In this document: piece after piece, positions 1 to 64,000 of the stretch
How the letters are laid out: each line of letters opens with the position of its first letter
How positions within the stretch are numbered: position 1 is the stretch's first letter
Assembly (NCBI GenBank): GCA_000934665.2
Contig: KZ538245.1
Span: 1-64,000, forward strand
Origin: Catajapyx aquilonaris
Taxonomy: Eukaryota
Reading direction: 5' to 3'
DNA length: 64,000 nt
The notes under the pieces: model-generated
What the model was told of the DNA's origin: nothing
Databases searched by the model: none
The model's input: only the letters and a program-made list of their open reading frames with translations
Made by a program: the position numbers and the translations under genes

Positions 1-1197
1 TTGGATGACAAGAATGAAATCGCCATCAGCTAAGTCATTGCTATTAGCACCCTGTTGTTCACCCTGAAACTTTGCAAGGAGTACTGGATTCTTATCACCC
101 TTGTCTTCCATTTCCTTCATCCACATCATAACACTGGTGGCATCGTCATCATGGCGATTGCCATGCCCGGCAATCCCATATGACTTACCGATGTTTTTGA
201 TATCATTCTTGGTTAGTAATTGCATTCTACTTAAGACCCCATCACCACTGAGTTTACGTGCATCATGCAAGATAGTGTCAGAACTTAACTTGGCCTTCAA
301 CTGGTGTGCAATGAGTTCCCTGTCATTGCCGCTTAGCGGTAGCAAACCAACATTCAGCTCGTGCCCATAATGTTCCATGCAATATGACACATGATATTCA
401 CCAGAAGGTTTCACCTTAACTACCATGTGTGCAGTGCAATGCCTCTCAATCTTTCTGCTCTTGTTAAAGTCATTTCCTACCTCGGCCCTGCAATTTCCTG
501 ACCTGTTGCAGTACATACGGACAACATTGTAGTGAGTGTACCTCTCAATGCCACAAATTTGCACAAAACTTGTAGTGGTCTGTTGTTCCATGTCTGTCTT
601 CCAAGTCTCAAATTCTGACACATCAGTAAAGCTTTTCTCCTGCATGAAATATTTTGCAACGTTGTGAGATTCGTGCAAGTGGTGTGTGAGGGCTTTCAAA
701 GTCACAAAAGTTTCGGTACAGTTTTGACATTGTATATGGTGCGCTGCGTCAATTACCATGTCCGTGTGTTCAGTCCGAATGTGATTGTCAAGGTCTAAAA
801 ACGTTTCCGTGCAATACTGGCAAACACTGCCAAGCGAAACACTTTCATCTACTCCCTCGATACCATTCCCGTTCCCACATGTTATTGCAATATTATCAAG
901 AGCAGTTAGTTCATGAGATTGTGGACAAGTGCTTGTCACTGTTTCATTTCCCACTAGCTGATTCAGATTATGAATCTTCCGATGTCGATGGAGACCCTGC
1001 TTCTGTTGAAATTTTTTGTCACAAATGGAGCATGTAAATGCGCCCTTGACCTCACTTTTTTCAGGGTGTCGATTCTTTCCCTGACTTCTGAGCTTGTGCT
1101 TCCGGAGGCTGTCTTTGCTTTTGAAACCCTTTCCACAAACCTCACATGTAAATACCTCATTATCAAGGCAAGACAAACTAGATGCATGTTGCGCCAT
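1..1197 (-). mobile_element. C2H2 zinc-finger + Mutator-like (MULE) transposase ORF, running off the window's left edge
   Basis: Stop-free frame from ATG 1197 to position 1 (absent from the ORF track because there is no stop codon in the window). It encodes C2H2-type fingers (CEVCGKGFKSKDSLRKH, CSICDKKFQQKQGLHRHRKIH, CQYC..HIRTEH, CQNC..HLHESH), then YCNRSG...CTAHM...YCMEHYGH and RHDDDATSV...DFILVIQ, typical of the N-terminal half of ZnF-MULE transposases. The DDE core would lie outside the window. Confidence 0.7.
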
Positions 1198-1775
1198 GAT
1201 CCAAATTCATATGCAGACAAAATCCCACAAAAAATTGTTCACAATACAAGAATCGCTGAAAATAAGAACTACTGTATATTAATGCAGGTGGTGATGTATA
1301 CGTCACCAAATCTAGTCTAGGCGTTCCTCTAGGGTCTAGGCTGCGGCTGGTCTCAGAGATCCGACAGTGGTGTAGCAGGAAAACCTTCCTCTGCTACCTC
1401 AACTGAAGGAATGAGGATGGAGGAAGCAAGGGTACACAAAATGATTCACAGTATTGGCGACAGTATGTCTAGACGCACCACGTGACCCACTGCAGGCAAT
1501 GAAGGGGGTTTTCAGGGATTTATTTTTCTATGCCTCACTTTAGAGTCAATTATTGTACATTCCTGCTGGTCTTCGTGAACAGTACTACATTTTAAATTGT
1601 TTCTCTAGGCCTATATATAATAGTTAATGCGTAGTCCAAAACTTTCAGAATCAATATAGCTACCTTAGTTTTAGCAAATAATTATATGACTTATTATTTC
1701 TGAAAGCCTTGGAATTCCTTTCTGCCTTCCTTTCTCCCTCGGCAACAGGAGGGATTCAGCAGTTAGTCATCCCTA

Positions 1776-2003
1776 CAGGGTGTATCAGTGTCACAGGTCA
1801 AGCGCGCGTGAGGGTGGGGAAAACTCGTAGGTGGCGACTATACCGGCCACTATACCCCGCCGGTCGGTTTTATAAGACAATTAGAAATACGGCGCCGTAT
1901 TTCTAATTGTTTTATAAAACCGACCGGGGTTAGTCGCCACCGCCTACGATTTTTCCCCACCCCCTCACGCGCGCTTGACCTACTGTGACTCTGATACACC
2001 CTG
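1776..2003. mobile_element. Palindromic MITE, Tc1/mariner-like
   Basis: TA|cagggtgtatcag...ctgatacaccctg|TA termini with near-complete internal fold-back symmetry centred near 1888. Confidence 0.8.
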
Positions 2004-2054
2004 TAGAGCCCCAAGGGTAACGGCGAGAGAGCGACTAACAGTTCCTTTGACTAA

Positions 2055-2271
2055 CAGAGTGTCCCACAAATCTGGACACATAGCATACTGGATTGTATTG
2101 TTGGTTGCCAGTTGTGCCAACTCCAAGAATCAACCAGTCAACATAGCATGGCGATAAACTGCTGCCGTAGTTGTCACAACTGAAAACCAAACCAACAGTG
2201 CATTCTATTTGATTCTATACAATTCTATATTATATCTAAGTATGTGTCCAGCACACTTTGGGGTCACACTG
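2055..2271. mobile_element. Degenerate Tc1/mariner-like MITE
   Basis: Imperfect TIRs: acagagtgtcccacaaatctggacacata ... tatgtgtccagcacactttggggtcacactgt. Confidence 0.5.
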
Positions 2272-4422
2272 TATAGGCTGACAGAGTGACTGGACGGCGC
2301 GCCACACATGCTCACACACACACAAAAATAGTTTTAAATAATAATACCATAATATACTGTATGTGTGGGAAACAGTGAATAGACAATGCGCCCTGCTTTG
2401 AAATAGTCGACAAATATTTTGCCTTATTTATTTTTTGTTATTGTTTTCCGTTTATATCGTGAACTGCCCCTTCTTGTTTCTCTGAAATTAATGAAAAATA
2501 ACATTTTGAGTTAAATAAAAATGATCTTTAACATAGCTACTCAAACGCTTAAATTTATCCTGTCATTCAGTTTCGTACATATGCAGGCGCTATAGGTGAA
2601 AATACTACCCTCACCTTTATGCCAAAGACAAGTACCGGTATGTGCAAAACTCATGTTTTGTGATAAATGATATTATCATATTGAAAGTTCCCATTTTTAA
2701 TGACATGGATTGGGAAAATTTTAGTTTCAATCAAAATTTAAGCTGAATAGTATTCGAAAAAAATACGTCATTTTGCTATGATAAAATATCGCAAGACAAT
2801 TACTTGAAAAATAACAAAAGCCTATTTATAATGCACACAAGTGCCTTTTACATCGGGCGACAGCAGTTAGTGCTTTGTTCCTTTCATACAATAATATATA
2901 GTGCACAAAGGTGAAGCGTGTTTAATCAATCTGGCTAGAGATTTTATTATAGCCAATAGCGAATATATCACCGCTCAATAACTCCTGGAATATTCTACGA
3001 TCAAAGAGAAGCGGGCTAATATTAGTAGTAAATTGTAAAAAATATATATCAGGTTTATTAGTGTCTTGATATCTGGTAAAACTGGCATTAATAACGTTTC
3101 TAAATGTAGCGCACATTCTCACGATTCAGACGGACCAAAATAGCAAGAAAATCAATAAGACAAGCACCTTTTGTTTCTAGGAATGAACTATAATAACATT
3201 TTTGTTTAGAACATGGTTGTAAACAGGTACTCCTATTATGGGTAAAATCAGAGAACATTTTCCCAACAAAAATCCGCATCAGAAACGTGAGGTATAAGCA
3301 AAATTAATGACGATAAATGCAATGGGCGATGCGAAATCACATCTTCGTGAGTTTCTAGTTTCTATAGGCGTGGTAATCAAAAGGCGTGCGTGGTTTACCC
3401 CAAGTTTATACCCACCTCGCTCAAAAAACAAAACAAAAAAGCAACAAAAAGCGAGTTCAATAATATGCCTGGAAAGTCCGGACCGGTATTTACTATACCC
3501 GGTAGTATACCGGCATTCAAACCATTTTTACAATTACGTGGGGCCTTCCCGATCTTGCAAAAATCACAATGATTTACCTTATTTGATGAAGGAAGGAGAA
3601 AGTCATTTTTGTGAAACGATGCGTTGCATAAATAATTGCATTCTTGTCATTCTAGATACCTATGTGCAACATTGCGAAATTGTGAATAGCCTATTATAAG
3701 CTATTACATGCAAATCAGTGAGGCCATAGGGTAATTATTGCCACCAGATATTTAGGATAATAAGGGCATTTTTAAAATTGTGGTGTTAATACCTGGGGTG
3801 TAGGCTACCGTAATGATATGACGAGCTACAGCAAAAACGAATAGGCAAGTTTAAGGACCTATGTCACGGGTAAAGATTTATTTGGGTCAAGAAATGTCAG
3901 GAAACGGCAAGGCTGGCCAGATCCCAACCCGCCAGTTGCATTCCAATCTCTTTTCGTCCCCTCGACGCCTCCAGGGGTTTGCATTCTCAAGCAGACACAT
4001 GTGGCGTTCATGGTGTGTGTGTGTCACGCTGGGTGGGTGAGGGAGAGGTGTCTGGGAGGGAAGGGGGAAGGAGGGGAGGCCTCCATCCTCCCTCTCTCCT
4101 TCTGTGGGCCCCGCACAGCGCGTTGGAGAGGCATGAACCATTGAGACATGCGCCACGCACGTCTGCGCACACCCTGACGTCACATTGTCCCGATGTTGAC
4201 TCTGCGGTTACCTTCTCGTTTTTTTTCCCCGTTGAGCACACGTGGTGATCTCAACTGATATTATTTTGATCGCTCTAGTTGCGCTCATTGTCTTCAGAAA
4301 CCGTAAGAAACTGTGGCTCAAATGTTCTGTCGTTTGTGTGGAATTAATGAGGTTCATATTTTGTGTGGTGGTGGCGGAATTTAGGTTCAGACCTGCAGAA
4401 CACCCCTTCTTATTGTTCAGCC

Positions 4423-6432
4423 ATGGTGGGTAAGAAAAGACAGAGGGAAAACTCTGAAGGGACTGTTCAGAAGCCCAAAACAACTGTGCCGACTGTTCGT
4501 TCCTCGGATGATCCTGCTCCTAAGAAGGTGAGCCTACAACATACAAAAGCATACAAAAGGTACCCCCGCGAGCATAGATGGAGACGGCAGCAGGCCCTTT
4601 TTTCACCTTTCTTTATCCGACTCAAATTAATGAACTATTTTTTGGACCGAGTTTGCTGCTTCAGGCGTGTGTTCGTGTATTTATGACAGTATATTTGATA
4701 CCGTAATTGCTGAGATTGACAGAGCAGCCTGCCGAAGGTGCGGGCCTGCCGTCTCCATCTTCATGCTCGCAGGTGTACTGTACATATGTGCACAAGCAAT
4801 GTACGAAACGTACGAGCATACAAAAGCGTATGAAACATACGTACAAACATACAAAAGCATATAAAACATACCAACGTGCAAAGGCGTACAAAGCTTGCAT
4901 AACGTACATAGCGTACTATATGTACAAAACGTACAAACATACAAAAGTGTACAGCATGTACAAACATACGAAAGCATACAATATTATACAAAAGCGTACG
5001 AATGCGAAAGTAGTCAAAGAGATAGTCCATGCAACAATTACAGTGTTGACAGATGAACACTCGAGTTATAACAATATATATATATATATATATATTTTTA
5101 AATGTTATTATTTTTGTTTCCACAGCCTAAGTGGAAGAACCGCGAGCGAGTCTTGGTCTTTGCGGCAAGGCGCATAACGTACCAGGCGCGGCATCTGATG
5201 GATGACCTGCGAAGCATGATGCCGCATTGTCGGCCGGAGAGCAAAATGGAGAGGAAGGATTCACTCTTTGTCGTAAATGAGGTGAGTGCTTCGTTCAATC
5301 AGCGAAGTAAAAAACACATGCTCAGTGACGAAATGTTGCGTACATTATGACATGAAAATAGCTGTTACATTCATGTAGTTACTTTCGACTTTTATCGGCT
5401 GCATTTATTCGGTTGGATAGCACAATTATTTTTTTCACTTATTCTTTCATCGCTTTTGTGTTCTAGATTTGTGAAATGCGGAACTGCCAGAAGTGCGTCT
5501 TCTTTGAGGGACGTAGGAGAGGAGACCTCTACATGTGGATTTCAAGAGTTCCGCATGGCCCGGCCGCTAAGTTCCAAGTGGAGAACGGTACGGACAACTC
5601 CATTTTTGTCACTTTCATTTACATCTTTGCATCAATCTGTTTGTATCCTTCCAGTCCACACGTTGGAGGAGCTGAAATTCAGCGGGAATTGTCTGAAAGG
5701 TTCGCGTCCCCTCCTTTCATTTGACGCCAACTTTGAATCAGAACCGCATTACGCGCTGCTGAAAGAACTCTTCATACAGGTACGAATTATTTGGCAATGA
5801 GTTATTTGCTGATTTTTTTAAAAAAATCCTTTTGATTGTTGTCAACAATGGTTGCTGTGCCGATTCTTGTTATAACCGACGAGTTATACCTGGCCTAACT
5901 TTGGTTAACCAGCCTTGCTCATTAACGACTGGTTTTTCGACAGATATTCGGCACTCCTCACTACCATCCAAAGAGTCAGCCGTTTGTGGATCACGTACTC
6001 ACGTTCACTGTGCTGGATTCGAGGATATGGGTCCGCAACTATCAGTTGGAAGGCGAAGGCGGCGGACTGGTGGAGATCGGACCTCGCATGACCCTCAATC
6101 CCATCAAGATCTTCTCAGGAAGTTTTTCAGGCGAAACCCTCTGGAGCAACTCACATTTTGTGTCGCCCGCTGTCATCCGAAGGCAGATTAAGCAGGTGGC
6201 ATCGATGAAGTATATGGACAGAGTTCAGCAGAGGATGGCCAGAGAAGCCAAAGAAGAGGAGCTGGCTGGTCTTGGATTTAGGATGGATCCGACTGACGAG
6301 GTATTCAAAGGCGAGCCAGGGGAGGATGACATTCAAGAGTTTCATGCAGAGGCAAAGAAGAAGGGCGGAAAGAGGAGGAAGAGGTCATCAAGCGGGAAGC
6401 AAGGAGGGTGGGACGTGCAAGATATTGCGTAA
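4423..6432 (+). CDS. BRIX1: Ribosome biogenesis protein BRX1 (Brix domain); exons about 4423-4527, 5126-5281, 5468-5587, 5655-5779, 5945-6432
   Basis: Spliced translation gives KWKNRERVLVFAARRITYQARHLMDDL...HGPAAKFQVENVHTLEELKFSGNCLKGSRPLLSFD...LVEIGPRMTLNPIKIFSGSFSGETLW, characteristic Brx1 motifs, with GT-AG introns. A probable 5'UTR intron lies at 4303-4420. Confidence 0.95.
4560..4778. mobile_element. MITE inserted in BRIX1 intron 1
   Basis: TIRs gtacccccgcgagcatagatggagacggcag ... ctgccgtctccatcttcatgctcgcaggtgtac, interrupting a catacaaaag minisatellite. Confidence 0.7.
4790..5010. repeat. Degenerate minisatellite (catacaaaag/cgtacaaa)
   Basis: Tandem ~10-bp units; these explain the spurious ORFs at 4661-5177. 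Confidence 0.8.
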
Positions 6433-6841
6433 CGGACGTGAAAATATTGATTGCGAAATAAATTGTTTCTTACTACGTTAAGCACCTTCATTACGTCAAT
6501 ACCTGGTAATACTGTGGCATCGGAGAAGCGAAAAGAACGGCTGGAAAGTCAATGCTCGTACAGCATTAATTCGTACATCAGGTCTGAGGGCAGGATGTTT
6601 ACTTATAAGTACGTAGTAAGAGTTGGCATGCAAAAAAAAAAATGTGACAAAGTTACAGTTGTTACATCAATTGCAAGTTGAAATGTGCATGATCGATCAT
6701 AAACCCATGTTATTCGCATATAATTAATCGCTGTGTTTATGATTAATAATTGACAAGCCGTTAAAGTTGTCAATAGGACCTTGTAAGCAAAAAAATATGC
6801 ATCACACAGATTATCTGCTTATCGGCTTGAAAATGTAGATT

Positions 6842-9098
6842 TCATCTCAGAAAGATTCGTAGATGAGCGGGTTTGGGCTTCCGCAATTTCTGGCTCATTT
6901 CGGTGACAAACACTACGAGAGAAGCTGCCAGTCCCATGCACCAGAAGAACATAACGACTGCGATGTGATAAATATTCAGCTTCTTTCCCTTCCCAGTATT
7001 GAAGTGCAAATTGTTCTTCCAACGGTTTTCTGCCAGGTTGAACAACAGCTTCTGATATGTCTGTTCTTCGTACCACTGATGCAATATTCCAGACTCCAAG
7101 AGTTGCTGGAAGTAGTACTTGAACGTTTGCGAGTACACGGCTCCTTTGTGGGTGGTGGCCACCACAAAGATCTGGTAGTTTTTCATCGGAGCGACCTGAA
7201 AAGTCAGCTCTCCGCTTGGATCCATGAATTCGCCCACTACCCGATATATGAAGAAGCTGTATGCAATGCAAGCACGCTCAGGAATGCCCACAACTTTCTC
7301 CACGCAGGACAGCGAGTTCAGGATGATGTCGGATTTGTTGAACAACGCAATGTGTGTCGGATTCACTATTTGCGTGCTGACCTAAACGTGGTTGGAAAAA
7401 GTTTCAGTCACATTTACGGATTAAAAGAGCTGCGATTACCCCCATATACCTGCTTCAATGCGAGAGAATCAGCGAATGGAATGATAGTCTTGAATCCGGA
7501 GTGATACAACTCGTCCAAGTTCTTGGGCAGTACCTCCAAATGCGGCGTTGCGATGATCCCAACAAGTTTGGTCCTGTAGGCGCAGGTGATCACGATCGCC
7601 AGGATCCAAAACGCAGTGGCGAAGACACGAATATCGTTGGATTCAGGCAGTTCAGGCGGCTGCTCCAGCAGCATCCTTCCAAGAGCAGACATGGCTGACG
7701 TCAACCTGAATGCAAACATATTAAATTGATTGATTGATTGATTAATAGATAGATAGACAGATGCATTGATGGATTGATTGATTAATAGAGAGACATGAAT
7801 GAATGAATGAATTGTTGATTGTTTGATAAATAATTAATAATTATTGAGATATTAATTGATTAATTGATTGATAGGTACCAACCTGAATGTGTACAGCCGC
7901 CGATGCCCAAGCTTCCAGAGGACAAAGATGCAAAGTACGACAGAGACGCACAAGTAGATCCAAGTGACTTTTGTCAGAGGCTCGAACAGAAGGTTCCATC
8001 TGAAGGACTGTCTGGGCAGAGCGGTGACGAACGTGATGTGGAAATAGTAGATCGGGTGTGTCACTTGGATGTACTGAAGAGCTTCTGGGACCAGGACGTA
8101 GATGAAGCCGCATTCAGACCTCTCTGCGTACAGCTCCCCGATGGTGCCCATCCACGATCCGTTGTCCATTTGGTAGTCCCATTTCTCCTCGGTCACAGTC
8201 GGCTGTCTGATTTTGACGTGGGCGTCCAATGCGTCCTCCAAGTGGACGCAGAACTTCTCAAATGGAGTGAGACGATGGTTCCCCAATGTATGTCTGATGT
8301 GACGGGCATTCGTTGTGTCTATCAGCTCGAAGTGGTTGAAGACAATGCTGAGGCCATGCAGACGTCGTGACATATCTGGGTAGTAGTAGTGACCTCTCAC
8401 AGTCTTGTGGGGGTAACCAACAAGTCTCAAAGGCGAAGGAGAACCAGAGTCGCAGTAGAAGCATGTGGTTTCCATGCTCAAAGCTTGTGCAGTGGAATTG
8501 TAACTGTGTGAGACAACATCAGAATATTAGTAGCTGTAAAATGGGACAAATCTTTGTTGTCAACAACTCACCTGGAGGCCAGCTTGAATCGGATTCCTGC
8601 TGCTGGATGTTGTGTAAACATCCCCTGTGGATCTCCACGTCTGAAGTGAACCAGAAAGTAGTCGTCAAGATTCCTGATGCGAACGTGGGCTATGGCATGG
8701 AGTATCATTTTGGTGAAATCTTGAGGATCTTCCAACACGAAGAGGTTGAGGGCGCATGTACCACCAGGTGATAGCCTGGACTTCATCTCTGGAGGCATTG
8801 TCCGAAATGAGTTCATCTGCTCCTCCTTTGTGATGGCCAGATACTCGTTCCATGGCTTTGGGGTCAGCTTGGTGTGCTGACCAATACTGAGAGACACTGA
8901 TGGCCTATAGGACAGTCTCAGTGGGACGAATGTGTCATTATCTGATTTGACTATCACCAGGGAACAATCAGAGTGCTCCAATTCGCGCAGAAGGTCTGAA
9001 ACCAGCTGGTTCAGGACATGATCTTCTTCAGATTCAGGAGTGGTTGACGGTAACCCAAAGGTCACGGTCAGCCAGAGAAGAGACAACCAAGCCCACAT
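6842..9098 (-). CDS. Divergent ionotropic (chemosensory) receptor IR-A; introns about 8505-8571, 7706-7882, 7382-7449
   Basis: Signal peptide MWAWLSLLWLTVTFG; S1 motif DNGSWMGTIGELYAERSE; LFEPLTKVTW (pre-M1); GRMLLEQP (pore); FWILAIVITCAYRTKLVGII (M3); LLESGILHQW; M4 helix at the C-terminus. Confidence 0.88.
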
Positions 9099-9489
9099 TA
9101 TGCAGAGAAGTTGACAAGTACGTCTAACTTGAAGCACATACAGCGCAGTAACTATCAAAAAAAAAAACAATTTCGGAAAGTGCTCGAACTGCTATTAATA
9201 GTGCTCAATGCTCATTTGGCTAATAGCTTCGAAGCACTTAATGATAACTGGGTACTGTGACACATTCACCCCTATTAACAATGTATAAGACATTCACTTT
9301 CGCATATGATTTGTGCTAAATAAATATGCAAAGATTGATCATAATAATTTTTTTACATATCATATGATATCGATGGTGCTACAGGTGTTATGATGTTGTG
9401 ATGCAATGTTTTTAGGAATTTTAAGAAAGTACTATTAGTAAGTGCTCAGAAGTCAATAATGCATCGGCACTACTTGTAGCGCATACGAG

Positions 9490-9865
9490 GTCACGGATCG
9501 TCTCTGATAGTCACGGATCGTCATGGATGGTCCCTGATAGTCACGGATAGTTACAGTCACGGATCGTCACGGATAGCCACAGATAGTCACAGATGGTCAC
9601 GGATAGTCACAGTCACGGATAGCCACGGATCGTCACGGATAGTCATAGTCACGGATCGTCACGGATGGTCACGGATAGTCACGGATATCTACCGATAGCT
9701 ACGGATAGTCAATGATCGTCACGGATAGCCACGGATAGTCAATGATCGTCACAGTCACGGATGGTCACGGATAGTTTCACAGTCACGGATCGTCATGGAT
9801 GGTCACGGATAAGTCAATGATCGTCACGGATAGCTACGGATAGTCAATGATCGTCACGGATCGTA
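9490..9865. repeat. 10-bp tandem minisatellite (tcacggatag/tcacggatcg)
   Basis: Directly visible tandem units between IR-A and IR-B. Confidence 0.9.
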
Positions 9866-9962
9866 AATATCAGAAGATTACAGGAACATTTCCAGGACTT
9901 AGAGTATAGACAGAGCAAATTGTGTTTGTTGTGAGCATTAGTAACATTGGTGATGTGAACAT

Positions 9963-12576
9963 TTATCTAAGAAAAATCCTGAGGTGTGCTGGCTTAGGTT
10001 TTCTGAGTCCACAGCATGTCTCACTGACAAACCCAAGGACTGAAACAGCCAGTCCCATAAACCAGAAGAAGAAGACCACTGCGATGTGCATCATCTTCAA
10101 CTTCTTTTCGTTTTCAGCCTCGTTCTCATCATCATCATCCTTCTTTTTCCATCTGCTATCTGCCAGGTTGTACAGCTGTCTCATGAACGTCTGCTCCTTG
10201 TACCACTGTGGAAGTATCCCAGACTCCAGGAGCCTTTGGAAGTAGTCCCTGAAGGCTTGTGCATACACTGCTCCGTTGTGAGTTGTGGCCACCACGAATA
10301 TCTTGTAGTTCTTCATAGGAGCCACCTGAAATGTCAGCTCTCCTTTTGGATTGATGAACTCTCCAACGATCCTGTCTATGAAGAAGCTGTAGGCGATACA
10401 TGCGTACCCTGGAGCTCCAACAACTTGCTCCACACACGACTGGGAGTTCAGGATGATGTCTGACTTGTTCAACACCGAAATGTGATACGGATTCACAATT
10501 TGGGTGCTCACCTGAAAACATCCTGTAAGTTAGGCTTCCTGTGCATTCGTGATGTCTGAAGTGTAGCTCTGAATAGTCAGGATGAAACTAACCTGCTTCA
10601 GTGCTAATGAATCAGCAAACGGGATGATCGTTTTGAATTTGGACAAGTACAGATCGTCCAAGTTCTTCGGCAGCACTTCCTTCTGTGGTGTGGCTATTAT
10701 CCCTACCAGTTTGCTTCTGTACCCACATGTGATCACGATGGCCAGGATCCAAAAGGTGGTCGAAAAGATTCGGATGTCGTTCGAATCCGGGAGAACCGGA
10801 GGCTGCTCCATCAGCATCCTTCCAAGGGCAGCCATGGCCGAGGACAACCTGAAGGTGTAAGATCGCCTGTGACCCAGCTTCCAGAGGACCAGAGAACAAA
10901 GCAAGACGCTGGCACACAGGTACATCCAAACTTCAAAAGTCATAGGCTCGAACAGAAGGTTCCATCTAAAGGACAGTCGAGGCAGGGCTGTCACAAAGGT
11001 CAGATGGAAGTAGTAGATCGGCTGGGTCATCTCGATGTAAGGCACAGCTTCTGGGACCAGCACGTAGATCAACCCTGCCTCTGACCTATTTGATGAAAAA
11101 AATCATAAATCATATTTTGAGTCGTTCGCAACAATGTCAGAAGAGGCGCAAGCATTCGATTTCCGCGTCTCTCTGTTTGGTGCGTTGCCAAGGATGGCGG
11201 CCATCTTGAAGTGTGGGGAACGCCAACGAGGTGTAAATAGGGTACAGGCAAAAATAGGGTCCGCCATCTTTGATTCGCGCGTGTTCTTGCCATGTAGTTG
11301 CCATGGCCGCTAAAACCATCAAAGATGGCGAACCATATTTTAGCCTGTACCCTATTTATACCTCGTTGGCGTTCCCCACACTTCAAGATGGCCGCCAGCC
11401 TTGACAACGGCCCCAAACAGAGAGACGCGAACATCAAAGGCGCCGACAGAAGTTTGCGCCTCTTATGTTGACAATGTACTGACCTTCCGGCGTACAGCTC
11501 TCCAATGGTGCCCATCCACGATCCGTTGTCCATTTGATAGTCCCATTTCCCTTCTGTCACAGTCGGCTGTCTTATTTTGACGTGGGCGTCCAATGCGTCC
11601 TCCAAGTGGATGCAGAACTTCTCAAATGGAGTGAGACGATGGTTGCCCCATGTACGTCTGATGTGACGGGCATTCTTTGTGTCTATCAGCTCGAAGTGGT
11701 TGAAGACAATGTTGAGACCATGCAGACTTCGTGACATATCTGGGTAGTAGTAGTGACCTCTCACAGTCTTGTGGGGGTAACCAACAAGTCTCAAAGGCGA
11801 AGGAGAACCAGCGTCGCAGTAGGTACAAGTTGTCTCCATGCTCATAGCTTGTGCACTAGCGTTGTAGCTAAAAGGCATTGTATGGTATACACGTACTAAC
11901 AGTTTAGACATTTTTTAAAAAAATAAAAAAGTGTAGTTTTCAGACTGTTCCCATGAACCATCAGCATGTAAGACGTCAGCCAGGACATACAAACATACGG
12001 ACACACATCCTTTATATATACCATGAGAGAAAGATTAACTCACCTTGATGCAACCTTCAATCTGATACTTGCACTTGGATGCTGTACGAACAACTCTTGA
12101 GGATCTCCCTTCCTAAAGTGCATTAGGAAGTAATCTTCGAGATTCCTGATGCGAACGTGGGCTATGGCATGGAGTATCATTTTGGGGAAATCTTGAGGAT
12201 CTTCCAACACGAAGAGGTTGAGGGCGCATGTACCACCAGGTGATAGCCTGGACTTCATCTCTGGAGGCATTGTCCGAAATGAGTTCATCTGCTCCTCCTT
12301 TGTGATGGCCATGTACTCGTTCCATGGTTTCAAAGTGTGCGTTGTCTGTTGTCCGATGTTGAGGATCACAGTAGGCCGGTACAAGAAGGACTTTCCAGTG
12401 AGATAGCTGGCATGACCTGATCTGACTAGCACCAGTGAGCAATCGGAGTTCTCGAGGTCACGTAGCAGGTCATATGTCAGCTGCATCAAAACTTGATCTT
12501 CTTTGGAGTCAGTTGTAGTAGTTGAAGGTAACCCGAAGGTCACCACGAAGCAATTACATATCAGTAATATCCACAT
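9963..12576 (-). CDS. Divergent ionotropic receptor IR-B, tandem paralog of IR-A; introns about 11869-12043, 11086-11483, 10512-10592
   Basis: Same motifs as IR-A, with long near-identical stretches and an identical C-terminus LRKPKPAHLRIFLR. Confidence 0.88.
11145..11468. mobile_element. Dispersed fold-back repeat filling the IR-B-specific intron; second copy at about 62961-63275
   Basis: Internal inverted arms (cgcgtctctctgtttg..gatggcggccat..gaagtgtggggaacgccaacgag) and high similarity to 62961-63275. Confidence 0.8.
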
Positions 12577-12624
12577 AACCTGTAGTACACAAAATGTACT
12601 GTCACTTCTATAGGATAGTGTCAG

Positions 12625-12685
12625 TGAAGCTCAAAATAGCCTCCAAGAAAGGCATAGCCTTTCTTGGAGGCTATTTTGAGCTTCA
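12625..12685. repeat. Perfect 29-bp inverted repeat with a 3-nt loop upstream of IR-B
   Basis: tgaagctcaaaatagcctccaagaaaggc-ata-gcctttcttggaggctattttgagcttca. Confidence 0.9.
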
Positions 12686-13824
12686 AGTCTGCTAACCTTA
12701 CTATACTATAGTAGTGACTGTTCAGTACTATTTTCATCACAATTTGTGGCATTGTGATTATGATAATGCTACAAAGAAAACAACAACTCTAGAGCAAGCA
12801 AACAATATTCCGACCGGACACACCAAAATCCTAAAGACAAACTTGAAGTCTCCTTGAATGCAATATATGTAATAGCTAATATAATTGCAGGTTTCTGTTG
12901 TATTATCGTGTCGCGGGGGTTTCGAAATATGGCGTTAAGTACAGCCGAAGCACTCAGAGAAATGAGAGTATCAATAATGAGAAAGGTCATATCCTCATTT
13001 ATATAGGGGGTCGAAATTCTTATAATGTTCATGAGTAAAGGAGAGGCTTTTAGTGTAGATGAACTATGTTATCTGGAATATCAGCATGTTGAGCAAGCAT
13101 TGCTGGAATATCATATCAAAAGCACTTGCTTGCGAAATATTATTACGCGATACATGTTCGGAGAAGGTGTCAGAAAAGTAATTAAACACCAGTGTGTGGG
13201 AAAGGGTCAATCACTAAATAATGTGACCTCAAATTGATCGGCTATTGCAATGATAAATGTTTAATTTTGGTAGAGGGGGTCTTGTGGAATTCATTTTGTT
13301 TCTCTGGAAGCCCGCAATCCCTATATATGTTATATATTTTATGTATATATACATAAGCGACAATATTTTTTGTTGGTATGCATGTATGTCACGGCTACTT
13401 AACTCACTTCCACATCTATGAGAGCACAGAAATTTTTCAGCGGAGCTCTCCGCATATTTTTTCTAAAATCTACTTATAGCAAGTTAAGGCAAAGTTTGTT
13501 TGTTTGTTTGTTTGTTTGTTTGTTTGTTTGTCCTTGCGGCAGCGAGTTTTTGTTATTGATTATCAATGGAAACAGACCTTATAGATTCTATTCAAAAAAA
13601 AATTTGCATGACCCCATTGGGATTTACCATAATTATCCTTTAGGGGGGTGAATTATACCACCATCGGAAATTGGAGCCATATAAGAAGATCTTAATTCGC
13701 ATTTCTCCAGGGTATTTTTATTTTTATTTTTATTTATTTTATTTATTCTACCCCATTAGCTGGCCTATTGGCCATTTTTCTCTAGGGTATAGGTAGGAGG
13801 GGATGTGCAAAGTGCAAGTGCAAT

Positions 13825-14007
13825 ATGTCTCTAACGGTCATTTAGTGAGCTCCCCCGGGTGGCTTAGTCTGTCGGAAATTCCCACCCGAAATGAAGCCAG
13901 AGATGGCCCAACTCTGCACGGATAAAGGTGGGAACGCCGAGTGGGGATCGAACCCGGGACCCTTATCCGTGGGCGCGTCCGTTACCGCAGTGCCACTTCA
14001 CCTCCCC
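13825..14007 (-). mobile_element. tRNA-derived SINE, copy 1
   Basis: Minus strand reads ggggaggtgaagTGGCACTGCGG...GGTTCGATCCC (A and B boxes) followed by a body nearly identical to 34533-34717. Confidence 0.8.
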
Positions 14008-14744
14008 TGATTCTATTAAATTTAAACTCACCCCCCATTTAAATCAATTTTTTTTAAAAAAAATATTCGGACTACATTATTAATATCAGCATGCATAATT
14101 TTTTTTTTAAATATGTCCAACACCAGCGCCTCTCTCGACACCCGGAGGAAGCACAATTTTCCCGTGACTTCAATTCCAAGATGGCAGCTCCCTTGGAACG
14201 TTTTGCTTGAGCTGGTCTTTTTTGTTCCATTAAAACAGAAAGGACTAAATTGCCACCCAATTTTGTGTACACTTTGGGCACGTAAGGAACACCACTGCAG
14301 TAAGGGTCATAGTTCAAAGGAAAGGAGGGTTGGAATCACAGATTGGAATTTATTATTATTATTATTATTATTACAGTGAGCATTGGAACATTTGGAATGT
14401 TAGAAGTTGAGCAGGTTTAGAGCAAGGTAATTTGGAGGGGGGTAATATAAATTATTTTGGTTGGCTGCCAGCAGTTTATGTTTATGGACAAACTGATGGA
14501 ACGTAACAACGACACTGAAGGTCACAGCTGCTAATTTGTATCGTGCATTATTTATTGTCCTGCGCTGTTCATTTAGCTGCATGCATCTGCTTGCCTTCTA
14601 GTCATCTAATCATAGTATGGTAGGCAAGCTGGTAATGTTTTGAACAATGCTATTAACCGAATGTCTTCTTCCCCAGGGAGAGTTCGTCACATGTGAACCA
14701 GGAAAGCGGCAAAGTTGACGAAGCTACACCTCCAGACATCCTCC

Positions 14745-16297
14745 ATGAGAACCAAGAGCTTTGTATTGTTCCTCATATGCATTGTCATCACATCAGTCTT
14801 TCTTTGCTTGTTTGGTAGCCAAAGACCGACCATACAAACTATTGTCTCGGAGACACACAAGCAGCTTAATAATCTCAAGAATCTCAAGGTACAACCACAG
14901 GCATGTAGAATATGATAATAGAAATAGTCATATACTAATAATGCGATGATTTCGATTATATTTTTATTATTTTCTACACTTGCCTTACATGGTTCATGTT
15001 TCGATGTATTGTACGCACACTGAGAGCAATCAGCTGAAATAATTTATTGACGATTCAGCGTATTTTAAAACAAATTGTTTCATGTTGTTCGCAGGAGAAT
15101 CTTCGTGTGGTAGAGGAGAAGCGCTTGGTTGTAGACACCTCGTATACTCAGCTTTTGGGCTTCACCGATAACCCCTCACTGTACCCAGATGCTCCCTGGA
15201 AAAATGTCACCATTCCACTCATCGTCACAGCTGTAAGTTTATGGCTTTTTTTTCTTTCTAATGCTGCCCACTTATCATTTCCTGTCTCTTTCCCATAGGT
15301 TGATTCAGAGGAGGTGCAACTGGCCATCGGGTTTGTGCGAAATGTGCAACGATTCGTATCTAATCACACGATCATCATTTACAACCTTGGGCTCAGCCAG
15401 TCAGAGCTTGACATTGTGAGTACCGGTACTATTGTAACGTAGTGGCTGAGGTTATCCATGCAAACTTCCATCGTACGAAAAGAGTAATGTGAATGCCACA
15501 TGAATTTTTCAAGTTTGTAAAATATGGAAAATGTTGCAGCTTCTACCCCACTGCAACAGCAGCAAGTGTATCCTGGAGGCTTTCAACTATGACCTCTTCC
15601 CCTCACACGTGAAGGACTCGAGGCTACATGCATATCGACCTCTTATTATTCAGGTGGGGCTACTTCTAAGATGAAGGAAAATGGCCTGGCCGAACTGTTT
15701 ATGAGGATAATTTCATATTATTTTGTTTCCCACCAGATAAACTTAATGCGATCAGGTGCTGTCCTTTGGCTGGATATTGATCGTCGCTTGACTCGAGGGC
15801 AGCTGGAACCATTTGTGTCCCGTGCGGAGAGAGGCGGCGGCATCTTAGCTTGGCCTACTTCCCACCCAACTTCTTCTCTAACGCATCCGAAAATGCTCGA
15901 CTACTTCCGCCTGTCGCCTGAAAACTTTTACTTCCACCACATGGTTCTCCCTTCCCAACTGATCCTTCTGAACACGAGAGCTATTCATCGAAGGGTAATG
16001 ATGCCATGGACTCAGTGTGCTCTGATCAAAGACTGCATTGATCCCATTGGAGCCCAAACTAGTGGGTGCAGATTTGACAAGAAGCCGCACTACAGGTACT
16101 CGGGATGCCATCGGTACGATGCAAGTGCACTGAACATCGTGTTGGGAGTGGCGTTTGATTTCGACGAGGATAGGTACACCGCATTAGGGGGCGAGGCCGG
16201 GAATTTTGCAAGGCCTGTAGGGCAGCTAGATTGGGTACAGCAGCAGGAAGCTCAGAAGAAGATCAATGCGACGGTTGATGCGTACACTGAAGTCTGA
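14745..16297 (+). CDS. Type II membrane protein, DUF1647-like/putative glycosyltransferase-fold; about 5 coding exons
   Basis: N-terminal TM (MRTKSFVLFLICIVITSVFLCLFG); spliced motifs IIIYNLGLS, FPSHVKDSRLHAYRPLIIQ, VLWLD, WTQCALIKDCIDPIGA, CHRYDASALNIVLG. A 5'UTR exon ends near 14281. The family name is from memory of motif similarity, not from a search. Confidence 0.7.
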
Positions 16298-19200
16298 ACA
16301 CTTGGTGAGTGCAGATATGGGTGACGTTGGATGATATCTTTTGCGGTTAGAAAGTAAGTGCATTACTAGCAGGGTTGAAAGCGACCAAAAGAAGCGGTAG
16401 CCAAGTCCCATTTGTTCTTAGCAGTGATTCAACGAGGCTATTCATAGCGAAATCATTAATGCTGAAAATTAAGCTTTCTTAAACGAATATGTCTAACAGC
16501 ATTCGGCTCACATCTTCATTGGGTGGAAATGTAACTGACACTTTAACTTTGAGCATGTCGTTATATTTAGGCTGCACATTGGGGGTTTCTGGGACCTAAC
16601 AAATTCAAGTACGTACTGTAGCCAGATCATTGTACCATACGAGTGCTTCTATGTAAAAATGCTTATTAGATTTTATGACGTATTAGTAAAATTTCCTGCA
16701 TGTTCTTTTTTATACAGTTTGTAAAATATGAAGTGCCATTATTGAGCTATTTATATGCATTTGCAATAAAATTTTTCCATCAGGAAGTAGCGACAGCTAA
16801 TCTTTGATCAAGAGCTGCTTCATTATATTTGCATTGCAATATTGTAACGATAATAATAATAATTTTATACTGTGCAAATGGTAATAGTCGTTTAATCCGC
16901 TTTGAAATTGTGATGGGAATTCAACAAGCAGCGCTGGATTTTTGAGTGCATTTGATTGAATCACTGCTGAAAACTATTTATTGGGAATGACTTGGGCTAT
17001 TTTTATCATATTGGCTGTGTGTTTGGAACAAAAACATTAAAGAAAATACTGATCGTACCCCCTCTTTGGGACTGACCTGTTTTTTCTAAATGTGTGTGCG
17101 CTTGTGTGTGATAGATTCCCAATGTGTGTTGCCACATGTTTTTTCTTCTTTTTGAAATTTCTGCAAGCTCAAAAACGTGAAGGTTGTGCAGAAGAAGAAA
17201 CAACAGCAAGATCAAAGCTGTAATATGCCATTTTTTTCTGTTTATTTATTTGTCACATTTTTTTTCCCCCTGCCGCATCGGCTCTCATGATGATGAAAAA
17301 AAAACCTGAACAGGATCAACGCAATGCTTGAGAGCTTAAAAGCATAGTCAAATGTTCTTTTCAATTACATCACTTGTATCATTGTAATATTCCTTGCATG
17401 TGTATATTTTCCATATATATGTTTTTTCACATGTAGTTCAAACAAGTCTCACGTCAACTGTAGAGTGAGATTATATCTGGTAACGTTAATTGTGGGTTTT
17501 CCGTACTTCAAGTCGCCAGCACTTTGTAAACATCTAGTAAGCTCCGAGTCCGAGACTTGCAGAAGAGCCAGAAAACCCACCAATATGTCTTTTAACAATA
17601 AGTACACATTTAGGTTAGGATACCTCTAGAGATAATTATGATCAAATTGAAAATTATAGCAGGATGTTGCTAGACTTTTTTTTTTCAATTCCTAAAACTT
17701 TCACAGCGTCTAACATTTTGAAGATTCTTTTCGGAAGAGCCAGAAGAGAGGAGCGCACCAAAAATTAATCACATTAAAGCTGCCCTAAGAAGCTCAGTAC
17801 TTGTGCGAAAAAAGGGAAAGTTGATTTTTCTAGAAAGCTTACTTAGCGGCATTGGCAAGTAATTCAATCTGAATAGTAACTTACGACAAATTTAGAGAAA
17901 AAATACCAGCATTTTTCTGAAAATTTTGAGGAATGAGTGACGCACTTAGCTGTAATTGGCGCTCGGATGATGTACAATTGGGCATGAAATAATGTAAGAG
18001 CTTAGCAGGCAGGCTGAGTCGTCTTACGATCACTGCCTACGCGGGATATATCAAGTGCGTTTCTATCTTCATCGACAGGCACTTTGCACCACCTCTTAAA
18101 AAATATTTTCTAATAAGCTAATTATTATCTCAGGCGATGTAGGGATCAAAGTGTTTTTTCCAGATTTTGGTATATATGAGAAGCTATAATGAGATACAAA
18201 ATGTAGTTGCAGCTTATTACGAAGGGTCTAAAACAGATATTTGAGGTAAATATGTAATGATTGATTACAATCGGAGTCGGTGATTAATTAAGATGACCAG
18301 AGTATGCTCTACTCAACTTTGCGGTTATTTATGGTTTCACTGCACCATTTTTGATTCTATGATGGGTGGCATTTCATTCATCCGACTCGTGATTTTGCAC
18401 TCGTACATTTTTTTGACGTATCGGAGGGTCAATAAGTTGCCTTTTGCCTTCTTCGACACCGCATGTTTGTTATGACATATTGGCCTGCGCATGATTGACA
18501 CGTGGTTGCGACATTCAAAACATCCTTCTTGGGAACTTTTATCATCTTTAATTAATTTTGGAATTCATGCATCCGGCATGATATTTTTTTGCACTCAAGA
18601 TTTCGATTGTAAGATCCAAGTTATCCAATAGTTTTATCAGTGGTCCTAGTGGTGCAAAGTTTCCTGTTTACACAATTTTTTCACCTTTTGTTTTCAGTAT
18701 GATTAAATTTTTTTTCTCTCACTATGCCTGCGAGTGACAAAGTGCGTCATAATTGAGGCAACTTGTTTTTTTTTTCATTTATTACTTGGTGTTTCTTATG
18801 TGTACAGCTACAGAATCTGTCTTAATAATATGTAATATGGTAAGGCGTCATTTACTCCATATTGGATGGCAGTGTGCAGCTCGATTGCAACTTGAGTTGT
18901 GACACATTTTATTCCGTACGCAGTTGTCATTGTGGTGAACATTTTAAAACAAACCGGAGTGTAACGGTTATTTTCTTTCGTACGCATGAACAATACATGT
19001 AACTCAGGATGAGCAATAAGAGGAATGCTTCCAGTTTTTTTTTTTTCCTTCTTCAAAATGAAGACGTACCTATCCAAAGTGTCGGCAAGTGCGGAGTGTG
19101 AACAACTTAAGTGCGATGGAAAGTTTTTTGTTTTTTTTAACCGTCTTGATTCATGAAGGATGTAATTGTTTACAAGATTTTCACCCTTCAGAGTAATTTT

Positions 19201-21617
19201 TTATAGCCAGCAAGGTAATTGATATTGTCTTGGTACAAAAAAAATATATGCTAATTGATGTACAGGACATGGTTTCATAATGGCTTTTACGTGGTTTGTT
19301 GGAGGCATTTTCATTTTCATTTAAAAAATGTGCCCGCTAAACAATTTTTGAGTCCATAATTGTTGCCCAGTAATATTGTGCGTAATATTTGAAACCACAT
19401 TTTTGAATTTTTGCATCAAAGCTTTTGCAATGCCCAGCGACAACATGTCTTGTGCTCTAGATCTCATCAAAGCACAGTTTGTCTTTCAAGTGCACTTTTC
19501 AAAGGCTGGCTTTCTCATTTAGAACGTTGATTGCCGCAATGTCAATATGTAATATTTCTTCTTTTTTTTTCAAGTTGTGAGGTGGTGACTTTGTTGTATA
19601 GACATAAGGAAATTGCATGATCAGATTTTTCTTGTGATAACAATATACGATTATTTCAAAAAAAAAGAGAAAAAAATGTTGTTATTAATTTTCCGCACCT
19701 ATACCTCAGCGTTGGCGTAACAATATGTTGAACATGATTGGTACTTTAGTCTGTACATTGATTCATTTTGTAACTAATTTTGACCTCTAGCTGGTTTCAG
19801 TAATTAATAGCATTCATTTCTTGTTGCAGGAAAATTTATCAGGATTTCATTTTTTACAGGATATAATTATGATAACAAATGAGCAGATACGATCCTAATT
19901 TTTTTTTCATTTAGGTCCGTTGAAAGTAGTGACACGTGCCGCATTAAGACAAAAGCGAGTATTTTTGATTTTCCTTTCAATAATTGGATCCTGATTTTTC
20001 CGGCAACAAGAAATTGATTGTTGGATGAAAATTTATCAGGTCATCATTTTTACCGGAAGCTGATGACAAATGAGCGGATATTGTTCCAGACTTATTTCGA
20101 GGTCCGTTGAAAGTAGCGACACGTGCCGCCGCGTTATGACAAAAGCGAGTCCTCTTTTTATTTTCTTCTCCTTTCAATAATTGGATTAGAAGTATCGACT
20201 CTCCAGACTTCCTTTATGAAGACATACAAATATGGGATTTGTATTTGGTTGTGACAGAAATAGCAATTTTTCAAGGGGATGCGTATGATAAGCTGTTGCT
20301 CCTGGAAAAAAAAAATGGACAAAAGATTTGGCCTTCTTTTTGTATGCCAATCTTTGAACGGAGCAGAAATCACAATGGGCAGGAAAAGGTTTCAGTTAAG
20401 AAGTATTGTAAGCTACTTTTCCCCTGCTTTATTCTTGAATGTTTGCATAGTATGATCTGGTTTATATTTAAAAAATGATAAATAAAACGTAGGGTATTAT
20501 ATTGCTATAAATAAACTGGCCTTTTTTCTGCTCTCAAGAGAGAAAATCTTTGCGACTGAACTTGTTACCAACTCAGATTGATTACAGTCATGAATATGCG
20601 TCGGTATGGAGTGTGCATGTGACGTTATTCCATGTACTTAATCCGCTCTACTTGTTCAAACCGCTTCTGAGAAAAGTGCATTTTAAAAGAATTGGGAGAG
20701 ATGGCGAGACATGATAATTAGAACACTTGCGCGTGTCAAGTAATATTTTGCCTGCTAATATTTCAGCAAAATTTGTTTTTAATTGGTGGATGTTACTCGC
20801 AACAATGTATAATGACACCTCACCTTTATTTGCCATTTCCTGAAATTACATCTCAAGGATATTCTGTGTCAAGGTGTTGATTACTGTTATCTGGAAAACT
20901 AGCTTTAATTAGTAATAATTTGCGGGCCACCAAACCTTGATGATCAAGAGCCACTTCCCACGAGTTCATTACTGGTTGTAATTGGATTTACGTCAGAGTA
21001 GCTGACACAAAAAAAAAGTTAGTTTTTTTTTTGTATGCTTAAAAAAAATTAATAACTTAAGTGGCTTGGGTCTGCTTGGAGTTCATGTAACATTGTATAC
21101 AGCATGCTGAGGAGCTAAATAAGATGTGCGAAATGCTGTGGGTGGGATATGAGAATGAAACAAAGTGGAAGAGAAGGACGAATCCCTCTAATGTAGACTG
21201 TCGTTCAAACAGATTGGTCTATACACACAGGTATATATATAAAACCTCACACCAAAGTCTAGAGGCTGCGTGGGTGTGACTTTATTACATTCCGACCTCG
21301 AAATTCGATCTAGAGCCCAAGTGGCAGGTGGGAGTATTTTTGTTTGGACTATTTCTCAAGCTACGTGTGGGTCAAACTCAGACAAAAATACACTTAAAAG
21401 CAGGACAACCAAAACTATGTGCCTGACATATCTCAGAAAATTATTGTTTACGCCAAAATCTCTCCGTCGGATGTTTGTCCGATCTGATAGTACGACTATC
21501 ACCCGCACGACTCAGTGGCAGGAGTGTGCAGGAGAATGGTGCGCCATCTGTGGGTGTTGAATAGTACTAATTGGTAAATCTGCCTCCAGCGTGGTCCTAT
21601 CAGGTCGGACAGCCCAG

Positions 21618-21710
21618 CCGAATGCTTCAAAGTGGAATATGTCACGGGGGCCAATGTTCCGGGGGCTAGAAGTCCGGGGGCGAAACGGCGGGGGCGACAA
21701 GTCCGTATAC
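21618..21710. repeat. Dispersed repeat fragment shared with 50175-50470
   Basis: ccgaatgcttca...tggaatatgtcacggggg...ggcgaaacggcgggggcga is present at both loci. Confidence 0.7.
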
Positions 21711-23364
21711 CGTTTCAAATCGCATTCGAGCGAATCTGAGGTTAGGTCGTTATGAAATGGTTCCGCAGCAAACAACTAATGTAACAGAGAGGGTAACGAC
21801 ACATAAAAACAATACCATTGCGTATGTGAACTGTACACATATCTTAATGAAGCAATAATGATGTTGACCAAGGATCTGGTCCGGTTTACTCTTTAAAAAT
21901 TGCGGGTCGTAATCGGTCCCGGCTAGTTGCGTCACAGTTCTTTGAACTTGTTACAGTACAGCAGCTGCCTGCGTAACCATAAGTAACTGGAACTATACAT
22001 ACGTCAGTACTGACCTCTTCAAATATTATTATTATTTTTTTAAACGAAAGGTCACTTTTTAGTTGTAATGATTCAAATAAGTGCGGTGTGTACTGAATTT
22101 CCCGTTGGTTTCTTGGGTGTCTGCACATAAGCCTCTGATGATATTTGCTCCGCAGTAAAAGAGGCTAAGACAACATGATGGTCAGTGGACCGCCTGCTGT
22201 GGAAAGGAGAATCTCTCTGAGAGAGAGAAAAATAAAGTATTGCAGTCTCTTGCTCTTTTCTCAAGGCGGAAATTCGTTGTGGGGTCGGCCACCTTCAAAT
22301 GGGACTCCAGGCCGTGGAAGGAATAAAGACGAGAAGAAATACAAAAGAAACCTGGAAGAAGAAAAAAAAATGAGATTGAAGGAAGCAGTACTGAAGATGC
22401 TGACAGTAACGTCAAGTTACTGTACAGTAATTCATTGCGAAAGTGCAAGATCAGTGACGTTGGGGAGAGATTTTTTTTTGCCAATATAAAGTTTATTTCC
22501 TGTCATTAATATCTAGTTTCTTGCGGAAATTATGAAGCAATATTTTTTTTCTAGTAAATGGTTTAAAAAATAGCATATCAGTACAGATAAGCTGTGAATG
22601 AATATTGCGACATCTTTTTTTATAATGTCGTGTGTCGCATGATATGTCGTTGGTGAAACATGAATGATTACAGGATGTGTATATAGAGCCGGATTATCGT
22701 ATTATTGTAGATAAATTACGTCAATGGGTACTACACAGTTTATATGAAAAAAAATTGAAGAAAAAAAAACTATACAGAAATTAAAGGACAAGTCTCTATA
22801 ATTTAGTACAGTAATTCACAACATACAACATAGTGCATTTCGTGAAGTTTCAATTGCCTATATTTCAGGCATACAGTGTCATTATCAAAATAATAATATG
22901 TTGACACGATCTGTGTACTTCATATGAAAATTTCTGTCTTTAAAGTTGGATTTAATGAGCAAGGTTGTTTCCCAATAATTATTATACGGGGGGTCTATTA
23001 TTAGAGTGTTGAATAATTGAAGGGATGTCAAAAGAAAAGTTTGTAGCCGCGAAAAGTTTTCCCAGGGAAAACTTCATATTTTTGCGTGGGGATTCCCTAA
23101 TTATAATCAAGAGCCAAGTTCAATGTTATTTTTTTTTGTTTATTAAGATCGATTGCATATAGTGACACTGTGCCTGAATTTTCATCTGTGGAGGTGTCTA
23201 ATTCTGGATATTTCTAGACACATCGTTGGGATAACAAGGTCACATTAATTAAATTACTTGAACGTCATTATTGTTGTTGAACATACACATTTTCTGTAAA
23301 TGTTTGATAGTGTTGTTTATGGCTGTCTTTATAAATGTGAAATCGAGTTAAACAATCTATGAGG

Positions 23365-23615
23365 CTTCTGATTGGACAGCAGTATGTTACCGCGACGCTT
23401 CCGATTGGCCCCCAGTTCTGCACATGCGCAATGGGGGGGAGGCAGCGCCTCTGGTGGGTGGGATGAGGAACTATCTACATTAAAATCCTTCGTTGTGATG
23501 CCCCCTTCTGATTGGACCGCAGTATTTGTTACCACGACGATTCCGATTGGCCCCCAGTTCTGCACATGCGCAATGGGGGGAGGCAGCGCCTCTGGTGGGT
23601 TGGATGATGAACTAT
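23365..23615 (+). promoter_or_regulatory. Tandemly duplicated ~143-bp module upstream of a TATA box (tataaa at about 23864)
   Basis: Two copies of ttccgattggcccccagttctgcacatgcgcaatggggggaggcagcgcctctggtgggt; contains inverted CCAAT (attgg) and tgcgca motifs. Confidence 0.5.
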
Positions 23616-23990
23616 TATACTGTACTTTGGGGGCAAAAACGAAATCCATTTTGAAGTCGCTTCTCACATTTTTCAAGCAAGTACCCATGCAGGTATTTTG
23701 TAATGTGTCGAGAGTTACGATCCTGAAAAGGACACGCAGGCGCGAAGGATGATTGAGAAGGAAGATTGGGTGCGGAGGGCAGGGGGGATGAGAGGCTGAG
23801 AGGGGGAGGGAGGAGGGTGAAGTGTATGTGTGTGTGTGGTTGGGGAAAAGTGATGGCGGGGTCTATAAAGAGGCCAGTCCAGGCCGGTTGGGGCCAGTGC
23901 CTCCCAAGAACCCATCATCTTCTCTCTGTCTCTCACGTTGTCTCTCTCCCAGTCCCCTGCATCGAAAAGATCATCAGGCCATCAGGTACA

Positions 23991-26900
23991 ATGTGCTCCT
24001 CGAAAAGAAGCCCCAGCATCCTGATCTGCGCCTGTCTTCTGGCAACCAGTGCTTCACTCGTGTTAGCCAGACCATACTCAGCATCATCATCATCATCATC
24101 TGGACCGTCCTCAACCAACACACACCTGCTCAACGGACTCAGGAGCACACAACCACAGGTGGGTGTTTATCGTGTATATACTACATGACGCAATAACAGC
24201 ATGTCAAGTGCTGTGCAACAAGTAGTTGCGAGCAATAATAAGGGTGCATGCCCTACTTGCTCTGCTGGTCAAATGCGCGGCCAGATTGACGCCGTGGGAT
24301 GGATGCCAAAAGCTTTAAAAATAAAAGTCTGGCAGTTAATAGGAATCAAAAAATAATCACAATTATTCACTGTTGACTCTTAATGTATTTTCCTAATTTT
24401 TTTTCACAAATGAGTGTACATAACATTGCTATTGCATTTTGATCGATTGGTGCGACCTGTTTCCGTTAAGTCATCATCATCTCACTCTGCGAAGGGGTTA
24501 ATCACCACAGTCAAAGTATTCCCAGTAAAAGCTAAGTGGGGCAATTGATTTCGCCATGCACTGACCTAGGTCACTTCTCCCCAGTCTTCACTGGAAACTC
24601 ATTATATACAGCCCCTATGGGAACCTCCATATGAGACAATCAGGGGGGTCATATTAATAATATTGTGCCTAGTTATTTTAATTTGAAACTCATAAACTCA
24701 CATTAATTTCACGTCTCCAACCTTTAGTGGTCAGGTCGTACTCTTGATCGTACTTGCCTGATTCTCATAGTATACTCAATAGTGTGTACCTTTTGGAGCA
24801 AGGATATAACTCCCACGCATACTTCACGAACAATATTTACGACCTCCTCACCATACCTCCTCTAGAGAGGTATTTACTGCTTGTGTTGCAAACATTGCCT
24901 TGTCTTATGTAAGGGTTTGCGACACTCCAGGTTATTGCACGCAGTAAAAAAAATAAAAGTTGATTTACGCCTCTCTAGTTATTTGAGCAATTTTGTTTGA
25001 CATGTGCGTCAGATTTTTTTTAACAAAATTTTTATAAGAATAGCTTTATTAAAAATATTTGTTGCCATTTTTTTTATTCATTCATTTCGAAGCCTATTCA
25101 TTCCTGTTTGGAATGCTGCAAAATGAAAAAATATTGGAATAGACTCAGCGAAAAAAAAAAACAGCTATTCAAGATTGAACTTTTGATTGTATACAGTCCT
25201 CTTGATAGTCTTATAGACGACGAAAGAAGGAAGAAAAATTTGCACATATGTCTATAGTTGATCAAAAATACAGATTTTTTTTGCGATTAGTTTATTTCTT
25301 TCTACACTCTAAGAAATGTCCGGGTTAAATGTATTTATCCCGGAAAAAAGATCACTTTTGTCATGGTTATTTAACCCGGACATTTCTTAGAGTGTAGTGT
25401 AAGACCATGAGTCTATAGCGTTTATGGATCTTAGTTTATCAAAAATACATTATTTTTTTGCGATTTGTTTCAGTACATGTGATTACATCAAGTTACTGTC
25501 GCAATTTTTTATTTATGGTTTGAAAAATATTTACGAGTGCCAAAATAATAGCGATGTAATGACATTTACTGGCCAAACAATCTCTGCTCGTTTATGGCTG
25601 ACACATGAAATGAACCGACTCAATTTTCGATAAGTAACATACGAAGATGACCTTTGAAGCCCATGGATGGGGCCTTACTCCCAGTAGTTTGTGATATGAC
25701 TTTCTGTGAATGAAGCAACGTTTTTTCTCTTCCTATTCCTCTTTGCAATATCACTATCTCACTTTGTTGATAAATGAATATGGAAATTGCGCCTGTTTGA
25801 CTCTCGAGTTCGTTGATAATAATTATATCTTTGTGTGGCCCACCAGAGCGGACTTTGATGGACCCGAAAGAGAGGTCAATTCCCGTCCTTGCTATATGAC
25901 TATGTTCACGGTATAGCCACGCATCACGTGACGGGACACACAAACAGTACACACGCCTCAGCACGTGCGACTTTTCTTGTCACATGTCACACAAAAGAGA
26001 GCCTAAACATCATCGGTTTTCATGATAAACTTTCCCCCCCATCCAAAGAGAGAGATGATGATAAAAATGAGCAGTTGGACTTTTCCCTTTCTTCTGACGT
26101 AAGCAGAAGCTGACCTCTCATGGACGTTGAAGGGATGTCCAGGAAATAGTTCGTTGTTGTGTAATGACCTGAACTTTCTGGATGATACATGTTGTTTACA
26201 TGATAACATTTTTGTATTGTAAAAAAAAAATTGTGTTTCTATATGTTCAGATTTCGGTTTATGATGACAACATGCGTTTGGTATGCCAGAGACGTGATCA
26301 GTTAATAGTTTGTTGTCTCCCGCCGGATGTGTTGTCGGCCCCACATGTTTTTTTTTCTCCCCCCCCCCCCTCCCCCCCTGCGTCATATGACATGTGGTGT
26401 CAAGTGCGTAGTTTGTGGACCACGTTGCGTAAGTTTCTGAAGGGGCCAAAGCCAAGCCCCCTCTTCCGATTGGCCCGGCCTGGGACTTCACCAGGGGTTG
26501 ATCCTATATACAATGCTGTATATGCATGATGATGACGATGATACATTACAGGGTGGTCCAACATTCTAATAAGAAACACTGGACATAAAAAATTATTAAG
26601 CTGCTTTCCAGTATTTTAAAAAATGGGATTGATTTCGTCACAAATTGTAATTGGGCAACACTGCCCAGCCCGCTCCCAACCTGGACGTTGCCGCAACTAG
26701 ATGGCGCGCATTTCTGTGCGCACTACTGCCACCTAACTACATGCACGTTGGTGATGAGTCAACTCCAACGTGTAGCCAATTCTACAGATGTGTCTGTGCA
26801 GTATTTCTGGGGTCAACTTTGGCGTAAATTGTAGCTGCTACTTTACTATATTAAATTCTGTCATTTTGTGGCCCACCCTGTACTTATATATCAAGCGTGC

Positions 26901-28488
26901 TGCTATAGCAAGGCAGGTCCCCTCGGCGAGAGCTTGTGTATATGGCATGGCCATAGGCAGCCTTGAACTCTAAGCTTTGGCATTTCGCCCTTCAAACAGA
27001 TTGGCAACAAACAAGTTGATTCATTCATTCAATGCATCCGTTTGTTATCCTCGCACGTCTCATAGTATATAGTAGATGCGTATCGTCTGGGAACGGACAA
27101 AAACAAATAATACGCCGTATCGACCTGTGTACGTACGACAAAGGTGGTGCAATACCCAAACGTTTCAATAACAAAAATTTTTTGGCAACACTGTCCAGCC
27201 CGCTCTCAAATTGGACATAGTATGATTTGCCACTAACAGATGGCGCGCATCTACACTACTGCCATCTCACATGGCAACTGTAACTATACATGCACGTTGG
27301 TGATGAGTCAACACGCCTATCAGATGATTAATAGTAGAAATAATTTTTGATAAGATATTCGCCACCATTTTGAAACCATTTCACACAACTTTTTTTTAAA
27401 AAATGATGCAATTGCCAGAGAGTGTGACCTCTTGATGCAACAGCTTAACACATTAATAACCTATCCCAACGTTCGGACATTATATAAAATTGTGATGCGC
27501 AAGTTACAAGCTGATTGACGTACGGACTGATCCGGGACTATATACGCGTATATATATATGTGTGTGTACTTATATAGCGACCCGCACTTTATAAATACAT
27601 ATCCGCACCTCAGCCGGGAAGGATGTGAGTCTATGAATGGTCCAGCAAACGGTCAAGGGAACACAATGACCTAAAACACTGGCAAATCCGTGTGCCCTTG
27701 AATGTATACTGTGCGCATAATATCCTGCGTCTAAATTAAGACACAGTGGAACACATTCACACGTACGATTTATATTTGCATATATAGAATTGGCTGGGAA
27801 GTGACTTTGTCCCTACACGACTCGCGTAGTCACTCCACATGCACGTTGGTGATGACTCATCACCAACGTGCATGTAGTATCCCTAGTTACCACCATGGCA
27901 GCAGTGTGCGGAGAGTGACGATGCGCGCCATCTGTTTGTAGCAAATAGTACTAAGTCCAAGTGACGGGCAGTGTTGCCAAATTTTTTCGCTACTATTAAA
28001 GGGCAAGACAAATAAATGTTGTTGATTTTATATTATATGAAACTTATGGATGTTTTTTTTTTTGTTATCTTTCCAGAGGATGAAGCGCACCCTAACAGAA
28101 GTGGTTGGACTGTCCAAGATCTGCTCCAACAATACCCCTTGTGGATGGGAGGTGTACATACCATTTTCGCGTCGTTTCGACTACTTCATGGACAACACGT
28201 GAGTAAACATTTAAAAAAAAATCCAAATAATAATTGAAATGCTCAATGCCCATCATCAATTAAGCTCTTTAACTTTAAATTGCAATTCATTACAATGTGA
28301 ACTAATGTACTTTTTTTCTTCCTCTCTTCTCTCTGTACAGTTGCAAATGCCCAGCAAGCACCGCATGTGTCCTAACGGACGACGACCTGTCCGTCAGCGC
28401 GTATGTGTACCGATGCCGTCCTCTGGGTTCGTCTGCAGGCATGGAGACCTTCACCTCAGGAGTCAATGAGGATGAGACATCCAAATAA
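23991..28488 (+). CDS. Secreted six-cysteine propeptide (uncharacterised); exons 23991-24158, 28077-28198, 28341-28488
   Basis: Signal peptide (ILICACLLATSASLVLA), Ser-rich linker, furin-type RMKR, then ICSNNTPCGWEVYIPFSRRFDYFMDNTCKCPASTACVLTDDDLSVSAYVYRC. Splice phases are compatible (0, 2) and a TATA box lies about 125 bp upstream. Confidence 0.8.
25305..25394. mobile_element. 90-bp MITE with TA TSD
   Basis: TA|cactctaagaaatgtccgggttaaat...atttaacccggacatttcttagagtg|TA. Confidence 0.85.
26655..27985. repeat. Three related repeat copies (about 26655-26775, 27183-27315, 27837-27985 inverted) in the intron of the secreted-peptide gene
   Basis: Shared ggcaacactg..atggcgcgcat..tactgcca..catgcacgttggtgatgagtca. 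Confidence 0.7.
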
Positions 28489-29107
28489 AATATATTTAAA
28501 AAAAACAACAGCGGACACAACACGACGAAGAAATGGTCCAACTTCATAGAACATAGAAAGAAAAAAACAATTTAAAAAACAAACAATGGTTATATCATAA
28601 CGGCGGTGACGTATAGTCGAATGATGTTCCTTTCAAAGAGAGCAAGTCATACATATGTCATCCGCTTCCAATGTACGTGCCGGTACTTCATTAATTTATT
28701 TGCCCCCCCCCCCCCTCCTGCTCTCTTATGTGTACATAGTGTATTTAGTTTTATTACTCCCCAAAGTTTTCTGTAANCTCCCCCTCTGTTTTTTTTTGTA
28801 GTAGCGTATAGATATATGACATTTTACGGCTCAGTATTTTGTGTTTTGGAGCACAGTCAATAAACATGTGGATATTGACGATATCCACCCTTTCATTATT
28901 TATTTTTTACAAAACGAATTTTCAGGTACGTTTATTGCTTTTTTTTACGTCATGTATATAGGATACATGAGAAATACATCGCATTTAGTATTGAATTGGC
29001 CTGATCATCAAAATTTTGAAACAATAAGTTTTGTACACTTCCCACATTTCCGCCTAGATGTGCTTAATTTATTTATTTTTGTTCAATTTTAATTTTTTTT
29101 TTAAATT

Positions 29108-29600
29108 TATGAACAATTTTTTATTTTCATTAACAATTTATTTTAACGAACAATTTTTTATTTTCATGAACAATTTTCATGAACAATTTTTATTTTCATT
29201 AGCAATTTTCATGAACAATTTTTATTTTCATGAACAATTATCAAGAACAATTTTTATTTCAATTAACAATTTCCATGGACAATTTTTATTTCCATGATCA
29301 ATTTTCAATAGCAATTTTTATTTTCATGAACAATTTTTCATTTTCATGAGCAATTTTTTATTTTCATGAACAATTTATTTTAACGAACAATTTTTATTTT
29401 CATGAACAATTTTTATTTTCATGAACAATTTTTATTCTCACGAACAATTTTTATTTTCATGAACAATTATCATGAACAATTTTTATTATCATGAACAATT
29501 TTTATTATCATGAACAATTTTTATCCTCACGAACAATTTTTATTTTCATGAACAATTTTCAGGAACAATTTTCAAGAGCAATTTTTATTTTCACGAGCAA
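29108..29600. repeat. ~19-bp minisatellite (catgaacaatttttatttt)
   Basis: Directly visible tandem array. Confidence 0.9.
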
Positions 29601-29754
29601 ATGAAAGAATATTCGTTGAGAGCTGTGGTGGACATGCATGAGGTAATTTATATGGCTAAATAGTTTCATAGCAACAATTTCGCATCATCAGTTTTACTGC
29701 ATTTCAATTATTCGTCAAAACTTTTCCAGTTCAAATCCGATTCAAAAAAAAGCG

Positions 29755-29989
29755 CCTCCGTGACGTCACGCGTTCATCTGGCAACGTGCGCTAGTCCCCG
29801 CCCCCTCTTTTTCATCTATCTGGCAACCCTTGCGCAATCTGCACAACATGGCGGCGTCCATCGGAATGTTCTGAAATAATAATTTATCCTCTCTCTGGAT
29901 TTCTTCGTCGTTTCTCCGCCGTTCCAACTTCTTGACCTGGCCGCATCTGGACGGAAACGGGCTTGACCTTTGACCCTGCACATATTTAG
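29755..29989 (+). promoter_or_regulatory. Housekeeping-type promoter and non-coding first exon, inferred for NDUFA8
   Basis: TGACGTCA (29761), GC box ccccgccc, YY1-type aacatggcggc (about 29845) and a strong donor ag|GTGAGT at 29990. Confidence 0.6.
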
Positions 29990-30551
29990 GTGAGTGCCCT
30001 TCACACCGTATTAATCCCCTGCCATCAATTTGGTGCAGAAAACCATCAAGGTTAAATCATGATTATCCAACTTAGTGTAGACTAGTTATTAAAAGTGTGC
30101 GAAATTATTTGAAATTAAGTGTGAATATGACCCTGTGGAATGTTGGGTACGTAGGTGTAACGCTACGGGCAATCCCTTGAAGAGCATTACATCAAAGTTT
30201 ACTGTACAGTAGCTCCTATTTATTATTATGTACGGTCACCATCAAAAAATTGTCATAAATGTCTTTAATAGAAAACTAGCGACGTCGATTGCGATCGTCA
30301 CAATGTGCACCTATCTGTACTGTACATAGCGATTTGTAATCATAGCTCAGCATGTATTGTTTCTTTAAATATTCATAAGCGTCCAGATAATTTCATATGA
30401 AAATCATGGGATTGAAATGAAAGGTTTGCATGGTTGTTCGACCTCGCTTTTAATACCAGTAGGCACCGTCAAGAGCGTGGATTTTTTTTTTGAAGACGAT
30501 CCGAATTTAGGTCAGGTGTGAAAATAACGGTTTGCGTCTCAGGTCTCTTGA

Positions 30552-32675
<2,124 letters not shown>

Positions 32676-32853
32676 TTAAAGGTATTTTTTTTTCCTTCCA
32701 AAGAAAGAACAAACAAACAAGCAGACCAAAAAATGCTGTGGATGTGGAAAGTGAGAGGTTGAGAAGTTCGAAGGGGAGGCCGGCAGGTGGCAGGACCGGT
32801 CTGAAAAACCGCTTCCAAGTTGGAACGCGTCACTAACGGATCCGGAAATTGGG

Positions 32854-32928
32854 NNNNNNNNNNNNNNNNNNNNNNNNNNNNNNNNNNNNNNNNNNNNNNN
32901 NNNNNNNNNNNNNNNNNNNNNNNNNNNN
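32854..32928. other. Assembly gap (N run) inside the TRAM1/Ars2 divergent promoter region
   Basis: 75 N bases next to G-runs; YY1-type motifs (aaatatggcggc, aaacatggcgg) at about 33003-33041; probable non-coding Ars2 exon donor at about 33202. Confidence 0.9.
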
Positions 32929-33596
32929 GTCATGGGGGGGGGGGGAGAAAAAAATGTTGATTGAAATACAGTACTGTACTTGTTACATGTTGCGACTTGA
33001 ACAAATATGGCGGCCGCAAATGCCTTGATCAAACATGGCGGCTAATCTCGTGTGGGAAGTGGATGACGTCATTATAAGACAGTCAGTGGTTGTCAGCCAT
33101 TTTGAAATCGGCGGCATCGACGCCAAGAGGGGCGAATGTTCTCTGATTGAATCGAACGGGGGGCAGAAAAGTTTGAGGGCCGCCCGCCCCTGGGGTTGTA
33201 GGTGAGATTCTCTCTGCTTTTGGTTTGGAAATTGGGGGTTTTGTTGGAAGTATTTCCAATTTGAGGTTGATGGGTACACTTTTTGGGGGGGGGAGGGGGG
33301 AAGGGGTTGGGGAAATAGAACACTGTGGGTTGTGTAATAATTGAACATTTTAAGGCACCTTAGACCGACCCAATTGTTGCGGCTTCAGATCTGTCCGCGT
33401 ACAGGCTCGTTCACACAGGCCGTCTACGGTTTTTGGTCGACGCCGCGGACTCATGTAAACAAGCGTAACGCTGCGGCGTCAACGCGACCAAAGACCAAAA
33501 CCGTCGACGCCTTAATGGGCCTTAAAAAGTGCTGAAAACGATCCGACGCCATCGTCACAACAACAATATGAGTACTAAACAGCATCAACAAAAAAC

Positions 33597-33883
33597 CAAG
33601 GGGGTAGTCACTCCTCAAAAAAGTGTACACCGGCTCTCTTGAGTTGCAGCTCTCTTCGGCTCTCCACCGGCTCACCAGCAGGCTCACCCACGGTCTTATG
33701 GGCTCACCGATGCCTCGGAGAGCCGCACAGAGCCTCGGAGAGATGAGGAGAGCCTCGGAGAGCCAACTACGTCACAACCCGTGGGGTTGATGATATGACG
33801 TCAATATGGCGTAGTTTTCCCTCGGCTCTCCGCGGCTCACCAGTGAGGGTGTACACCGGCTCTCCAAAGTGACTACCCCCTTG
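33597..33883. mobile_element. MITE with 16-bp TIRs
   Basis: caagggggtagtcact...agtgactacccccttg, flanked by an imperfect ~8-bp direct repeat (aaaaaaac/caaaaaac). Confidence 0.75.
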
Positions 33884-34373
33884 CAAAAAACATTTGTTTA
33901 CCTCCCATTGTTGCGCGAGAACAAAATTGTGACGTCATTTTCGTTTCCCGCACTGTAGAGTAAACTTTATCGTAACGTACGGAAAACGAGAGTACGGTCC
34001 GACGTCGCCCAAGTTTTCCATGGAAATACCCCCTGCAGAACAGTATGAGTAAACAGTGTCAACAAATAAAAGGCAACAATGGTCGTCAGATCGTTATCTC
34101 GTTTTCCGCCCCCCGATGGTCCTTATCGCGGTGGTGGGGGTTTGCGCTTCTCCCATTACCCCAAGAGCTATGTCGGCGGTAGCTTCGTCTACTGGTAGGG
34201 CCTACCCAAGCCGGACAGGTCTTTGGGATAGGAGACAGACGAAGAGAGATGCCAGTCTTTCCTCTCTTCATTTTCCTGTTCGTTTCTCTCTCCATCTGTC
34301 CCACCTTCTTCTTATAGCCAGATAGCCATAGTTGCTTTGGCTTCTTCGCAATAAAGCCTAAAGCCTTGTTTTC

Positions 34374-34419
<46 letters not shown>

Positions 34420-34532
34420 GCATTACTCCATGGGGGGAGCTACCGACTCCTTAGGGGGGGGGGGGTGGATTACCACCATTGGTATTTATTGGAGCTAATT
34501 AAGAAGATCTTATTACTACGGGTATGTAGGGG

Positions 34533-34717
34533 ATGTCTCTAACAGTCATTTTGTGAGCTCCCCCGGGTGACTTAGTCTGTCGGAAATTGCCACCCGAAAT
34601 GAAGCCAGAGATGGCCCAACTCTGCACGGATAAAGGTGGGAACCCCGGGTGGGGATCGAACCGGTGACTTTAATATCCGTGGGTGCGAGCGTTACCGCTG
34701 CGCCACTTCACCTCCCC
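34533..34717 (-). mobile_element. tRNA-derived SINE, copy 2
   Basis: Near-identical to 13825-14007; GGTTCGATCC B box on the minus strand. Confidence 0.8.
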
Positions 34718-34880
34718 GTTTACCGATCATTATTTCGAATTGCAGCATGGAATAAAGCTACATAAATATGGAGCGTTAAGAATTTTACATCAATAACCCT
34801 GCGTTACATGTTATGGGGACACAACTAATAACACAGTGTTTCCCAGGTGAAGGAGGTATCTATGCTGATTAGGTGAAAGG

Positions 34881-37800
34881 ATGGCGGACAGTGACGACGA
34901 GTACGATCGGAAGAGGAGAGATAAGTTCCGTGGGGAGAGGAATGAGTACCGAGAGGGTCGCAGAGAAGAACGGCCCAGGAGAGACGATTGGACAGAAAGG
35001 TAGCCAAATCTCTCAAAACGTTTCATATTCAAGTAGTACTCGTTACTTTATTTCATATTTATTTGCTTATTTACTGTTCATTTACTTATTCTTAAATCAT
35101 AGTTGATTTACGATGTACTTATTTATTTGCTATTGATTTATTTACTGTTCATTTACTTATTCTTTGTAGTTAATTTACTATTTACTTATTTATTAGTAGT
35201 TTACAATTAATAAATTAATTTATGATATTGACTTTTATATTTAGTTACGCTTTTATTTACTTTTTTCTTTATTTCTTTATTATTAATTATTTATGTACAG
35301 TGTTATTTATTTCCTGTTGATTTACTTTTTGCTATTAATTATTTACTATTGTATTCATTTCCTCTTATTGACTTTTTTATTTACATGCTATTTTTATGTG
35401 TTGATTTATTTATTATTTTAATGATTTATTATTTATATATTTACGTATTTGTGTGTGTATTTAATTACCCTGGGATAGAGCAGAGATCTCTCAGGGAGAC
35501 AACCTTTGATTGCGGGACTCATGACTAAATTTAATTATCAAATAGGGACCAGTGGGCTCGAGGTCGTACTCGAGGCGAGTACAGAGACTATCGCGGGAGG
35601 GACAGCCGCTACAGCCCTGTGAGGAGCCATGACATTTCGCCCCCCGTCAAGCGCATGAGGACTGACTGGTAAGGAAATGTCAGCAGCACAGACGTGGACT
35701 TTGCTGATCAATATTAATTCTGCTTCAGGGAGGACAGGAGATACGGTCATGACAGTGGCTACAACAACTACAATTCTTGGGGAAACTACGACTACAGCAG
35801 TAGTCATTCCTCCTCCTATGGGAATCATTCGAGTAATCAGAAGTAAGATTATTTTTTGCAAACTTCCTGAAGCATGTTTTAAAATTCTTTGCCTGTTTTG
35901 CGCAAAAGTGCTGACGCTCTAAAATTTCATTAGCAGAGAGCCTGAGACTGGTCCAACGCAGCCTCCGATGCTGTCGTTCAAGGCATTCCTGGCCAGCCAG
36001 GACGATGCAATCTCGGACGAGGAAGCGATCCGGAAGTATAACGAATACAAACTTGAGTTCAAGCGGCAGCAGCTCAATGAGTTCTTTATGGCACATCGAG
36101 AGGAGGAGTGGTGAGTGACTTCGAGAATCTGCCTATTTTAAGAAAAGGAGACGAAGAAAAAAATAATAATTTGTGCTGGCATTAGCTTCATTATCTCTTG
36201 TTAGAAAAATGTGCAAGACCTTTAGTGTGTGGATGCCTTTTCAAATTTATTTACAGAGTTTTTACGTCAATCCAGTCACATTTACCCACACATTGAAGGT
36301 TGGCTAATTTTAATTTAACAGCTAATTGCGGCCAGAAAGAGAGTTTTTTTATCTGTACAGCTAACGAGTGCTTCTTTCCCAGCAGCAGTTTCTGGCCTAA
36401 AGGCCCAGGAACTTCCGGCGCTTTGATTTTGTGTGAGTGTTTCATGCACACACAAGCTCAGAAAATATGATTTGTGAATTCCTCCGTTTTATGTCTGCAA
36501 GAGAGGGGAGAGATCATCCCCGCCGCGTCTCATATAGTTAGGGCCGCACTGCGCACAATGCAGTTGCAGATTACGGAAATGCGAGAGTTTCGGTTCAGGC
36601 TTAGCTAGGGGGGGCCCTCCCCGTGGCCCCAATCTCGGTTTTACATTCGCTTCGACTTTACGTTGTCCAATTTATCACTCCCTCAGGGGCTGATGCAACT
36701 CTTGACAGGTGAGATACTATGATCCCCCATAACACCAAAAACAATATTTAATGAATAAAAACACAAGGCTTTTTGTTGTGGTATGTACTGTACAAATTAT
36801 TATTATTTTTTTGGGTGGCCTCATTTTAGTTTTCTTTTTTATTATGTACGGTCGTGAGCATAAAGATTTAATACTCACGGCTGTACATATTATGTAAATA
36901 CCAGGCGGCAGACATTCAAGCTCAAACCGTATTAATTTGGCAACATTTTTTGTAAAATCCGGTTGCATTTCAAGTCCATTCGAGGCATATCCCCAATGGA
37001 AGTTTAAGCATTAAAATGACAGCAATTGCTAAATTAATTTTTTTCAAATTATCGCACGTAACGTGGCAAAATAATTTTGCTTCAAATTTTCCTACGTAAT
37101 CTGGAAAAATAATTTCGCTTCAAACTTTTGTATGTAATTGGGAAAAATTATTTCGCTTCAAATTTTTGTACGTAATTAGGTAAAATTATTTCGCTTCAAA
37201 TTTTTGAACGTAACCTGGAAAAATTATTTCGCTTCAAACTTTTGTACGTAATCTGGAAAAATAAAATTGCTTCAAACTTTTGTACGTAATCTGGAAAAAT
37301 AAAATTGCTTCAAACTTTTGTACGTAATCGGGAAAAATTATTTCGTTTCAAACTTTTGTACGTAATCTGGAAAAATTATTTTGCTTCAAACTTTTGTACA
37401 TAATCTGGAAAAATAAAATTGCTTCAAACTTTTGTATGTAATCGGGAAAAATTATTTCGCTTCAAATTTTTGTACGTAATCTGGTAAAATTATTTTGCTT
37501 CAAATTTTCCTACGTAATCTGGCAAAGATTTATTACTTGATGTGTCTTTTTTTTCGTAAATGCAGCATCGCAATGTTTGACCAAAAGAACTGCCCTGGTT
37601 TTAATGTGTCTCATTGTTCGTGATGTAATCACACAATCGCACCAGTGCCGTTTTATGTAGCACACGATTGTTTCAAATGGAGAAAAAAAAATGGGGTTCA
37701 AAGCCTTGCCACTTTGTCCACTGTGTCACGATTTGTGATTGTTCAACTCATGTACTTAACGGAGTTTGGGAAGCGCATGATTTCATTGCAGATGAAGGTA

Positions 37801-40800
37801 ATTGCGATGATCTTTGTGTAATTGCGTTACGTGTCATTATTTCGGTTGCGAGTTTTAAAAGTCAACAGGACATGATGTGTGCTTCCCAAAATTCCTAAGA
37901 GAGTTGGAGGACATGTAATTAGATTGTAATTAGACATGTCCTCCAACTTAATTGCTTTACAAGCCAAGCGGCTCACGTCCTATGAACGTGAACTAGTTTG
38001 GCGGTGAAGCGACAAAATGTGACCCGCATTTATTGATTGTAGCGTGGAGATTGCAAGTGCGGCACTTACATGCGAACAGTTCTGATATGCTCATTGTCTT
38101 CTGTAGGTTTAAAGTTAAATATCATCCGGAAGAATGTGTCAAGAGGAAAGAGGAACAAATGGCTGCGCTGAAGGTAACATTTTTTTTGCCGTACACATTG
38201 GGTGCGTTACCTAGTCATGCGTTTATTTTTTTTTCCAGCGTCGAGTTGACGTTTTCACTGAGTTTTGGGAGGGCGGCAGAATTGACGGAATTACCATCGA
38301 TGCGGACCAATCGGAGAAGCTGGTGCGTTTGCTGGACGCCGTAGTTATCAAGCTGGAAGGAGGATCTGACTTCGACCTGAAGGTTTTGGATGAACCTCCT
38401 CCGCCTGAGAAGCCATCGGAGTCTGAGGAAGCTCGGCCGTACATTCTGGGAGAAGAGTACGTAGGCTTGTTGTCGCTTTTCCCAGGTCATTGGACTATAG
38501 CAAATTGAAGTCATTTGCTTTTATTTTCCACCCAGCGTATACAAGACCACTGATACCTCATGCAAACTACCCTTACCTGGATGTCCCATCTCCTTTACCA
38601 TCTCCAAGTTTCATCCTGGACAGGACAAACCCATCCACAAAAATTTGGGACACCTAATCGAAGATTATTGCTTGATTTGGAATTGGTAGAAAATCTTGAC
38701 TGAAATGAGAGCGTCACATTTTATTCCCCAATTTATTAACGAGCCCGCCGTTTTATTTAGAACCAATTAAATATTTTTTTGCGGGGGGAGGGCCGCAATG
38801 AAATTAATTTAGCTGTACCACTAGTCCACGTCGTCTGATTGTAATTTTTTTTTGTTCTTCCAGTAATGACAAGCAGAAGTCGAGGACAGCAGCATCGACT
38901 CCAGACTCTCAGAAGGATCCGTCCCAACCGCTCAAACTGGCCATATCGTCAGAGCAGGTTGAACTTCAGCGCAAGGCCAAGGAGTTCCTCAGGCAGAAAA
39001 GTGGCGAAGGTGAATTTGTCAGCAAATGCAATTATTTCAAAATGTGATTTAAAAAAAATATAAAACCAAATGTTCCGTTTCTTTCAGAAGGTGGTACGAA
39101 GAGGAAGAGAGAGTACGACTCGGAGAGCGGAAGCGAAAGTGGGGAAGAAGCTGACGAGCCAGCTCCACCAGGTGTGATATATTTCATTTAGAAAGAAGCC
39201 AGACCATTCCCGCGAGTAATTCATGATTAGACATTTATGAGCACAGTAATTGATTTCGTGCTGGTTTTAATTTGCGTAAGGCGTTGGAGGATTTAACTTG
39301 GGGTAACTCGTTTTATTAGGTATGGAGGAGTCGAACGCAGGCTCGGAGAGCAAGGGTCCAGAGGAGAAGGGTGAGGACGTTGAGGAGGGTGAGGACGGTG
39401 GAGAGGACGAAGAGAATGATAAGTCCGAGAAGTCTCCAAGTGCGAGCGCTTCTCCTAAGAAAGTGGAAGGTGACAAGAGTGCGGAGAACAAAGATGAGGA
39501 AGCCGCCAACGATGAGGTAGTTTTTACCTGAATTTAAATTGTCGTTAGAAAATAATTGTGGCTTTAATTACGCTAGGCTAAGGAGAAGGAGAAAGAACCG
39601 CAGAAGGAACGATCTGTCTCCCCCGAAGGCAAGGCGGATAAGGAGGACGATGAAGAGCGGAAGGACGACGAGGACGATGCGGAGAAGGAGAAGGATCCGA
39701 AGCCTCATCCGCTTCACAAGACAGCGTCCATCTTCCTTCGAAACCTTGCGCCGTCTATTACCAAGCAGGAAGTTGAGGCTGTAAGTTGACTTCATGTACG
39801 TTCGTGCACATTCGCTGACGTTTGTTCCGCAGATGTGCAAGCGGTACCCTGGCTTCCTTCGTGTGGCCATCGCCGATCCGCAGCCTGAGCGACGTTGGTT
39901 CCGCCGCGGTTGGGTGACCTTCGAGCGGTCGGTGAACATCAAGGAGATCTGCTGGAACCTGAACAACATCCGATTGCGCGATTGCGAACTGGGCGCAATC
40001 GTGAACCGCGATCTTAGTCGTCGCATCAGAACCGTGAATGGGGTCGCATCGCACAAGCAGGTGGTCAGACACGACATCAAGTTGGCCGCCAGGATAATCC
40101 AGAATCTGGATGCGAAGTGGGAGCTCTGGGGAAGCCAAGGGGCGGCACCAGGCAACGATCAACAGGAAAAGCAGGACCAGGAGGTGAGAAATGCATGATT
40201 GTCGTCATGAATTTGCAGAAGGATTACCGTAATGGTTTTGTATGAAATTTCGCAGCCCGGTTTCGGTGGTTTGGCATCTCGTAACCCGATTTTGCACAAC
40301 ATTACCGATTACCTTATCGAAGAAGCTTCTGCGGAAGAGGAAGAGCTGTTGGGACATTCGGCGGATCAGGAGGAAGGGCAGGTCAACGAGGATGGAGCCA
40401 CGATCGAGAGGGACGATGAGCTTATCAAGGTTCTGGACCGTTTGCTGCTGTACCTGCGCATCGTGCACTCTGTGGATTATTACAATCACGCCGAGTATCC
40501 CAGCGAGGATGAGATGCCCAACCGTTGCGGGATCATGCACGCTCGAGGCATCCCTCCCTCTTCGAAGGTGAGCGCCCATCATTTTTTAATAACATAATCG
40601 TTGGGGTCTCGGTTAAATATTTTATGACCATCTAATGCGTTTGCAGGTGACTCCTCCGGAAGTGTCGGACTACTGTTCCGCCTTCGAGCAGAAAGTGGCC
40701 TCGTTTCTTCAGCCTTCCAGCCAGGTTGTGGACGACGAGTGCAAGAAACTGGGGCTGAAGAATCCCGAAGCGTATCCTTTCCGGCAGAACATTAGGCCGG

Positions 40801-42934
40801 GTTTCACCTGGTTAAAATTTTAGAGCCTTGGTTGCCACAGCAACAATTTGTTGTTGGCAGTGAGGATTTTCCTCGAATAATAATAATAATAATCGACATT
40901 TATAAGATGCGATGCGAATTCATGTTCGTTGTGGGTGTGATTCGAAATGGTTGTCCAGTTATTTCCTGAACGTGGCTTCAGCGAAGTGGAGAAGTTCATA
41001 ACGGCGAACACCCAAGAGTTGGCCAAGGACAAATGGTTGTGTCCTCTCTCCGGGAAGAAGTTCAAAGGTCCCGAGTATGTCCGGAAGCACATATTCAACA
41101 AGCATGGCGAGAAGGTCGAGGAGGTTAAGAAGGAGGTCAGTACATTTCCTCTGGTGTACGGATTTTAAGAACGCAAAAGGCTGAATAATGTCGTTTTTTT
41201 TTTTAAAAGGTGGAGTACTTCAACAACTATCTCCGTGATCCCAGACGACCCCAGTTGGCCGAACATCCAGGCAACAAGCAGCCAGCTAGAGGCGAAAGTG
41301 CGGCGGGGGAGCGGGCAGGGACAGGATTCGAAGCCACACAGTACCAGCAGCAGTGAGTACATGTAATGCTACGTGAAATTGCGATCGGGTAAATGTTTTT
41401 TTTTCATATCGATAGGTACAACTACGGGAATTACGGCGGAGGTGGACGGCACAGTGGCGGAGGGTACGGAGGAAGCGGCTACTCTGGGATGGGGTACGGA
41501 AGGGACCAGTACCAGAGGGATCCATATCGAGAGCAGTACGGTGGGAGGTCCAGAGGCGGAGGAGGATACAACCGGAACAGGTTGGTTATCTCCGCACGTT
41601 ATGTGGCTTCAATTTGAAATGGTTTACGAATTGCACGTTACTTGATAAAAGCGGACATTTGGTACTTTTTTTTTTTTGTAAAATCACGTAGTAATTGTGC
41701 ACATACTTTCTAGTAGCGTTGACGTTTAATTAATGGCGTAGGAACTTGGATTTCAGGCCCCCCTGTGGGGACAGCAGAGAAATAATCGCTTATCATGACC
41801 TGGACACCCCGGAGGACTTGGACATCTTCTGATTTTCTCTGGCTGGCTGGGCTCTCTGGCATTTTTTTTTTAAACAAAAAAATTGGGTGGGTAGCAATCA
41901 CTGTCGAAAGAAAGTTTTTGGCCAAACGTATCCTGGCTTTAACCACTGAAGAAACTTTTGGAAGAAAAAAAATCGAACATAGTTAGGATATGTTGGGCCG
42001 AAACATTTTTTTTTGACAAATCGTACTTGCATAGTTTTTTTTTTTTTTTTGTGTAATTATTTTAATGGTTGGAATGCATCGCAGAAACCAGGTTGTCGTA
42101 ATTTTTCTGCAGTTCGATTTGACGGATGTTCCCCGACGTGGATTGTTCCGCAGCCGTAAATCGAGATTGACGTATTATATAACGTGTGCGATGTGGCTCG
42201 TAACATCAATTCTTCGACATTTAGCGCATGACGGAATATTTTTAATGTAAGTTTGTATTGAGGACAGCTGCATGTGTCACGTTGACGGCAATTGGTGTTG
42301 AAGGTAGTGGTCGTAGAGTGATTGTTTGGCGCTGGTTGACGTTTGGTTTCTGCGTTGCAGCCTTCCCCCCGATAAGTGAGTGCCAACTGGCCAGCCAGCA
42401 TTAATCAGGGTTCGGTTCTCTTTTGTTTTCCAGAGGTGTATAATTGTACAGTCAGTACCGTACCGAATATGTATTGATTTTTCAGAGAGGGTGTTTGGTT
42501 AGCAATTAAAAGTGTCAACTCAATTGTGTTAGCATCTTGGATGTTTTTTTTAAAAAAACGTGGGATTGGACCTAACCCATAAATCTTTCAATTCCGAACC
42601 CTGATTAGTGTATGGCCACTTATTACGTACTAGAGCAGCCTTAGGCTAACGTATACATGTTAATGTAATTATTTGGAAGTGTAGGGCTGGTTACTTTTCC
42701 ATAATTTGCTTACATGCAACACCAACCGAAAAAAAGGCCCTTTACATTTTTAAAACAATGTATATATAAAAAAAGAGGATCCGTACCCTTGATGCTGATA
42801 CATTGCCCGTTAACCGTCTTTCTAATTACGATTTGTAAAGTACTTACAGGCTGCTTGCTTCTTACAGGATGGACTACAGGCCGATGGTGCAGTATCGAGA
42901 TTTGGATGCTCCCCGTGACACAGATGAATTCTAA
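34881..42934 (+). CDS. SRRT: Serrate RNA effector / Ars2; multi-exon, alternative last exons 41757-41832 and 42868-42934
   Basis: [142 protein letters not shown]. Confidence 0.96.
37065..37525. repeat. ~39-bp minisatellite in an Ars2 intron
   Basis: About 11 units of cttcaaacttttgtacgtaatctggaaaaattatttcg-like sequence with no unique spacers. Confidence 0.9.
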
Positions 42935-43337
42935 GAAAAGAATTCCGAGCGTAATGAAAGGACTTTATTTCTTTTTTTAAAATTAATTAATCGGAGCACC
43001 TCTTGTCACTAATTAGTGGCATCGCACCAGTATTGTTTTCAGTTTCCGACGGGATCTTCCCCTATACAGGTTTAGGCTGGAAGATTCACGGATTTTGGTT
43101 TTTTTTTTGATGGTGAGGTGGTTGGTTATTTTTAAAATAAATTTTTTTTCTTAACCTGTCATTCGCATCGAGTGTTATTAGCGTGTACGGTACTGATTAT
43201 TTTCTTCCGCTGGAAACTGTGACGGTTGATATTTTTTGTTTTTTCTGTAACAAAATGTAGTACCATTGTGTCTTTAGTAAAACGTCGCTCATGATTGGCC
43301 CCGTGTTAATCCCATAATTACCTGTGTGTTCATTCGG

Positions 43338-44170
43338 CTAGAGCTGAATTTCGGATTCGGACGGCCTGTGCCATCTCCTATCCTTCATTGGTGATGCATC
43401 CTCTCGAGAGTCATGCTTGTGTTGTGGTACGGCCAAAGGGCTACTTCCAGAACTCCTGTACTTAAGTCCTTGTTGCATAATCGAGGCCAGATAATCCATG
43501 AATTTCTTCCAAGCCGTACTGCCATCGTGGTTCATGCCGCGACTCAGCACAATTTCTATCGTCTCGAGTATTATATTAGTCGCATCCTGCAAACATCGGA
43601 TTGTGACTAGTGTACGACTGTTTTAAACCTTAAGTATACCTGAAAGGCTTGCGGGCCAACTTTCTTCTCGATGTGCTTCTGTCCGAGTAATATAAGTTCT
43701 TCGACAACCGCGTCTTCTGTGCGGTACGTGTACATTGCATCCATGTACAATTCGAGCTTGTCTATCATCCCTTTGCCATGTTTGGCCACGTCCGGGTGGC
43801 GAGCCAGTTGCGTGTAAGGCAGCGACTCGAGGCTAGGGAACTTCTTCTTGTACATCGGGTAGGCAGCGAACAACCTGCGAATTATGACACGTTGGCGATC
43901 AACATTTTGTCGGTACGAAAATGTTACTTACTGCATCATAATTGTTATTGCCAGGCTATCTTTTTCTTCTTGCGTAGTGAACAAGTACCAGGTTTGTTTG
44001 ACACTACTCATCTCGGAGGCTGTAGGTTTTACAGTTGATCTTTTACCCAAGGTTCCCTGTAATTGGTGTCAGTGAATCAATTGTTGATTACAGCTAATTA
44101 ATGCGCTTACTAATAGCGATGAGAAAACAAGGAGGCACAGGCCGCCTTTTACGATCGAAGAGTTTGCCAT
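43338..44170 (-). CDS. Globin with predicted N-terminal signal peptide; exons 44111-44170, 43932-44056, 43640-43874, 43338-43586
   Basis: MANSSIVKGGLCLLVFSSLL|GTLG..SVKQTW (A helix)..LFAAYPMYKKKF (CD1 Phe)..VAKHGKGM (E7 His)..LGQKHIEK (F8 His)..AWKKF (H helix). Introns sit at positions matching the canonical B12.2 and G7.0. Confidence 0.85.
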
Positions 44171-44563
44171 GACTAAAAGTGACAAGGCGAAAGAAATTTT
44201 CCAGAAGAACAATGGAGCTATAAATAATATTCCACTCATTGAATTCGGTCGTGTAACATTATCAATTTGAGCAATGCGAGGAGTTGTGGCAATTGGTACT
44301 TATCGCATTTGCAGGAGGCTATTCCCATATCGACTTACCCACACTGATTTATTGACTTTATTGACTTTTTCGTTTTGCGGCAATAAATCGTGCACACTGG
44401 TTCGCACTTGAAGGTTATTTACACCCGTACTCACCTGCAAGTCTCTCACTGTAACCATGCAATTCATGCGTCTAATATTCATTACTAGATTTGCAGCTCT
44501 TGTTTATTTTTGGACCAAATCGTGTACCGTGTATGGCACACACACCACACTTGGGTTCAAAAA

Positions 44564-47500
44564 ATGTTTGGACTTGCATCTTGTCTGTTGGCCGCACTTT
44601 TGATTCAAGTGATGGGGTCGACAAAAGTGACATTGACCTCTGCAGGTCACCTGGAGGACCTCATGTTTGACCTGGTTCAACATGTGTCAGCTGAGGACTG
44701 CTCGTTGGTCCTTGCATGGGACGGACCTGTTATGTCCGAGTCCCTCCAGAAGCTTCTGCGTGTCTCGGGTCAGGTCAGGTACCGACCTGTTGTGACCACC
44801 AGGATGACCTCGTTTGAATTCAACTGGCGTGACTACCCTGGTGTACGGTCGGACGACTGGTTGTACTCCTTCGACACCATGCCTCCAGAACTACGGTCCA
44901 ACCTGTGGCCAGGCCCGTGCTCCTTCAACTTACTGGCACCTAGTACTGGGTGAGTCATACTCTGCCAGTGGATAGATTGGACCAATAAGAATCGAAAATG
45001 TAGAGGCGTGAAATGTCGACAAACTAACCGTTAACGATGTACAGAGCATCAAAGACAGCACTGCCGTCAGATATGAGAAGACCGTAACTCATTATCCACT
45101 TCCCTTGCGGCGAGAAAAGACATCAAGTGTTACCGAGAGCATCCAAGAGGTGGCGTTGGGGGAAGGGGGAAAAAGGAACGGCATCCCAACTCCACCTGTT
45201 GGGTGCTTTTGGTACCACTGCTTTTTTTCTCGCCGCAAGGGGAAGTGGACATTGAGTTACGGTCTTCTCATATCTGACGGCAGTGCTGTCTTTGATGCTC
45301 TGTACATCGTTAACGGTTAGTTTGTCGACATTTCACGCCTCTACATTTTCGATTCGTATTGGTCCAATCTATCCACTGACTCACTCTGCAGATCCGTACG
45401 GCAACTCGTGGTACACTTGGCGTCCGCTGTCCGTACTGTGAATCTCCGTGACAAGTTCATGTTCTGGATGCCGCCGAAGACATCACCGACGTTCATGCTG
45501 GATCCGCCGTTGAATGGTATCCGGCTCAAACTGGCTGCCGTACCGGTACGCAACGCCGTACAGTTAAGCACCATCTGTTTCTACTGCAACAACGGTGAAC
45601 CTACGATACTCGATCTCGGACGACACCGGTCCAACATTGCACTTCAGACCAGTGCATCGTTGTACCCCGACAACTCCCGGAACTTCTACGGGAAGACCGT
45701 GTCCATATGCAACATCGTGGACGTCGATCTGTCCGGAGCACGACGTAACCTGGAAGCGGGCAACACCCACGCTCTGTCGATCCAACAACGGATGGTGACA
45801 ATGTACGAAGACTTCTTCAACTTCACAGCCACCATATACGTACCGGAGCTGTCCGAGAACATACTGGAGTCACGTCTACCCAACGGAAGCTGGAGCGGTT
45901 CGGTGGACACGATCCAGACTGGGAAGGCCGTCGGTGTGCTCATATCGTACATCACATCCGAGGCCATACCTTTCGTCGAGGTGCTGTACCCTCTGGTCCC
46001 ATCGTACCTGTCATTCGTCACCAGAAAGGCCAGGGATGTCATCAGGGTCACGGTGTTTCTGGCCCCGTTCACCGCAGTCACATGGGGCATGATCACCGTG
46101 GCCATCGTGGTATCGCTGCTCTTCATGTACGGCGTCGTCAATCGCAGGTGCGGTCCACCGACGACGACCCACCAGATGTCGCTCAGGAAGGCTCTTCAGG
46201 TACGGGCTTAATCCTATTCGCATCGTCAAAAGCGAGAGGAAAGTGGACCCGTTCCGGAACAGGCACACGTCCATGTAGATCCGTTCTGGAACCGATCCAC
46301 TACTTCCATAGAGCCGTTCTGGAACCGGCCCACTTCCATAGACCAGTAACAGGCCCAACTTCCATGCAGACCCGTTCCGGAACCGGCCCACTTCCACAGA
46401 CCCGCTCCGGAACCGGCACACGTCCATATAGATCCGTTCTGGAACCGATCCACTACTTCCATAGAGCCGTTCTGGAACCGGCCCACTTCCATAGACCAGT
46501 AACAGGCCCAAATTCCATGTAGACCCGTTCCGGAACCGGCCCACTTCCACAGACCCGCTCCGGAACCGGCACACGTCCATATAGATCCGTTCTGGAACCG
46601 GTCCACTTCCACAGACCCGCTCCGGAACCGGCACACGTCCATATAGATCCGTTCTGGAACCGGTCCACTCCCATAGACCTGTTCTGGAGCCGATCCACTA
46701 CTTCCACAGACCCGTTCTGGAACCGGCCCACTTCCATACGACCAGTTCCAGAACAGGCCCAACTTCCATAATTATATAGACCCGTTCTGGAATCGGTCCA
46801 CTTTTAAGGTTCCCCGAAGGAAGAAGAGAGTTACCGAGATAAATTATTATCATCAAATTTCGTGGTTTCATTGATGCCTTGGCATGGCAACCGGTTGCCG
46901 TGGAAAACCCGGTTGCCATGGTAACGGAGCTTATTGGGGGCGATAAGGAATAAGCAAGAGCGAACAAACAAATGTCGCTTTTTATCGTTTGTGTCATGGT
47001 AACCAAACATGGACAAACGACGAACCAAATGAACAAACATATTGTCTTTTTATAAAATGGCATGGCAACCGGTTGCCATGGAAAACCATATGGTAACGAA
47101 ACCTGGACAAGGAAGCAAGCGAACGAACAAACATTGCTTTTTTTTATCATTTATATGACATATGGCAACCGGTTGTCATGGTAATCGAACCTGGACAAGC
47201 AAGCAAGCAAGCAAACGAACAAACGAACAAACCGCTGCCTTTTTTCATATTTACATATGACATTGCAACCGGTTGCCATGGCCCATATGGTATAGTAGCC
47301 AAACATGGAAAAGGCGAACACACGAACGAACGAACACGTTGTCTTTTTTTTTATCACACATGGCATGGCAACAGGTTGCTTGTCCAGGTTTCGTTACCAT
47401 ATGGCAACCGGTTGCCATGGAAAAAACGAGTTGCAATGGTAACGATAACCTGAACAAGTAAAAGAGCAAGCGAACGAAAAACAACCAAACATTATTGCCT

Positions 47501-48752
47501 TTTTATAATACAAGTAAGGATAGAGATATTTTGAAGCCCATTATCTCGGTAACGATGCTTCGGAGAGGTCAAATGTCATATCTTTACTGACATGATGTGA
47601 CCCCTCCTGACCTATAACGAGTCCTCAGAAGTTGTGACCTGTACCCAGCACACTGTATATTATATATAACTTTCCCCTCAGGTTGTTCTTCGCGAATTTG
47701 TGGAGCAGTCGATGCCGTTGCCGGACATGGACGCCCTCCGATGCTTCTTCGTGTTCCTGGCCTTCTTCGCCGTCGTGGTCGTCTGCGGCTACAAGTCCAA
47801 GCTGGTCGCGTTCCTGACCTCCCCGGACAAGGAGGTGGTGCCCAAGACCTTCTCGGAGCTGGTCTCCTCGGGCTGGGACGTCGGGATGCCCTTCATCGAC
47901 TTCACAGCCATGCACATCATGTCCAAGTCCGTCCAGTCCGACATGAGCTCCTTCCTCACCAACACAGCCGAGAACGTCGGTACCATCCGGAAGTGCTTCA
48001 GAACCGTCCTGGACGACGACTTCGCCTGCGTGGCCTACGACTACTTCCTGGAGCTGGAGAGAAACAGCTTCATCACATCTGACGGCACATCCAAGGTCTG
48101 TCCAAGTCTGAAACATATAGAAAAACAAACCGGAAAATGACGTAAACGACCAGAAATCATTTTGTGACCCCTAGACACGCGCGGCAACCCACATTGCACG
48201 TGCAATGCGGGTTGCCGCGCGTGTCTAGGGGCACAAAATGATTTCTGGTCGTTTTCCGGGCACAGTCGCACAAACTTGGACGAATTTTGTGCCCCCTAGA
48301 CACGCGCGGCAACCCGCATTGCACGCGCAATGTGGGTTGCCGCGCGTGTCTTAGGGGCCACAAAATTACTTCTCGCTTGTTTTGACCTTCCTTTTCCGTC
48401 CAAGGTGTACTGGTCCAAGGCGTCCACGTACGATTTTTACATCACGTCGATGCAAGGTCGTGGTCAGGTGTTCGCAGTGGCGTACCAGGCCATGCACGTT
48501 CGGACCTTCGAGAGCGACGTGATCATGAAGGCCATCAGAGACGAGATGTGGGGGAAGTTCATCACGTCCTTGTTCCAACAGAGGAGACTCAAGCGGTACC
48601 GGTACTTCACTGGAGACGAGTACATACTCTCCATGTACAAGCTCTCGTCCGTCTTCATGCTCTGGGGTGTCGGTCTCTGGATGTCTCTTCTGGCTATTGG
48701 ATGCGAGGTTGTGACTGGCTGGCTCTGCTTGCCCACACTCTCGGAAGGTTGA
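44564..48752 (+). CDS. Divergent ionotropic receptor IR-C; introns 44950-45391, 46200-47681, 48096-48404
   Basis: Signal peptide; FDTMPPELRS shared with IR-A/B; LPNGSWSGSV, FLAPFTAVTW, REFVEQ, VVVCGYKSKLVAFLT and an M4 helix. Frames join across all three introns. Confidence 0.85.
44966..45378. mobile_element. 413-bp MITE with ~150-bp near-perfect TIRs occupying almost all of IR-C intron 1
   Basis: cagtggatagattggaccaata...ccttgcggcgagaaaa is mirrored by ttttctcgccgcaagg...tattggtccaatctatccactg. Confidence 0.9.
46245..46800. repeat. ~29-33-bp GC-rich minisatellite with higher-order periodicity (gttccggaaccggcccacttccatagaccc)
   Basis: Tandem array in IR-C intron 2; the source of the repetitive spurious ORFs here. 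Confidence 0.9.
46880..47500. repeat. Degenerate repeats built on the palindrome catggcaaccggttgccatg
   Basis: Motif recurs at about 46883, 47060, 47162, 47265 and 47401. Confidence 0.8.
48145..48370. repeat. Two near-perfect palindromes filling IR-C intron 3
   Basis: ttttgtg..ccctagacacgcgcggcaaccc.cattgcacg.gcaatg.gggttgccgcgcgtgtct.aggggc.cacaaaa occurs twice. Confidence 0.85.
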
Positions 48753-48894
48753 CTTGGGCAGAGAAACACCTACGACAAAATGTAGCATACAGGATAATAA
48801 AAACTGTTATCATATTAATATCTACTCGTGTACGACCTGCAGTACTTTCATTGACATCACCTAGAGCCAATCGGGAGTGAATTTAAGTAAAAAT

Positions 48895-49120
48895 GACAAC
48901 GGCTTGTAGAGCAAATTGGCAAAGCCCCAATAACGTTCGTTTCAATGCAAATTGGAAAAGCCACAATAATGTTCACTGCAAGTCAAATCGGCAAAGCCAT
49001 AATAACGTTAGTTTTAAGGCAAATTGACAACGCAGCCACATCAATCACGTTCAAGTCAAACTGACAACGCCACAATAACGTTCGTTGCAATGCAGGCAAA
49101 GCCACAATAACGTCGGTTGA
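48895..49120. repeat. Degenerate ~39-bp tandem repeat (aaagccacaataacgttcgtt core)
   Basis: About 6 units upstream of GPCR-1. Confidence 0.75.
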
Positions 49121-49513
49121 CCTGCGGCGCACAAGGTGGACAGCCCTGCACAATAAGCGGTCCTTCTTTCAATTAACTAAAATCATCACGCAATGAGACG
49201 TACCGTGCCTGGCATGGCCACATGACGGACAGTACTGGTGCGGTCACCCAAAGGTCATACAGATACCATCGCACATGGAGCGCGAAAATGTATTTCCGCC
49301 TTTCCTTTCCAATTTCGGCTGTGACATTATAACCCAACCAAACATTTTGCCAACGAGGACAATGGTATAAATCAACTGATTAGTCCAACAATGTGTTCAA
49401 TTGAAATGCCACTCATTAGACATGATGATGATGAGACACACCTTCGAACCAACTGCGTGCTGTGTCACAACAAAACAGTTCTGATTCGTACGTGCTACGT
49501 GGTCCTGTTGGGT

Positions 49514-51273
49514 ATGGACCCGCCGGTACAACCAAGCATCAACGAGTCCTTCTGCGCAAGGGACGACCACGAGACGTCTCGAGTGTGTCTGACAGAGGCA
49601 TGGGCACCCTCGTGTTGTTACCCGGATTACCCTCAGTACTTCAACATGATCGCCGGGTCATACTGGCTCCTCCTTTGCATTGTCGGCGGATTTGGCAACA
49701 TGATGGTCCTGGTGGCCATACCGTACGCCAGATGGAGATGCACCGACCCTCGAAGTCCCCTGAAGATAGAGCTGCACCACCGTGCTGCTCCTCAGTCTCA
49801 GCCTGGCCGATTGTCTCTACTCCTTCATCACCCTTGGAGGATCGGCCATCACCATGCTCAACAGGAAATGGGTTCTAGGAACCTCCCTATGCTACATCTT
49901 CGCCTTCACTAGCCACTTGCTAGGGGTAGCCTCGCCGTACTCGCTGGCAGCCGCTACAATGAGCAGGTAAAAGCCACAATAACGTTCGTTACAAAGCCAC
50001 AATAACGTTCGTTCCGCTCAAAAGAACGATGGAACTGTGGTGGCCATCAGGAGCCGAATGAATTGATCTTCGAGCCTTACAGCGGAATCCCATTTGCAAT
50101 CGGTGTCTGGCTAGTGGCCAGTACAGTGCCGATACTAATAGCCGTGAGTACATATTACAAGTACATTATGGAATCCGGACCTTTCGCCCCCGCCGTTTCG
50201 CCCCGGACTTTCAGTCCCGGAGTATTCGCCCCCGTGACACATTCTACCAGTTGAATGTGTCACGGGGGCGAATCCACCGGGGCGAAAGATCCGGATCCAG
50301 GCCGAATGCTTCACAGTATCCGGATTTCACCCCCGCCGTTTCCCGGCGGATTCGCCCCCGTGACGCATTCTATTAGTGGAATATGTCGCGGGGGCGAATA
50401 CGCCGGGGACTGAGAGTCCGGGAGCGAAACGGCGGGGGCGAAAGATCCGGATACTTTGAAGCATTCGGCTGCGAATTTCTAGAGAAGCTTGTGTGTAGCC
50501 TGGAAACGGCGGGGACGGACGCTACATTTTTTTGCACTAATCTGCTGGCATCACAGGTGCAGAATGGTTTTGGCTACAGTCGCATACAAGGTAACTGCCT
50601 CATAATCAACATGAACCAAGTGACAGCCGATGTCATCTACGGTATCGCAATTGGTCTGCCATGGATATCTGTGCTTGCATGTCTCGCCATGATCTGGATC
50701 AAGCTGAACCAGAACTGGACCAGGTTGAAGCAGTTTAAGTGAGTTTTGGCAGACACTCGAGGGCAAAGTGGCCATTTTGTTGACAACTGAAGCAGACACT
50801 CGGGGGCAAAGTGGCCCTTTTTTAACAATTGAAGCAATTTTGTTGGCCAGCACTTTCAGATGCTTCATACTAAAGTATATTGTGGTGTCCACTCATATAC
50901 AGAGACATAGGAAAGACAACTCTTCAGGAAGTAAAGGAGCGTGAGAAGAGGATGGCCATTCTTCTGGCCTTTTTGGGTGCTGCATACTCCAGCACCACAG
51001 CACCAGTGGTGGTCATCTACGTCTGCTGCACCGGTGGTCCTTGGGCCAAGCCATACATTTACTTCGCATTTTTCACCCTCTACTACTACGTTATCAATGT
51101 CTTCATTTACATCTACAGGTATTATTCCAGATGGATAGTTTTGCAGGAGGAAATTAATTAATTTCGTTCATTTGCGCAGGATAAACAGCTACAGAGAAGC
51201 GTTCGTATTGTTTTACCACGACATGTCCAATTGGGTTAATGAGAGGCTGAGGAATCTATTGGGCGTTAAATGA
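49514..51273 (+). pseudogene. Tre1/Moody-like rhodopsin-class GPCR paralog 1, with a 4-bp frameshift near 49766
   Basis: Same five-exon layout as paralogs 2 and 3. It has ctgaagATAGagctgcacc where paralog 2 has ctcaagagctgtacg, so the coding sequence jumps between ORFs 49391-49912 and 49782-49970. Confidence 0.7.
50170..50470. mobile_element. Inverted-repeat-rich dispersed element in GPCR-1 intron 2
   Basis: tccgga.ctttcgcccccgccgtttcg ... cgaaacggcgggggcgaaagatccgga; related to 21618-21710. Confidence 0.7.
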
Positions 51274-52139
51274 AGTACATTGACGCTGTTTATTTCCCTC
51301 TCATTAAACGTCAACACTTAATTAGAATGTGACAAAACTGACCCTGGCACTAATTACAGGTGTACCTACGATCCTACAAAACACAATCGCAATTAATGAG
51401 TATTGTCCCCATGCATCAGTTCATATACGCACATGTAGTGTGATTGCAGGTTATAGTGAATTAATAGGATAAACAAACTCAAAGGACAATATTTGATGGG
51501 ATCGACGCACGTCACTTTTCATTAACATGTCATCATCCAGTTTATCAGAAGAAGATGAAGCCTTCTGATGACGCCATTTGTCTCAAAGGTATTGTTTGTT
51601 TATTTTCTGGTTTATTTATTTATTATTTCTGCGATTATTTTCTTGTCATTATTCATATATATTTACTTGTTCATTTGCATACTTATCCGGCATAAATTAA
51701 TTCATTTGTTTGCTTGTTTATTGGCTTATTCATTTTATTTACTAGGAATCGTACTTATTCATTTGCTTATACTTGTTTGTCATTTTTAAATTTATTTTTT
51801 AATAATTATGTGCTTATTTGTTTACTTTATTTACTTTATTAAATAAAGGAAACAATACTCATGATCAAAATTAATGGCCAGGATGACAAATGGCTTAATT
51901 ATAAATAAATATCTCGCTTTTTCTAATAACTACTGTAAGCGTACAATAAGTACATGTGTGAGAGAGCGGGAGTATATCGAAGTAGCGCAGTGGTGCAGTG
52001 GTTAAGCCATTGTCTTCGTAACCTGGAGGTTGAAGGATCGAATCCGGAAAAAGACAGACATTTATTTCATTTTTATTGCTGTAACTCTCTCGCTCCCTTA
52101 CTTTACTTCGCATTTCTACATTTATTTCTCTCTGAAGTC

Positions 52140-52694
52140 CATCTGGTAAATAGGCTAGACCCTTCCAACACACACAATCTCGTTACACCAGAGCGTGGTT
52201 CTGTGGTAGCGCATCGGACTCTCGATCTAAGGGTCCTGGGATCTAATCCCGGGGCTTTTTCCGTTGTGGTCTGAGAAGAAGAATTTTTTTTTGCAGCCGA
52301 CAGTGACGTAGGCGAGTGGTCATCGTCACCTCCTTGGGGTCATCAGGACGGTCATTCGGCATCACTGTTTGGATTAATAAAATAATAAATCCCCCACCCG
52401 CTGTCGGTGGAGATGAGCAGATCGTCGACGCGGTTTTAGATAGTCTACTTTCATGTAATAAATAAAAATAATTTTATTTCTTCTTCCCCACCCCTCCCTC
52501 CAGTGCCCCTCTCTATTGACCCGGAAGATGAAGAGGTCGCGCCGTTCATGATGGCAACAAATATTTTTACTCTCACTCTCACCCGGGATTTGAACCCGGA
52601 TCTCTAGATTGAGAGTCGAGAGCGCTGCTCCCACGGCCAGCTCGCACCATCCACTCTCACGTGTCAATCGGAAGGTGTAGCCTATTTACCAATG
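52140..52694. mobile_element. TIR-bounded element carrying tRNA-like cassettes; a second, inverted partial copy ends at 53587
   Basis: catctggtaaataggctagacccttcc ... ggaaggtgtagcctatttaccaatg; 53455-53587 is the reverse complement of about 52140-52275. Confidence 0.7.
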
Positions 52695-55409
52695 CAATTT
52701 TTTGATGGTTTTAACTTCACTTCATTTATCATACTCTTATATTGTAAGGGTTGTATTGGAACTACGTCACATTCATATACTAATATATAACCGGCGAGGC
52801 ATTCTTCACATCGAGAGATATACTGTATGTGTAGCTATCTATGTACTATGTACATTCTCATTACGAAAGATCCGACAGATGGAGACCGAGGTAGGGCCTG
52901 CCCCCAGACCAAAAACCTAATACTAGGGCCTTTCAGGTCAAAGGTCAGGCTGAAACAAACCATTGAAAATGCCCTAAAAAGTGTGCCGATTAATTTGCAT
53001 GTGCTGCTGATTTGATGGGACCTATAGTTTAAATAGCACGGTTAAATATTTGGGGGGCTAATGGGTTTGAGAATGGGAACTCCCTGGTATAAGACAAATG
53101 TAGGGACTATGGGGTGCGTAGGGCGGGGGCTGCCGGGATGGACAACAACAAGCGAAGCCACTTGATCATTTTGATTACTTTTTTTTATTTTACTTTTTTC
53201 TTCGAAAAAAGTGACCGCCCCCTCCCATTAAGCAGGTGTCTTAAAAATTTCCAAAAAAAATTCTCCCCTCCCCCTCCTGTCCTCCCCCTCTCCCTCTCCC
53301 TCTCCCTCTCCACCCCTCCCCCCCTCTTCGCTGCTCATCCTCCGACACCTTCTGATGAAGAAGTGTTGGGGAAACTGCGACGAAGGAACAGTCGCCATCT
53401 TGGCCAGAGATGACGGATGCAAATTTTTTTTTTCTTCTTCTTCTTCTTCTTCTCAGACCGCAACCGAAGAAGCCCCGGGATTAGATCCCAGGACCCTTCG
53501 ATCGAGAGTGCGATGCGCTACCACAGAACCACGCTCTGGTGTAACGAGATTGCGTGTGTTGGAAGGGTCTAGCCTATTTACCAGATGCAGTATTCATTAC
53601 AATAATATTTTAAAGGGAAGGAAAAAGGACTTGTACGAGTAGATAAAATCGAAAATCGGGAAAATAATGAGGCAGTCTCCAGAGGGATTCGAACCCGCAA
53701 CCTCAGATCAGGAGGAAGACGCCTTAGCCCCACGCCCACAGGCTTCTTGTATTTTCCTCCCTTGTAAAACATGTACTGCCCATTCCGTCAGAAAATCGGA
53801 GGGAAAATGACTGGGAGGTTTTGGCTATAAGATTTTTATGGCTCCTAATTTATTTATTTATTTATTTATTTATTTATTCGCCTTTACAAATGCAGGTTAT
53901 TAAAATCTACGCCACTTGTACTGTACTAGCAGGTTCCGGCAGGTTCTGGATGCGAGATTTTTTTTATTGGCTCCCTGTTCATTCTCAGAGCATATACCCA
54001 TAGCCTACGAATCTGACGATTGCGAAGATATCAAATGTACGTAATAAGAAATTTAATTGCACTTTGTCACAACATATTGCAAGTTTCAAATATCGTTTAT
54101 TTTGTGCACCATGTCGAATCCACCTGTGGAAGTATGAAATCTTTTATGCTTATACTTATTTAATTGAGAAAAATAATTGGCACCGGTCTGGGATCGAACG
54201 TGGGACCTTACAATTAGCAAGAGAAGACGCTAACCATCCGCCTACAAGCTACCAACAGATATTCATTGCTTGGAAGTTGTAGTTCCTCTGCAGGATTGGA
54301 TTATTAGGCATATCTCTATATATAGGCAGTCTGGTTGCTTATTGATTTGAAAACAATATTATTGATCAGGATTATAACGAAATCATGCCTATACCAGTAC
54401 AGTACGTCATGTTTATGAATATGGAAACTGCTTATCTAGTTACCGACATGTATTGTCTGCTGAGACCATAAGTGTGAGATAACTATTATGAGAGGTGTTG
54501 CATAATGGAAATAACGTGACCTAACAATACATATTGTAATGATGTGTCTCCAACAATCAAATGTATGACAGCATAATCTTTTCCAGCGCATACTGTATTT
54601 CTGGAGAGAACATCATTACCTCATCCTGTAGTTTATTCATCCCAATTTGTCCCATTATCAGGTTAAATGTAGGGTAAAATCATTTCATAATTTTTTTTCC
54701 TTCTATTCAGCTTTATGAAAGTAAATTTTCTTACATAATTTATATTTATAATTATTGTACATCACAAGCCTTTAATTAGAACAGTTACTTACATTTTTCA
54801 CATTATAGTTTACCACAACTCCTTATTCTCTCGTTGAATCAATAATAGGCAAAATTATCTAGAAATTATTGTGAGAAATTGTTTTCATTACTCTTTGAGC
54901 AAATGTGGTTTTTTTTACAAATAATAATTACTTATTGAAATAAATAATTTTTTTTGAGTATTTGTGTTTCATACATTTCAAGTACAGTAGTATGCACATG
55001 CACTTTTATTTATTATAAATAAATCCGGGATATATTTTGTGAACTCTCCGCACATCTGCATTTCCTGACCGGTTTTTCGCAGACATGTTTTTCGCAGAAG
55101 TAATTAATATTGTGAAATTTCTAAATATAGTTTTCAAAGAATTTGAACACATACGCACATGTTATTGCCCTCGGTTAAGTAATATGTTTACGGTTGCAAA
55201 ACAAAATAATACGTGAAGCATGTCTGACAGATATAATAATATTATCCTGTCACAATATTGTCACAAAGTTTACGTCTGGAACACAATGTTAGAAATGTCT
55301 ATTGTCATTGAAATATAAGCGACACTATTCACATGTCAATCACAAGTAAAAGTGGACAGGTCAAATACAAAACAGGTTCCACACAGTTTGAATACAAACA
55401 CTCTGAAAC

Positions 55410-56602
55410 ATGGAGTGCTATCCAGAGTATCCGCACTATTTCACACTAATCGCAGCCGCGTACTGGCTTCTTATCTGCTTCGTCGGAGGGTTTGGCAATC
55501 TCTTGGTCCTAATCGCTCTTCCCTATGCGAGAAGAAGATGCAGCGATCCACGTAGCCCGCTCAAGAGCTGTACGACTGTGTTGCTCCTCAGCTTAAGCCT
55601 GGCCGACTGCCTCTTCTGCTTCATCACCCTCGGAGGATCCGCCATCACCATGTTGATTGGGAAGTGGTACATCGGTTCAGGACTCTGCTACGCAACATCG
55701 TTCGTCAGCCACATTCTCGGCATCGCATCTCCTAGTTCGCTTGCAGCCGCTACGATGAGCCGGTACATATTACTTTCCATGTAACGTAATGTAACGTACT
55801 AATGAAATATCTGACCGTAGGACGATGGAATTGTGGTGGCCGTCAGGAGCTGCGGTTATATTCGAAGCGTACAACGGCATACCGTCAGTCATCGGCGTTT
55901 GGTTACTCGCAAGCATAGCACCAGTACTCGGAGCTGTGAGTTACACACTGCTGTAAAGCAGAAACAAATTGTTAATCGCACTATATACAGGTTCAGAATC
56001 TGTTTGGATACAATCCGATACCTGGATGCTGCGTGATCATCAGCGTGGATCAGACGACGTCAAACATCGCGTACGGATTGTGCATCGGTATCCCTTGGGT
56101 CGTGGTTCTAGTGTGTCTCATACTCATTTGGGTGAAGCTGAGCAAAAATTGGTCGGAGCTGAAGCAATTCAAGTAGGTAAGAGCCGTAAGATGGGCACAA
56201 CAATTAGCTTTTAACGTTTGTTTTTTTTGTTCGCAGAGATGTTGGTCAGAGTACGCTTCGAGAGCTGAAAAACCGGGAGCGGAAAATGGCATTGTTGCTT
56301 ACATTATTGGCCGCAGCTTATTCCAGCACGACAGCTCCGGTCGTGGCTCTTTACGTTTTCAGCGAAGGAGGACCATGGGCCGTACCGTACATTTACTTCA
56401 CATTCTTAATGCTTTACTATTACGCCATAAACGTGTTCCTCTACTTCTACAGGTACGCTTTGTAATAATTGCAGCTGTGACGACGTACTGAATTTTTATA
56501 CATTAATTTTGCAGGATACAGAGCTACCGAGATGCATTTCTCCGGCTTTACAAAGACGCATGCAAATGCGGATGCCGCCAACTGTTCAGATTACGCTCAT
56601 AA
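55410..56602 (+). CDS. Tre1/Moody-like GPCR paralog 2 (short N-terminus)
   Basis: VGGFGNLLVLIAL (TM1), LLLSLSLADCLF (TM2), LCY..SLAAATMSR (TM3), NVFLYFYRIQSYRDAF (TM7/H8); five exons. Confidence 0.75.
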
Positions 56603-56979
56603 ATTTATTTGTGTACATGCCGAACACTGATTTGTATATAAACGAACACTTATGTTGGTGAGTTGTAAGTTGAACCTTTTCCGCAAAATATACGATTAGT
56701 ATTTGCAACAACTTCCTGTAATTACGGCCACTTATTTGCTCAGTCGGTTTCACGATCAATACTCCAAATAGGACATGTTATTCGCATATCAACTGCGTAC
56801 AATGCGATTTAGTTGCGACACTACCATCGACTCTGCTGCGTTTGACACATCGCAAATTGGAGGACAATGTACTCTTCGTGCGGGAGCAACAACATGACCA
56901 TCAGTTTTCTTGGCAGGACAATGCCGTACGTAATTAACTATTGTCATTCCTCCGCCAATCATCGGCTCAGTCTGCTGCA

Positions 56980-58245
56980 ATGGCAAACGGCAGCTTCAAC
57001 GTTACATACTTTTGCGCAAAAGACGACCAGGAGACTTCTCGTGTGTGCCTGACCGAATCATGGGCACCGTCATGTTGCTATCCGCCGTACCCGTCATATT
57101 TCGCCGTGATTATGGGAACGTACTGGCTCATCATGGGAATCGTCGGAGGGTTTGGAAACCTCATGGTGCTGATAGCCTTGCCGTATGCCAGAAGAAAGTG
57201 CACGGATCCTCGTAGCCCACTGAAGAGCAGCACAACGGTCCTTCTGCTGAGTCTGAGCCTCTCGGATTGTCTCATATGCTTCATCGTCATCGGTCCGTCA
57301 GCTATCGTTACGTTCATCGGAAAATGGTGCCTCGGATATAAATTCTGCTACTTTTTCGCCTTCAACTATCATCTGCTAGGATTAGCATCACCGTACTCGA
57401 TGGCAGCAGCTACAATAAACAGGTAATTGGCGATCCAAATTTTTCTGAAATTTGCGTTAGTTGTACAAACGTGTACCGCATTTTCTGTTAATTAAAAAGG
57501 GCGATGAAGCTGTGGTGTCCTGCCGCAACGGACAAGATATTTGAGCCGTACAGCAGTCTCCCGGTAGTACTTGGCGTATGGATTCTATCAAGTTTAGTGC
57601 CCATATTAGCCGCTGTAAGTATTAACAGCGCTACGTACTAATTGCGACTAATGATAATTTTAAAATGTGCAGGTCCATGATGACATCGGATACAGTCGAA
57701 TCCAAGGCGGATGCGTTATAATCACAGCGAACCTTCCGATTTCAAGCACTCTATTCGGAATAGCAATGTGTCTTCCGCTTATTGCGGTGCTTGTTTGCCT
57801 CGTACTAATCTGGATCAGGCTCAACAAAAATTGGTCGGAACTGAAGCAATTCAAGTACGAATTACTTCCCCGATTATTCACGGCACAGTAACCACACGCT
57901 GTCTTATTACAGAGGCATCAGCCAGACTACGCTACAGGAGTTAAAACGCAGGGAAAAGCGAATGGCGAACCTATTGATGCTTTTGGCCGCCACTTATTTT
58001 ACGTCGATTGCACCGATTTTCGCTTTTTACGCATTCAGCGAAGGAGGACCGTGGGTTCAACCTAACATCTACTTCACGTTCCTTACAGTCGACTACTTTG
58101 CGGTCAACGTGTTCCTCTACTTCTACAGGTAAAGGATAATCCGCAGCATAAATCCAACCCGGCTAATTTTCAATCTCTCCGCAGGATAAAGAGCTATCGA
58201 GATGCAATGGCACTGTTCTACAAAGACATGAGCTGTACGAAATAA
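56980..58245 (+). CDS. Tre1/Moody-like GPCR paralog 3
   Basis: MANGSFNVT (N-glycosylation sequons), GFGNLMVL, LSLSLSDC, AATINR, KRREKRMA, NVFLYFYRIKSYRDA; five exons. Confidence 0.8.
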
Positions 58246-58771
58246 GACGGGTCGTCTAGCATCGTAAGATTAAAATGTTAACATGTTTTATCAGTGTCAT
58301 TCTTTCATGTTTTTTTTTTTATTCACCACCCGAATCAACGTAACTCACAAAACTTGAAAACCTAAGTGTCTCTAAAGAGGTGCTCAATTATCCACACGAA
58401 AAGGTCACGCAACATTTGCAGTTATCACAACAACACCTTACAAGTGATCAAAAATTAAATTTTTTTTGGCAACACTTTAAAAAAAATGCAAAAAGCACTT
58501 TTTTAAAAAAAATTACCGTCAAAATAACCAAACAAATCAGGCACAATGCGTGGAAATTATTGAAAATGTTCATTGCGCAGTTAAATCACATGGGTCGGCT
58601 AACAAGTTACGAGTAAACTTGCTACACTTGATTGGTTACGGGGCCTGAGATCACCACACTGAAAAAGTCTTGGTCCAATTATAAACTTCCCGTTTCCTGA
58701 AACACACAAAAATTAGTTCGTTAATATACAAGTCGGACGACATCGAATCGATACCATCGTACCTCGAAACT

Positions 58772-62625
<3,854 letters not shown>

Positions 62626-62960
62626 GGCTGAAATCCACGCCATCAAACAGGGTGCGCAGATCAGGAGGACACGTCACGGGGCACGAAAACTTGGCATGAA
62701 ATCTTTTATTAAATGGATCGTGCCAAAATAAATTGTATATTATTTTATTTATGATAAAACCTGTTATCTTATTTAAGTGAGTGGATTTCGCAGTGTCATG
62801 CAAGGTCTGGCAACATTGGGGGGAGGGTGACGTCACGTTCGGCGCGGGCTGATTGAAAATCATGTTGTTGTTTTTTGATCATGTGTTTTTTAAAATGAGG
62901 CTCAGACGCGTTCGGGACGCGATTGAGGAGCGTCTTTCCATTACGGCCAGCGCACATACT

Positions 62961-63275
62961 ACATAAGATGCGCAAACTTCTGTCGGCGCCTTTGATGTCC
63001 GCGTCTCTCTGTTTGGGCCCGTTGCCCAGGATGGCGGCCATTTTGAAGTGTGGGGAACGCCAACGAGTACAGGCAAAAATATGGTCCGCCATCTTTGATT
63101 CGCGCGTGTTCTTGCCGTGTAGTTGCCATGGCCGCCAAAACCATCAAAGATGGCGGACCATATTTTTGCCAGCACCATATATTTATACCTCGTTGGCGTT
63201 CCCCACACTTCAAAATGGCCGCCAGCCTTGGCAACGCCACAAACAGAGAGACGCGGAAATCGAATGTTTGCGCCG
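62961..63275. mobile_element. Second copy of the fold-back repeat found in the IR-B intron
   Basis: Shared sequence with 11145-11468; the ORF-track peptides at both loci match (e.g. RKLLSAPLM..LCLGPL..AAILKCGERQR). Confidence 0.8.
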
Positions 63276-64000
63276 ATTATATGCTCCCTGACCATGGTTT
63301 TAATCGACATTTCGCCCCTAATCTTGATCATGTTTAGTCTGCTGTCCGTTTCGTCCATCAGTCGCGATCACGTCTGAAACGCGTCTGTCATTTTTAAAGT
63401 GTGAAAGGCTTCACTTTAAAATTGCTAAAAACAAAGCGAATAAACAAACATAATATTAATTATGCACTTTAATGGATGGAATATGCTGTACCATGAAACA
63501 TGTCTGTAGAATAGTAGCTTTGTTCCGGAATTAAATGAAATAATTATAGCAAATAATGAGTAATAATGCCTAATAATAACTAATAGCAATATTGTACATA
63601 ATTATGTGATTATTATATACAATATTGTAGGCTACACACAATATTAATTATTGCGATATAACATTGTGATACATAGGCTTATTATTATTTTCATCATTGT
63701 ATTATTTTATTAGTATTCGTTTATCATCATCATCATCATCATCCTTATTAAGACAATAATAAACATGTCTGTAGAAGCTTTGGTCCGGAAACAAATAAAA
63801 TTGCAACAAAAAATTAACACGAAAAACATTTTTACTGCAACGTACATTATTATACTTATACCACTGTAATTGAGAGTTTGACATAATAAGAAGGTATTGC
63901 GTGTAATTATTGTTTTTATCGTTTTTATTTTTCGGGTACTGACACATACATCGACCTGCAATGTCAATTACACTCATTTTCTCGACATTGTTATTCTCAG

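What the first reader, a model, noticed from the sequence alone, without database searches (positions are those of the whole stretch)
7702..7889. IR-A-specific intron bracketed by an 11-bp direct repeat spanning AG|GT: signature of recent intron gain
Seen: on the minus strand the exon ends CACATTCAG|gttggt and the intron ends tgcattcag|GTTGAC, so CATTCAGGTTG (caacctgaatg at 7702-7712 and 7879-7889) is duplicated across both splice junctions of a 177-bp intron filled with attgattg-like low-complexity DNA. The tandem paralog IR-B is uninterrupted here (TACACCTTCAGGTTGTCC, about 10842-10859). Established: duplication of an AG|GT target around an insertion creates a precisely spliceable intron (double-strand-break-repair intron gain in Daphnia; introner elements in other lineages). 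Inference: the intron arose after the IR-A/IR-B duplication.
Basis: partly seen in the sequence, partly recalled or inferred. Interest (0 to 1): 0.85.

Follow-up and report, generated by a model that had tools for sequence, protein, structure and literature searches.

The report
Young intron in a chemoreceptor gene
One of two neighbouring smell/taste-receptor-type genes carries a 177-base insert, flanked by an exact 11-base duplicate of its insertion site, that looks like a recently born intron of a kind already described in water fleas; removal from RNA could not be tested.

Summary
On the minus strand, CATTCAGGTTG occurs at 7889-7879 and 7712-7702, 177 nt apart, and spans both junctions of a GT..AG insert at 7882-7706.

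Removing the insert and one repeat copy makes IR-A collinear with its tandem paralog IR-B, which reads CCTTCAGGTTG uninterrupted. Both genes keep intact ORFs of 647 and 652 codons.

A junction repeat this long is rare by chance: 4e-5 to 5e-4 per pseudo-intron. The nine other introns I could place in the window have repeats of only 1-6 nt.

Synonymous divergence between the paralogs around the site is above 1. A perfect repeat is therefore unlikely to predate the duplication.

The insert is AT-rich (24% GC), lacks terminal inverted repeats, and is single-copy apart from its microsatellite part. It is not an introner or transposon.

IR-B has its own paralog-specific intron with a 7-nt AGGTCAG junction repeat, later invaded by a very high-copy MITE.

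Best reading: a post-duplication intron gain by staggered break repair with filler DNA, as in Daphnia. It is a new member of a known kind.

Splicing and the state in orthologs remain untested.

The parts
7706..7882 (-). IR-A-specific candidate intron. 177 nt, GT..AG, phase 2 within codon R383, 24% GC. Interior of (CAAT)n-like repeats with a 29-nt internal direct repeat at 93% identity.
   Evidence: Retention would give an in-frame TAA after 11 codons (read).
7879..7889 (-). Upstream copy of the 11-nt repeat CATTCAG|GTTG: the last 7 nt of exon 2 plus the first 4 nt of the intron.
   Evidence: (D2)
7702..7712 (-). Downstream copy of the 11-nt repeat: the last 7 nt of the intron plus the first 4 nt of exon 3.
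   Evidence: (D2)
6842..9098 (-). IR-A gene. Exons 9098-8572, 8503-7883, 7705-7450 and 7381-6842. Intact 647-codon ORF of a divergent ionotropic glutamate receptor-like protein.
   Evidence: model and translation; Lig_chan PF00060 on exon 3, 19.8 bits, below the 30.8 cut-off; best named relatives are iGluR-domain proteins
9963..12576 (-). IR-B gene, the tandem paralog. Exons 12576-12044, 11867-11484, 11085-10593 and 10511-9963. Intact 652-codon ORF.
   Evidence: (Lig_chan 31.6 bits against a cut-off of 30.8 on exon 3)
10842..10859 (-). The site in IR-B homologous to the IR-A intron position, uninterrupted: TACACCTTCAGGTTGTCC.
11086..11483 (-). IR-B-specific intron. 398 nt, absent from IR-A, flanked by the 7-nt junction repeat AG|GTCAG (+ strand CTGACCT at 11081-11087 and 11479-11485).
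   Evidence: (D10)
11141..11468 (.). High-copy MITE-like inverted-repeat element inside the IR-B-specific intron, with a possible 7-nt target duplication ACATTGT. Without it the intron would be about 58 nt.
   Evidence: I1, I2, I4, D13; summed depth about 83,000-107,000 against about 32, loose ends at 11141 and 11468; second copy at 62961-63274
46200..47681 (+). Intron ii of the distant paralog IR-C. 1482 nt, phase 0, junction CTTCAG|GTTGT, about 6 codons downstream of the IR-A site by protein alignment.

Best explanation
The 177-nt segment at 7706-7882 is a young spliceosomal intron of IR-A. It was created after the IR-A/IR-B duplication, when a staggered double-strand break within the exon sequence CATTCAGGTTG was repaired by end joining.

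The proposed steps:
- The 11-nt overhangs were filled in, giving the direct repeat.
- AT-rich, microsatellite-like filler DNA was captured between them.
- Because the duplicated target contained AG|GT, the upstream copy supplied a 5' splice site (CAG|GTTGGT) and the downstream copy a 3' splice site (CATTCAG|G).
- Splicing therefore restores the original coding sequence exactly.

Shown here: the repeat, its rarity, collinearity with IR-B, the intact ORF, the single-copy non-transposon nature of the insert, and the old age of the paralogs.

Inferred: the break-repair mechanism, the polarity (gain, not loss) and actual removal from RNA.
For: 1. There is an exact 11-nt repeat across both junctions. 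Its chance rate is 6 of 24,041 window pseudo-introns including itself, and 4e-5 to 4.9e-4 in simulation.

2. IR-B has the undivided target, matching 10 of 11 nt. IR-A spliced at 7883/7705 aligns to IR-B without any gap at the site.

3. Both copies of the repeat carry IR-A's synonymous A, where IR-B has C.

4. Ks is 1.2-2.4 in the 30-codon windows around codon 383, and Ka/Ks is about 0.1. By my estimate about 9 of the 22 repeat positions are effectively neutral. At 0.6 or more substitutions per site per lineage, the chance of no change since before the duplication is about 0.005 (inference).

5. The two paralog-specific introns have junction repeats of 11 and 7 nt. The nine other introns placed in the window have 1-6 nt (exact Mann-Whitney p = 0.018).

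6. The intron is 24% GC against 51-52% in the flanking exons, with canonical GT..AG.

7. The 265 codons downstream of the insert remain open.

8. The insert has no TIRs and no other copy in the window. Depth is single-copy, 30-34, over the bin 7785-7981.

9. The features match Daphnia pulex neointrons. That study reports 33 exon/opposite-intron-end direct repeats of 4-12 bp, and internal direct repeats in 55 of 90 neointrons (PMC4202315, passages read).
Against: - No transcript evidence for the 7883/7705 junction could be obtained.
- No ortholog or outgroup gene structure could be obtained, so polarity rests on the repeat and on Ks.
- The 5' splice site GTTGGT departs from the GTRAGT consensus at +3 and +4 (consensus recalled, not from a call).
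- The distant paralog IR-C has an intron in the same M1-pore linker. Its spliced junction, CTTCAGGTTGT, equals IR-B's sequence over 11 nt, although it is 6 codons away and in phase 0 instead of phase 2. This leaves room for an old, slid intron.
- In Drosophila, direct repeats of 5 bp or more flank 26 of 100 conserved introns (PMC3296678). Short repeats alone, such as IR-B's 7 nt, are therefore weak evidence.
- All DNA support comes from one sample.
Confidence: 0.65

Rival explanations
1. The intron is old, predating the IR-A/IR-B duplication, and was lost from IR-B. The loss would be by recombination with a cDNA or by microhomology-mediated deletion. The 11-nt repeat would then be chance or the remnant of an older insertion.
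For: - In most lineages intron losses outnumber gains (general knowledge).
- Introns flanked by direct repeats are proposed to be prone to precise deletion (PMC3296678 passages; PMC3698931 abstract only).
- IR-C has an intron in the same linker with a similar junction motif.
Against: - The chance of an 11-nt junction repeat is 4e-5 to 5e-4.
- With local Ks above 1, a repeat made before the duplication should have decayed. My estimate of its survival is about 0.005.
- IR-C's intron differs in phase (0 against 2). It lies 19 nt closer to the ungapped R-x-x-x-E-Q anchor, at profile position 48/49 against about 43/44.
- IR-C shares none of the other IR-A/B intron positions.
Confidence: 0.13
2. The insert is a very recent insertion with an 11-nt target duplication that is not spliced, or only poorly. 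IR-A would then be a fresh null allele or nascent pseudogene. The AG|GT in the repeat would be incidental.
For: - There are no RNA data.
- The 5' splice site is suboptimal (GTTGGT) and the polypyrimidine tract is weak.
- Retention gives a stop after 11 codons.
- A perfect repeat is compatible with a very recent event.
Against: - The IR-A ORF is intact over all 647 codons, with Ka/Ks about 0.1 downstream of the insert. This cannot exclude a very young event.
- The GT and AG lie exactly where precise restoration of the frame needs them.
- The interior is AT-rich as in the other short introns.
- The microsatellite arrays are already degenerate (80% matches), which hints at some age.
- No intron-less form was seen in the DNA contigs. 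Contigs drop rare variants, so this is weak.
Confidence: 0.12
3. The insert is a degraded non-autonomous transposon of a family that makes 9-11-bp target duplications (an introner-like element), not repair filler.
For: - An 11-nt flanking duplication is what a transposase with a long staggered cut would leave.
- Some introner families take both splice sites from the insertion site (PMC9860276 passages).
- The genome is rich in MITEs.
Against: - There are no terminal inverted repeats.
- There is no other copy in the window.
- Depth is single-copy over the non-microsatellite part, 7785-7882.
- Reported introner target duplications are 3-9 bp.
Confidence: 0.06
4. The intron arose by tandem duplication of an AGGT-containing exon segment, or by intronization of former coding sequence.
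For: The length of 177 nt is a multiple of three, and the repeat contains AGGT.
Against: - Apart from the 11 nt, the interior has no similarity to the flanking exons or to IR-B.
- It is full of in-frame stops.
- IR-B has no extra 59 codons.
Confidence: 0.02

Closest known systems
Neointrons of Daphnia pulex, formed by staggered double-strand-break repair (Li et al. 2009, recalled; Li et al. 2014, PMC4202315, passages read)
   Same: [quoted passage not shown]
- Unique, AT-rich inserted sequence with internal direct repeats.
- No change to the coding sequence.
- Canonical splice sites supplied by the duplicated AG|GT.
   Different: - In Daphnia, gain was shown by presence/absence polymorphism with outgroup polarisation, and the introns were confirmed in transcripts.
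- Here the only comparison is a tandem paralog with Ks above 1, in an unnamed protostome that has no close relative in the protein databases searched (best BRX1 identity 57%).
Introners: transposon-derived intron families (Gozashti et al. 2022, PMC9860276, passages read)
   Same: An insertion that creates a precisely spliceable intron, with a target-site duplication providing splice-site nucleotides.
   Different: - Introners are multi-copy families with similar sequences, often with TIRs and 3-9-bp duplications.
- This insert is single-copy apart from its microsatellite part, has no TIR, and has an 11-nt duplication.
NHEJ-mediated intron gains with filler DNA in Drosophila (Yenerall et al. 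2011, PMC3296678, passages read)
   Same: Filler DNA captured at a break within an exon. Direct repeats are expected at the junctions.
   Different: - In that data set, repeats of 5 bp or more were no commoner around gained introns (19 of 77) than around conserved ones (26 of 100).
- Here the repeat is 11 nt and exactly in register with both junctions.
- The source of the filler is unknown.
Divergent ionotropic receptors (IRs) of protostomes (Croset et al. 2010, PMC2924276, passages read)
   Same: Tandem arrays of fast-evolving iGluR-like genes. Gene structures are intron-poor and variable: most divergent IRs of D. melanogaster are single-exon genes.
   Different: - These genes are only 21-39% identical to any protein found.
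- Only one exon passes the Pfam Lig_chan cut-off on its own.
- No subfamily can be assigned.

Membership tests
Recently gained spliceosomal intron made by staggered-break repair (Daphnia-type neointron) | Intron absent from the homologous position of the nearest comparable gene, with no gain or loss of codons | tested here: met
   IR-B is uninterrupted at 10842-10859, and spliced IR-A aligns without a gap there. The comparator is a paralog, not an ortholog or an allele.
Recently gained spliceosomal intron made by staggered-break repair (Daphnia-type neointron) | [quoted passage not shown] | tested here: met
   Exact 11 nt, 7 + 4 across the junctions. Chance rate 4e-5 to 4.9e-4.
Recently gained spliceosomal intron made by staggered-break repair (Daphnia-type neointron) | Derived state shown by an outgroup or by population presence/absence | not testable with these tools
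   No whole genome is held. No close relatives were found in the protein or metagenome searches. Only one DNA sample was available. Indirect support: a perfect repeat against local Ks above 1.
Recently gained spliceosomal intron made by staggered-break repair (Daphnia-type neointron) | Removed from the mRNA at the predicted junction | not testable with these tools
   No transcript data could be laid on the locus. GT..AG, 24% GC and the open downstream frame are compatible with splicing.
Introner / transposon-derived intron | Belongs to a multi-copy family of sequence-similar introns | tested here: not met
   No other copy in the 64-kb window. Single-copy depth over 7785-7981. Only the (ATTG)n part draws extra depth, about 27-fold. 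No whole-genome search was possible.
Introner / transposon-derived intron | Terminal inverted repeats and/or a 3-9-bp target duplication | tested here: inconclusive
   No TIR at the ends. The flanking duplication is present but is 11 nt, outside the range quoted.
Intron by tandem duplication of an AGGT-containing exon segment | Intron sequence is a copy of adjacent exon sequence | tested here: not met
   Only the 11 nt are shared. BLAST of the intron against the window finds itself and short internal low-complexity matches only.
Ionotropic glutamate receptor / IR family (Pfam Lig_chan PF00060) | Match to the ligand-gated channel domain above the curated cut-off | tested here: met
   IR-B exon 3 scores 31.6 bits against a cut-off of 30.8. 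IR-A exon 3 alone scores 19.8 bits and IR-C 17.9 bits, both below the cut-off. The best named relatives are springtail iGluR-domain proteins. Exons were scanned singly, not as the spliced protein.

The most novel reading that the evidence does not exclude
This unnamed protostome, probably an arthropod, may be a second Daphnia-like lineage in an active phase of break-repair intron birth.

Two tandem receptor paralogs each gained a private intron bracketed by an AG|GT-spanning duplication. A third paralog carries an intron at the near-identical motif CTTCAG|GTTGT in another reading frame. That hints that insertion favours a specific proto-splice motif, giving parallel gains at a hotspot.
Probability: 0.15. 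Interest if true: 0.65.

Novelty: new member of a known kind. Interest (0 to 1): 0.4.

Why it matters
Clear footprints of intron birth are rare outside Daphnia and the introner-bearing lineages. Here one locus holds three things:

- an insert with an unusually long, perfect junction-spanning duplication;
- an internal control, the paralog, showing the empty site;
- a second, reciprocal paralog-specific intron.

If splicing and polarity are confirmed, the species becomes a candidate for a genome-wide and population-level study of how often break repair creates introns. It would also test whether fast-evolving chemoreceptor arrays are favoured sites.

On its own it is a well-formed example of a known mechanism, not a new one.

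Tried and rejected
**RNA evidence**
- The look-up of sequencing runs listed no RNA holder. Four DNA rows came from one sample, plus one small run of the same species label that covered only the MITE. Splicing could therefore not be examined.

**Genome and relatives**
- Whole-genome search: no genome is held for this window.
- Word-based protein searches with IR-B exon 3 (near lengths) and IR-A exon 2 (longer proteins) found nothing.
- The full HMMER scan found 124 proteins at E up to 1e-3, all at 39% identity or less. None can serve as an ortholog.
- Two metagenome scans, with the exon 4 alignment and with IR-B exon 3, gave no confirmed relative.

**Intron-less allele**
- No joint skipping 7706-7882 appeared in the DNA contigs. 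Contigs drop rare variants, so this says little.

**Rejected readings**
- IR-C's intron as the same intron. It differs in phase and sits at a different aligned position.
- The MITE as creator of the IR-B intron. It sits 13 nt inside the 5' end and 52 nt inside the 3' end, with its own possible 7-nt duplication. A roughly 58-nt intron therefore most likely came first.

**Hairpin between the intron's 3' end and exon 3**
- The arms at 7705-7722 and 7630-7647 pair at 15 of 18 positions (I2), which could hint at templated snap-back synthesis.
- The fold is not better than shuffles: z = -1.40, with 20 of 200 shuffles as stable.

**Other checks**
- Rfam over 6800-12700 found nothing in the intron.
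- Earlier-findings look-ups returned nothing for this genome. They returned one analogous case elsewhere.

**Supplements not opened**
- I did not open the supplements of PMC4202315 (tables S3-S6 on repeat lengths). They may bear on how unusual 11 nt is within that data set.

Full report
**What is there**

Two tandem genes lie on the minus strand. I built their models from the open frames and from each other.

- IR-A has exons 9098-8572, 8503-7883, 7705-7450 and 7381-6842, giving 647 codons.
- IR-B has exons 12576-12044, 11867-11484, 11085-10593 and 10511-9963, giving 652 codons.
- Both ORFs are intact.

The family assignment rests on three results.
- IR-B exon 3 matches Pfam Lig_chan just above the curated cut-off (31.6 against 30.8 bits). 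IR-A exon 3 alone scores below it, at 19.8 bits.
- A full HMMER scan of 1.84 billion representatives gave 124 proteins at E up to 1e-3, none above 39% identity.
- Of the 10 hits I looked up, the five that carry a name are springtail proteins, and three of these are named as ionotropic glutamate receptor domain proteins.

The label "divergent ionotropic receptor" is therefore reasonable, but the genes are very lineage-specific. A third, distant paralog, IR-C, lies on the + strand at about 44651-48710.

**The observation**

The 11-nt repeat is exact. On the minus strand CATTCAGGTTG lies at 7889-7879 and 7712-7702, 177 nt apart.

It straddles both ends of a GT..AG segment at 7882-7706: CATTCAG|gttggt...tgcattcag|GTTGAC.

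The properties of the segment are these.
- Splicing there puts the junction in codon R383, phase 2. It gives ...LYTFR LTSAMS..., collinear without a gap with IR-B's ...SYTFR LSSAMA....
- IR-B reads TACACCTTCAGGTTGTCC uninterrupted at 10859-10842.
- The interior is 24% GC against 51-52% in the flanking exons.
- It consists largely of degenerate tetranucleotide arrays.
- It holds a 29-nt internal direct repeat at 93% identity (D1).
- Retention would give a stop after 11 codons.

Two 3059-nt contigs (runs X1 and X2), assembled independently of the window, carry 6800-8170 with no difference. A third contig (run X3) carries it with five allelic differences elsewhere. The three runs come from one sample that may be the assembly's source. 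This excludes a scaffolding artefact but is not independent biological support.

**Is it more than chance?**

Splice consensus alone makes short junction repeats common. In Drosophila, 26 of 100 conserved introns have flanking repeats of 5 bp or more (PMC3296678, passages). I therefore measured the exact in-register repeat.

| Null set | Pairs with a repeat of 11 nt or more | Rate |
|---|---|---|
| Window pseudo-introns, AG\|GT...AG\|, 40-1000 nt | 6 of 24,041, one being this intron | 2.5e-4 |
| 3 Mb simulated, AG\|GT...AG\| | 23 of 578,568 | 4e-5 |
| 3 Mb simulated, CAG\|GT...CAG\|G | 4 of 8,178 | 4.9e-4 |

I could place eleven introns in the window: three each in IR-A and IR-B, three in the neighbouring BRX1 gene and two in IR-C.

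- The four introns shared by IR-A and IR-B have repeats of 3, 4, 2 and 5 nt.
- The BRX1 introns have 2, 1 and 4 nt.
- The IR-C introns have 1 and 6 nt.
- The two paralog-specific introns have 11 and 7 nt.
- The exact Mann-Whitney test of 2 against 9 gives p = 0.018.

I left out further IR-C and BRX1 introns whose boundaries I could not fix.

**Polarity**

No outgroup could be obtained.
- No genome is held.
- Two word-based protein searches found nothing.
- Two metagenome scans found nothing.
- The flanking BRX1 gene is at most 57% identical to any named protein.

The argument is therefore internal.

Nei-Gojobori estimates give Ks 0.92 and Ka 0.15 overall. The whole-gene figure is pulled down by two near-identical tracts, at about IR-A codons 88-135 and 193-270 (Ks 0-0.1), which look like gene conversion. 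In the 30-codon windows around codon 383, Ks is 1.2-2.4 with Ka about 0.1-0.16.

The paralogs are therefore old, and the site has not been converted recently. Roughly nine of the 22 repeat positions are effectively neutral: intron positions outside GT/AG, and synonymous exon positions. At 0.6 or more substitutions per site per lineage, the chance that none changed since before the duplication is about 0.005. This figure is my inference, not a tool result.

The repeat also carries IR-A's synonymous A (ACA), where IR-B has C (ACC). An insertion after the duplication explains all of this. An old intron lost from IR-B needs the repeat to be a coincidence.

**Mechanism**

Transposon and exon-duplication origins do not fit.
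- The insert has no terminal inverted repeats.
- It has no other copy in the window.
- Its non-microsatellite part lies in a depth bin (7785-7981) at the single-copy level of 30-34.
- The (ATTG)n part draws about 27-fold extra depth, as a microsatellite would.
- Its interior is unrelated to the flanking exons.

This does not fit an introner family, which is defined by many similar copies and typically has 3-9-bp duplications (PMC9860276, passages). It also does not fit tandem duplication of an exon segment.

It does fit the Daphnia model. There, a staggered break is filled in, filler DNA is captured, and the exon end is repeated at the far end of the new intron. That study found 33 such repeats of 4-12 bp, and internal repeats in 55 of 90 neointrons (PMC4202315, passages).

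Because the duplicated target held AG|GT, both splice sites were made by the duplication itself. The 5' site CAG|GTTGGT matches 7 of 9 positions of the CAG|GTAAGT consensus (consensus recalled). That is acceptable but not strong, as expected for a site taken from exon sequence.

**A second case beside it**

IR-B has its own private intron, 11483-11086 (398 nt), where IR-A reads through (ELYAERSECGF). It is bracketed by AG|GTCAG.

Seven nt is only mildly unusual: a rate of 5e-3 to 6e-2 depending on the consensus assumed.

Inside this intron sits an inverted-repeat element at 11141-11468.
- Its summed depth in the DNA contigs is about 83,000-107,000 against 32 for single-copy sequence, so it has thousands of genomic copies.
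- The contigs have loose ends exactly at its borders.
- A second copy lies at 62961-63274.
- It is set 13 and 52 nt inside the intron ends and has a possible ACATTGT duplication of its own (D13).
- I therefore read it as a later insertion into an intron of about 58 nt, not as the maker of that intron.

**The loose end**

IR-C's intron ii (46200-47681, 1482 nt, phase 0) lies in the same M1-pore linker. Spliced, it reads CTTCAG|GTTGT. That is identical over 11 nt to IR-B's undivided site and over 9 nt to IR-A's repeat. The 9-mer occurs nowhere else in the window.

It is nevertheless in another reading frame. It lies 19 nt nearer to the conserved, ungapped R-x-x-x-E-Q...R-x-F stretch. The Lig_chan profile places it at about position 48/49, against 43/44 for IR-A.

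IR-C also shares none of the other IR-A/B intron positions. Homology of the two introns would need sliding plus a frame change, so I treat it as unexplained. It may be chance, or a preferred insertion motif.

As background, most divergent IRs of D. melanogaster are single-exon genes thought to descend from retrocopies (PMC2924276, passages). Introns in such families may therefore often be secondary.

**Verdict**

The main rivals are:
- loss from IR-B of an older intron (0.13);
- a young, unspliced disruptive insertion (0.12);
- a decayed transposon (0.06).

It is a new member of a known kind. An earlier scan note on another genome (e1-2578201; not tested here) describes a comparable 61-nt insert with a 9-bp repeat in a rotifer transposase gene. 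The pattern has therefore been met before in this scan.

Interest is moderate. This is a clean example with a built-in empty-site control and a reciprocal second case, but the mechanism is not new and the two decisive tests remain to be done.

Noticed in passing
window 11086-11483 (minus); repeats at 11081-11087 and 11479-11485: IR-B has its own paralog-specific intron (398 nt), absent from IR-A and bracketed by a 7-nt junction-spanning repeat AG|GTCAG. It is the reciprocal of the finding.
   Followed up: partly
window 11141-11468 and 62961-63274: A MITE-like element with inverted arms of about 130 nt. Its summed contig depth is about 83,000-107,000 against 32 for single-copy DNA, so it has thousands of copies. 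The copy in the IR-B intron lacks the outermost roughly 17 nt seen in most copies and has a possible 7-nt duplication ACATTGT.
   Followed up: partly
window about 8694-8837 and 8182-8454 (IR-A), with the matching parts of IR-B: Two tracts where IR-A and IR-B are nearly identical (Ks 0-0.1) inside genes that otherwise have Ks above 1. This looks like recent gene conversion. The second tract ends close to the IR-B-specific intron.
   Followed up: partly
window 46192-46199 / 47682-47689 (+): The IR-C exon junction CTTCAG|GTTGT equals the undivided IR-B site over 11 nt. It lies in another frame and about 6 codons away by protein alignment. It may be chance or a preferred intron-insertion motif.
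   Followed up: partly
window 7630-7647 and 7705-7722: The last 17 nt of the IR-A intron plus the first exon base pair at 15 of 18 positions with exon 3 sequence 57 nt downstream. This could be a trace of templated repair synthesis. The RNA fold is not better than shuffles (z = -1.40).
   Followed up: yes
window 12625-12694: A repeated hairpin-like element upstream of IR-B, at depth about 900 against 32. It gives a weak mir-3170-like Rfam match far below the gathering score (33.5 against 98 bits). It is probably another small MITE, not a microRNA gene.
   Followed up: no
window 5102-6432 (+): A BRX1 ribosome-biogenesis gene with introns of 185, 67 and 164 nt lies next to the IR array. It is at most 57% identical to any named protein found, so the organism has no close relative in the searched protein collection.
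   Followed up: partly
window 55407-57423 (+) and 59675-60850 (-): Two ORFs with rhodopsin-family 7TM matches, possibly tandem GPCR genes, and a ribophorin II gene. They are unrelated to the finding.
   Followed up: no
window 32854-32928 and 28777: Runs of N (75 and 1 bases). These are assembly gaps.
   Followed up: no

Follow-up and report, generated by a model that had tools for sequence, protein, structure and literature searches.

A predicted paralogue-specific intron with a 7-bp junction repeat and an abundant foldback element in a receptor-like gene of Catajapyx aquilonaris

We analysed 64,000 nucleotides of the Catajapyx aquilonaris genome (GenBank assembly GCA_000934665.2, contig KZ538245.1, positions 1 to 64,000; hereafter the window), in which two tandem paralogues, IR-A and IR-B, and a third, distant paralogue, IR-C, were modelled. 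The label IR is one that we take by analogy with the divergent receptors of arthropods. The IR-B model (9963..12576, minus strand), built from open reading frames, alignment to IR-A and an intact spliced frame, has four coding exons (12576-12044, 11867-11484, 11085-10593 and 10511-9963) and predicts a protein of 652 amino acids. From its sequence, this product looks like a divergent channel of the ionotropic glutamate receptor type. A ligand-gated ion channel domain is present, with exon 3 matching the Pfam profile Lig_chan (PF00060) just above the cut-off (E=1.8e-07; 31.5 bits against 30.8), and IR-C falls under the same cut-off at 18.4 bits. The IR-A model (6842..9098, minus strand; exons 9098-8572, 8503-7883, 7705-7450 and 7381-6842) predicts 647 amino acids. 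The two genes appear to be an old tandem pair (dS about 1.6): over the 343 codons 3' of the intron described below, dS is 1.58 and dN/dS 0.11. Gene conversion between them is seen in two tracts with dS of 0.04-0.2.

Exons 2 and 3 of IR-B are separated by a predicted GT-AG intron of 398 nt (11086..11483, minus strand) that lies in phase 2 inside an AGG codon. The minus-strand junctions read GCCGGAAG/GTCAGTAC ... TCAAATAG/GTCAGAGG, with the slash at the splice site, and place a perfect copy of AGGTCAG at each end. The upstream copy (11479..11485, minus strand) consists of exonic AG and intronic GTCAG and includes the 5' splice site; the downstream copy (11081..11087, minus strand) consists of intronic AG and exonic GTCAG and includes the 3' splice site; the spacing between the two is 398. 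IR-A reads through at the homologous codon, around position 8117 (GCAGAGAGGTCTGAATGC), and IR-C also aligns unbroken across the site, so that the intron is absent from both relatives compared, which are paralogues and not orthologues. The junctions, the repeated 7-mer, the length and the continuity of IR-A in the paralogue alignment are all as the original prediction had described them. IR-A exon 2, searched against proteins of the longer and the near length class, gave 0 hits and thus no orthologues for a comparison of intron positions.

Spliced in silico, IR-B is an open frame of 1959 nt in which all four exons are free of stops and frameshifts. Left in place, the segment would shift the frame (398 = 3n+2) and lead to a stop at 11069. 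Because the spliced frame is intact, read-through both shifts and stops, and the downstream coding sequence has a dN/dS of 0.11, the segment must, as far as the sequence can tell, be removed for the gene to be intact, and we take it to be a genuine spliceosomal intron of IR-B whose splicing is predicted.

Most of this intron is a copy of a foldback, MITE-like family. Homology to the family covers 11141..11468, leaving a non-repeat part of 15 nt on the 5' side (11469..11483, minus strand), which includes the 5' splice site GTCAGT, and one of 55 nt on the 3' side (11086..11140, minus strand), with a T-rich tract before the AG. BLAST aligns 11145-11468 with 62961-63274 (80.9% over 330 nt) and 11152-11438 with 62988-63264 (87.2% over 290 nt). 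The IR-B copy matches its own reverse at 82% over 295 nt, its arms (11176-11274 and 11318-11416) are 91% complementary, and its RNA is predicted to form a single hairpin (-251.7 kcal/mol, z -22.7). Rfam gave one sub-threshold hairpin match, to MIR848 (34.3 bits, where the gathering score is 90), which we regard as a generic hairpin artefact. The element is small and non-coding, with long terminal inverted repeats and high copy number, as is characteristic of MITE and foldback elements.

The sequencing runs containing the sequence were four DNA runs from one sample and one run under the same species label, and abundance and boundaries were read from contigs. Summed contig depth on the core is 71,000-107,000, against about 32 in flanking bins, where depth is not to be equated with copy number; the bin 10937-11133, on the 3' side of the intron, has single-copy depth. 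In each run, 32-48 contigs diverge from the locus at 11141 and at 11468 and continue into shared family termini, and other members run about 17 nt further at each end than the IR-B copy. Neither a GT near the left end nor an AG at the right end is present in the family consensus, and the element is therefore not made for splicing. The repeat is not bridged by any of the contigs over the locus, and neither the 398-nt intron nor the 340-nt repeat unit is skipped by a joint. These contigs showed no allele with an empty site or without the repeat, which proves nothing. Three joints (11467>8575, 11471>12658 and 8822>11141) look like other loci, where other repeats lie directly next to a family copy. 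The repeat core, sought as an exact pattern, gave 0 loci in each of the metagenome, prokaryote-genome and viral collections.

The second copy in the window (62961..63275) keeps recognisable family termini, has no flanking direct repeat of at least 6 bp and sits some 1.7 kb 5' of the first coding exon of a ribophorin II-like gene. The repeat is dispersed, as had been proposed; that this copy is intergenic, also part of the proposal, is judged from the lack of a recognisable open reading frame or gene there. Around the IR-B core, the 7-mer ACAATGT occurs twice as a direct repeat (11131..11137, plus strand, and 11471-11477), offset by 3 nt on one side. It could be a target-site duplication of the foldback itself or an extension of its stem; the 7-mer is nearly self-complementary, which makes its meaning ambiguous, and by our estimate such a pair has a chance expectation of about 9% for windows of this size. 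The idea that the 15-nt and 55-nt flanks are decayed family termini was rejected because, compared by eye, each matches the termini at about 5/16 positions, the random level.

The most striking part of the original prediction was that a mobile or captured repeat family is itself creating introns in this genome. The private AG/GT introns with duplications are there; for the IR-B intron, the repeat as their maker is not supported. Introners, according to what Huff et al. reportedly described in 2016, are MITE-like elements that create introns. In IR-B, the element and intron boundaries do not coincide: 15 nt of the intron on one side and 55 nt on the other lie outside the homology, and the family termini are missing. 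Nor does the 7-bp duplication, which adjoins the intron, lie next to the element, because the family termini lie beyond the ends of the IR-B copy. Of the two copies in the window, one is in this intron and the other outside any recognisable intron. A further foldback occupies intron 2 of the GPCR paralogue G1, where the intron is 413 nt long; the introns at the same position measure 55 nt in G2 and 58 nt in G3, so that this foldback sits in a shared intron. Without its repeat, the IR-B intron would measure 58-70 nt, and 13 of the 22 introns modelled in the window fall in a class of 53-81 nt. The foldback in IR-B therefore looks like a passenger rather than the maker of the intron.

The private intron of IR-A carries the same signature without the repeat. 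This predicted intron (7706..7882, minus strand) is 177 nt long, in phase 2 and of low complexity, rich in AATC/ATTC; an 11-bp in-register repeat, CATTCAGGTTG, stands at both junctions, IR-B is continuous at the site, and no foldback was found when the intron was searched for one. The claim that each gene has one private intron with a duplication is thus upheld, both being phase-2 and sited at AG/GT, with repeats of 11 and 7 bp. IR-C has neither private intron and neither of the two introns shared by IR-A and IR-B. Its intron 3 has an 8-bp junction repeat and two palindromic repeats; its intron 1 (44950-45391, 442 nt) is nearly all one 413-nt palindrome, with 16 and 13 nt outside, and an arm of this palindrome extends to the GTGAGT 5' splice site. 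Foldbacks are present in three of the five lineage-specific IR introns. Comparison of the non-repeat parts of the IR-B intron, and of the IR-A intron, with the window gave only short chance or low-complexity matches and no donor or source intron. A retroelement-type insertion in IR-B was set aside, there being no A-rich 3' tail in either orientation, and tandem duplication of exon sequence was rejected for both genes, since past the 7 or 11 bp the inside of each intron bears no likeness to the exons around it.

Because AG/GT and the A at +4 and G at +5 belong to the splice consensus, only about three positions of AGGTCAG are free. As a control for chance, 22 introns were modelled in the window, and each 5' junction was combined with a 3' junction taken from another intron. 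In-register repeats of at least 7 bp occurred in 2/250 mismatched pairs when only the 17 background introns were used and in 8/440 with all 22; repeats of at least 11 bp occurred in 0/440 (all 22). By this measure the 7-bp repeat of IR-B is modestly above chance and the 11-bp repeat of IR-A clearly so. Repeat lengths in the five lineage-specific IR introns are 11, 8, 7, 6 and 1, whereas none of the 17 background introns exceeds 5 (Mann–Whitney p=0.009, with a background set that is small and includes paralogous introns). Where IR-A and IR-B differ, the intronic halves of the repeats follow the synonymous states of their own gene (TCA versus TCT, ACA versus ACC). As synonymous sites near the repeats are saturated between the two genes, this match makes the repeats look younger than the split.

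We tentatively favour a two-step origin, in which the IR-B intron was gained after the split from IR-A by a duplicating insertion and the foldback was nested in it later. In the first step, DNA would have been inserted at an AG/GT site in an arginine codon, with duplication of the 7 bp AGGTCAG, as would result if a staggered break were filled in. With the GT coming from the upstream copy and the AG from the downstream one, splicing would return the original frame exactly. This first intron would have been short, about 58-70 nt, the usual size in the window. In the second step, a terminally truncated copy of the very abundant foldback would have ended up inside it. The hairpin in the transcript would leave about 15 nt at the 5' side and about 50 nt at the 3' side single-stranded, comprising the splice sites, the presumed branch point and the T-rich tract, and the intron could thus still act like a short one.

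What the analysis shows is the anatomy, the restriction to one paralogue, the rare junction repeat, the abundance and limits of the foldback, and its hairpin; that the segment is spliced, that it was gained and not lost, and which step came first are inferred. Gain is favoured by the rarity of the 7-bp repeat, the 11-bp repeat of the sister gene, the longer junction repeats of the lineage-specific IR introns as a set, the synonymous states that each repeat shares with its own gene, and an IR-C gene without the IR-A and IR-B intron positions. Nesting is favoured by the inset ends of the homology, the missing termini, the ordinary-sized remainder with its T-rich 3' tract, the GPCR G1 intron and intron 3 of IR-C. 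Against the two steps stand the few free positions of AGGTCAG, the small background set and the lack of a clean target-site duplication around the nested copy. A transposase would not insert a truncated copy, which speaks against nesting by transposition and is a puzzle for either order of events.

Animals generally lose introns more often than they gain them, and the IR-B intron may instead be ancestral and have been precisely deleted from IR-A, by microhomology repair or through cDNA, with the junction repeat arising by chance and the foldback as a later passenger. With paralogues only compared, parsimony does not separate a gain in IR-B from a loss in IR-A, each of which takes one event. 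The old split (dS about 1.6) has left ample time for such a loss, and gene conversion has been active between the two genes. In nematodes and flies, microhomology between exon–intron junctions predicts loss (van Schendel & Tijsterman 2013, PMC3698931), and preferential loss of such introns would leave the same pattern of presence and absence, which counts against our two-step reading. That study, however, scored no more than four junction positions and did not deal with repeats as long as 7-11 bp. Nor does loss account for a perfect repeat that carries the synonymous states of the copy that kept the intron, for the 11-bp repeat of IR-A, the intronic half of which should have decayed over such a divergence, or for an IR-C gene that lacks both the private and the shared introns. 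We consider an ancestral intron unlikely.

Rather doubtful, too, is a single event, in which a fragment comprising the foldback core and about 65 nt of other sequence entered the exon at a staggered break, by insertion or capture, and gave rise to the whole 398-nt intron and its duplication at once, as in the captured-repeat or introner-like reading of the original prediction. No direct repeat except AGGTCAG encloses the entire segment in register with the splice sites, and a foldback truncated at both ends fits a nibbled, captured fragment better than transposition. The hairpin would draw both ends together, foldbacks recur among the lineage-specific IR introns, intron 1 of IR-C is almost wholly one palindrome, and in the published model (PMC3020277) exogenous fragments are captured at staggered breaks. 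Yet the ends of the element are not the ends of the intron, the remainder has the size and T-rich tract of an ordinary short intron, IR-A has the same signature without the repeat, the G1 foldback demonstrably lies within a shared intron, and the family termini lack the GT and AG that an element made for splicing would offer.

A broader reading is that the chemoreceptor IR genes of this arthropod lineage are actively gaining introns at AG/GT sites through insertions that duplicate 6-11 bp, with foldbacks as agent or cargo. The IR-B private intron and introns 1 and 3 of IR-C would fit, and such a process, if real, would be a new animal introner-like system; we hold it improbable. That there is no intron at all, and that IR-B is a pseudogene broken by an insertion whose 7-bp target-site duplication contains AGGT by accident, is very improbable: this anatomy is common to any insertion, but the four exons are open and constrained downstream, cutting precisely at the GT and AG recovers both the frame and the alignment to IR-A, and the foldback copy is not brand new, since at least 8 listed positions differ from the family majority, so that a neutral IR-B would probably have gained a stop or frameshift since its arrival.

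Concrete cases of new spliceosomal introns in animals are few. Here, two tandem paralogues each have a private intron with a perfect junction duplication, and the introns of a third share no position with theirs. Should polarity and splicing be borne out, the locus would give a compact natural case of repeated intron gain in a receptor family that evolves fast, and would let one ask if abundant hairpin repeats aid the splicing of new or enlarged introns; if the introns are ancestral, it would exemplify microhomology-linked loss.

A close published parallel is intron gain by insertion at a staggered break, for which such a signature is described by Farlow et al. 2011 (PMC3020277). The likeness lies in a lineage-specific intron at AG/GT, an in-register repeat that supplies GT and AG, and intron content unrelated to the flanking exon in both IR-B and IR-A; unlike that case, ours compares old paralogues rather than populations or sister species, with inferred polarity and splicing. 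Microhomology-mediated loss likewise predicts presence or precise absence, with junction homology in the keeper, but it was documented for the four core junction positions (PMC3698931) and leaves perfect repeats of 7 and 11 bp, each following the synonymous sites of its own gene, unaccounted for. Ordinary nesting of MITEs or foldbacks in pre-existing introns is exemplified in the window by the G1 intron (413 nt against 55-58 nt); the IR-B host intron differs in being itself paralogue-specific, with a junction duplication, and its nested copy in being truncated and without a clean duplication. Introners (Gozashti et al. 2022, PMC9860276; review PMC11282704) are MITE-like elements whose insertion makes an intron, and Gozashti et al. 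report them from only two animal groups. The IR-B intron resembles them in containing a small, non-coding inverted-repeat element with very many copies, in being lineage-specific and in drawing its splice sites from a short duplication. In an introner, however, the element, with or without the duplication, is the intron, whereas in IR-B the family homology stops 15 and 55 nt short, the copy lacks the family termini, and the private intron of the sister gene has no element at all.

Two tandem minus-strand paralogues resembling ionotropic glutamate receptors, IR-A (exons 9098-8572, 8503-7883, 7705-7450 and 7381-6842; 647 amino acids) and IR-B (exons 12576-12044, 11867-11484, 11085-10593 and 10511-9963; 652 amino acids), were modelled from open reading frames, alignment and in silico splicing; exon 3 of IR-B matches the Pfam ligand-gated ion channel domain above the cut-off. 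The private intron of IR-B (11483..11086, minus strand) is 398 nt long, starts with GT, ends with AG, lies in phase 2 and splits an AGG codon. AGGTCAG stands at both junctions (11485-11479 and 11087-11081, minus strand), as originally noted. Without this segment the frame is fully open and aligns residue for residue with IR-A; with it, the frame shifts and meets a stop at 11069. The alignment reads straight through the homologous codon in IR-A, and the site is also uninterrupted in IR-C, a distant plus-strand paralogue at 44.5-48.8 kb (about 25% identity). The private intron of IR-A (7882..7706, minus strand, 177 nt), at a site uninterrupted in IR-B, is AATC/ATTC-rich and of low complexity. 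An 11-bp repeat, CATTCAGGTTG, stands in register at its two junctions, and no other duplication signature in the window is as strong. Each gene thus has one private intron with a junction duplication, of 11 and 7 bp. The interior of the IR-A intron is microsatellite-like, with a summed contig depth of about 800-1000 in bin 7588-7784, and two DNA runs hold an 8-base insertion variant behind 7794.

Junction repeats were compared across 22 introns modelled in the window (nine in the three IR genes, four in a ribophorin II-like gene and nine in three GPCR paralogues, G1 to G3), scored by L, the number of bases over which the 5′ junction matches the 3′ junction in register; a further ribophorin junction, close to 60860, could not be modelled and was left out. 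The five IR introns not common between lineages have L of 11, 8, 7, 6 and 1, compared with 5 or less in the remaining 17 (Mann–Whitney p = 0.009, several of the 17 being paralogous and not independent); the two introns common to IR-A and IR-B match over 2-5 bases only. When 5′ junctions were matched with 3′ junctions taken from other introns, L reached at least 7 in 2 of the 250 pairs formed by background introns alone, or in 8 of the 440 formed by the full set, and at least 11 in 0 of 440. The excess over chance is modestly significant for the 7-bp repeat of IR-B and strongly significant for the 11-bp repeat of IR-A. Full AG|GT exon context occurs at six of nine IR introns and at none of the 13 other modelled introns.

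Two further long matches are in IR-C, in introns at positions not common to IR-A or IR-B. Intron 3 (48096-48404, plus strand, 309 nt) has an 8-bp in-register repeat, TCCAAGGT, a length reached by 1 of 250 or 2 of 440 null pairs; a tandem pair of small palindromic repeats (48144-48254 and 48283-48367) lies within it. Intron 2 (46200-47681, plus strand, 1482 nt) has a junction repeat of 6 (TCAGGT) and lies about six codons from the position of the private IR-A intron, in a different phase; its interior yields long reading frames that overlap on both strands and have repetitive translations, which suggests tandem repeats.

IR-A and IR-B are old duplicates, with dS of 1.58 and dN/dS of 0.11 downstream of the IR-B intron (343 codons). 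They are near-identical in two tracts (IR-B codons about 80-130 and 200-280; dS 0.04-0.2 versus about 1-1.6 elsewhere), within 11484-12330 and 8117-8860 (minus strand), a pattern that indicates recent gene conversion; the tracts stop some tens of bases short of the IR-B intron site, one about 25 nt upstream. Another palindromic dispersed repeat (12595-12724) closely precedes the start codon of IR-B; it is 78% self-complementary across 133 nt, and contig depth over it sums to about 900-1200. Elsewhere in the window, the ribophorin II-like reading frame (59672-60850, minus strand) best matches insect proteins (48% identity), followed by those of chelicerates and crustaceans, so that the source is probably an arthropod. 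In the stretch 60850-60960 (minus strand), its 392-amino-acid exon, unusually long for this gene, and the second coding exon are in different frames, and the sole GT..AG pair able to join the two spans 17 nt; a frameshift, an assembly error or an overlooked splice pattern is possible. An assembly gap of 76 N lies at about 32.8 kb, with an X-run inside the reading frame at 32676-33041.

The reading we prefer, although we hold it at somewhat less than even confidence, is that the IR-B intron was gained after the IR-A/IR-B split and that a foldback repeat came to lie inside it later. We lean towards gain because the intronic halves of both private junction repeats are perfect and carry the synonymous states of their own gene (TCA in IR-B versus TCT in IR-A; ACA in IR-A versus ACC in IR-B), because position +3 is atypical in both private 5′ splice sites (GTCAGT and GTTGGT), exactly as copying of the exon would yield, and because IR-C shares none of the intron positions of IR-A and IR-B, so that positions are fluid in this family. 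An ancestral intron lost from IR-A is fairly unlikely: parsimony does not separate a single gain from a single loss when the paralogues alone are compared, and junction microhomology is known to promote precise intron loss (PMC3698931), but perfect repeats matching their own gene are hard to reconcile with an age beyond a split saturated at synonymous sites.

The repeat itself recurs at 62961-63275, as originally noted: the intron core (11141-11468) matches that copy at 81-87% and its own reverse at 82%. In contigs from three DNA runs of one sample, placed at 80% likeness, summed depth over the core is 71,000-107,000, whereas adjacent bins have about 32. Although such a depth does not give the number of copies, it clearly marks the family as very abundant. 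Contigs depart from the window immediately ahead of 11141 (32-37 per run) and immediately past 11468 (40-48 per run). The sequences with which they continue are mutually consistent, being inverted copies of each other of about 17 nt that end in ...GCTCCCTG, and fit the ends of the second copy, not the IR-B intron; what lies in the intron is therefore the family core lacking its termini. As far as readable, these termini offer neither a GT on the left nor an AG on the right. The first 15 nt and the last 55 nt of the intron are non-family sequence, and the depth of bin 10937-11133 is that of single-copy DNA. The intron RNA is predicted to form one hairpin (-251.7 kcal/mol; z -22.7; 0 of 100 shuffles as good), the stem beginning a few bases past the 5′ splice site and the last ~45 nt remaining unpaired, with a T-rich tract immediately before the AG. 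Such a hairpin would fold the repeat away in the transcript; this, or removal of the repeat, leaves 58-70 nt, in the range of the common introns (13 of 22 are 53-81 nt).

That the repeat made the intron in one step, by insertion or capture, is unlikely. The duplication brackets the intron and not the element, the stronger duplication of IR-A comes without this foldback, and the second copy is in no recognisable gene. GPCR gene G1 offers a clean case of nesting: its intron 2 (50144-50556, plus strand, 413 nt) holds a foldback (50203-50407), and the same position is occupied by introns of 55 nt in G2 (55936-55990) and 58 nt in G3 (57615-57672). IR-C intron 3, with its two palindromic repeats, is a similar case. 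G1 has a frame break relative to G3 between 49765 and 49770, and so may be a pseudogene or reflect an assembly error. In favour of one step, the truncated copy suits fragment capture better than transposition, although neither order of events explains the truncation. The sole nearby candidate for a duplication of the repeat's own is also offset by 3 nt (ACAATGT, 11131-11137 and 11471-11477; roughly 9% by chance), and, being nearly self-complementary, may simply extend the stem. IR-C intron 1 (44950-45391, plus strand, 442 nt, GT-AG, at a position not common to IR-A or IR-B) has a stronger claim than the IR-B intron to consist of a foldback. Nearly all of it is a single palindrome (44966-45378; 139-nt arms, 98% complementary; 88.5% self-complementary over 418 nt) that, bar 10 nt inserted into the left arm, reaches GTGAGTCA / TGACTCAC and therefore includes the 5′ splice site; the 16 + 13 nt outside it could hardly have formed an intron beforehand. 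ACTCTGC is present close to both ends. Least probable by far is an unspliced insertion in a pseudogene: all IR-B exons are open, the region downstream is under purifying selection, and at no fewer than eight listed positions this copy of the repeat departs from most of the family, so that time has elapsed since its arrival, from which we infer that splicing takes the segment out of the mRNA.

The original observation is confirmed and its interpretation, that a repeat family is creating introns, is partly supported: both private introns carry the duplication signature, but the role given to the repeat as maker of the IR-B intron is not supported. As in introners, MITE-like elements that create an intron on insertion, and in intron gains through break repair, one copy of the IR-B duplication supplies the GT and the other the AG, and the frame is restored. 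Unlike in introners, the ends of the element do not coincide with those of the intron, the defining test of an introner. A true animal introner, if shown, would be notable, since Gozashti et al. (PMC9860276) report introners in only two animal groups.

What the first reader, a model, noticed from the sequence alone, without database searches (positions are those of the whole stretch)
41757..42934. Ars2 has duplicated alternative last exons encoding two variants of the CBC-binding C-terminus
Seen: after the phase-2 donor at 41581, exon A (41757-41832) gives [25 protein letters not shown] and exon B (42868-42934) gives [22 protein letters not shown]. Both are in frame and both resemble the metazoan ARS2 tail (YRDLDAP..F). 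A candidate poly(A) signal (attaaa, about 42505) lies between them, and exon B has a second in-frame acceptor 18 nt upstream (42850). Established: the extreme C-terminus of ARS2 docks on the nuclear cap-binding complex. Inference: alternative polyadenylation/splicing switches CBC affinity, possibly as autoregulation because ARS2 influences 3' processing.
Basis: partly seen in the sequence, partly recalled or inferred. Interest (0 to 1): 0.75.

Follow-up and report, generated by a model that had tools for sequence, protein, structure and literature searches.

The report
Ars2 gene with two alternative tails
This arthropod Ars2 gene makes two versions of the short tail that docks the protein on the nuclear cap-binding complex, by including or skipping a small exon that carries its own stop codon; the same pair of tails is annotated across arthropods but seems never to have been studied.

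Summary
After the phase-2 donor at 41580, two in-frame pieces each encode an ARS2-type tail followed by a stop. The motif occurs only at these two places in the window's six frames, against 0.01 expected.

The anatomy needs correcting. Spliced contigs of the one public run that holds this locus show 41580>42868, which skips exon A. They also show 41580>41742 plus 41886>42868. Exon A is therefore a 145-nt penultimate cassette exon (41742-41886, stop at 41830-32) joined to exon B. It is not a separate last exon with its own poly(A) site.

Both tails keep the Arg-x4-Tyr and the C-terminal x-Asp-x-Phe contacts that human ARS2 uses on the cap-binding complex (CBC).

Both tail classes are annotated as isoforms of one gene in all 10 arthropod protein clusters opened, and in Drosophila. 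All 120 mollusc and chordate hits have a single class.

This is a real alternative C-terminus that dates to early arthropods. It is present in databases, and I found no paper on it in five literature searches. A change in CBC affinity and autoregulation remain untested.

The parts
34881..43302 (+). Ars2/SRRT gene, from the start codon ([16 protein letters not shown]...) to the approximate mRNA end
   Evidence: ORF list. tblastn of insect Ars2 proteins lands on 34881-42931. Pfam PF12066 and PF04959 score above their cut-offs. One search shows 11 GT..AG joints between constitutive exons from 38171 to 41416.
41416..41580 (+). Last common coding exon (Gly/Tyr/Arg-rich, ...GGGGYNRN + AG). Its phase-2 donor is 41580|GT.
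   Evidence: Joints 41352>41416, 41580>41742 and 41580>42868. Translation.
41742..41886 (+). Exon A, a 145-nt stop-containing penultimate cassette exon. With the split Arg codon it encodes [30 protein letters not shown].
   Evidence: One contig (depth 21.1) carries both joints, 41580>41742 and 41886>42868, each GT..AG. Splice-site context.
41776..41829 (+). Tail A docking motif: Arg-x4-Tyr ... x-Asp-x-Phe at the C-terminus ([18 protein letters not shown])
   Evidence: Alignment to 5OO6_C. Residue roles from PMC5670239 and the bioRxiv preprint 2023.07.25.550453.
41830..41832 (+). Stop codon TGA of the A form, 54 nt before the exon A/exon B junction
41757..41757 (+). Not used in the contigs seen.
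41887..42867 (+). Intron between exon A and exon B. It holds the ATTAAA at 42505, short inverted repeats, and an unspliced low-depth contig from 42265 onward.
42868..43302 (+). Exon B, the terminal exon shared by both mRNA forms. In the skip form it encodes [22 protein letters not shown]. In the A form it is 3' UTR.
   Evidence: Joints 41580>42868 (depth 23) and 41886>42868 (depth 21.1). A contig covers 42867-43302 at depth 42.9.
42878..42931 (+). Tail B docking motif ([18 protein letters not shown]). The stop TAA is at 42932-42934.
43276..43281 (+). AGTAAA, a candidate variant poly(A) signal about 21 nt before the place where the RNA contig stops (43302)
   Evidence: This is weak: contigs cannot show a true RNA end.
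42505..42510 (+).
   Evidence: Present. An unspliced contig runs through it from 42265 to 42893.
42850..42850 (+). Not used in the contigs seen.

Best explanation
The locus is the 3' end of an arthropod Ars2/SRRT gene.

Shown:
- A 145-nt penultimate cassette exon (A, 41742-41886) is either included or skipped.
- When included, its own stop codon ends the protein with tail A (...[21 protein letters not shown]). Exon B then becomes 3' UTR.
- When skipped, the last common exon joins exon B directly and the protein ends with tail B (...[21 protein letters not shown]).
- The two tails are homologous. The two-tail design is present in chelicerates, crustaceans and insects, and was not seen in molluscs or chordates.

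Inferred from the human CBC-ARS2 structure and mutagenesis:
- Both tails dock in the groove between the two subunits of the cap-binding complex (CBC), CBP20 and CBP80. They would do so through Arg-x4-Tyr at the proximal site and x-Asp-x-Phe-COOH at the distal site.
- Splicing therefore does not switch CBC binding on and off.
- It exchanges the residues around these anchors. These are the position after Tyr (His against Arg), the position before Tyr, and the first residue after DLDxP (acidic against basic). In many lineages the distal end differs too.
- The most likely effect is a tuning of affinity, of competition with other CBC effectors, or of binding to a still unknown partner of the DLDAP segment.

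Inferred origin: a tandem duplication of the terminal coding exon in the arthropod stem lineage.
For: Splicing:
- Run X1 gives contigs 100% identical to the window.
- It has 11 GT..AG joints between constitutive Ars2 exons, the three joints that define both forms, and one further joint in the neighbouring globin gene.
- The inclusion contig has depth 21.1, the skip contig 23, and shared exon B about 43, which is roughly their sum.

Frames and stops.

Chance: the motif occurs twice in the window against 0.01 expected.

Homology to the CBC-docking peptide:
- Both tails align end to end with 5OO6_C at E about 0.002.
- R854, Y859, D869 and F871 are matched at the same spacing.
- Their roles come from passages of PMC5670239. 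The R854A/Y859A double mutant abolishes binding. F871D changes the dissociation constant from 1.0 to 1.8 uM.
- The site definitions 'RxxxxY' and 'xDxF-Cter' come from passages of bioRxiv 2023.07.25.550453.

Conservation:
- 97 of the 120 listed homologues have a tail motif, and all 97 have Arg at Tyr-5.
- 10 of 10 clusters opened hold both tail classes as isoforms of one gene. They are Schistocerca, Dermacentor, Rhipicephalus, horseshoe crabs, crayfish/lobster, Penaeus, Cryptotermes, sawflies, leaf-cutter ants and Centruroides.
- Drosophila simulans, sechellia, yakuba, erecta, suzukii and ananassae have both classes.
- 120 of 120 non-arthropod hits have one class.

Tree of 42 hand-picked tails (21 columns):
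- The His-type arthropod tails, including the window's A, form one split with support 98/95.
- The window's B sits inside the mandibulate B set with support 98/93.
Against: - RNA evidence comes from one run of one study. Its library type is not on record, and it is held as contigs only.
- The three decisive joints have 24-30 letters on the shorter side. That is below the 31 letters the tool asks for when counting a record as bridging.
- Contig depth is a poor measure of abundance.
- No binding was tested, and no CBC subunit of this species was available.
- The stop in exon A lies 54 nt before the last junction, on the border of the 50-55-nt rule. Some decay of the A form cannot be excluded.
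- The genomic order of A and B in other arthropods could not be checked, because no eukaryotic genomes are held. 'Cassette exon' is therefore shown for this species only.
- The tail tree rests on 21 columns, and most of its forks are unresolved.
- For the non-arthropods only cluster representatives were read, so a hidden second tail cannot be excluded.
- In this species both tails end in x-D-x-F. The distal-end difference seen in other lineages does not apply here.
Confidence: 0.82

Rival explanations
1. These are true alternative last exons. Exon A ends in its own 3' UTR and poly(A) site (ATTAAA at 42505), and alternative polyadenylation competes with splicing to exon B.
For: ATTAAA is present at 42505, between the two exons. 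Contigs drop rare variants, so a minor A-terminal mRNA cannot be excluded (tool note).
Against: The only A-containing contig is spliced from 41886 to 42868. The depth in bins 41618-42019 is fully accounted for by exon A alone (77/201 and 68/201 of 21.1), so cover after the donor is about zero. The low-depth contig 42265-42893 runs through 42505 without stopping.
Confidence: 0.07
2. Exon A is mainly a regulatory 'poison' exon. Its inclusion places a premature stop before the last junction and lowers Ars2 output through mRNA decay, possibly as autoregulation. The tail A protein would have no role of its own.
For: Exon A is a stop-containing cassette exon whose length (145 nt) is not a multiple of 3. 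Its stop lies 54 nt before the last exon junction. A link between ARS2 isoforms and nonsense-mediated decay is described in mammals (PMC8860587, abstract and passages), but for N-terminal isoforms.
Against: Tail A is conserved as protein across chelicerates, myriapods, crustaceans and insects. Arg at Tyr-5 is kept in 39 of 39 unique non-Arg-type tails, and Phe at Tyr+12 in 29 of 39. That is not expected of a mere decoy. The inclusion contig is about as deep as the skip contig, 21.1 against 23 (a weak measure). UniProt reference entries for several Drosophila species carry the A tail.
Confidence: 0.08
3. This is an artefact. The second tail would be a decayed remnant of an exon duplication, or the joints would be mis-assemblies, and only one form would be functional.
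For: The joint sides are short, 24-30 letters, and come from a single run.
Against: All three joints are exact, canonical GT..AG and in frame, and lie in contigs 100% identical to the window. The same two tail classes recur as isoforms in 10 of 10 arthropod clusters opened and in Drosophila. The motif is absent elsewhere in the window.
Confidence: 0.03

Closest known systems
Human ARS2 C-terminal peptide bound to m7GTP-CBC (PDB 5OO6; Schulze & Cusack 2017, PMC5670239)
   Same: Both window tails align end to end with the crystallised peptide. They keep Arg-x4-Tyr, Asp at -2 and the C-terminal Phe at the same spacing. The DLDxP core is also kept.
   Different: Human, other chordate and mollusc proteins listed here show one tail class only. 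The arthropod gene encodes two and chooses by splicing. Positions 858, 860 and 866 in human numbering differ systematically between the two classes.
NELF-E C-terminal peptide, which binds the same CBC groove in competition with ARS2
   Same: It has the same bipartite docking logic: Arg, Tyr and a terminal Phe (passages of PMC5670239). It shows that variants of this peptide give different affinities. The dissociation constant is 0.05 uM for NELF-E against 1 uM for ARS2.
   Different: It is a different protein, not a splice variant. No NELF-E sequence was examined here.
[quoted passage not shown]
   Same: The architecture is the same. A penultimate exon is included or excluded. When included it supplies the C-terminus and consists mostly of untranslated bases, and the last exon is shared.
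   Different: The Mhc exons encode 1-13 residues and are described as not conserved. The Ars2 exon A encodes a conserved docking peptide that is homologous to the one in the last exon.
Mammalian ARS2n/ARS2c isoforms (PMC8860587)
   Same: Alternative splicing of Ars2 gives functionally distinct proteins.
   Different: Those isoforms differ at the N-terminus through intron 5 and share the CBC-binding C-terminus (passages). Here the C-terminus itself is exchanged.
Database isoform models of arthropod Ars2 (RefSeq 'isoform X', FlyBase-style 'isoform A/C/D/E')
   Same: They carry the same two tail classes as isoforms of one gene in many species.
   Different: They are annotation only. In some searches I found no paper that notes, compares or tests the two tails.

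Membership tests
ARS2/SRRT protein family | SERRATE/Ars2 N-terminal domain (PF12066) and ARS2 domain (PF04959) | tested here: met
   Exon 35923-36114 hits PF12066 at 58.2 bits (cut-off 27.3). Exon 40983-41132 hits PF04959 at 97.8 bits (cut-off 30). 1090 homologues have E<=0.001, and the named ones are 'serrate RNA effector molecule homolog' or 'arsenic resistance protein 2'.
CBC-docking C-terminal peptide of ARS2/NELF-E type | Proximal-site motif Arg-x4-Tyr | tested here: met
   Tail A has REIIAY and tail B has RPMVQY. They align to R854...Y859 of 5OO6_C.
CBC-docking C-terminal peptide of ARS2/NELF-E type | Distal-site motif x-Asp-x-Phe at the very C-terminus, 12 residues after the Tyr | tested here: met
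   Tail A ends LDIF* and tail B ends TDEF*, each with Phe at Tyr+12. Across arthropods only 4 of 63 unique Arg-type tails end this way, against 15 of 39 non-Arg-type tails.
CBC-docking C-terminal peptide of ARS2/NELF-E type | Physical, cap-enhanced binding to CBP20-CBP80 | not testable with these tools
   No CBC subunit of this or a related species was in hand, and the complex predictor takes only session sequences or prokaryotic references. No job was run.
Tandem-duplicated, alternatively spliced exons (mutually exclusive exon type) | Adjacent homologous exons | tested here: met
   A and B lie 981 nt apart. They share 10 of 22 residues and 32 of 66 bases in register. Both match the same PDB peptide.
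Tandem-duplicated, alternatively spliced exons (mutually exclusive exon type) | One and only one of the exons is present in the mature mRNA | tested here: not met
   The A-containing contig also contains exon B (joint 41886>42868). Exclusivity holds only at the protein level, through the stop in A.
Alternative last exons with alternative polyadenylation | Each terminal exon has its own cleavage/poly(A) site | tested here: not met
   Exon A is spliced on to exon B. There is about zero depth after its donor, and an unspliced contig runs through ATTAAA at 42505. This rests on one run held as contigs, so a minor form is not excluded.
Poison (decay-inducing) cassette exon | Premature stop more than about 50-55 nt before the last exon junction, and a peptide not under protein-level constraint | tested here: inconclusive
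   The distance is 54 nt, which is borderline. The peptide is conserved across arthropods, which argues against a pure decoy. Decay itself was not testable.

The most novel reading that the evidence does not exclude
Arthropods use splicing of one small exon to choose between two paralogous CBC-docking tails of Ars2, and the two tails engage the cap-binding complex differently.

- The His-type tail A would be a full bipartite binder that fills the distal x-D-x-F pocket.
- The Arg-type tail B lacks a correctly placed terminal Phe in most lineages. It would leave that pocket, or the unknown partner of the DLDAP segment, open to other effectors such as PHAX or NELF-E.
- The A/B ratio would then set how capped transcripts are sorted between export, processing and decay.
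- That would be a splice-encoded layer of RNA-fate control, absent from the mollusc and chordate proteins listed here, which show a single tail class.
Probability: 0.2. Interest if true: 0.75.

Novelty: new variant of a known kind. Interest (0 to 1): 0.5.

Why it matters
ARS2 is the main adaptor that couples the nuclear cap-binding complex to RNA processing, export and decay. Its last roughly 20 residues are the docking site.

A pair of alternative docking tails conserved across arthropods is a natural experiment on three open points:
- What the residues around the Arg/Tyr/Phe anchors do.
- What the DLDAP segment does. It is invariant, yet it is not seen contacting CBC in the crystal.
- How effectors compete for the same groove.

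Because Drosophila carries both tails, isoform-specific genetics and binding assays are directly feasible.

For annotation, the case shows that what looks like twin terminal exons can be a stop-carrying penultimate cassette exon with a shared 3' end.

Tried and rejected
- **RNA runs:** the search listed a single holder, X1. No listed holder is on record as RNA. X1's contigs turned out to be spliced. No second run was available, so tissue or stage regulation could not be examined.
- **Parts without cover** (41581-41741, 41887-42264): noted only. They are not used as proof of absence.
- **Acceptor 42850 and poly(A) signal 42505:** no contig uses them. This is not evidence that they are never used.
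- **Own genome:** none is held, so paralogues and the CBC subunit genes of this species could not be sought.
- **No eukaryotic genome collection is on hand:** the order and spacing of exons A and B in other arthropods could not be checked.
- **Earlier findings of the scan:** none by place or by words.
- **Rfam scan of 34000-44000:** nothing at gathering score.
- **Repeat scan of 41400-43400:** only short T-rich repeats and 15-19-nt inverted repeats. No repeated copy of the exon at DNA level beyond the coding similarity.
- **Literature:** five searches found no paper on alternative Ars2 C-termini. PMC2717035 (Sabin et al. 2009) is not held. Subscription papers are not searched, and no supplements were opened.
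- **Complex prediction of tail with CBC:** not run, because no CBC sequence from a session source was available.
- **My first regex label:** it called the chelicerate Arg-type tails 'A', because their position 866 is T or D. I re-read them by eye, and by the residue after Tyr.
Full report
**1. What is in the sequence**

The window holds an Ars2/SRRT gene on the + strand, from about 34881 ([16 protein letters not shown]...) to about 43300.
- Translated exons hit the two Pfam families that define the protein, both above their curated cut-offs. PF12066 scores 58.2 bits and PF04959 scores 97.8 bits.
- A 116-residue exon finds 1090 homologues. The named ones are 'serrate RNA effector molecule homolog' or 'arsenic resistance protein 2'.
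- The nearest full-length proteins are polyneopteran insects, at only about 66% identity over the aligned exons. The species itself is not in the protein collection. I take it to be an arthropod, probably on or near the hexapod line, and name it no further.

- The exon ending at 41580 (CAG|GTTGGT) leaves two codon bases.
- Joined to 41757-41832 it reads ...[25 protein letters not shown]. Joined to 42868-42934 it reads ...[22 protein letters not shown].
- The pattern Arg-x4-Tyr-x-Asp-[LVI]-[DE]-x-Pro occurs exactly twice in all six frames of the 64-kb window, at 41776 and 42878. Both copies are followed within a few residues by a stop. Shuffled sequence gives 0.01 occurrences per window.
- In register the two coding stretches share 10 of 22 residues and 32 of 66 bases.

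**2. RNA evidence and corrected anatomy**

One public run (X1; library type not on record; kept as contigs) holds 55% of the sampled words of 41400-43000. I laid it on 38000-44000.
- Its contigs are 100% identical to the window and are spliced, so they are RNA-derived.
- There are 11 GT..AG joints between constitutive Ars2 exons (38171/38237 through 41352/41416), the three joints listed below, and one joint in the neighbouring minus-strand gene.

Three joints decide the question. Coordinates include the cut shift that the tool reports.
- 41580>42868, contig depth 23.
- 41580>41742, contig depth 21.1.
- 41886>42868, depth 21.1, on the same contig as the previous joint.

It follows that:
This adds NLDFR.
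- Exon A has a donor at 41886|GTGGGT and is spliced to exon B.
- Exon A is therefore a 145-nt penultimate cassette exon. Its stop (41830-41832) lies 54 nt before the last junction.
- Because 145 is not a multiple of three, exon A can only act as a terminal coding exon.
- Exon B is shared by both mRNAs. Its depth (about 43-46) is roughly the sum of the two upstream branches. By this weak measure the two forms are about equally abundant in that sample.
- The shared contig stops at 43302, about 21 nt after an AGTAAA. Contigs cannot prove an RNA end.

Caveats:
- This is one run from one study.
- The shorter side of each decisive joint is 24-30 letters. That length is what a word-graph assembly leaves at a branch point, but it is under the 31 letters the tool asks for.
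- Depth is not a reliable measure of expression.

- No joint uses the acceptor at 42850.
- Depth in the bins after the exon A donor is fully accounted for by exon A itself, so cover beyond the donor is about zero.
- A low-depth (5.76) unspliced contig runs from 42265 through the ATTAAA at 42505 into exon B.
- Alternative polyadenylation is therefore not needed, though a minor form cannot be excluded.

**3. Relation to the known CBC-docking tail**

Each peptide aligns end to end with the human ARS2 peptide crystallised on the cap-binding complex (5OO6 chain C, E 0.0018 and 0.0023) and with chain D of entry 8PMP, also named Serrate RNA effector molecule homolog.

Passages of PMC5670239 state the following:
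- Arg854 and Tyr859 sit in the proximal pocket.
- Phe871 is buried in a distal pocket, with Asp869 hydrogen-bonded.
- The R854A/Y859A double mutant abolishes binding.
- F871D changes the dissociation constant only from 1.0 to 1.8 uM.
- The most conserved segment, DLDAP, is not seen contacting CBC.

Passages of bioRxiv 2023.07.25.550453 generalise the two sites as 'RxxxxY' and '...xDxF-Cter'. The second is shared by ARS2, NELF-E and PHAX.

In the window both tails have Arg at Tyr-5, Asp at -2 and a C-terminal Phe at Tyr+12. Both should therefore dock, which makes an on/off switch of CBC binding unlikely in this species. This is inference.

**4. Conservation**

Among the 120 listed homologues, 97 carry a recognisable tail, and all 97 have Arg at Tyr-5. 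Two classes are evident.
- One has a non-Arg residue, mostly His, after the Tyr. It usually ends [DE]-x-Phe. An example is ...DPREVIGYHDLDAPDDTDLF in decapods.
- The other has YRDLDAP. An example is ...[21 protein letters not shown] in insects.

I opened ten clusters. All ten hold both classes as named isoforms of one gene:
- Schistocerca
- Dermacentor
- Rhipicephalus
- Tachypleus/Limulus
- crayfish/Homarus
- Penaeus
- Cryptotermes
- diprionid sawflies
- attine ants
- Centruroides

My automatic label misnamed the chelicerate Arg-type tails. I re-read them by the residue after Tyr.

A second search from a sand-fly protein shows both classes in Diptera. Opening four Drosophila clusters shows both in D. 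simulans, sechellia, yakuba, erecta, suzukii and ananassae, the last with 'isoform A/C/D/E' names. D. melanogaster itself was not among the members listed.

I pooled the proteins. I dropped the Octopus protein and one unnamed divergent protein, which left 343.
- 295 have a tail, and there are 102 distinct tails: 63 Arg-type and 39 non-Arg-type.
- Arg at Tyr-5 is kept in 100 of the 102.
- A C-terminal Phe exactly at Tyr+12 is found in 4 of 63 Arg-type tails and 15 of 39 non-Arg-type tails.
- Phe at Tyr+12, with or without extra residues after it, is found in 27 of 63 and 29 of 39.
- Some rows come from unnamed sources and may not all be arthropods.

A search from the Octopus protein gave a different picture. 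All 120 listed proteins (molluscs, amphioxus, vertebrates and some unnamed) show one class only...DPR-x-II-E-Y-R-DLDAP-[DE]-D-x-D-x-F. This includes several isoforms of one species. Only cluster representatives were read there.

I built a likelihood tree of 42 tails, picked by hand from about 500 to span taxa and both classes (21 columns).
- All His-type arthropod tails, from chelicerates, myriapods, crustaceans and insects and including the window's A, fall on one side of a split supported 98/95.
- The window's B falls inside a set of mandibulate Arg-type tails supported 98/93.
- The Arg-type tails and the outgroups are not resolved from each other.
- With so few columns this is only a hint. 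It fits a single duplication before the arthropod crown group, after which one copy acquired the His-type signature.

**5. Mechanism proposed**

Shown:
- Inclusion or skipping of a stop-carrying penultimate exon exchanges the last 22-30 residues of Ars2.
- Both mRNAs share the last exon.

Inferred:
- Both tails dock on CBC through the same anchors.
- What changes is the set of residues around them: His against Arg after the Tyr, Gly/Ala against His/Gln/Thr before it, and acidic against basic after DLDxP.
- In most other lineages the distal end changes too. An extra residue follows the Phe in insects, there is no Phe in chelicerates, and decapods and Drosophila have a shortened tail ending in Tyr.
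- I commit to a tuning of CBC engagement, or of a second partner of the DLDAP segment, rather than an on/off switch.

I give about 0.8 to the structural and evolutionary account, and about 0.2 to the stronger reading that the two tails sort transcripts by competing differently with PHAX or NELF-E.

**6. Rivals**
- True alternative last exons with their own poly(A) site: 0.07.
- A pure poison exon: 0.08. The 54-nt distance is borderline and protein-level conservation argues against it.
- An artefact: 0.03.

**7. Known or new**

The nearest described things are:
- the human ARS2 and NELF-E docking peptides;
- the N-terminal ARS2n/ARS2c isoforms, which share the C-terminus (PMC8860587, passages);
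- the 'differentially included penultimate exon' of arthropod myosin heavy chain genes. This has the same architecture, but its short peptides are described as not conserved (PMC2257972, passages).

The two Ars2 tails are already present in public isoform models of many arthropods, so their existence is not new.

Five full-text searches found no paper that notes or tests them. Subscription journals are not covered, one cited paper was not held, and no supplements were read.

I rate the finding a new variant of a known kind, of moderate interest. It is directly testable in Drosophila.

Noticed in passing
window 42265-42893: An unspliced RNA contig (depth 5.76, about a quarter of the spliced forms) covers the last 600 nt of the A-B intron and runs into exon B. 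There is no cover over 41887-42264 and no joint at its start. It could be partial intron retention, pre-mRNA or an internal start; this is not resolved.
   Followed up: partly
P0126, P0131 (Schistocerca); P0208, P0216 (Cryptotermes); window 41581-41617: Some annotated isoforms end right after the last common exon and have no docking tail at all. In the window, read-through of the 41580 donor would likewise give ...[15 protein letters not shown]. No RNA support for this was seen in run X1.
   Followed up: no
P0077, P0191 and others (decapods); P0272, P0290 and others (Drosophila): The Arg-type tail is shortened to YRDLDAPKEDY in decapods and YRDLDAPQEPY in Drosophila. Both end in Tyr and lack the distal x-D-x-F. 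This looks like parallel truncation in two lineages.
   Followed up: partly
window 43607-43927, minus strand: An exon of a globin-family gene (Pfam PF00042, 35.4 bits) lies convergent with Ars2 and ends about 300 nt from the Ars2 mRNA end. One spliced joint, 43872>43930 (CT..AC, that is GT..AG on the minus strand), is present at low depth.
   Followed up: partly
window 30552-30965 (minus strand) and 31783-32430 (plus strand): Upstream neighbours: an exon with a weak TLC-domain match, and an ORF with twin CHCH/Cx9C motifs. Both matches are below Pfam's cut-offs.
   Followed up: no
window 36950-37620: A run of overlapping 37-residue ORFs in both strands points to a tandem repeat of about 114 nt inside a long Ars2 intron. 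An (ATT)n-like microsatellite lies at about 34355-34420, just upstream of the gene.
   Followed up: no
window 32854-32928 and 28777: Assembly gaps (runs of N), outside the gene studied.
   Followed up: no
window 42399-42415 / 42594-42610 and 42075-42090 / 42344-42359: Two 16-17-nt inverted repeats (94% complementary) lie inside the A-B intron. They could be chance, a small transposon remnant or an RNA structure that affects exon choice.
   Followed up: no

Follow-up and report, generated by a model that had tools for sequence, protein, structure and literature searches.

The origin of new introns is not settled; the best-documented route is their manufacture by transposons. The introners described by Gozashti et al. 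(2022; PMC9860276) are families of elements that constitute introns, with ends or target-site duplications that supply the splice sites; in the parts of that paper on which we draw, target-site duplications and inverted ends belong to only some of the families (49 out of 130 and 72 out of 177, respectively). A different origin is attributed to the neointrons of Daphnia pulex, which come from double-strand-break repair (Li et al. 2014; PMC4202315): according to the sections considered here, the breaks were blunt or staggered, the staggered ones leaving direct repeats of 4–12 bp, and the gains were proven through intron-free alleles present in populations. The main text of that paper nowhere uses the words ‘inverted repeat’, ‘hairpin’ or ‘transposable’. 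Repair mechanisms of interest here have been described as well, namely fold-back priming at breaks, which yields inverted duplications, and synthesis-dependent end joining where a sequence can form hairpins; the cases given in the portions of PMC10622511 and PMC5728401 used here are mostly large chromosomal duplications or scars of a few nucleotides. Lastly, RNA structure unites the intron ends in the non-conventional and intermediate introns of euglenids, which have non-canonical borders and for which, as far as the passages used from PMC3935182 and PMC4770533 go, the removal mechanism is not established.

The intron compared here with these systems belongs to IR-C, a gene of an arthropod which, from its sequence, appears to be ionotropic-receptor-like (IR or iGluR-like). 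By the window we mean the whole stretch of DNA that was analysed, 64 kb in length. The 5′ part of the gene is organised as follows.

44564..44949, plus strand: IR-C exon 1, from the ATG to the last 2 bases of a Gly codon (ORF and tblastn)
44950..45391, plus strand: IR-C intron 1, predicted, 442 bp, GT..AG, phase 2 (frame and gene model)
45379..45391, plus strand: 3′ end of intron 1, ACTCAC followed by TCTGCAG, pyrimidine-rich, with acceptor CAG (sequence)
45392..46199, plus strand: IR-C exon 2 (ORF, tblastn, spliced model open)

The interval begins with GTGAGTCA and ends with CTCTGCAG, its borders thus being GTGAGT...CAG. The upstream ORF meets a TGA immediately past the predicted donor, the downstream ORF is already open within the interval, and joining 44949 to 45392 completes the Gly codon (GG+A) with the reading frame intact. 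With two further modelled introns, at 46200–47681 and 48096–48404, the IR-C model stays open throughout and would encode about 650 aa. The exon context of intron 1, CTGG^ATCC, is the least consensus-like among the nine introns modelled in IR-C and its two paralogs. When single exons were scanned with Pfam PF00060 (ligand-gated ion channel; cut-off 30.8 bits), the IR-B exon passed with 31.6 bits, while those of IR-C (17.8–18.4 bits) and IR-A (19.8 bits) scored under the cut-off. None of 669 candidates in the 147–471-aa length band was a relative of IR-C exon 2 at E ≤ 0.001. Elsewhere in the window, ribophorin II (59672–60850) has its best matches in insects, chelicerates, crustaceans and myriapods, at up to 48% identity, which marks the organism as an arthropod with no close relative in the protein database; since even its nearest proteins are only 48% identical, IR-C orthologs with an informative gene structure are unlikely to be present in the protein database.

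The two paralogs lie on the opposite strand.

6842–9100, minus strand: IR-A, 647 aa
9963–12540, minus strand: IR-B, 652 aa

They are 76.8% identical to each other. A first-pass annotation, made from the sequence alone, had stated that neither has an intron at the site homologous to IR-C intron 1, and this is borne out, at an identity of IR-C to either paralog of only 26–27%: in both IR-A and IR-B a single tblastn HSP spans the homologous site, and the alignment of the three proteins has merely a 1-residue gap near it. The nine modelled introns represent seven positions: IR-A and IR-B have introns 1 and 3 in common and no others, and none of the three IR-C positions is common to IR-C and either paralog. 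Two ways of deriving IR-C intron 1 from what the paralogs have were rejected: sliding from intron 1 of IR-A and IR-B, because the positions are 50 alignment columns apart (column 139 vs 189), and intronisation of formerly coding sequence, because no residues are missing from IR-C at the junction, where only the 1-residue gap is seen.

Several other introns of this cluster look like insertions. The 398-nt intron of IR-B (11483–11086) has AG|GTCAG at both borders and a body 81–87% identical to a palindromic element at 62961–63274, and IR-A reads through the same codons. The AT-rich intron 2 of IR-A (177 nt, 7882–7706) has an 11-nt repeat, CATTCAG|GTTG, at its borders, and IR-B is uninterrupted there. 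Intron 3 of IR-C (48096–48404), absent from IR-A and IR-B, has TCCAAG|GT at both borders and palindromic units inside. Because of these direct repeats over AG|GT, all three match the signatures of introners and of staggered breaks as they appear in the parts of PMC9860276 and PMC4202315 drawn on here, and in the terms of the latter paper they correspond to the staggered Daphnia type. That the cluster holds insertion-made introns is beyond reasonable doubt. As the cluster demonstrably gains introns, and as none of the IR-C positions is common to the paralogs, the prior for a gain of IR-C intron 1 is raised, which counts against an intron that was there beforehand. At its own junction, however, the direct repeat is of 1 nt, versus 7, 8 and 11 nt in the three insertion-type introns.

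Nearly the whole of IR-C intron 1 is a palindrome. Its arms, 44966–45104 and 45240–45378, are 139 nt long and 98% complementary, with a perfect 17-nt pair further in; the structure as a whole (44966–45378) measures 413 bp and leaves 16 + 13 = 29 bp of intron outside. The outer 22-mer of the arm has only two sites in the 64-kb window, both at arm ends, against a chance expectation of 0. Repeat search and read contigs divide the intron into these parts.

44950..44955, plus strand: donor GTGAGT, with its reverse complement ACTCAC at 45379–45384 (sequence)
44956..44965, plus strand: 10 nt, CATACTCTGC, on the left side of the mirror only, including ACTCTGC at 44959–44965 (sequence)
44966..45060, plus strand: outer left arm, 95 nt, low or single copy (repeat search and read contigs)
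45061..45284, no strand assigned: high-copy MITE core, about 224 bp, with its own inverted ends (depth and loose ends in contigs)
45285..45378, plus strand: outer right arm, 94–95 nt, mirror copy of the left arm (repeat search and read contigs)

The outer arms have 1 mismatch in 95 positions, at 44988/45356. ACTCTGC occurs on both flanks, as had been noted: the copy at 44959–65 abuts the left end of the palindrome and that at 45383–89 is 4 nt from its right end. We estimate the chance of such a flanking repeat at about 4^-7 times a few offsets, i.e. roughly 1e-3. The donor was also said to be mirrored near the acceptor. The letters do agree, GTGAGTCA at 44950–57 being mirrored by TGACTCAC at 45377–84, but the mirror requires a 10-nt gap, and MAFFT did not recover it; from the sequence, the GTGAGT/ACTCAC mirror is suggestive only as a real feature. 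An Rfam search gave no match within the intron; two sub-threshold miRNA-like matches fell on other palindromes, at 47376–47461 and 48156–48240.

Copy number was assessed by comparing the contigs of three DNA runs with positions 44450–46200. These runs come from one sample and one study, possibly the source of the assembly and thus not independent of it; the comparison covers copies of at least 90% identity, and contigs drop rare variants. Summed contig depth was 9,001–27,918 in four bins over 45040–45275, vs 22–35 in unique bins and exons; just outside the core it was 21–60 (44981–45039) and 55–92 (45335–45393). All these figures are coarse, since the locus's own contig for 45019–45060 is absent from the display in two of the runs. 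Each run placed 217–224 contigs at the locus, and those from other loci diverged at 45061 on the left and at 45283/45284 on the right, with an onward consensus agreement of 0.42–0.55. Such heterogeneous flanks indicate that many different loci carry the core. The first-pass annotation had looked to other copies for the true ends of the element, and these ends are indeed given by 45061 and 45283/45284, but the flanks are seen only as a low-agreement consensus. The inverted ends of the core (45061–45104 and 45240–45283) are complementary at 42 of 44 positions, with mismatches at 45092 and 45094. In this one sample, 45061–45284 is thus a MITE: it has a short, non-autonomous length, terminal inverted repeats and many loci. 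It is not a brand-new copy, since it carries letters at 45121 and 45123 that are missing from all other placed copies. A further run with the same species label but of unspecified kind, X5, gave 3 contigs, all on the core (90–95% identity) and none on the unique gene; it cannot serve as evidence of expression.

The arms are a different matter. An unbranched contig covers 44450–45018, ending 53 nt into the left arm, and another covers 45333–46200, starting 46 nt within the right arm; both are found with 0 differences in all three runs, at a single-copy depth of 23.5–35.2. The 413 bp had been taken for one MITE. That view has to be given up, because only 45061–45283/4 is multi-copy, whereas the outer arms (44966–45060 and 45285–45378) are not: among copies of at least 90% identity, the whole palindrome is not a family, its arms lying in unbranched single-copy contigs. 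At word size 7, the 64-kb window contained no further copies of core or arm, and exact matches in a metagenome collection numbered 0 for a 22-nt arm end and 0 for a 22-nt core end. No joints of a MITE-free or arm-free allele were found among the contigs, which drop rare variants.

Palindromes around repeats are a familiar assembly hazard, and the mirrored arms could be a chimeric fold-back made during library preparation or assembly, an objection to which it lends some weight that the read contigs are probably from the assembly's own sample. We nevertheless consider it extremely improbable. One arm leads into the unique sequence of exon 1 and the other into that of exon 2, and both of these junctions are in independent k-mer contigs of 3/3 runs, at the depth given above and without a difference. 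Moreover, the contig ends at 45018 and 45333 are what would be expected of a k = 31 graph in which the arms are each other's only copy, the value of k being deduced from the contigs: the left end fits the single arm mismatch (44988 + 30 = 45018), as the right end fits its partner at 45356.

These results alter the weight of the argument from intron length. It had been pointed out that removing the MITE leaves 29 bp, shorter than every other intron. The eight other modelled IR introns do measure 68, 177, 68, 176, 398, 81, 1482 and 309 nt, and 29 bp do lie outside the palindrome, but removal of the repeated element, whose ends are 111 nt and 108 nt from the splice sites, leaves about 218 nt, a figure that falls to about 123 nt if one arm is taken away too. 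The two remainders are within the range of 68–1482 nt. They are ordinary intron lengths here, and so the argument loses its force.

Taken together, we think that IR-C intron 1 was probably invaded and reshaped, not created, by a mobile element. More specifically, an existing intron would have received the high-copy MITE, and fold-back repair would then have mirrored one intron flank over the other, a sequence of events which we hold to be evenly balanced between true and false. The MITE, of about 224 bp, would first have inserted into an ordinary GT..AG intron, where the contigs place the core today. A break beside it may then have allowed its own inverted ends to snap back and prime repair synthesis, the polymerase copying some 95–110 nt of the neighbouring intron flank in inverted orientation. 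This inverted copy would have overwritten the opposite flank together with one copy of the MITE target-site duplication, and the outcome would be a seamless 413-bp palindrome spanning nearly the whole distance from donor to acceptor. The new end was presumably joined by microhomology-mediated or templated end joining, whose scars would be the 10 nt in excess on the left side, the repeated 7-mer ACTCTGC and the mirroring of GTGAGT as ACTCAC. The hairpin itself would be a by-product that the spliceosome tolerates.

Fold-back repair would account for single-copy arms, a seamless palindrome, an absent duplication and a near-total loss of the sequence of one side. At IR-C the borders of the core show no direct repeat: the flanks, ...AGCA before the core and TGCT... 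after it, mirror each other, and the palindrome passes through both borders unbroken. As in the fold-back or snap-back duplications of PMC10622511 and PMC5728401 (in the portions used), an existing inverted repeat, here the MITE ends, would have primed the inverted copying of a flank, and as in fold-back systems and synthesis-dependent microhomology-mediated end joining the junctions would carry short templated insertions and microhomology; unlike the cases described there, the event would be an interstitial extension of a MITE, by about 100 nt, within an intron. Two features fit the reading less well. The mirror ends exactly at the donor, which requires a special explanation; the proposed microhomology join, if made at the donor's GTGAGT, would account for a mirror that stops exactly at the exon border. 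The start of the palindrome (CAGTGG) and the repeat ACTCTGC also resemble the inverted-repeat end of a transposed unit and its target-site duplication.

The latter resemblance leads to another scenario, in which an older, long-armed MITE (CAGTGG...CCACTG, with ACTCTGC as a 7-bp target-site duplication) sat in an older intron and later received the 224-bp MITE in its centre, gene conversion keeping the arms about 99% alike and erasing the inner target-site duplication while deletions trimmed the old intron to 29 nt. The CAGTGG-type ends and the 7-nt flanking repeat do exist, and the ends may resemble those of hAT-type MITEs. Diverged copies of the arm could also have escaped, as the contig comparison is blind below 90% identity, and the window is rich in palindromic elements (33 inverted-repeat pairs within 1.5 kb). 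We still regard this scenario as quite unlikely, as it needs three extra events (exactly central nesting, conversion and trimming), as the right copy of ACTCTGC is 4 nt off the arm end, as the window holds no diverged arm copy at word size 7, and as the arm end is without an exact match in the metagenome collection. The absence of a duplication at the core borders and the seamless palindrome favour fold-back over nested insertion.

A gain in one step has to be weighed more carefully. A break in an uninterrupted exon, CTGG^ATCC, would have been filled by palindromic DNA with ends that happened to read GTGAGT... and ...CAG; the filler could be a MITE copy whose flank was folded back during repair, or a long-armed MITE derivative transposed once, and the product would be introner-like or a ‘blunt’ neointron of the Daphnia type with mirror-image ends. 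To our mind this is a serious, though doubtful, possibility. It is in keeping with the intron position being unique to IR-C, with there being at most 29 bp outside the palindrome, with the donor mirrored near the acceptor, and with the presence in the same cluster of three introns bearing 7–11-bp direct repeats over AG|GT. There are precedents as well: Daphnia has a class of neointrons formed at blunt breaks and lacking flanking repeats (PMC4202315, sections considered here), to which IR-C intron 1 could belong, and introners exist in animals such as copepods, with only some families having target-site duplications or inverted ends (PMC9860276, same parts as above). However, the arms are single or low copy and no recent donor locus was seen that shares 31-mers with 44950–45018 or 45333–45391, the junction-spanning repeat is just 1 nt, and ACTCTGC, being absent from the exon target, cannot have arisen by its duplication. 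A further difficulty is that the 18 nt left after subtraction of the palindrome and one ACTCTGC hold an in-frame TGA and can be neither exon nor intron; they too must have been imported. In a tentative and rather unlikely version, the result would be a ‘hairpin introner’: a single palindromic insertion in an exon would supply both splice signals, one arm end being the donor GTGAGT while its mirror ACTCAC joins the pyrimidine tract before the acceptor, and would zip the splice sites together in the pre-mRNA.

As for introners proper, IR-C intron 1 shares several traits with them (PMC9860276, parts drawn on here): it contains a short non-autonomous element with inverted ends, the intron is of the GT..AG type and, judged against two paralogs of 26–27% identity, confined to IR-C, the host is an arthropod, as are the copepods among the carriers, and the neighbouring introns of the cluster show the classic AG|GT duplication. 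It differs from them in that its repeated part is 111 and 108 nt away from the splice sites, in that the unit reaching the splice sites is not a family, and in that there is no junction-spanning duplication. IR-C intron 1 thus lacks two introner traits: at 90% identity or above the unit spanning the intron is not repeated, and neither the ends of the core nor a target-site duplication supply its splice sites. Compared with the Daphnia neointrons, which also lie in arthropod genes and were proven through intron-free population alleles in the sections considered of PMC4202315, the IR-C case is known from the sequence of one sample. What survives of the original proposal of a MITE-created intron is that the intron is specific to IR-C among the three paralogs, that the palindrome holds a genuine high-copy MITE and that the cluster has insertion-made introns; against it, only the inner 224 bp or so are mobile and the junction repeat is of 1 nt.

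The predicted hairpin is a strong one. Folding of the intron region gave −358.9 kcal/mol, compared with −137 ± 5.8 for shuffled sequences (z = −38). In the partition function the donor (44950–44955) has an unpaired probability of 0–0.34 and pairs with 45379–45384 (ACUCAC) at about 0.65, and the acceptor AG is paired at about 0.35. According to this model, the stem at equilibrium buries the donor GUGAGU and would hinder U1 binding, not help it, unless folding lags transcription; uniting the intron ends could be of benefit only if U1 bound ahead of transcription of the second arm, which follows some 430 nt downstream. The hairpin would bring the intron ends together as in the euglenid introns, but unlike those introns, in the passages used from PMC3935182 and PMC4770533, IR-C intron 1 has consensus GTGAGT...CAG borders and an animal host. 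If it forms as predicted, this near-perfect hairpin of about 150 bp, carried by the pre-mRNA of a chemoreceptor, might also give rise to small RNAs directed against the MITE family.

The locus calls for caution with respect to similar cases, as a palindrome that fills an intron mimics a MITE-made intron, yet copy number shows only its centre to be mobile; the outer palindrome is better explained by local fold-back repair. So explained, the locus is a new example of two familiar things, an intronic MITE and a local fold-back duplication, and a MITE-made origin, although plausible in spirit for this genome, is not supported for IR-C intron 1. If the gain in one step were nonetheless true, then a hairpin made by repair can supply both splice sites at once, and, should its tentative version hold, introns could be gained by a route that dispenses with target-site duplications and with any specialised introner family. 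Of more value as a lead are the signs, across the cluster, of recent insertion-driven intron gain: with three introns carrying insertion signatures, this is a promising arthropod genome for ongoing intron gain.

Repeats over the AG|GT junction were found at four further introns of the three ionotropic-receptor-like paralogs IR-A, IR-B and IR-C:

11086-11483, minus strand, IR-B intron of 398 nt, GT..AG
7706-7882, minus strand, IR-A intron of 177 nt, 24% GC, rich in (TCAA)n
48096-48404, IR-C intron 3, 309 nt
46200-47681, IR-C intron 2, 1482 nt

The IR-B intron has the 7-nt direct repeat AG|GTCAG at both borders, its body is a palindromic repeat sharing 81-87% identity with a second copy (62961-63274), and the same codons run without interruption in IR-A (8100-8140), its 77%-identical paralog. 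It is a clean case of intron gain associated with a MITE (a short non-autonomous element with terminal inverted repeats). The borders of the IR-A intron carry the 11-nt direct repeat CATTCAG|GTTG and IR-B is continuous at the matching site (compared region 10840-10860); this is a gain of the insertion type, here with no palindrome. As for IR-C, its intron 3 is bordered by the 8-nt direct repeat TCCAAG|GT and consists mostly of two copies of a palindromic unit of about 110 nt (48144-48254 and 48283-48383), at a site where neither IR-A nor IR-B has an intron. The junction repeat of intron 2 is 6 nt (TCAG|GT); this intron also contains a long tandem repeat (about 46210-46800), which shows up in every frame as reiterated peptide-like units, and another inverted repeat (47086-47404).

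Palindromic, MITE-like structures are numerous elsewhere in the window, which has 33 inverted-repeat pairs within 1.5 kb, the longest arms being 144 nt at 96%. They include:

52140-53587
50173-50469
1802-1972
25302-25397
12625-12685
26736-27960

Assembly gaps and other coding sequence are as follows:

32854-32928, run of 75 N
28777, single N
59672-60850, minus strand, ribophorin II (OST subunit 2), an exon open over 392 aa
49325-49912 and 56938-57426, a pair of open frames resembling each other

The top identity of the ribophorin II exon in the protein collection, to insects, is 48%, so the collection contains no close relative of this arthropod. In both open frames the N-terminal stretch is Cys-rich and shared, with hydrophobic segments after it, and they look like candidate paralogous exons of membrane receptors.

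Follow-up and report, generated by a model that had tools for sequence, protein, structure and literature searches.

A predicted intron bordered by an 8-nt repeat in an arthropod ionotropic receptor gene: a candidate for recent intron birth by insertion with target duplication

Does an intron that begins and ends within two copies of the same 8-nt sequence record its own birth by insertion? The question is raised by the third predicted intron of IR-C, an ionotropic-receptor gene of the smell or taste type found in the 64-kb stretch of arthropod DNA analysed here (the window), and it bears on a general problem, as few recent intron gains have been well documented in animals and the origin of the added sequence usually stays obscure. 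The answer reached here, held with somewhat better than even confidence, is that intron 3 is a lineage-specific intron that would have been born by insertion and target duplication at an AG/GT site, more likely by way of break repair. The intron is probably young, and its age, its splicing, the break-repair route and the role of its hairpins are what we infer from the DNA.

The window contains C2H2 zinc-finger, Brix, rhodopsin-type receptor and ribophorin II genes, as well as three genes of the ionotropic receptor (IR) or iGluR-like type. The receptor genes, and the parts of IR-C that surround the intron, are the following.

IR-A and IR-B, near 6.8-12.6 kb, minus strand: ionotropic-receptor (IR / iGluR-like) genes
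IR-C, 44.5-48.8 kb, plus strand: ionotropic-receptor (IR / iGluR-like) gene
IR-C exon 3, 47682-48095, plus strand: open frame and gene model, 138 codons, containing the M2/M3 channel region and part of the ligand-binding lobe, and ending in ...ACA TCC AAG
Direct-repeat copy 1 (TCCAAG/GT), 48090-48097, plus strand: its AG/GT is the predicted 5' splice site (AAG/GTCTGT)
IR-C predicted intron 3, 48096-48404, plus strand: 309 nt, GT..AG, phase 0
Direct-repeat copy 2 (TCCAAG/GT), 48399-48406, plus strand: its AG is the predicted 3' splice site
IR-C exon 4, 48405-48752, plus strand: 115 codons and a stop (48750-52), with the last membrane helix inside

The gene model of IR-C has four exons (44564-44949, 45392-46199, 47682-48095 and 48405-48752) and 651 codons, and every junction is GT..AG. 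The Pfam Lig_chan profile matches exon 3 weakly (E = 0.003, below the cut-off); the paralog IR-B passes the same threshold (31.2 vs 30.8 bits), the E values of IR-C against IR-A and IR-B are 1e-23 to 2e-24, and all seven homologs tested against Lig_chan match it, six of them above the cut-off. Database sources label these homologs as ionotropic glutamate receptor domain proteins. Through its paralog and its homologs, Lig_chan places the predicted IR-C product among the ionotropic receptor or iGluR-like proteins. Springtail IR-like proteins come closest to exon 3, with identities of 30-35% (best 35%, E = 3e-20), and the M4 region of exon 4 aligns to a homolog at E = 0.036. An exhaustive HMMER protein search returned distant relatives only, at 35% identity or less, and a word-indexed protein search with exon 3, restricted to longer proteins, gave zero matches. 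The ribophorin II of the window reaches no more than 48% identity with the proteins found, its best named matches being from insects and then from other arthropods, with cladocerans at 42-44%. As the relatives of ribophorin II and of IR-C are all distant, the host is an arthropod without a close relative in the databases, and not Daphnia.

On both strands of the whole 64-kb window, the copies at 48090-48097 and 48399-48406 are the sole two matches to TCCAAGGT; finding this word twice in a window is not rare, the shuffled sequences giving an average of 2.25 matches and 66 of 100 shuffles giving at least two. Joining 48095 to 48405 yields one open frame down to the stop at 48750-52, reading ...DGTSK/VYWSKAST..., and reading through into the insert leads to a stop after 15 codons (...GTSKVCPSLKHIEKQTGK). 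The predicted spliced IR-C product is colinear with IR-A and IR-B without any gap, and with a springtail homolog to within about 3 residues. Both splice sites of intron 3 are off-consensus (donor GTCTGT, acceptor AAG) and are the poorest among the nine IR introns of the window, of which intron 3 is the only one with an AAG acceptor. At donor position +3, all three repeat-flanked IR introns carry a pyrimidine (GTC, GTC and GTT), and a purine is found in five of the six others. Weak sites in the three candidates are expected if these sites are copied exon sequence and not evolved signals, and weaker splice sites are reported for novel Drosophila introns in a part of PMC2809761. The assembly was checked with Logan DNA contigs from three runs of one sample, which tile the IR-C locus with zero differences and at single-copy depth, so that an assembly artefact does not account for the insert structure. 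Within this one sample the contigs showed no allele lacking the intron, an uninformative result since contigs drop variants.

Between the two repeat copies, the insert is organized as follows.

Insert head, 48098-48129, plus strand: lies outside the hairpins; the junction motif recurs in it as GTCCAAG at 48100-06
Hairpin 1, 48130-48259, plus strand: 130-nt near-perfect palindrome with its axis between 48199 and 48200 and arm pairs 97%, 96% and 92% complementary
Hairpin 2, 48270-48380, plus strand: palindrome related to hairpin 1, with a 4-nt loop at 48323-26 and arms 91% (inner) and 76% complementary
Insert tail, 48381-48398, plus strand: pyrimidine-rich run CCTTCCTTTTCC, read directly, upstream of the unusual AAG acceptor

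The two tandem hairpins occupy 241 of the 309 nt (about 78%) of the intron 3 interval, and their cores are 89% identical over 80 nt without gaps and 94-95% identical with gaps. The folding energy computed for the intron 3 RNA is -195.1 kcal/mol, compared with -90.9 +/- 5.4 in shuffles (z = -19.3), none of the 100 shuffles being as stable, and an Rfam scan of 47900-48600 returned sub-threshold generic hairpin families only (best 33.2 bits against a gathering score of 59). The sequence TTTTGAC at 48380-86 is a possible branch site ahead of the AAG acceptor. Hairpin 2 carries the junction motif as its reverse complement, CTTGGAC (48275-81), and GTCCAAG is thus found twice inside intron 3, direct at 48100 and inverted at 48275, against 0.033 occurrences expected (P ~5e-4). 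The insert starts with CTGTCCAAG... and finishes with ...CCTTTTCCG, and these ends are not inverted repeats. These results bear out several descriptions made in a previous sequence-only reading of this DNA, namely that an 8-bp duplication brackets a 309-nt GT..AG interval and supplies both predicted splice sites, that the reading frame is restored exactly (GTSK/VYWSK), that the interval consists mostly of two long palindromes, and that no clear terminal inverted repeats (TIRs) abut the duplication.

How often such a repeat would arise by chance from AG/GT sites, a concern already voiced in that reading, was estimated from the 3880 AGGT..AGGT pairs of the window lying 40-2500 nt apart. An in-register repeat of at least 8 nt is found in 98 of these pairs, or 2.5%, a rate that presupposes AGGT at both ends and that applies here to an intron singled out for its repeat; only a minority of introns have AG/GT on both sides, and the chance per intron is therefore well below 2.5%. 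[quoted passage not shown] A cruder test, on AGGT pairs flanked by open frames, gave 4 of 206 (1.9%) with at least 8 nt; it did not discriminate and was dropped. The 8-nt repeat alone is thus suggestive of a neointron origin and not decisive.

The paralogs provide further evidence, both at the site of intron 3 and at two other introns of the same gene family, whose positions are listed below.

IR-A open reading frame, 6845-7381, minus strand: uninterrupted at the site aligned to IR-C intron 3
IR-B open reading frame, 9966-10529, minus strand: uninterrupted at the site aligned to IR-C intron 3
IR-B private intron, 11086-11483, minus strand: 398 nt, with a 7-nt repeat (AGGTCAG) at 11485-79 and 11087-81; IR-A has the empty site
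IR-A private intron, 7706-7882, minus strand: 177 nt, AT-rich and of low complexity, with an 11-nt repeat (CATTCAGGTTG) at 7889-79 and 7712-02; IR-B has the empty site

No alignment gap falls at the intron 3 junction when IR-C is compared with IR-A or IR-B, in agreement with the previous statement that both genes lack an intron in this region, and this absence is weak evidence of recency because the paralogs share just 24-26% identity with IR-C. IR-C has no intron position in common with IR-A or IR-B, which indicates that intron positions are labile in this family. The two private introns offer a closer comparison. Their flanking exons are 80-94% identical in DNA between IR-A and IR-B, IR-A reads without interruption through GAGAGGTCTGAATGC at the site of the IR-B private intron, and the two introns are proven presence/absence differences between sister genes. 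Repeats of at least 7 nt are found at the boundaries of three of the nine IR introns in the window (7, 8 and 11 nt), those at the four introns located at two positions common to IR-A and IR-B being just 2-5 nt, and those of IR-C introns 1 and 2 measuring 1 and 6 nt. The three candidate inserts are mutually unrelated. That of IR-B contains a palindrome with a second family copy at 62961-63274 (81-87% identical) and has an unrelated T-rich tail of 43-59 nt between this palindrome and the downstream repeat. Intron 3 had been presented as a third example of the same signature in 64 kb; the other two were indeed found, each of them checked against the empty site of a paralog, and these sister cases tip the balance.

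The register of the repeat, the restored frame, the weak splice sites, the absence from the paralogs and the two sister cases together make insertion with duplication the best reading of intron 3. About 301 bp of foreign hairpin-forming DNA would have been inserted in the exon at an AG/GT protosplice site, duplicating at least 8 bp of the target (TCCAAGGT). With the target duplicated around the insert, both copies can be used as splice sites, and the spliceosome would thus cut at the GT of the upstream copy and at the AG of the downstream copy, removing the insert along with one copy of the repeat and giving back the original message; the junction without the insert would be ...ACATCCAAGGTGTACTGG.... 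We favour a staggered double-strand break whose repair captured filler DNA over integration made by a transposase, as repeat lengths of 7, 8 and 11 nt, inserts unrelated to one another and additional sequence separating element from repeat fit staggered-break capture and not the action of one transposase. In the RNA, the hairpins would compact intron 3 to roughly 60 unpaired nt, near the size of the ordinary short introns of the IR family, and such compaction may explain why the insert is tolerated.

The neointrons of Daphnia pulex reportedly formed at staggered double-strand breaks, a finding of Li et al. in 2009. The staggered-break model of neointron formation is reviewed in sections of PMC3020277 and PMC3443670, and a part of PMC4202315 describes 33 cases in which 4-12 terminal bases of the exon are directly repeated at the other end of the intron, as well as internal repeats in 55 of 90. 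IR-C intron 3 is similar to these neointrons in its exon-terminal repeat at the far intron end (8 nt, and 7 and 11 nt in the sister cases), in its AG/GT site, in an insert without identifiable source that is private to one gene copy, and perhaps in its extra internal repeats next to the boundary. The combination of unrelated inserts with variable repeat lengths, all within the range given in that part of PMC4202315, is likewise of the Daphnia type. Unlike the Daphnia neointrons, the IR-C insert is longer and 78% of it consists of long hairpins, its host is not Daphnia, and the case is known from DNA sequence alone and from one sample.

The competitor that survives best, although unlikely, is that the exon was hit by a non-autonomous DNA transposon, either a MITE or a foldback element and either hAT-like or of another kind, and that its 8-bp target-site duplication (TSD), containing AGGT, supplies both splice sites. 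Long inverted repeats do dominate the insert, and a "transposon into AGGT" model has been published, being treated together with introner elements in parts of PMC3443670, PMC9860276 and PMC11282704. According to the portion of PMC9860276 concerned, the introners of Florenciella co-opt both splice sites from a duplicated AGGT-bearing target, and introner families comprise 5 to over 2000 copies and are seen in two animal groups only. IR-C shares with introners the duplication of a target carrying AGGT and an insert rich in inverted repeats, which is MITE-like; it differs from them in that no multi-copy family of similar introns was found in the window and in about 257 Mb of contigs, no TIRs are present at the insert ends, and the three local cases have unrelated inserts and different repeat lengths.

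No second copy of the IR-C insert is found elsewhere in the 64-kb window and no full-length copy at 80% identity or more in the about 257 Mb of same-species DNA contigs, but a 36-46-nt segment of the arms is present at some 5-6 other single-copy loci with 80-92% identity, and this partial match could be a common TIR. At those contig loci the similarity ends exactly at the hairpin axes (48199; 48323/24), and the loci are thus not palindromic there. The second family copy of the IR-B palindrome also speaks for transposition, while the T-rich tail of the IR-B insert is something that simple transposition would not leave, and around the other palindromic elements of the window no clear target duplication was found. 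Additionally, the sister cases carry repeats of 7 and 11 nt, one of them around plain low-complexity DNA.

The earlier reading had compared the duplication with a hAT-type TSD, and only its length fits, 8 bp being the hAT length in the part of PMC10368747 that deals with the reference element Hermes. No inverted repeat abuts the duplication in IR-C, where the hairpins begin after 32 nt of unrelated sequence and are followed by another 18 nt before the second repeat copy, and no family copies with common termini were found in the window or in the contigs. Moreover, TCCAAGGT / ACCTTGGA does not fit, on either strand, the nTnnnnAn target pattern given for Hermes in that source, having C at position 2 and G at position 7. 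The claim of a new intron is supported, though not proven, by the five points listed above for insertion with duplication; its hAT-type part is not supported.

A rather improbable explanation is that intron 3 is an old, ordinary intron of about 60 nt, whose boundary match over TCCAAGGT arose by chance on the AG/GT consensus and into which one or two hairpin elements landed later. Without 48130-48380 the intron would measure 58 nt, a length close to that of IR-A and IR-B introns (68-81 nt), and its tail holds a decent pyrimidine tract and the possible branch site. A putative intron of the GPCR gene (~49967-50556) carries a palindromic complex and has a boundary match of just 5 nt, so the IR-C hairpins could likewise be later arrivals. 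The chance rate of 2.5% among AGGT pairs also leaves room for an old intron, and the absence from IR-A and IR-B says little when all IR-C intron positions are absent there. However, AG/GT at both ends and four further bases must match under this explanation, a joint chance per intron far below 2.5%, and it must also accommodate a donor (GTCTGT) and an acceptor (AAG) that are the poorest of the nine IR introns, the extra copies of the junction motif inside the intron, and a signature that recurs, within 40 kb, in two verified neointrons of this gene family.

Far less probable is an unspliced insertion that recently truncated IR-C and left a young pseudogene or a null allele. Chemoreceptor families are rich in pseudogenes, the splicing of intron 3 is a prediction only, its splice sites are weak, and the read-through frame stops 15 codons into the insert. 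Against this, the four IR-C exons all have open frames, exon 4 with its 115 codons is undamaged and follows the paralogs colinearly through the last membrane helix, and removal of the GT..AG interval brings the frame back exactly. The arms of the hairpins have diverged by 3-9% already, which indicates that the insert is not brand new, and yet the downstream frame is undamaged. An insertion of retrotransposon type, with TSDs of variable length, is rejected for the lack of an A-rich 3' end in either orientation.

As to the significance of an intron born by insertion with duplication, the mechanism is known already, from what parts of PMC3443670, PMC9860276, PMC11282704 and PMC4202315 describe, and intron 3 taken alone would be one more plausible example. 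Interest is raised by the local density, as the 64 kb hold three candidate neointrons, one in each of three receptor genes, and empty-site controls exist for two of these introns; this density suggests a genome in which intron birth can be watched in progress. A literature search, made without the name of the organism, returned nothing specific on intron gain in this arthropod lineage. If confirmed, IR-A and IR-B would offer before/after pairs for testing which insertions become introns, and the same pairs could be used to test break repair against transposition and whether hairpin folding helps large inserts to pass as short introns.

A bolder and doubtful proposal is that introns are being born actively in this arthropod genome, as in Daphnia pulex but in an unrelated lineage, and that they draw on hairpin DNA which break repair has made or captured. 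At a staggered break within an AGGT site, short single-copy segments would be copied and the copies would fold back on themselves (snap-back synthesis), giving rise to palindromic filler, whose RNA would collapse into hairpins so that a 300-nt insert would behave as a 60-nt intron. This proposal is supported by the arm segment found elsewhere, which is there a non-palindromic stretch of 36-46 nt ending exactly at the hairpin axes, and, if true, it would give a concrete answer on the origin of new intron sequences.

Parts of PMC3443670 and PMC4974935 describe how introns can be gained when an exon segment with AGGT is duplicated in tandem, and IR-C is similar in that a duplicated AGGT supplies both predicted sites and that 17 nt upstream weakly resemble 21 nt downstream. 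Unlike that mode of gain, the duplication in IR-C measures at most about 21 nt and the bulk of the intron is not derived from exon, and an origin by pure tandem duplication is rejected for this reason. The resemblance lies between 48090-48106 and 48399-48419 (TCCAAGGT---CT-GTCCAAG vs TCCAAGGTGTACTGGTCCAAG); its P is 0.037 when the flanks are shuffled and 0.024 when judged by shared 7-mers, but among 1151 real 8-mer pairs of this repeat-rich window 22.6% score as high, and it is a weak hint of an original duplication of about 21 nt.

Across the three ionotropic-receptor-like genes, the minus-strand sisters IR-A and IR-B and the plus-strand IR-C (6.8-12.6 kb and 44.5-48.8 kb of the window), nine introns occupy seven positions; only two of these positions are common to two genes, each time IR-A with IR-B, and none of the IR-C positions coincides with one in either of the other genes. 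The introns private to one sister, the first two predicted IR-C introns and a copy of an intronic element are as follows:

7706-7882, minus strand: IR-A private intron, 177 nt, flanked by the 11-nt repeat CATTCAGGTTG
11086-11483, minus strand: IR-B private intron, 398 nt, flanked by the 7-nt repeat AGGTCAG
44950-45391, plus strand: IR-C intron 1, a single foldback over almost its whole length
46200-47681, plus strand: IR-C intron 2, 1482 nt, boundary match TCAG|GT (6 nt)
62961-63274: second copy of the palindromic element of the IR-B intron, 81-87% identity

Both private introns of the sister genes lie between direct repeats, and both have an uninterrupted counterpart in the other gene. The IR-A intron consists of AT-rich (TCAA)n-like DNA between the repeat copies at 7889-7879 and 7712-7702, and its empty site, CCTTCAGGTTGTCC, is found in IR-B near 10848. 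The repeat copies around the IR-B intron are at 11485-11479 and 11087-11081, with the uninterrupted site in IR-A at about 8124-8110; the insert combines a MITE-like palindrome, whose arms lie at 11176-11274 and 11318-11416, with a T-rich tail of 43-59 nt that falls outside the palindrome family. The second copy of this element is also palindromic (arms 63020-63067 and 63189-63236), and its flanks show no clear duplication.

The foldback of IR-C intron 1 has arms at 44966-45104 and 45240-45378 that are 98% complementary, no further copy being present within the window. The 5' end of the inverted repeat falls precisely on the donor, GTGAGTCA, and its 3' end, TGACTCAC, lies 7 nt upstream of the acceptor. 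No duplication marks the intron boundaries, which match over 1 nt; the foldback looks like an element bringing its own donor site. Two tandem-repeat arrays fill the interior of IR-C intron 2, one at about 46246-46803 and the other at about 46880-47480.

Inverted repeats are also found elsewhere in the window:

49967-50556, plus strand: putative intron of a predicted rhodopsin-type receptor gene, boundary match only CAG|GT (5 nt)
1760-2010: long inverted-repeat element with a perfect 68-nt palindrome at 1860-1927
27211-27960: long inverted-repeat element, 47-nt arms spaced 656 nt apart

The putative receptor intron holds a GC-rich nested inverted-repeat complex, with palindromes at 50173-50469.

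Other genes and the assembly gaps of the window are:

1-1206, minus strand: C2H2 zinc-finger open frame, continuing beyond the window start
5351-6429, plus strand: Brix-domain gene
28777 and 32854-32928: assembly gaps (runs of N), 76 bases in total
55407-55781 and 56938-57423, plus strand: two 7tm_1 receptor exons
59675-60850, minus strand: ribophorin II, a single open frame of 392 codons

The identity of ribophorin II to any database protein is at most 48%.
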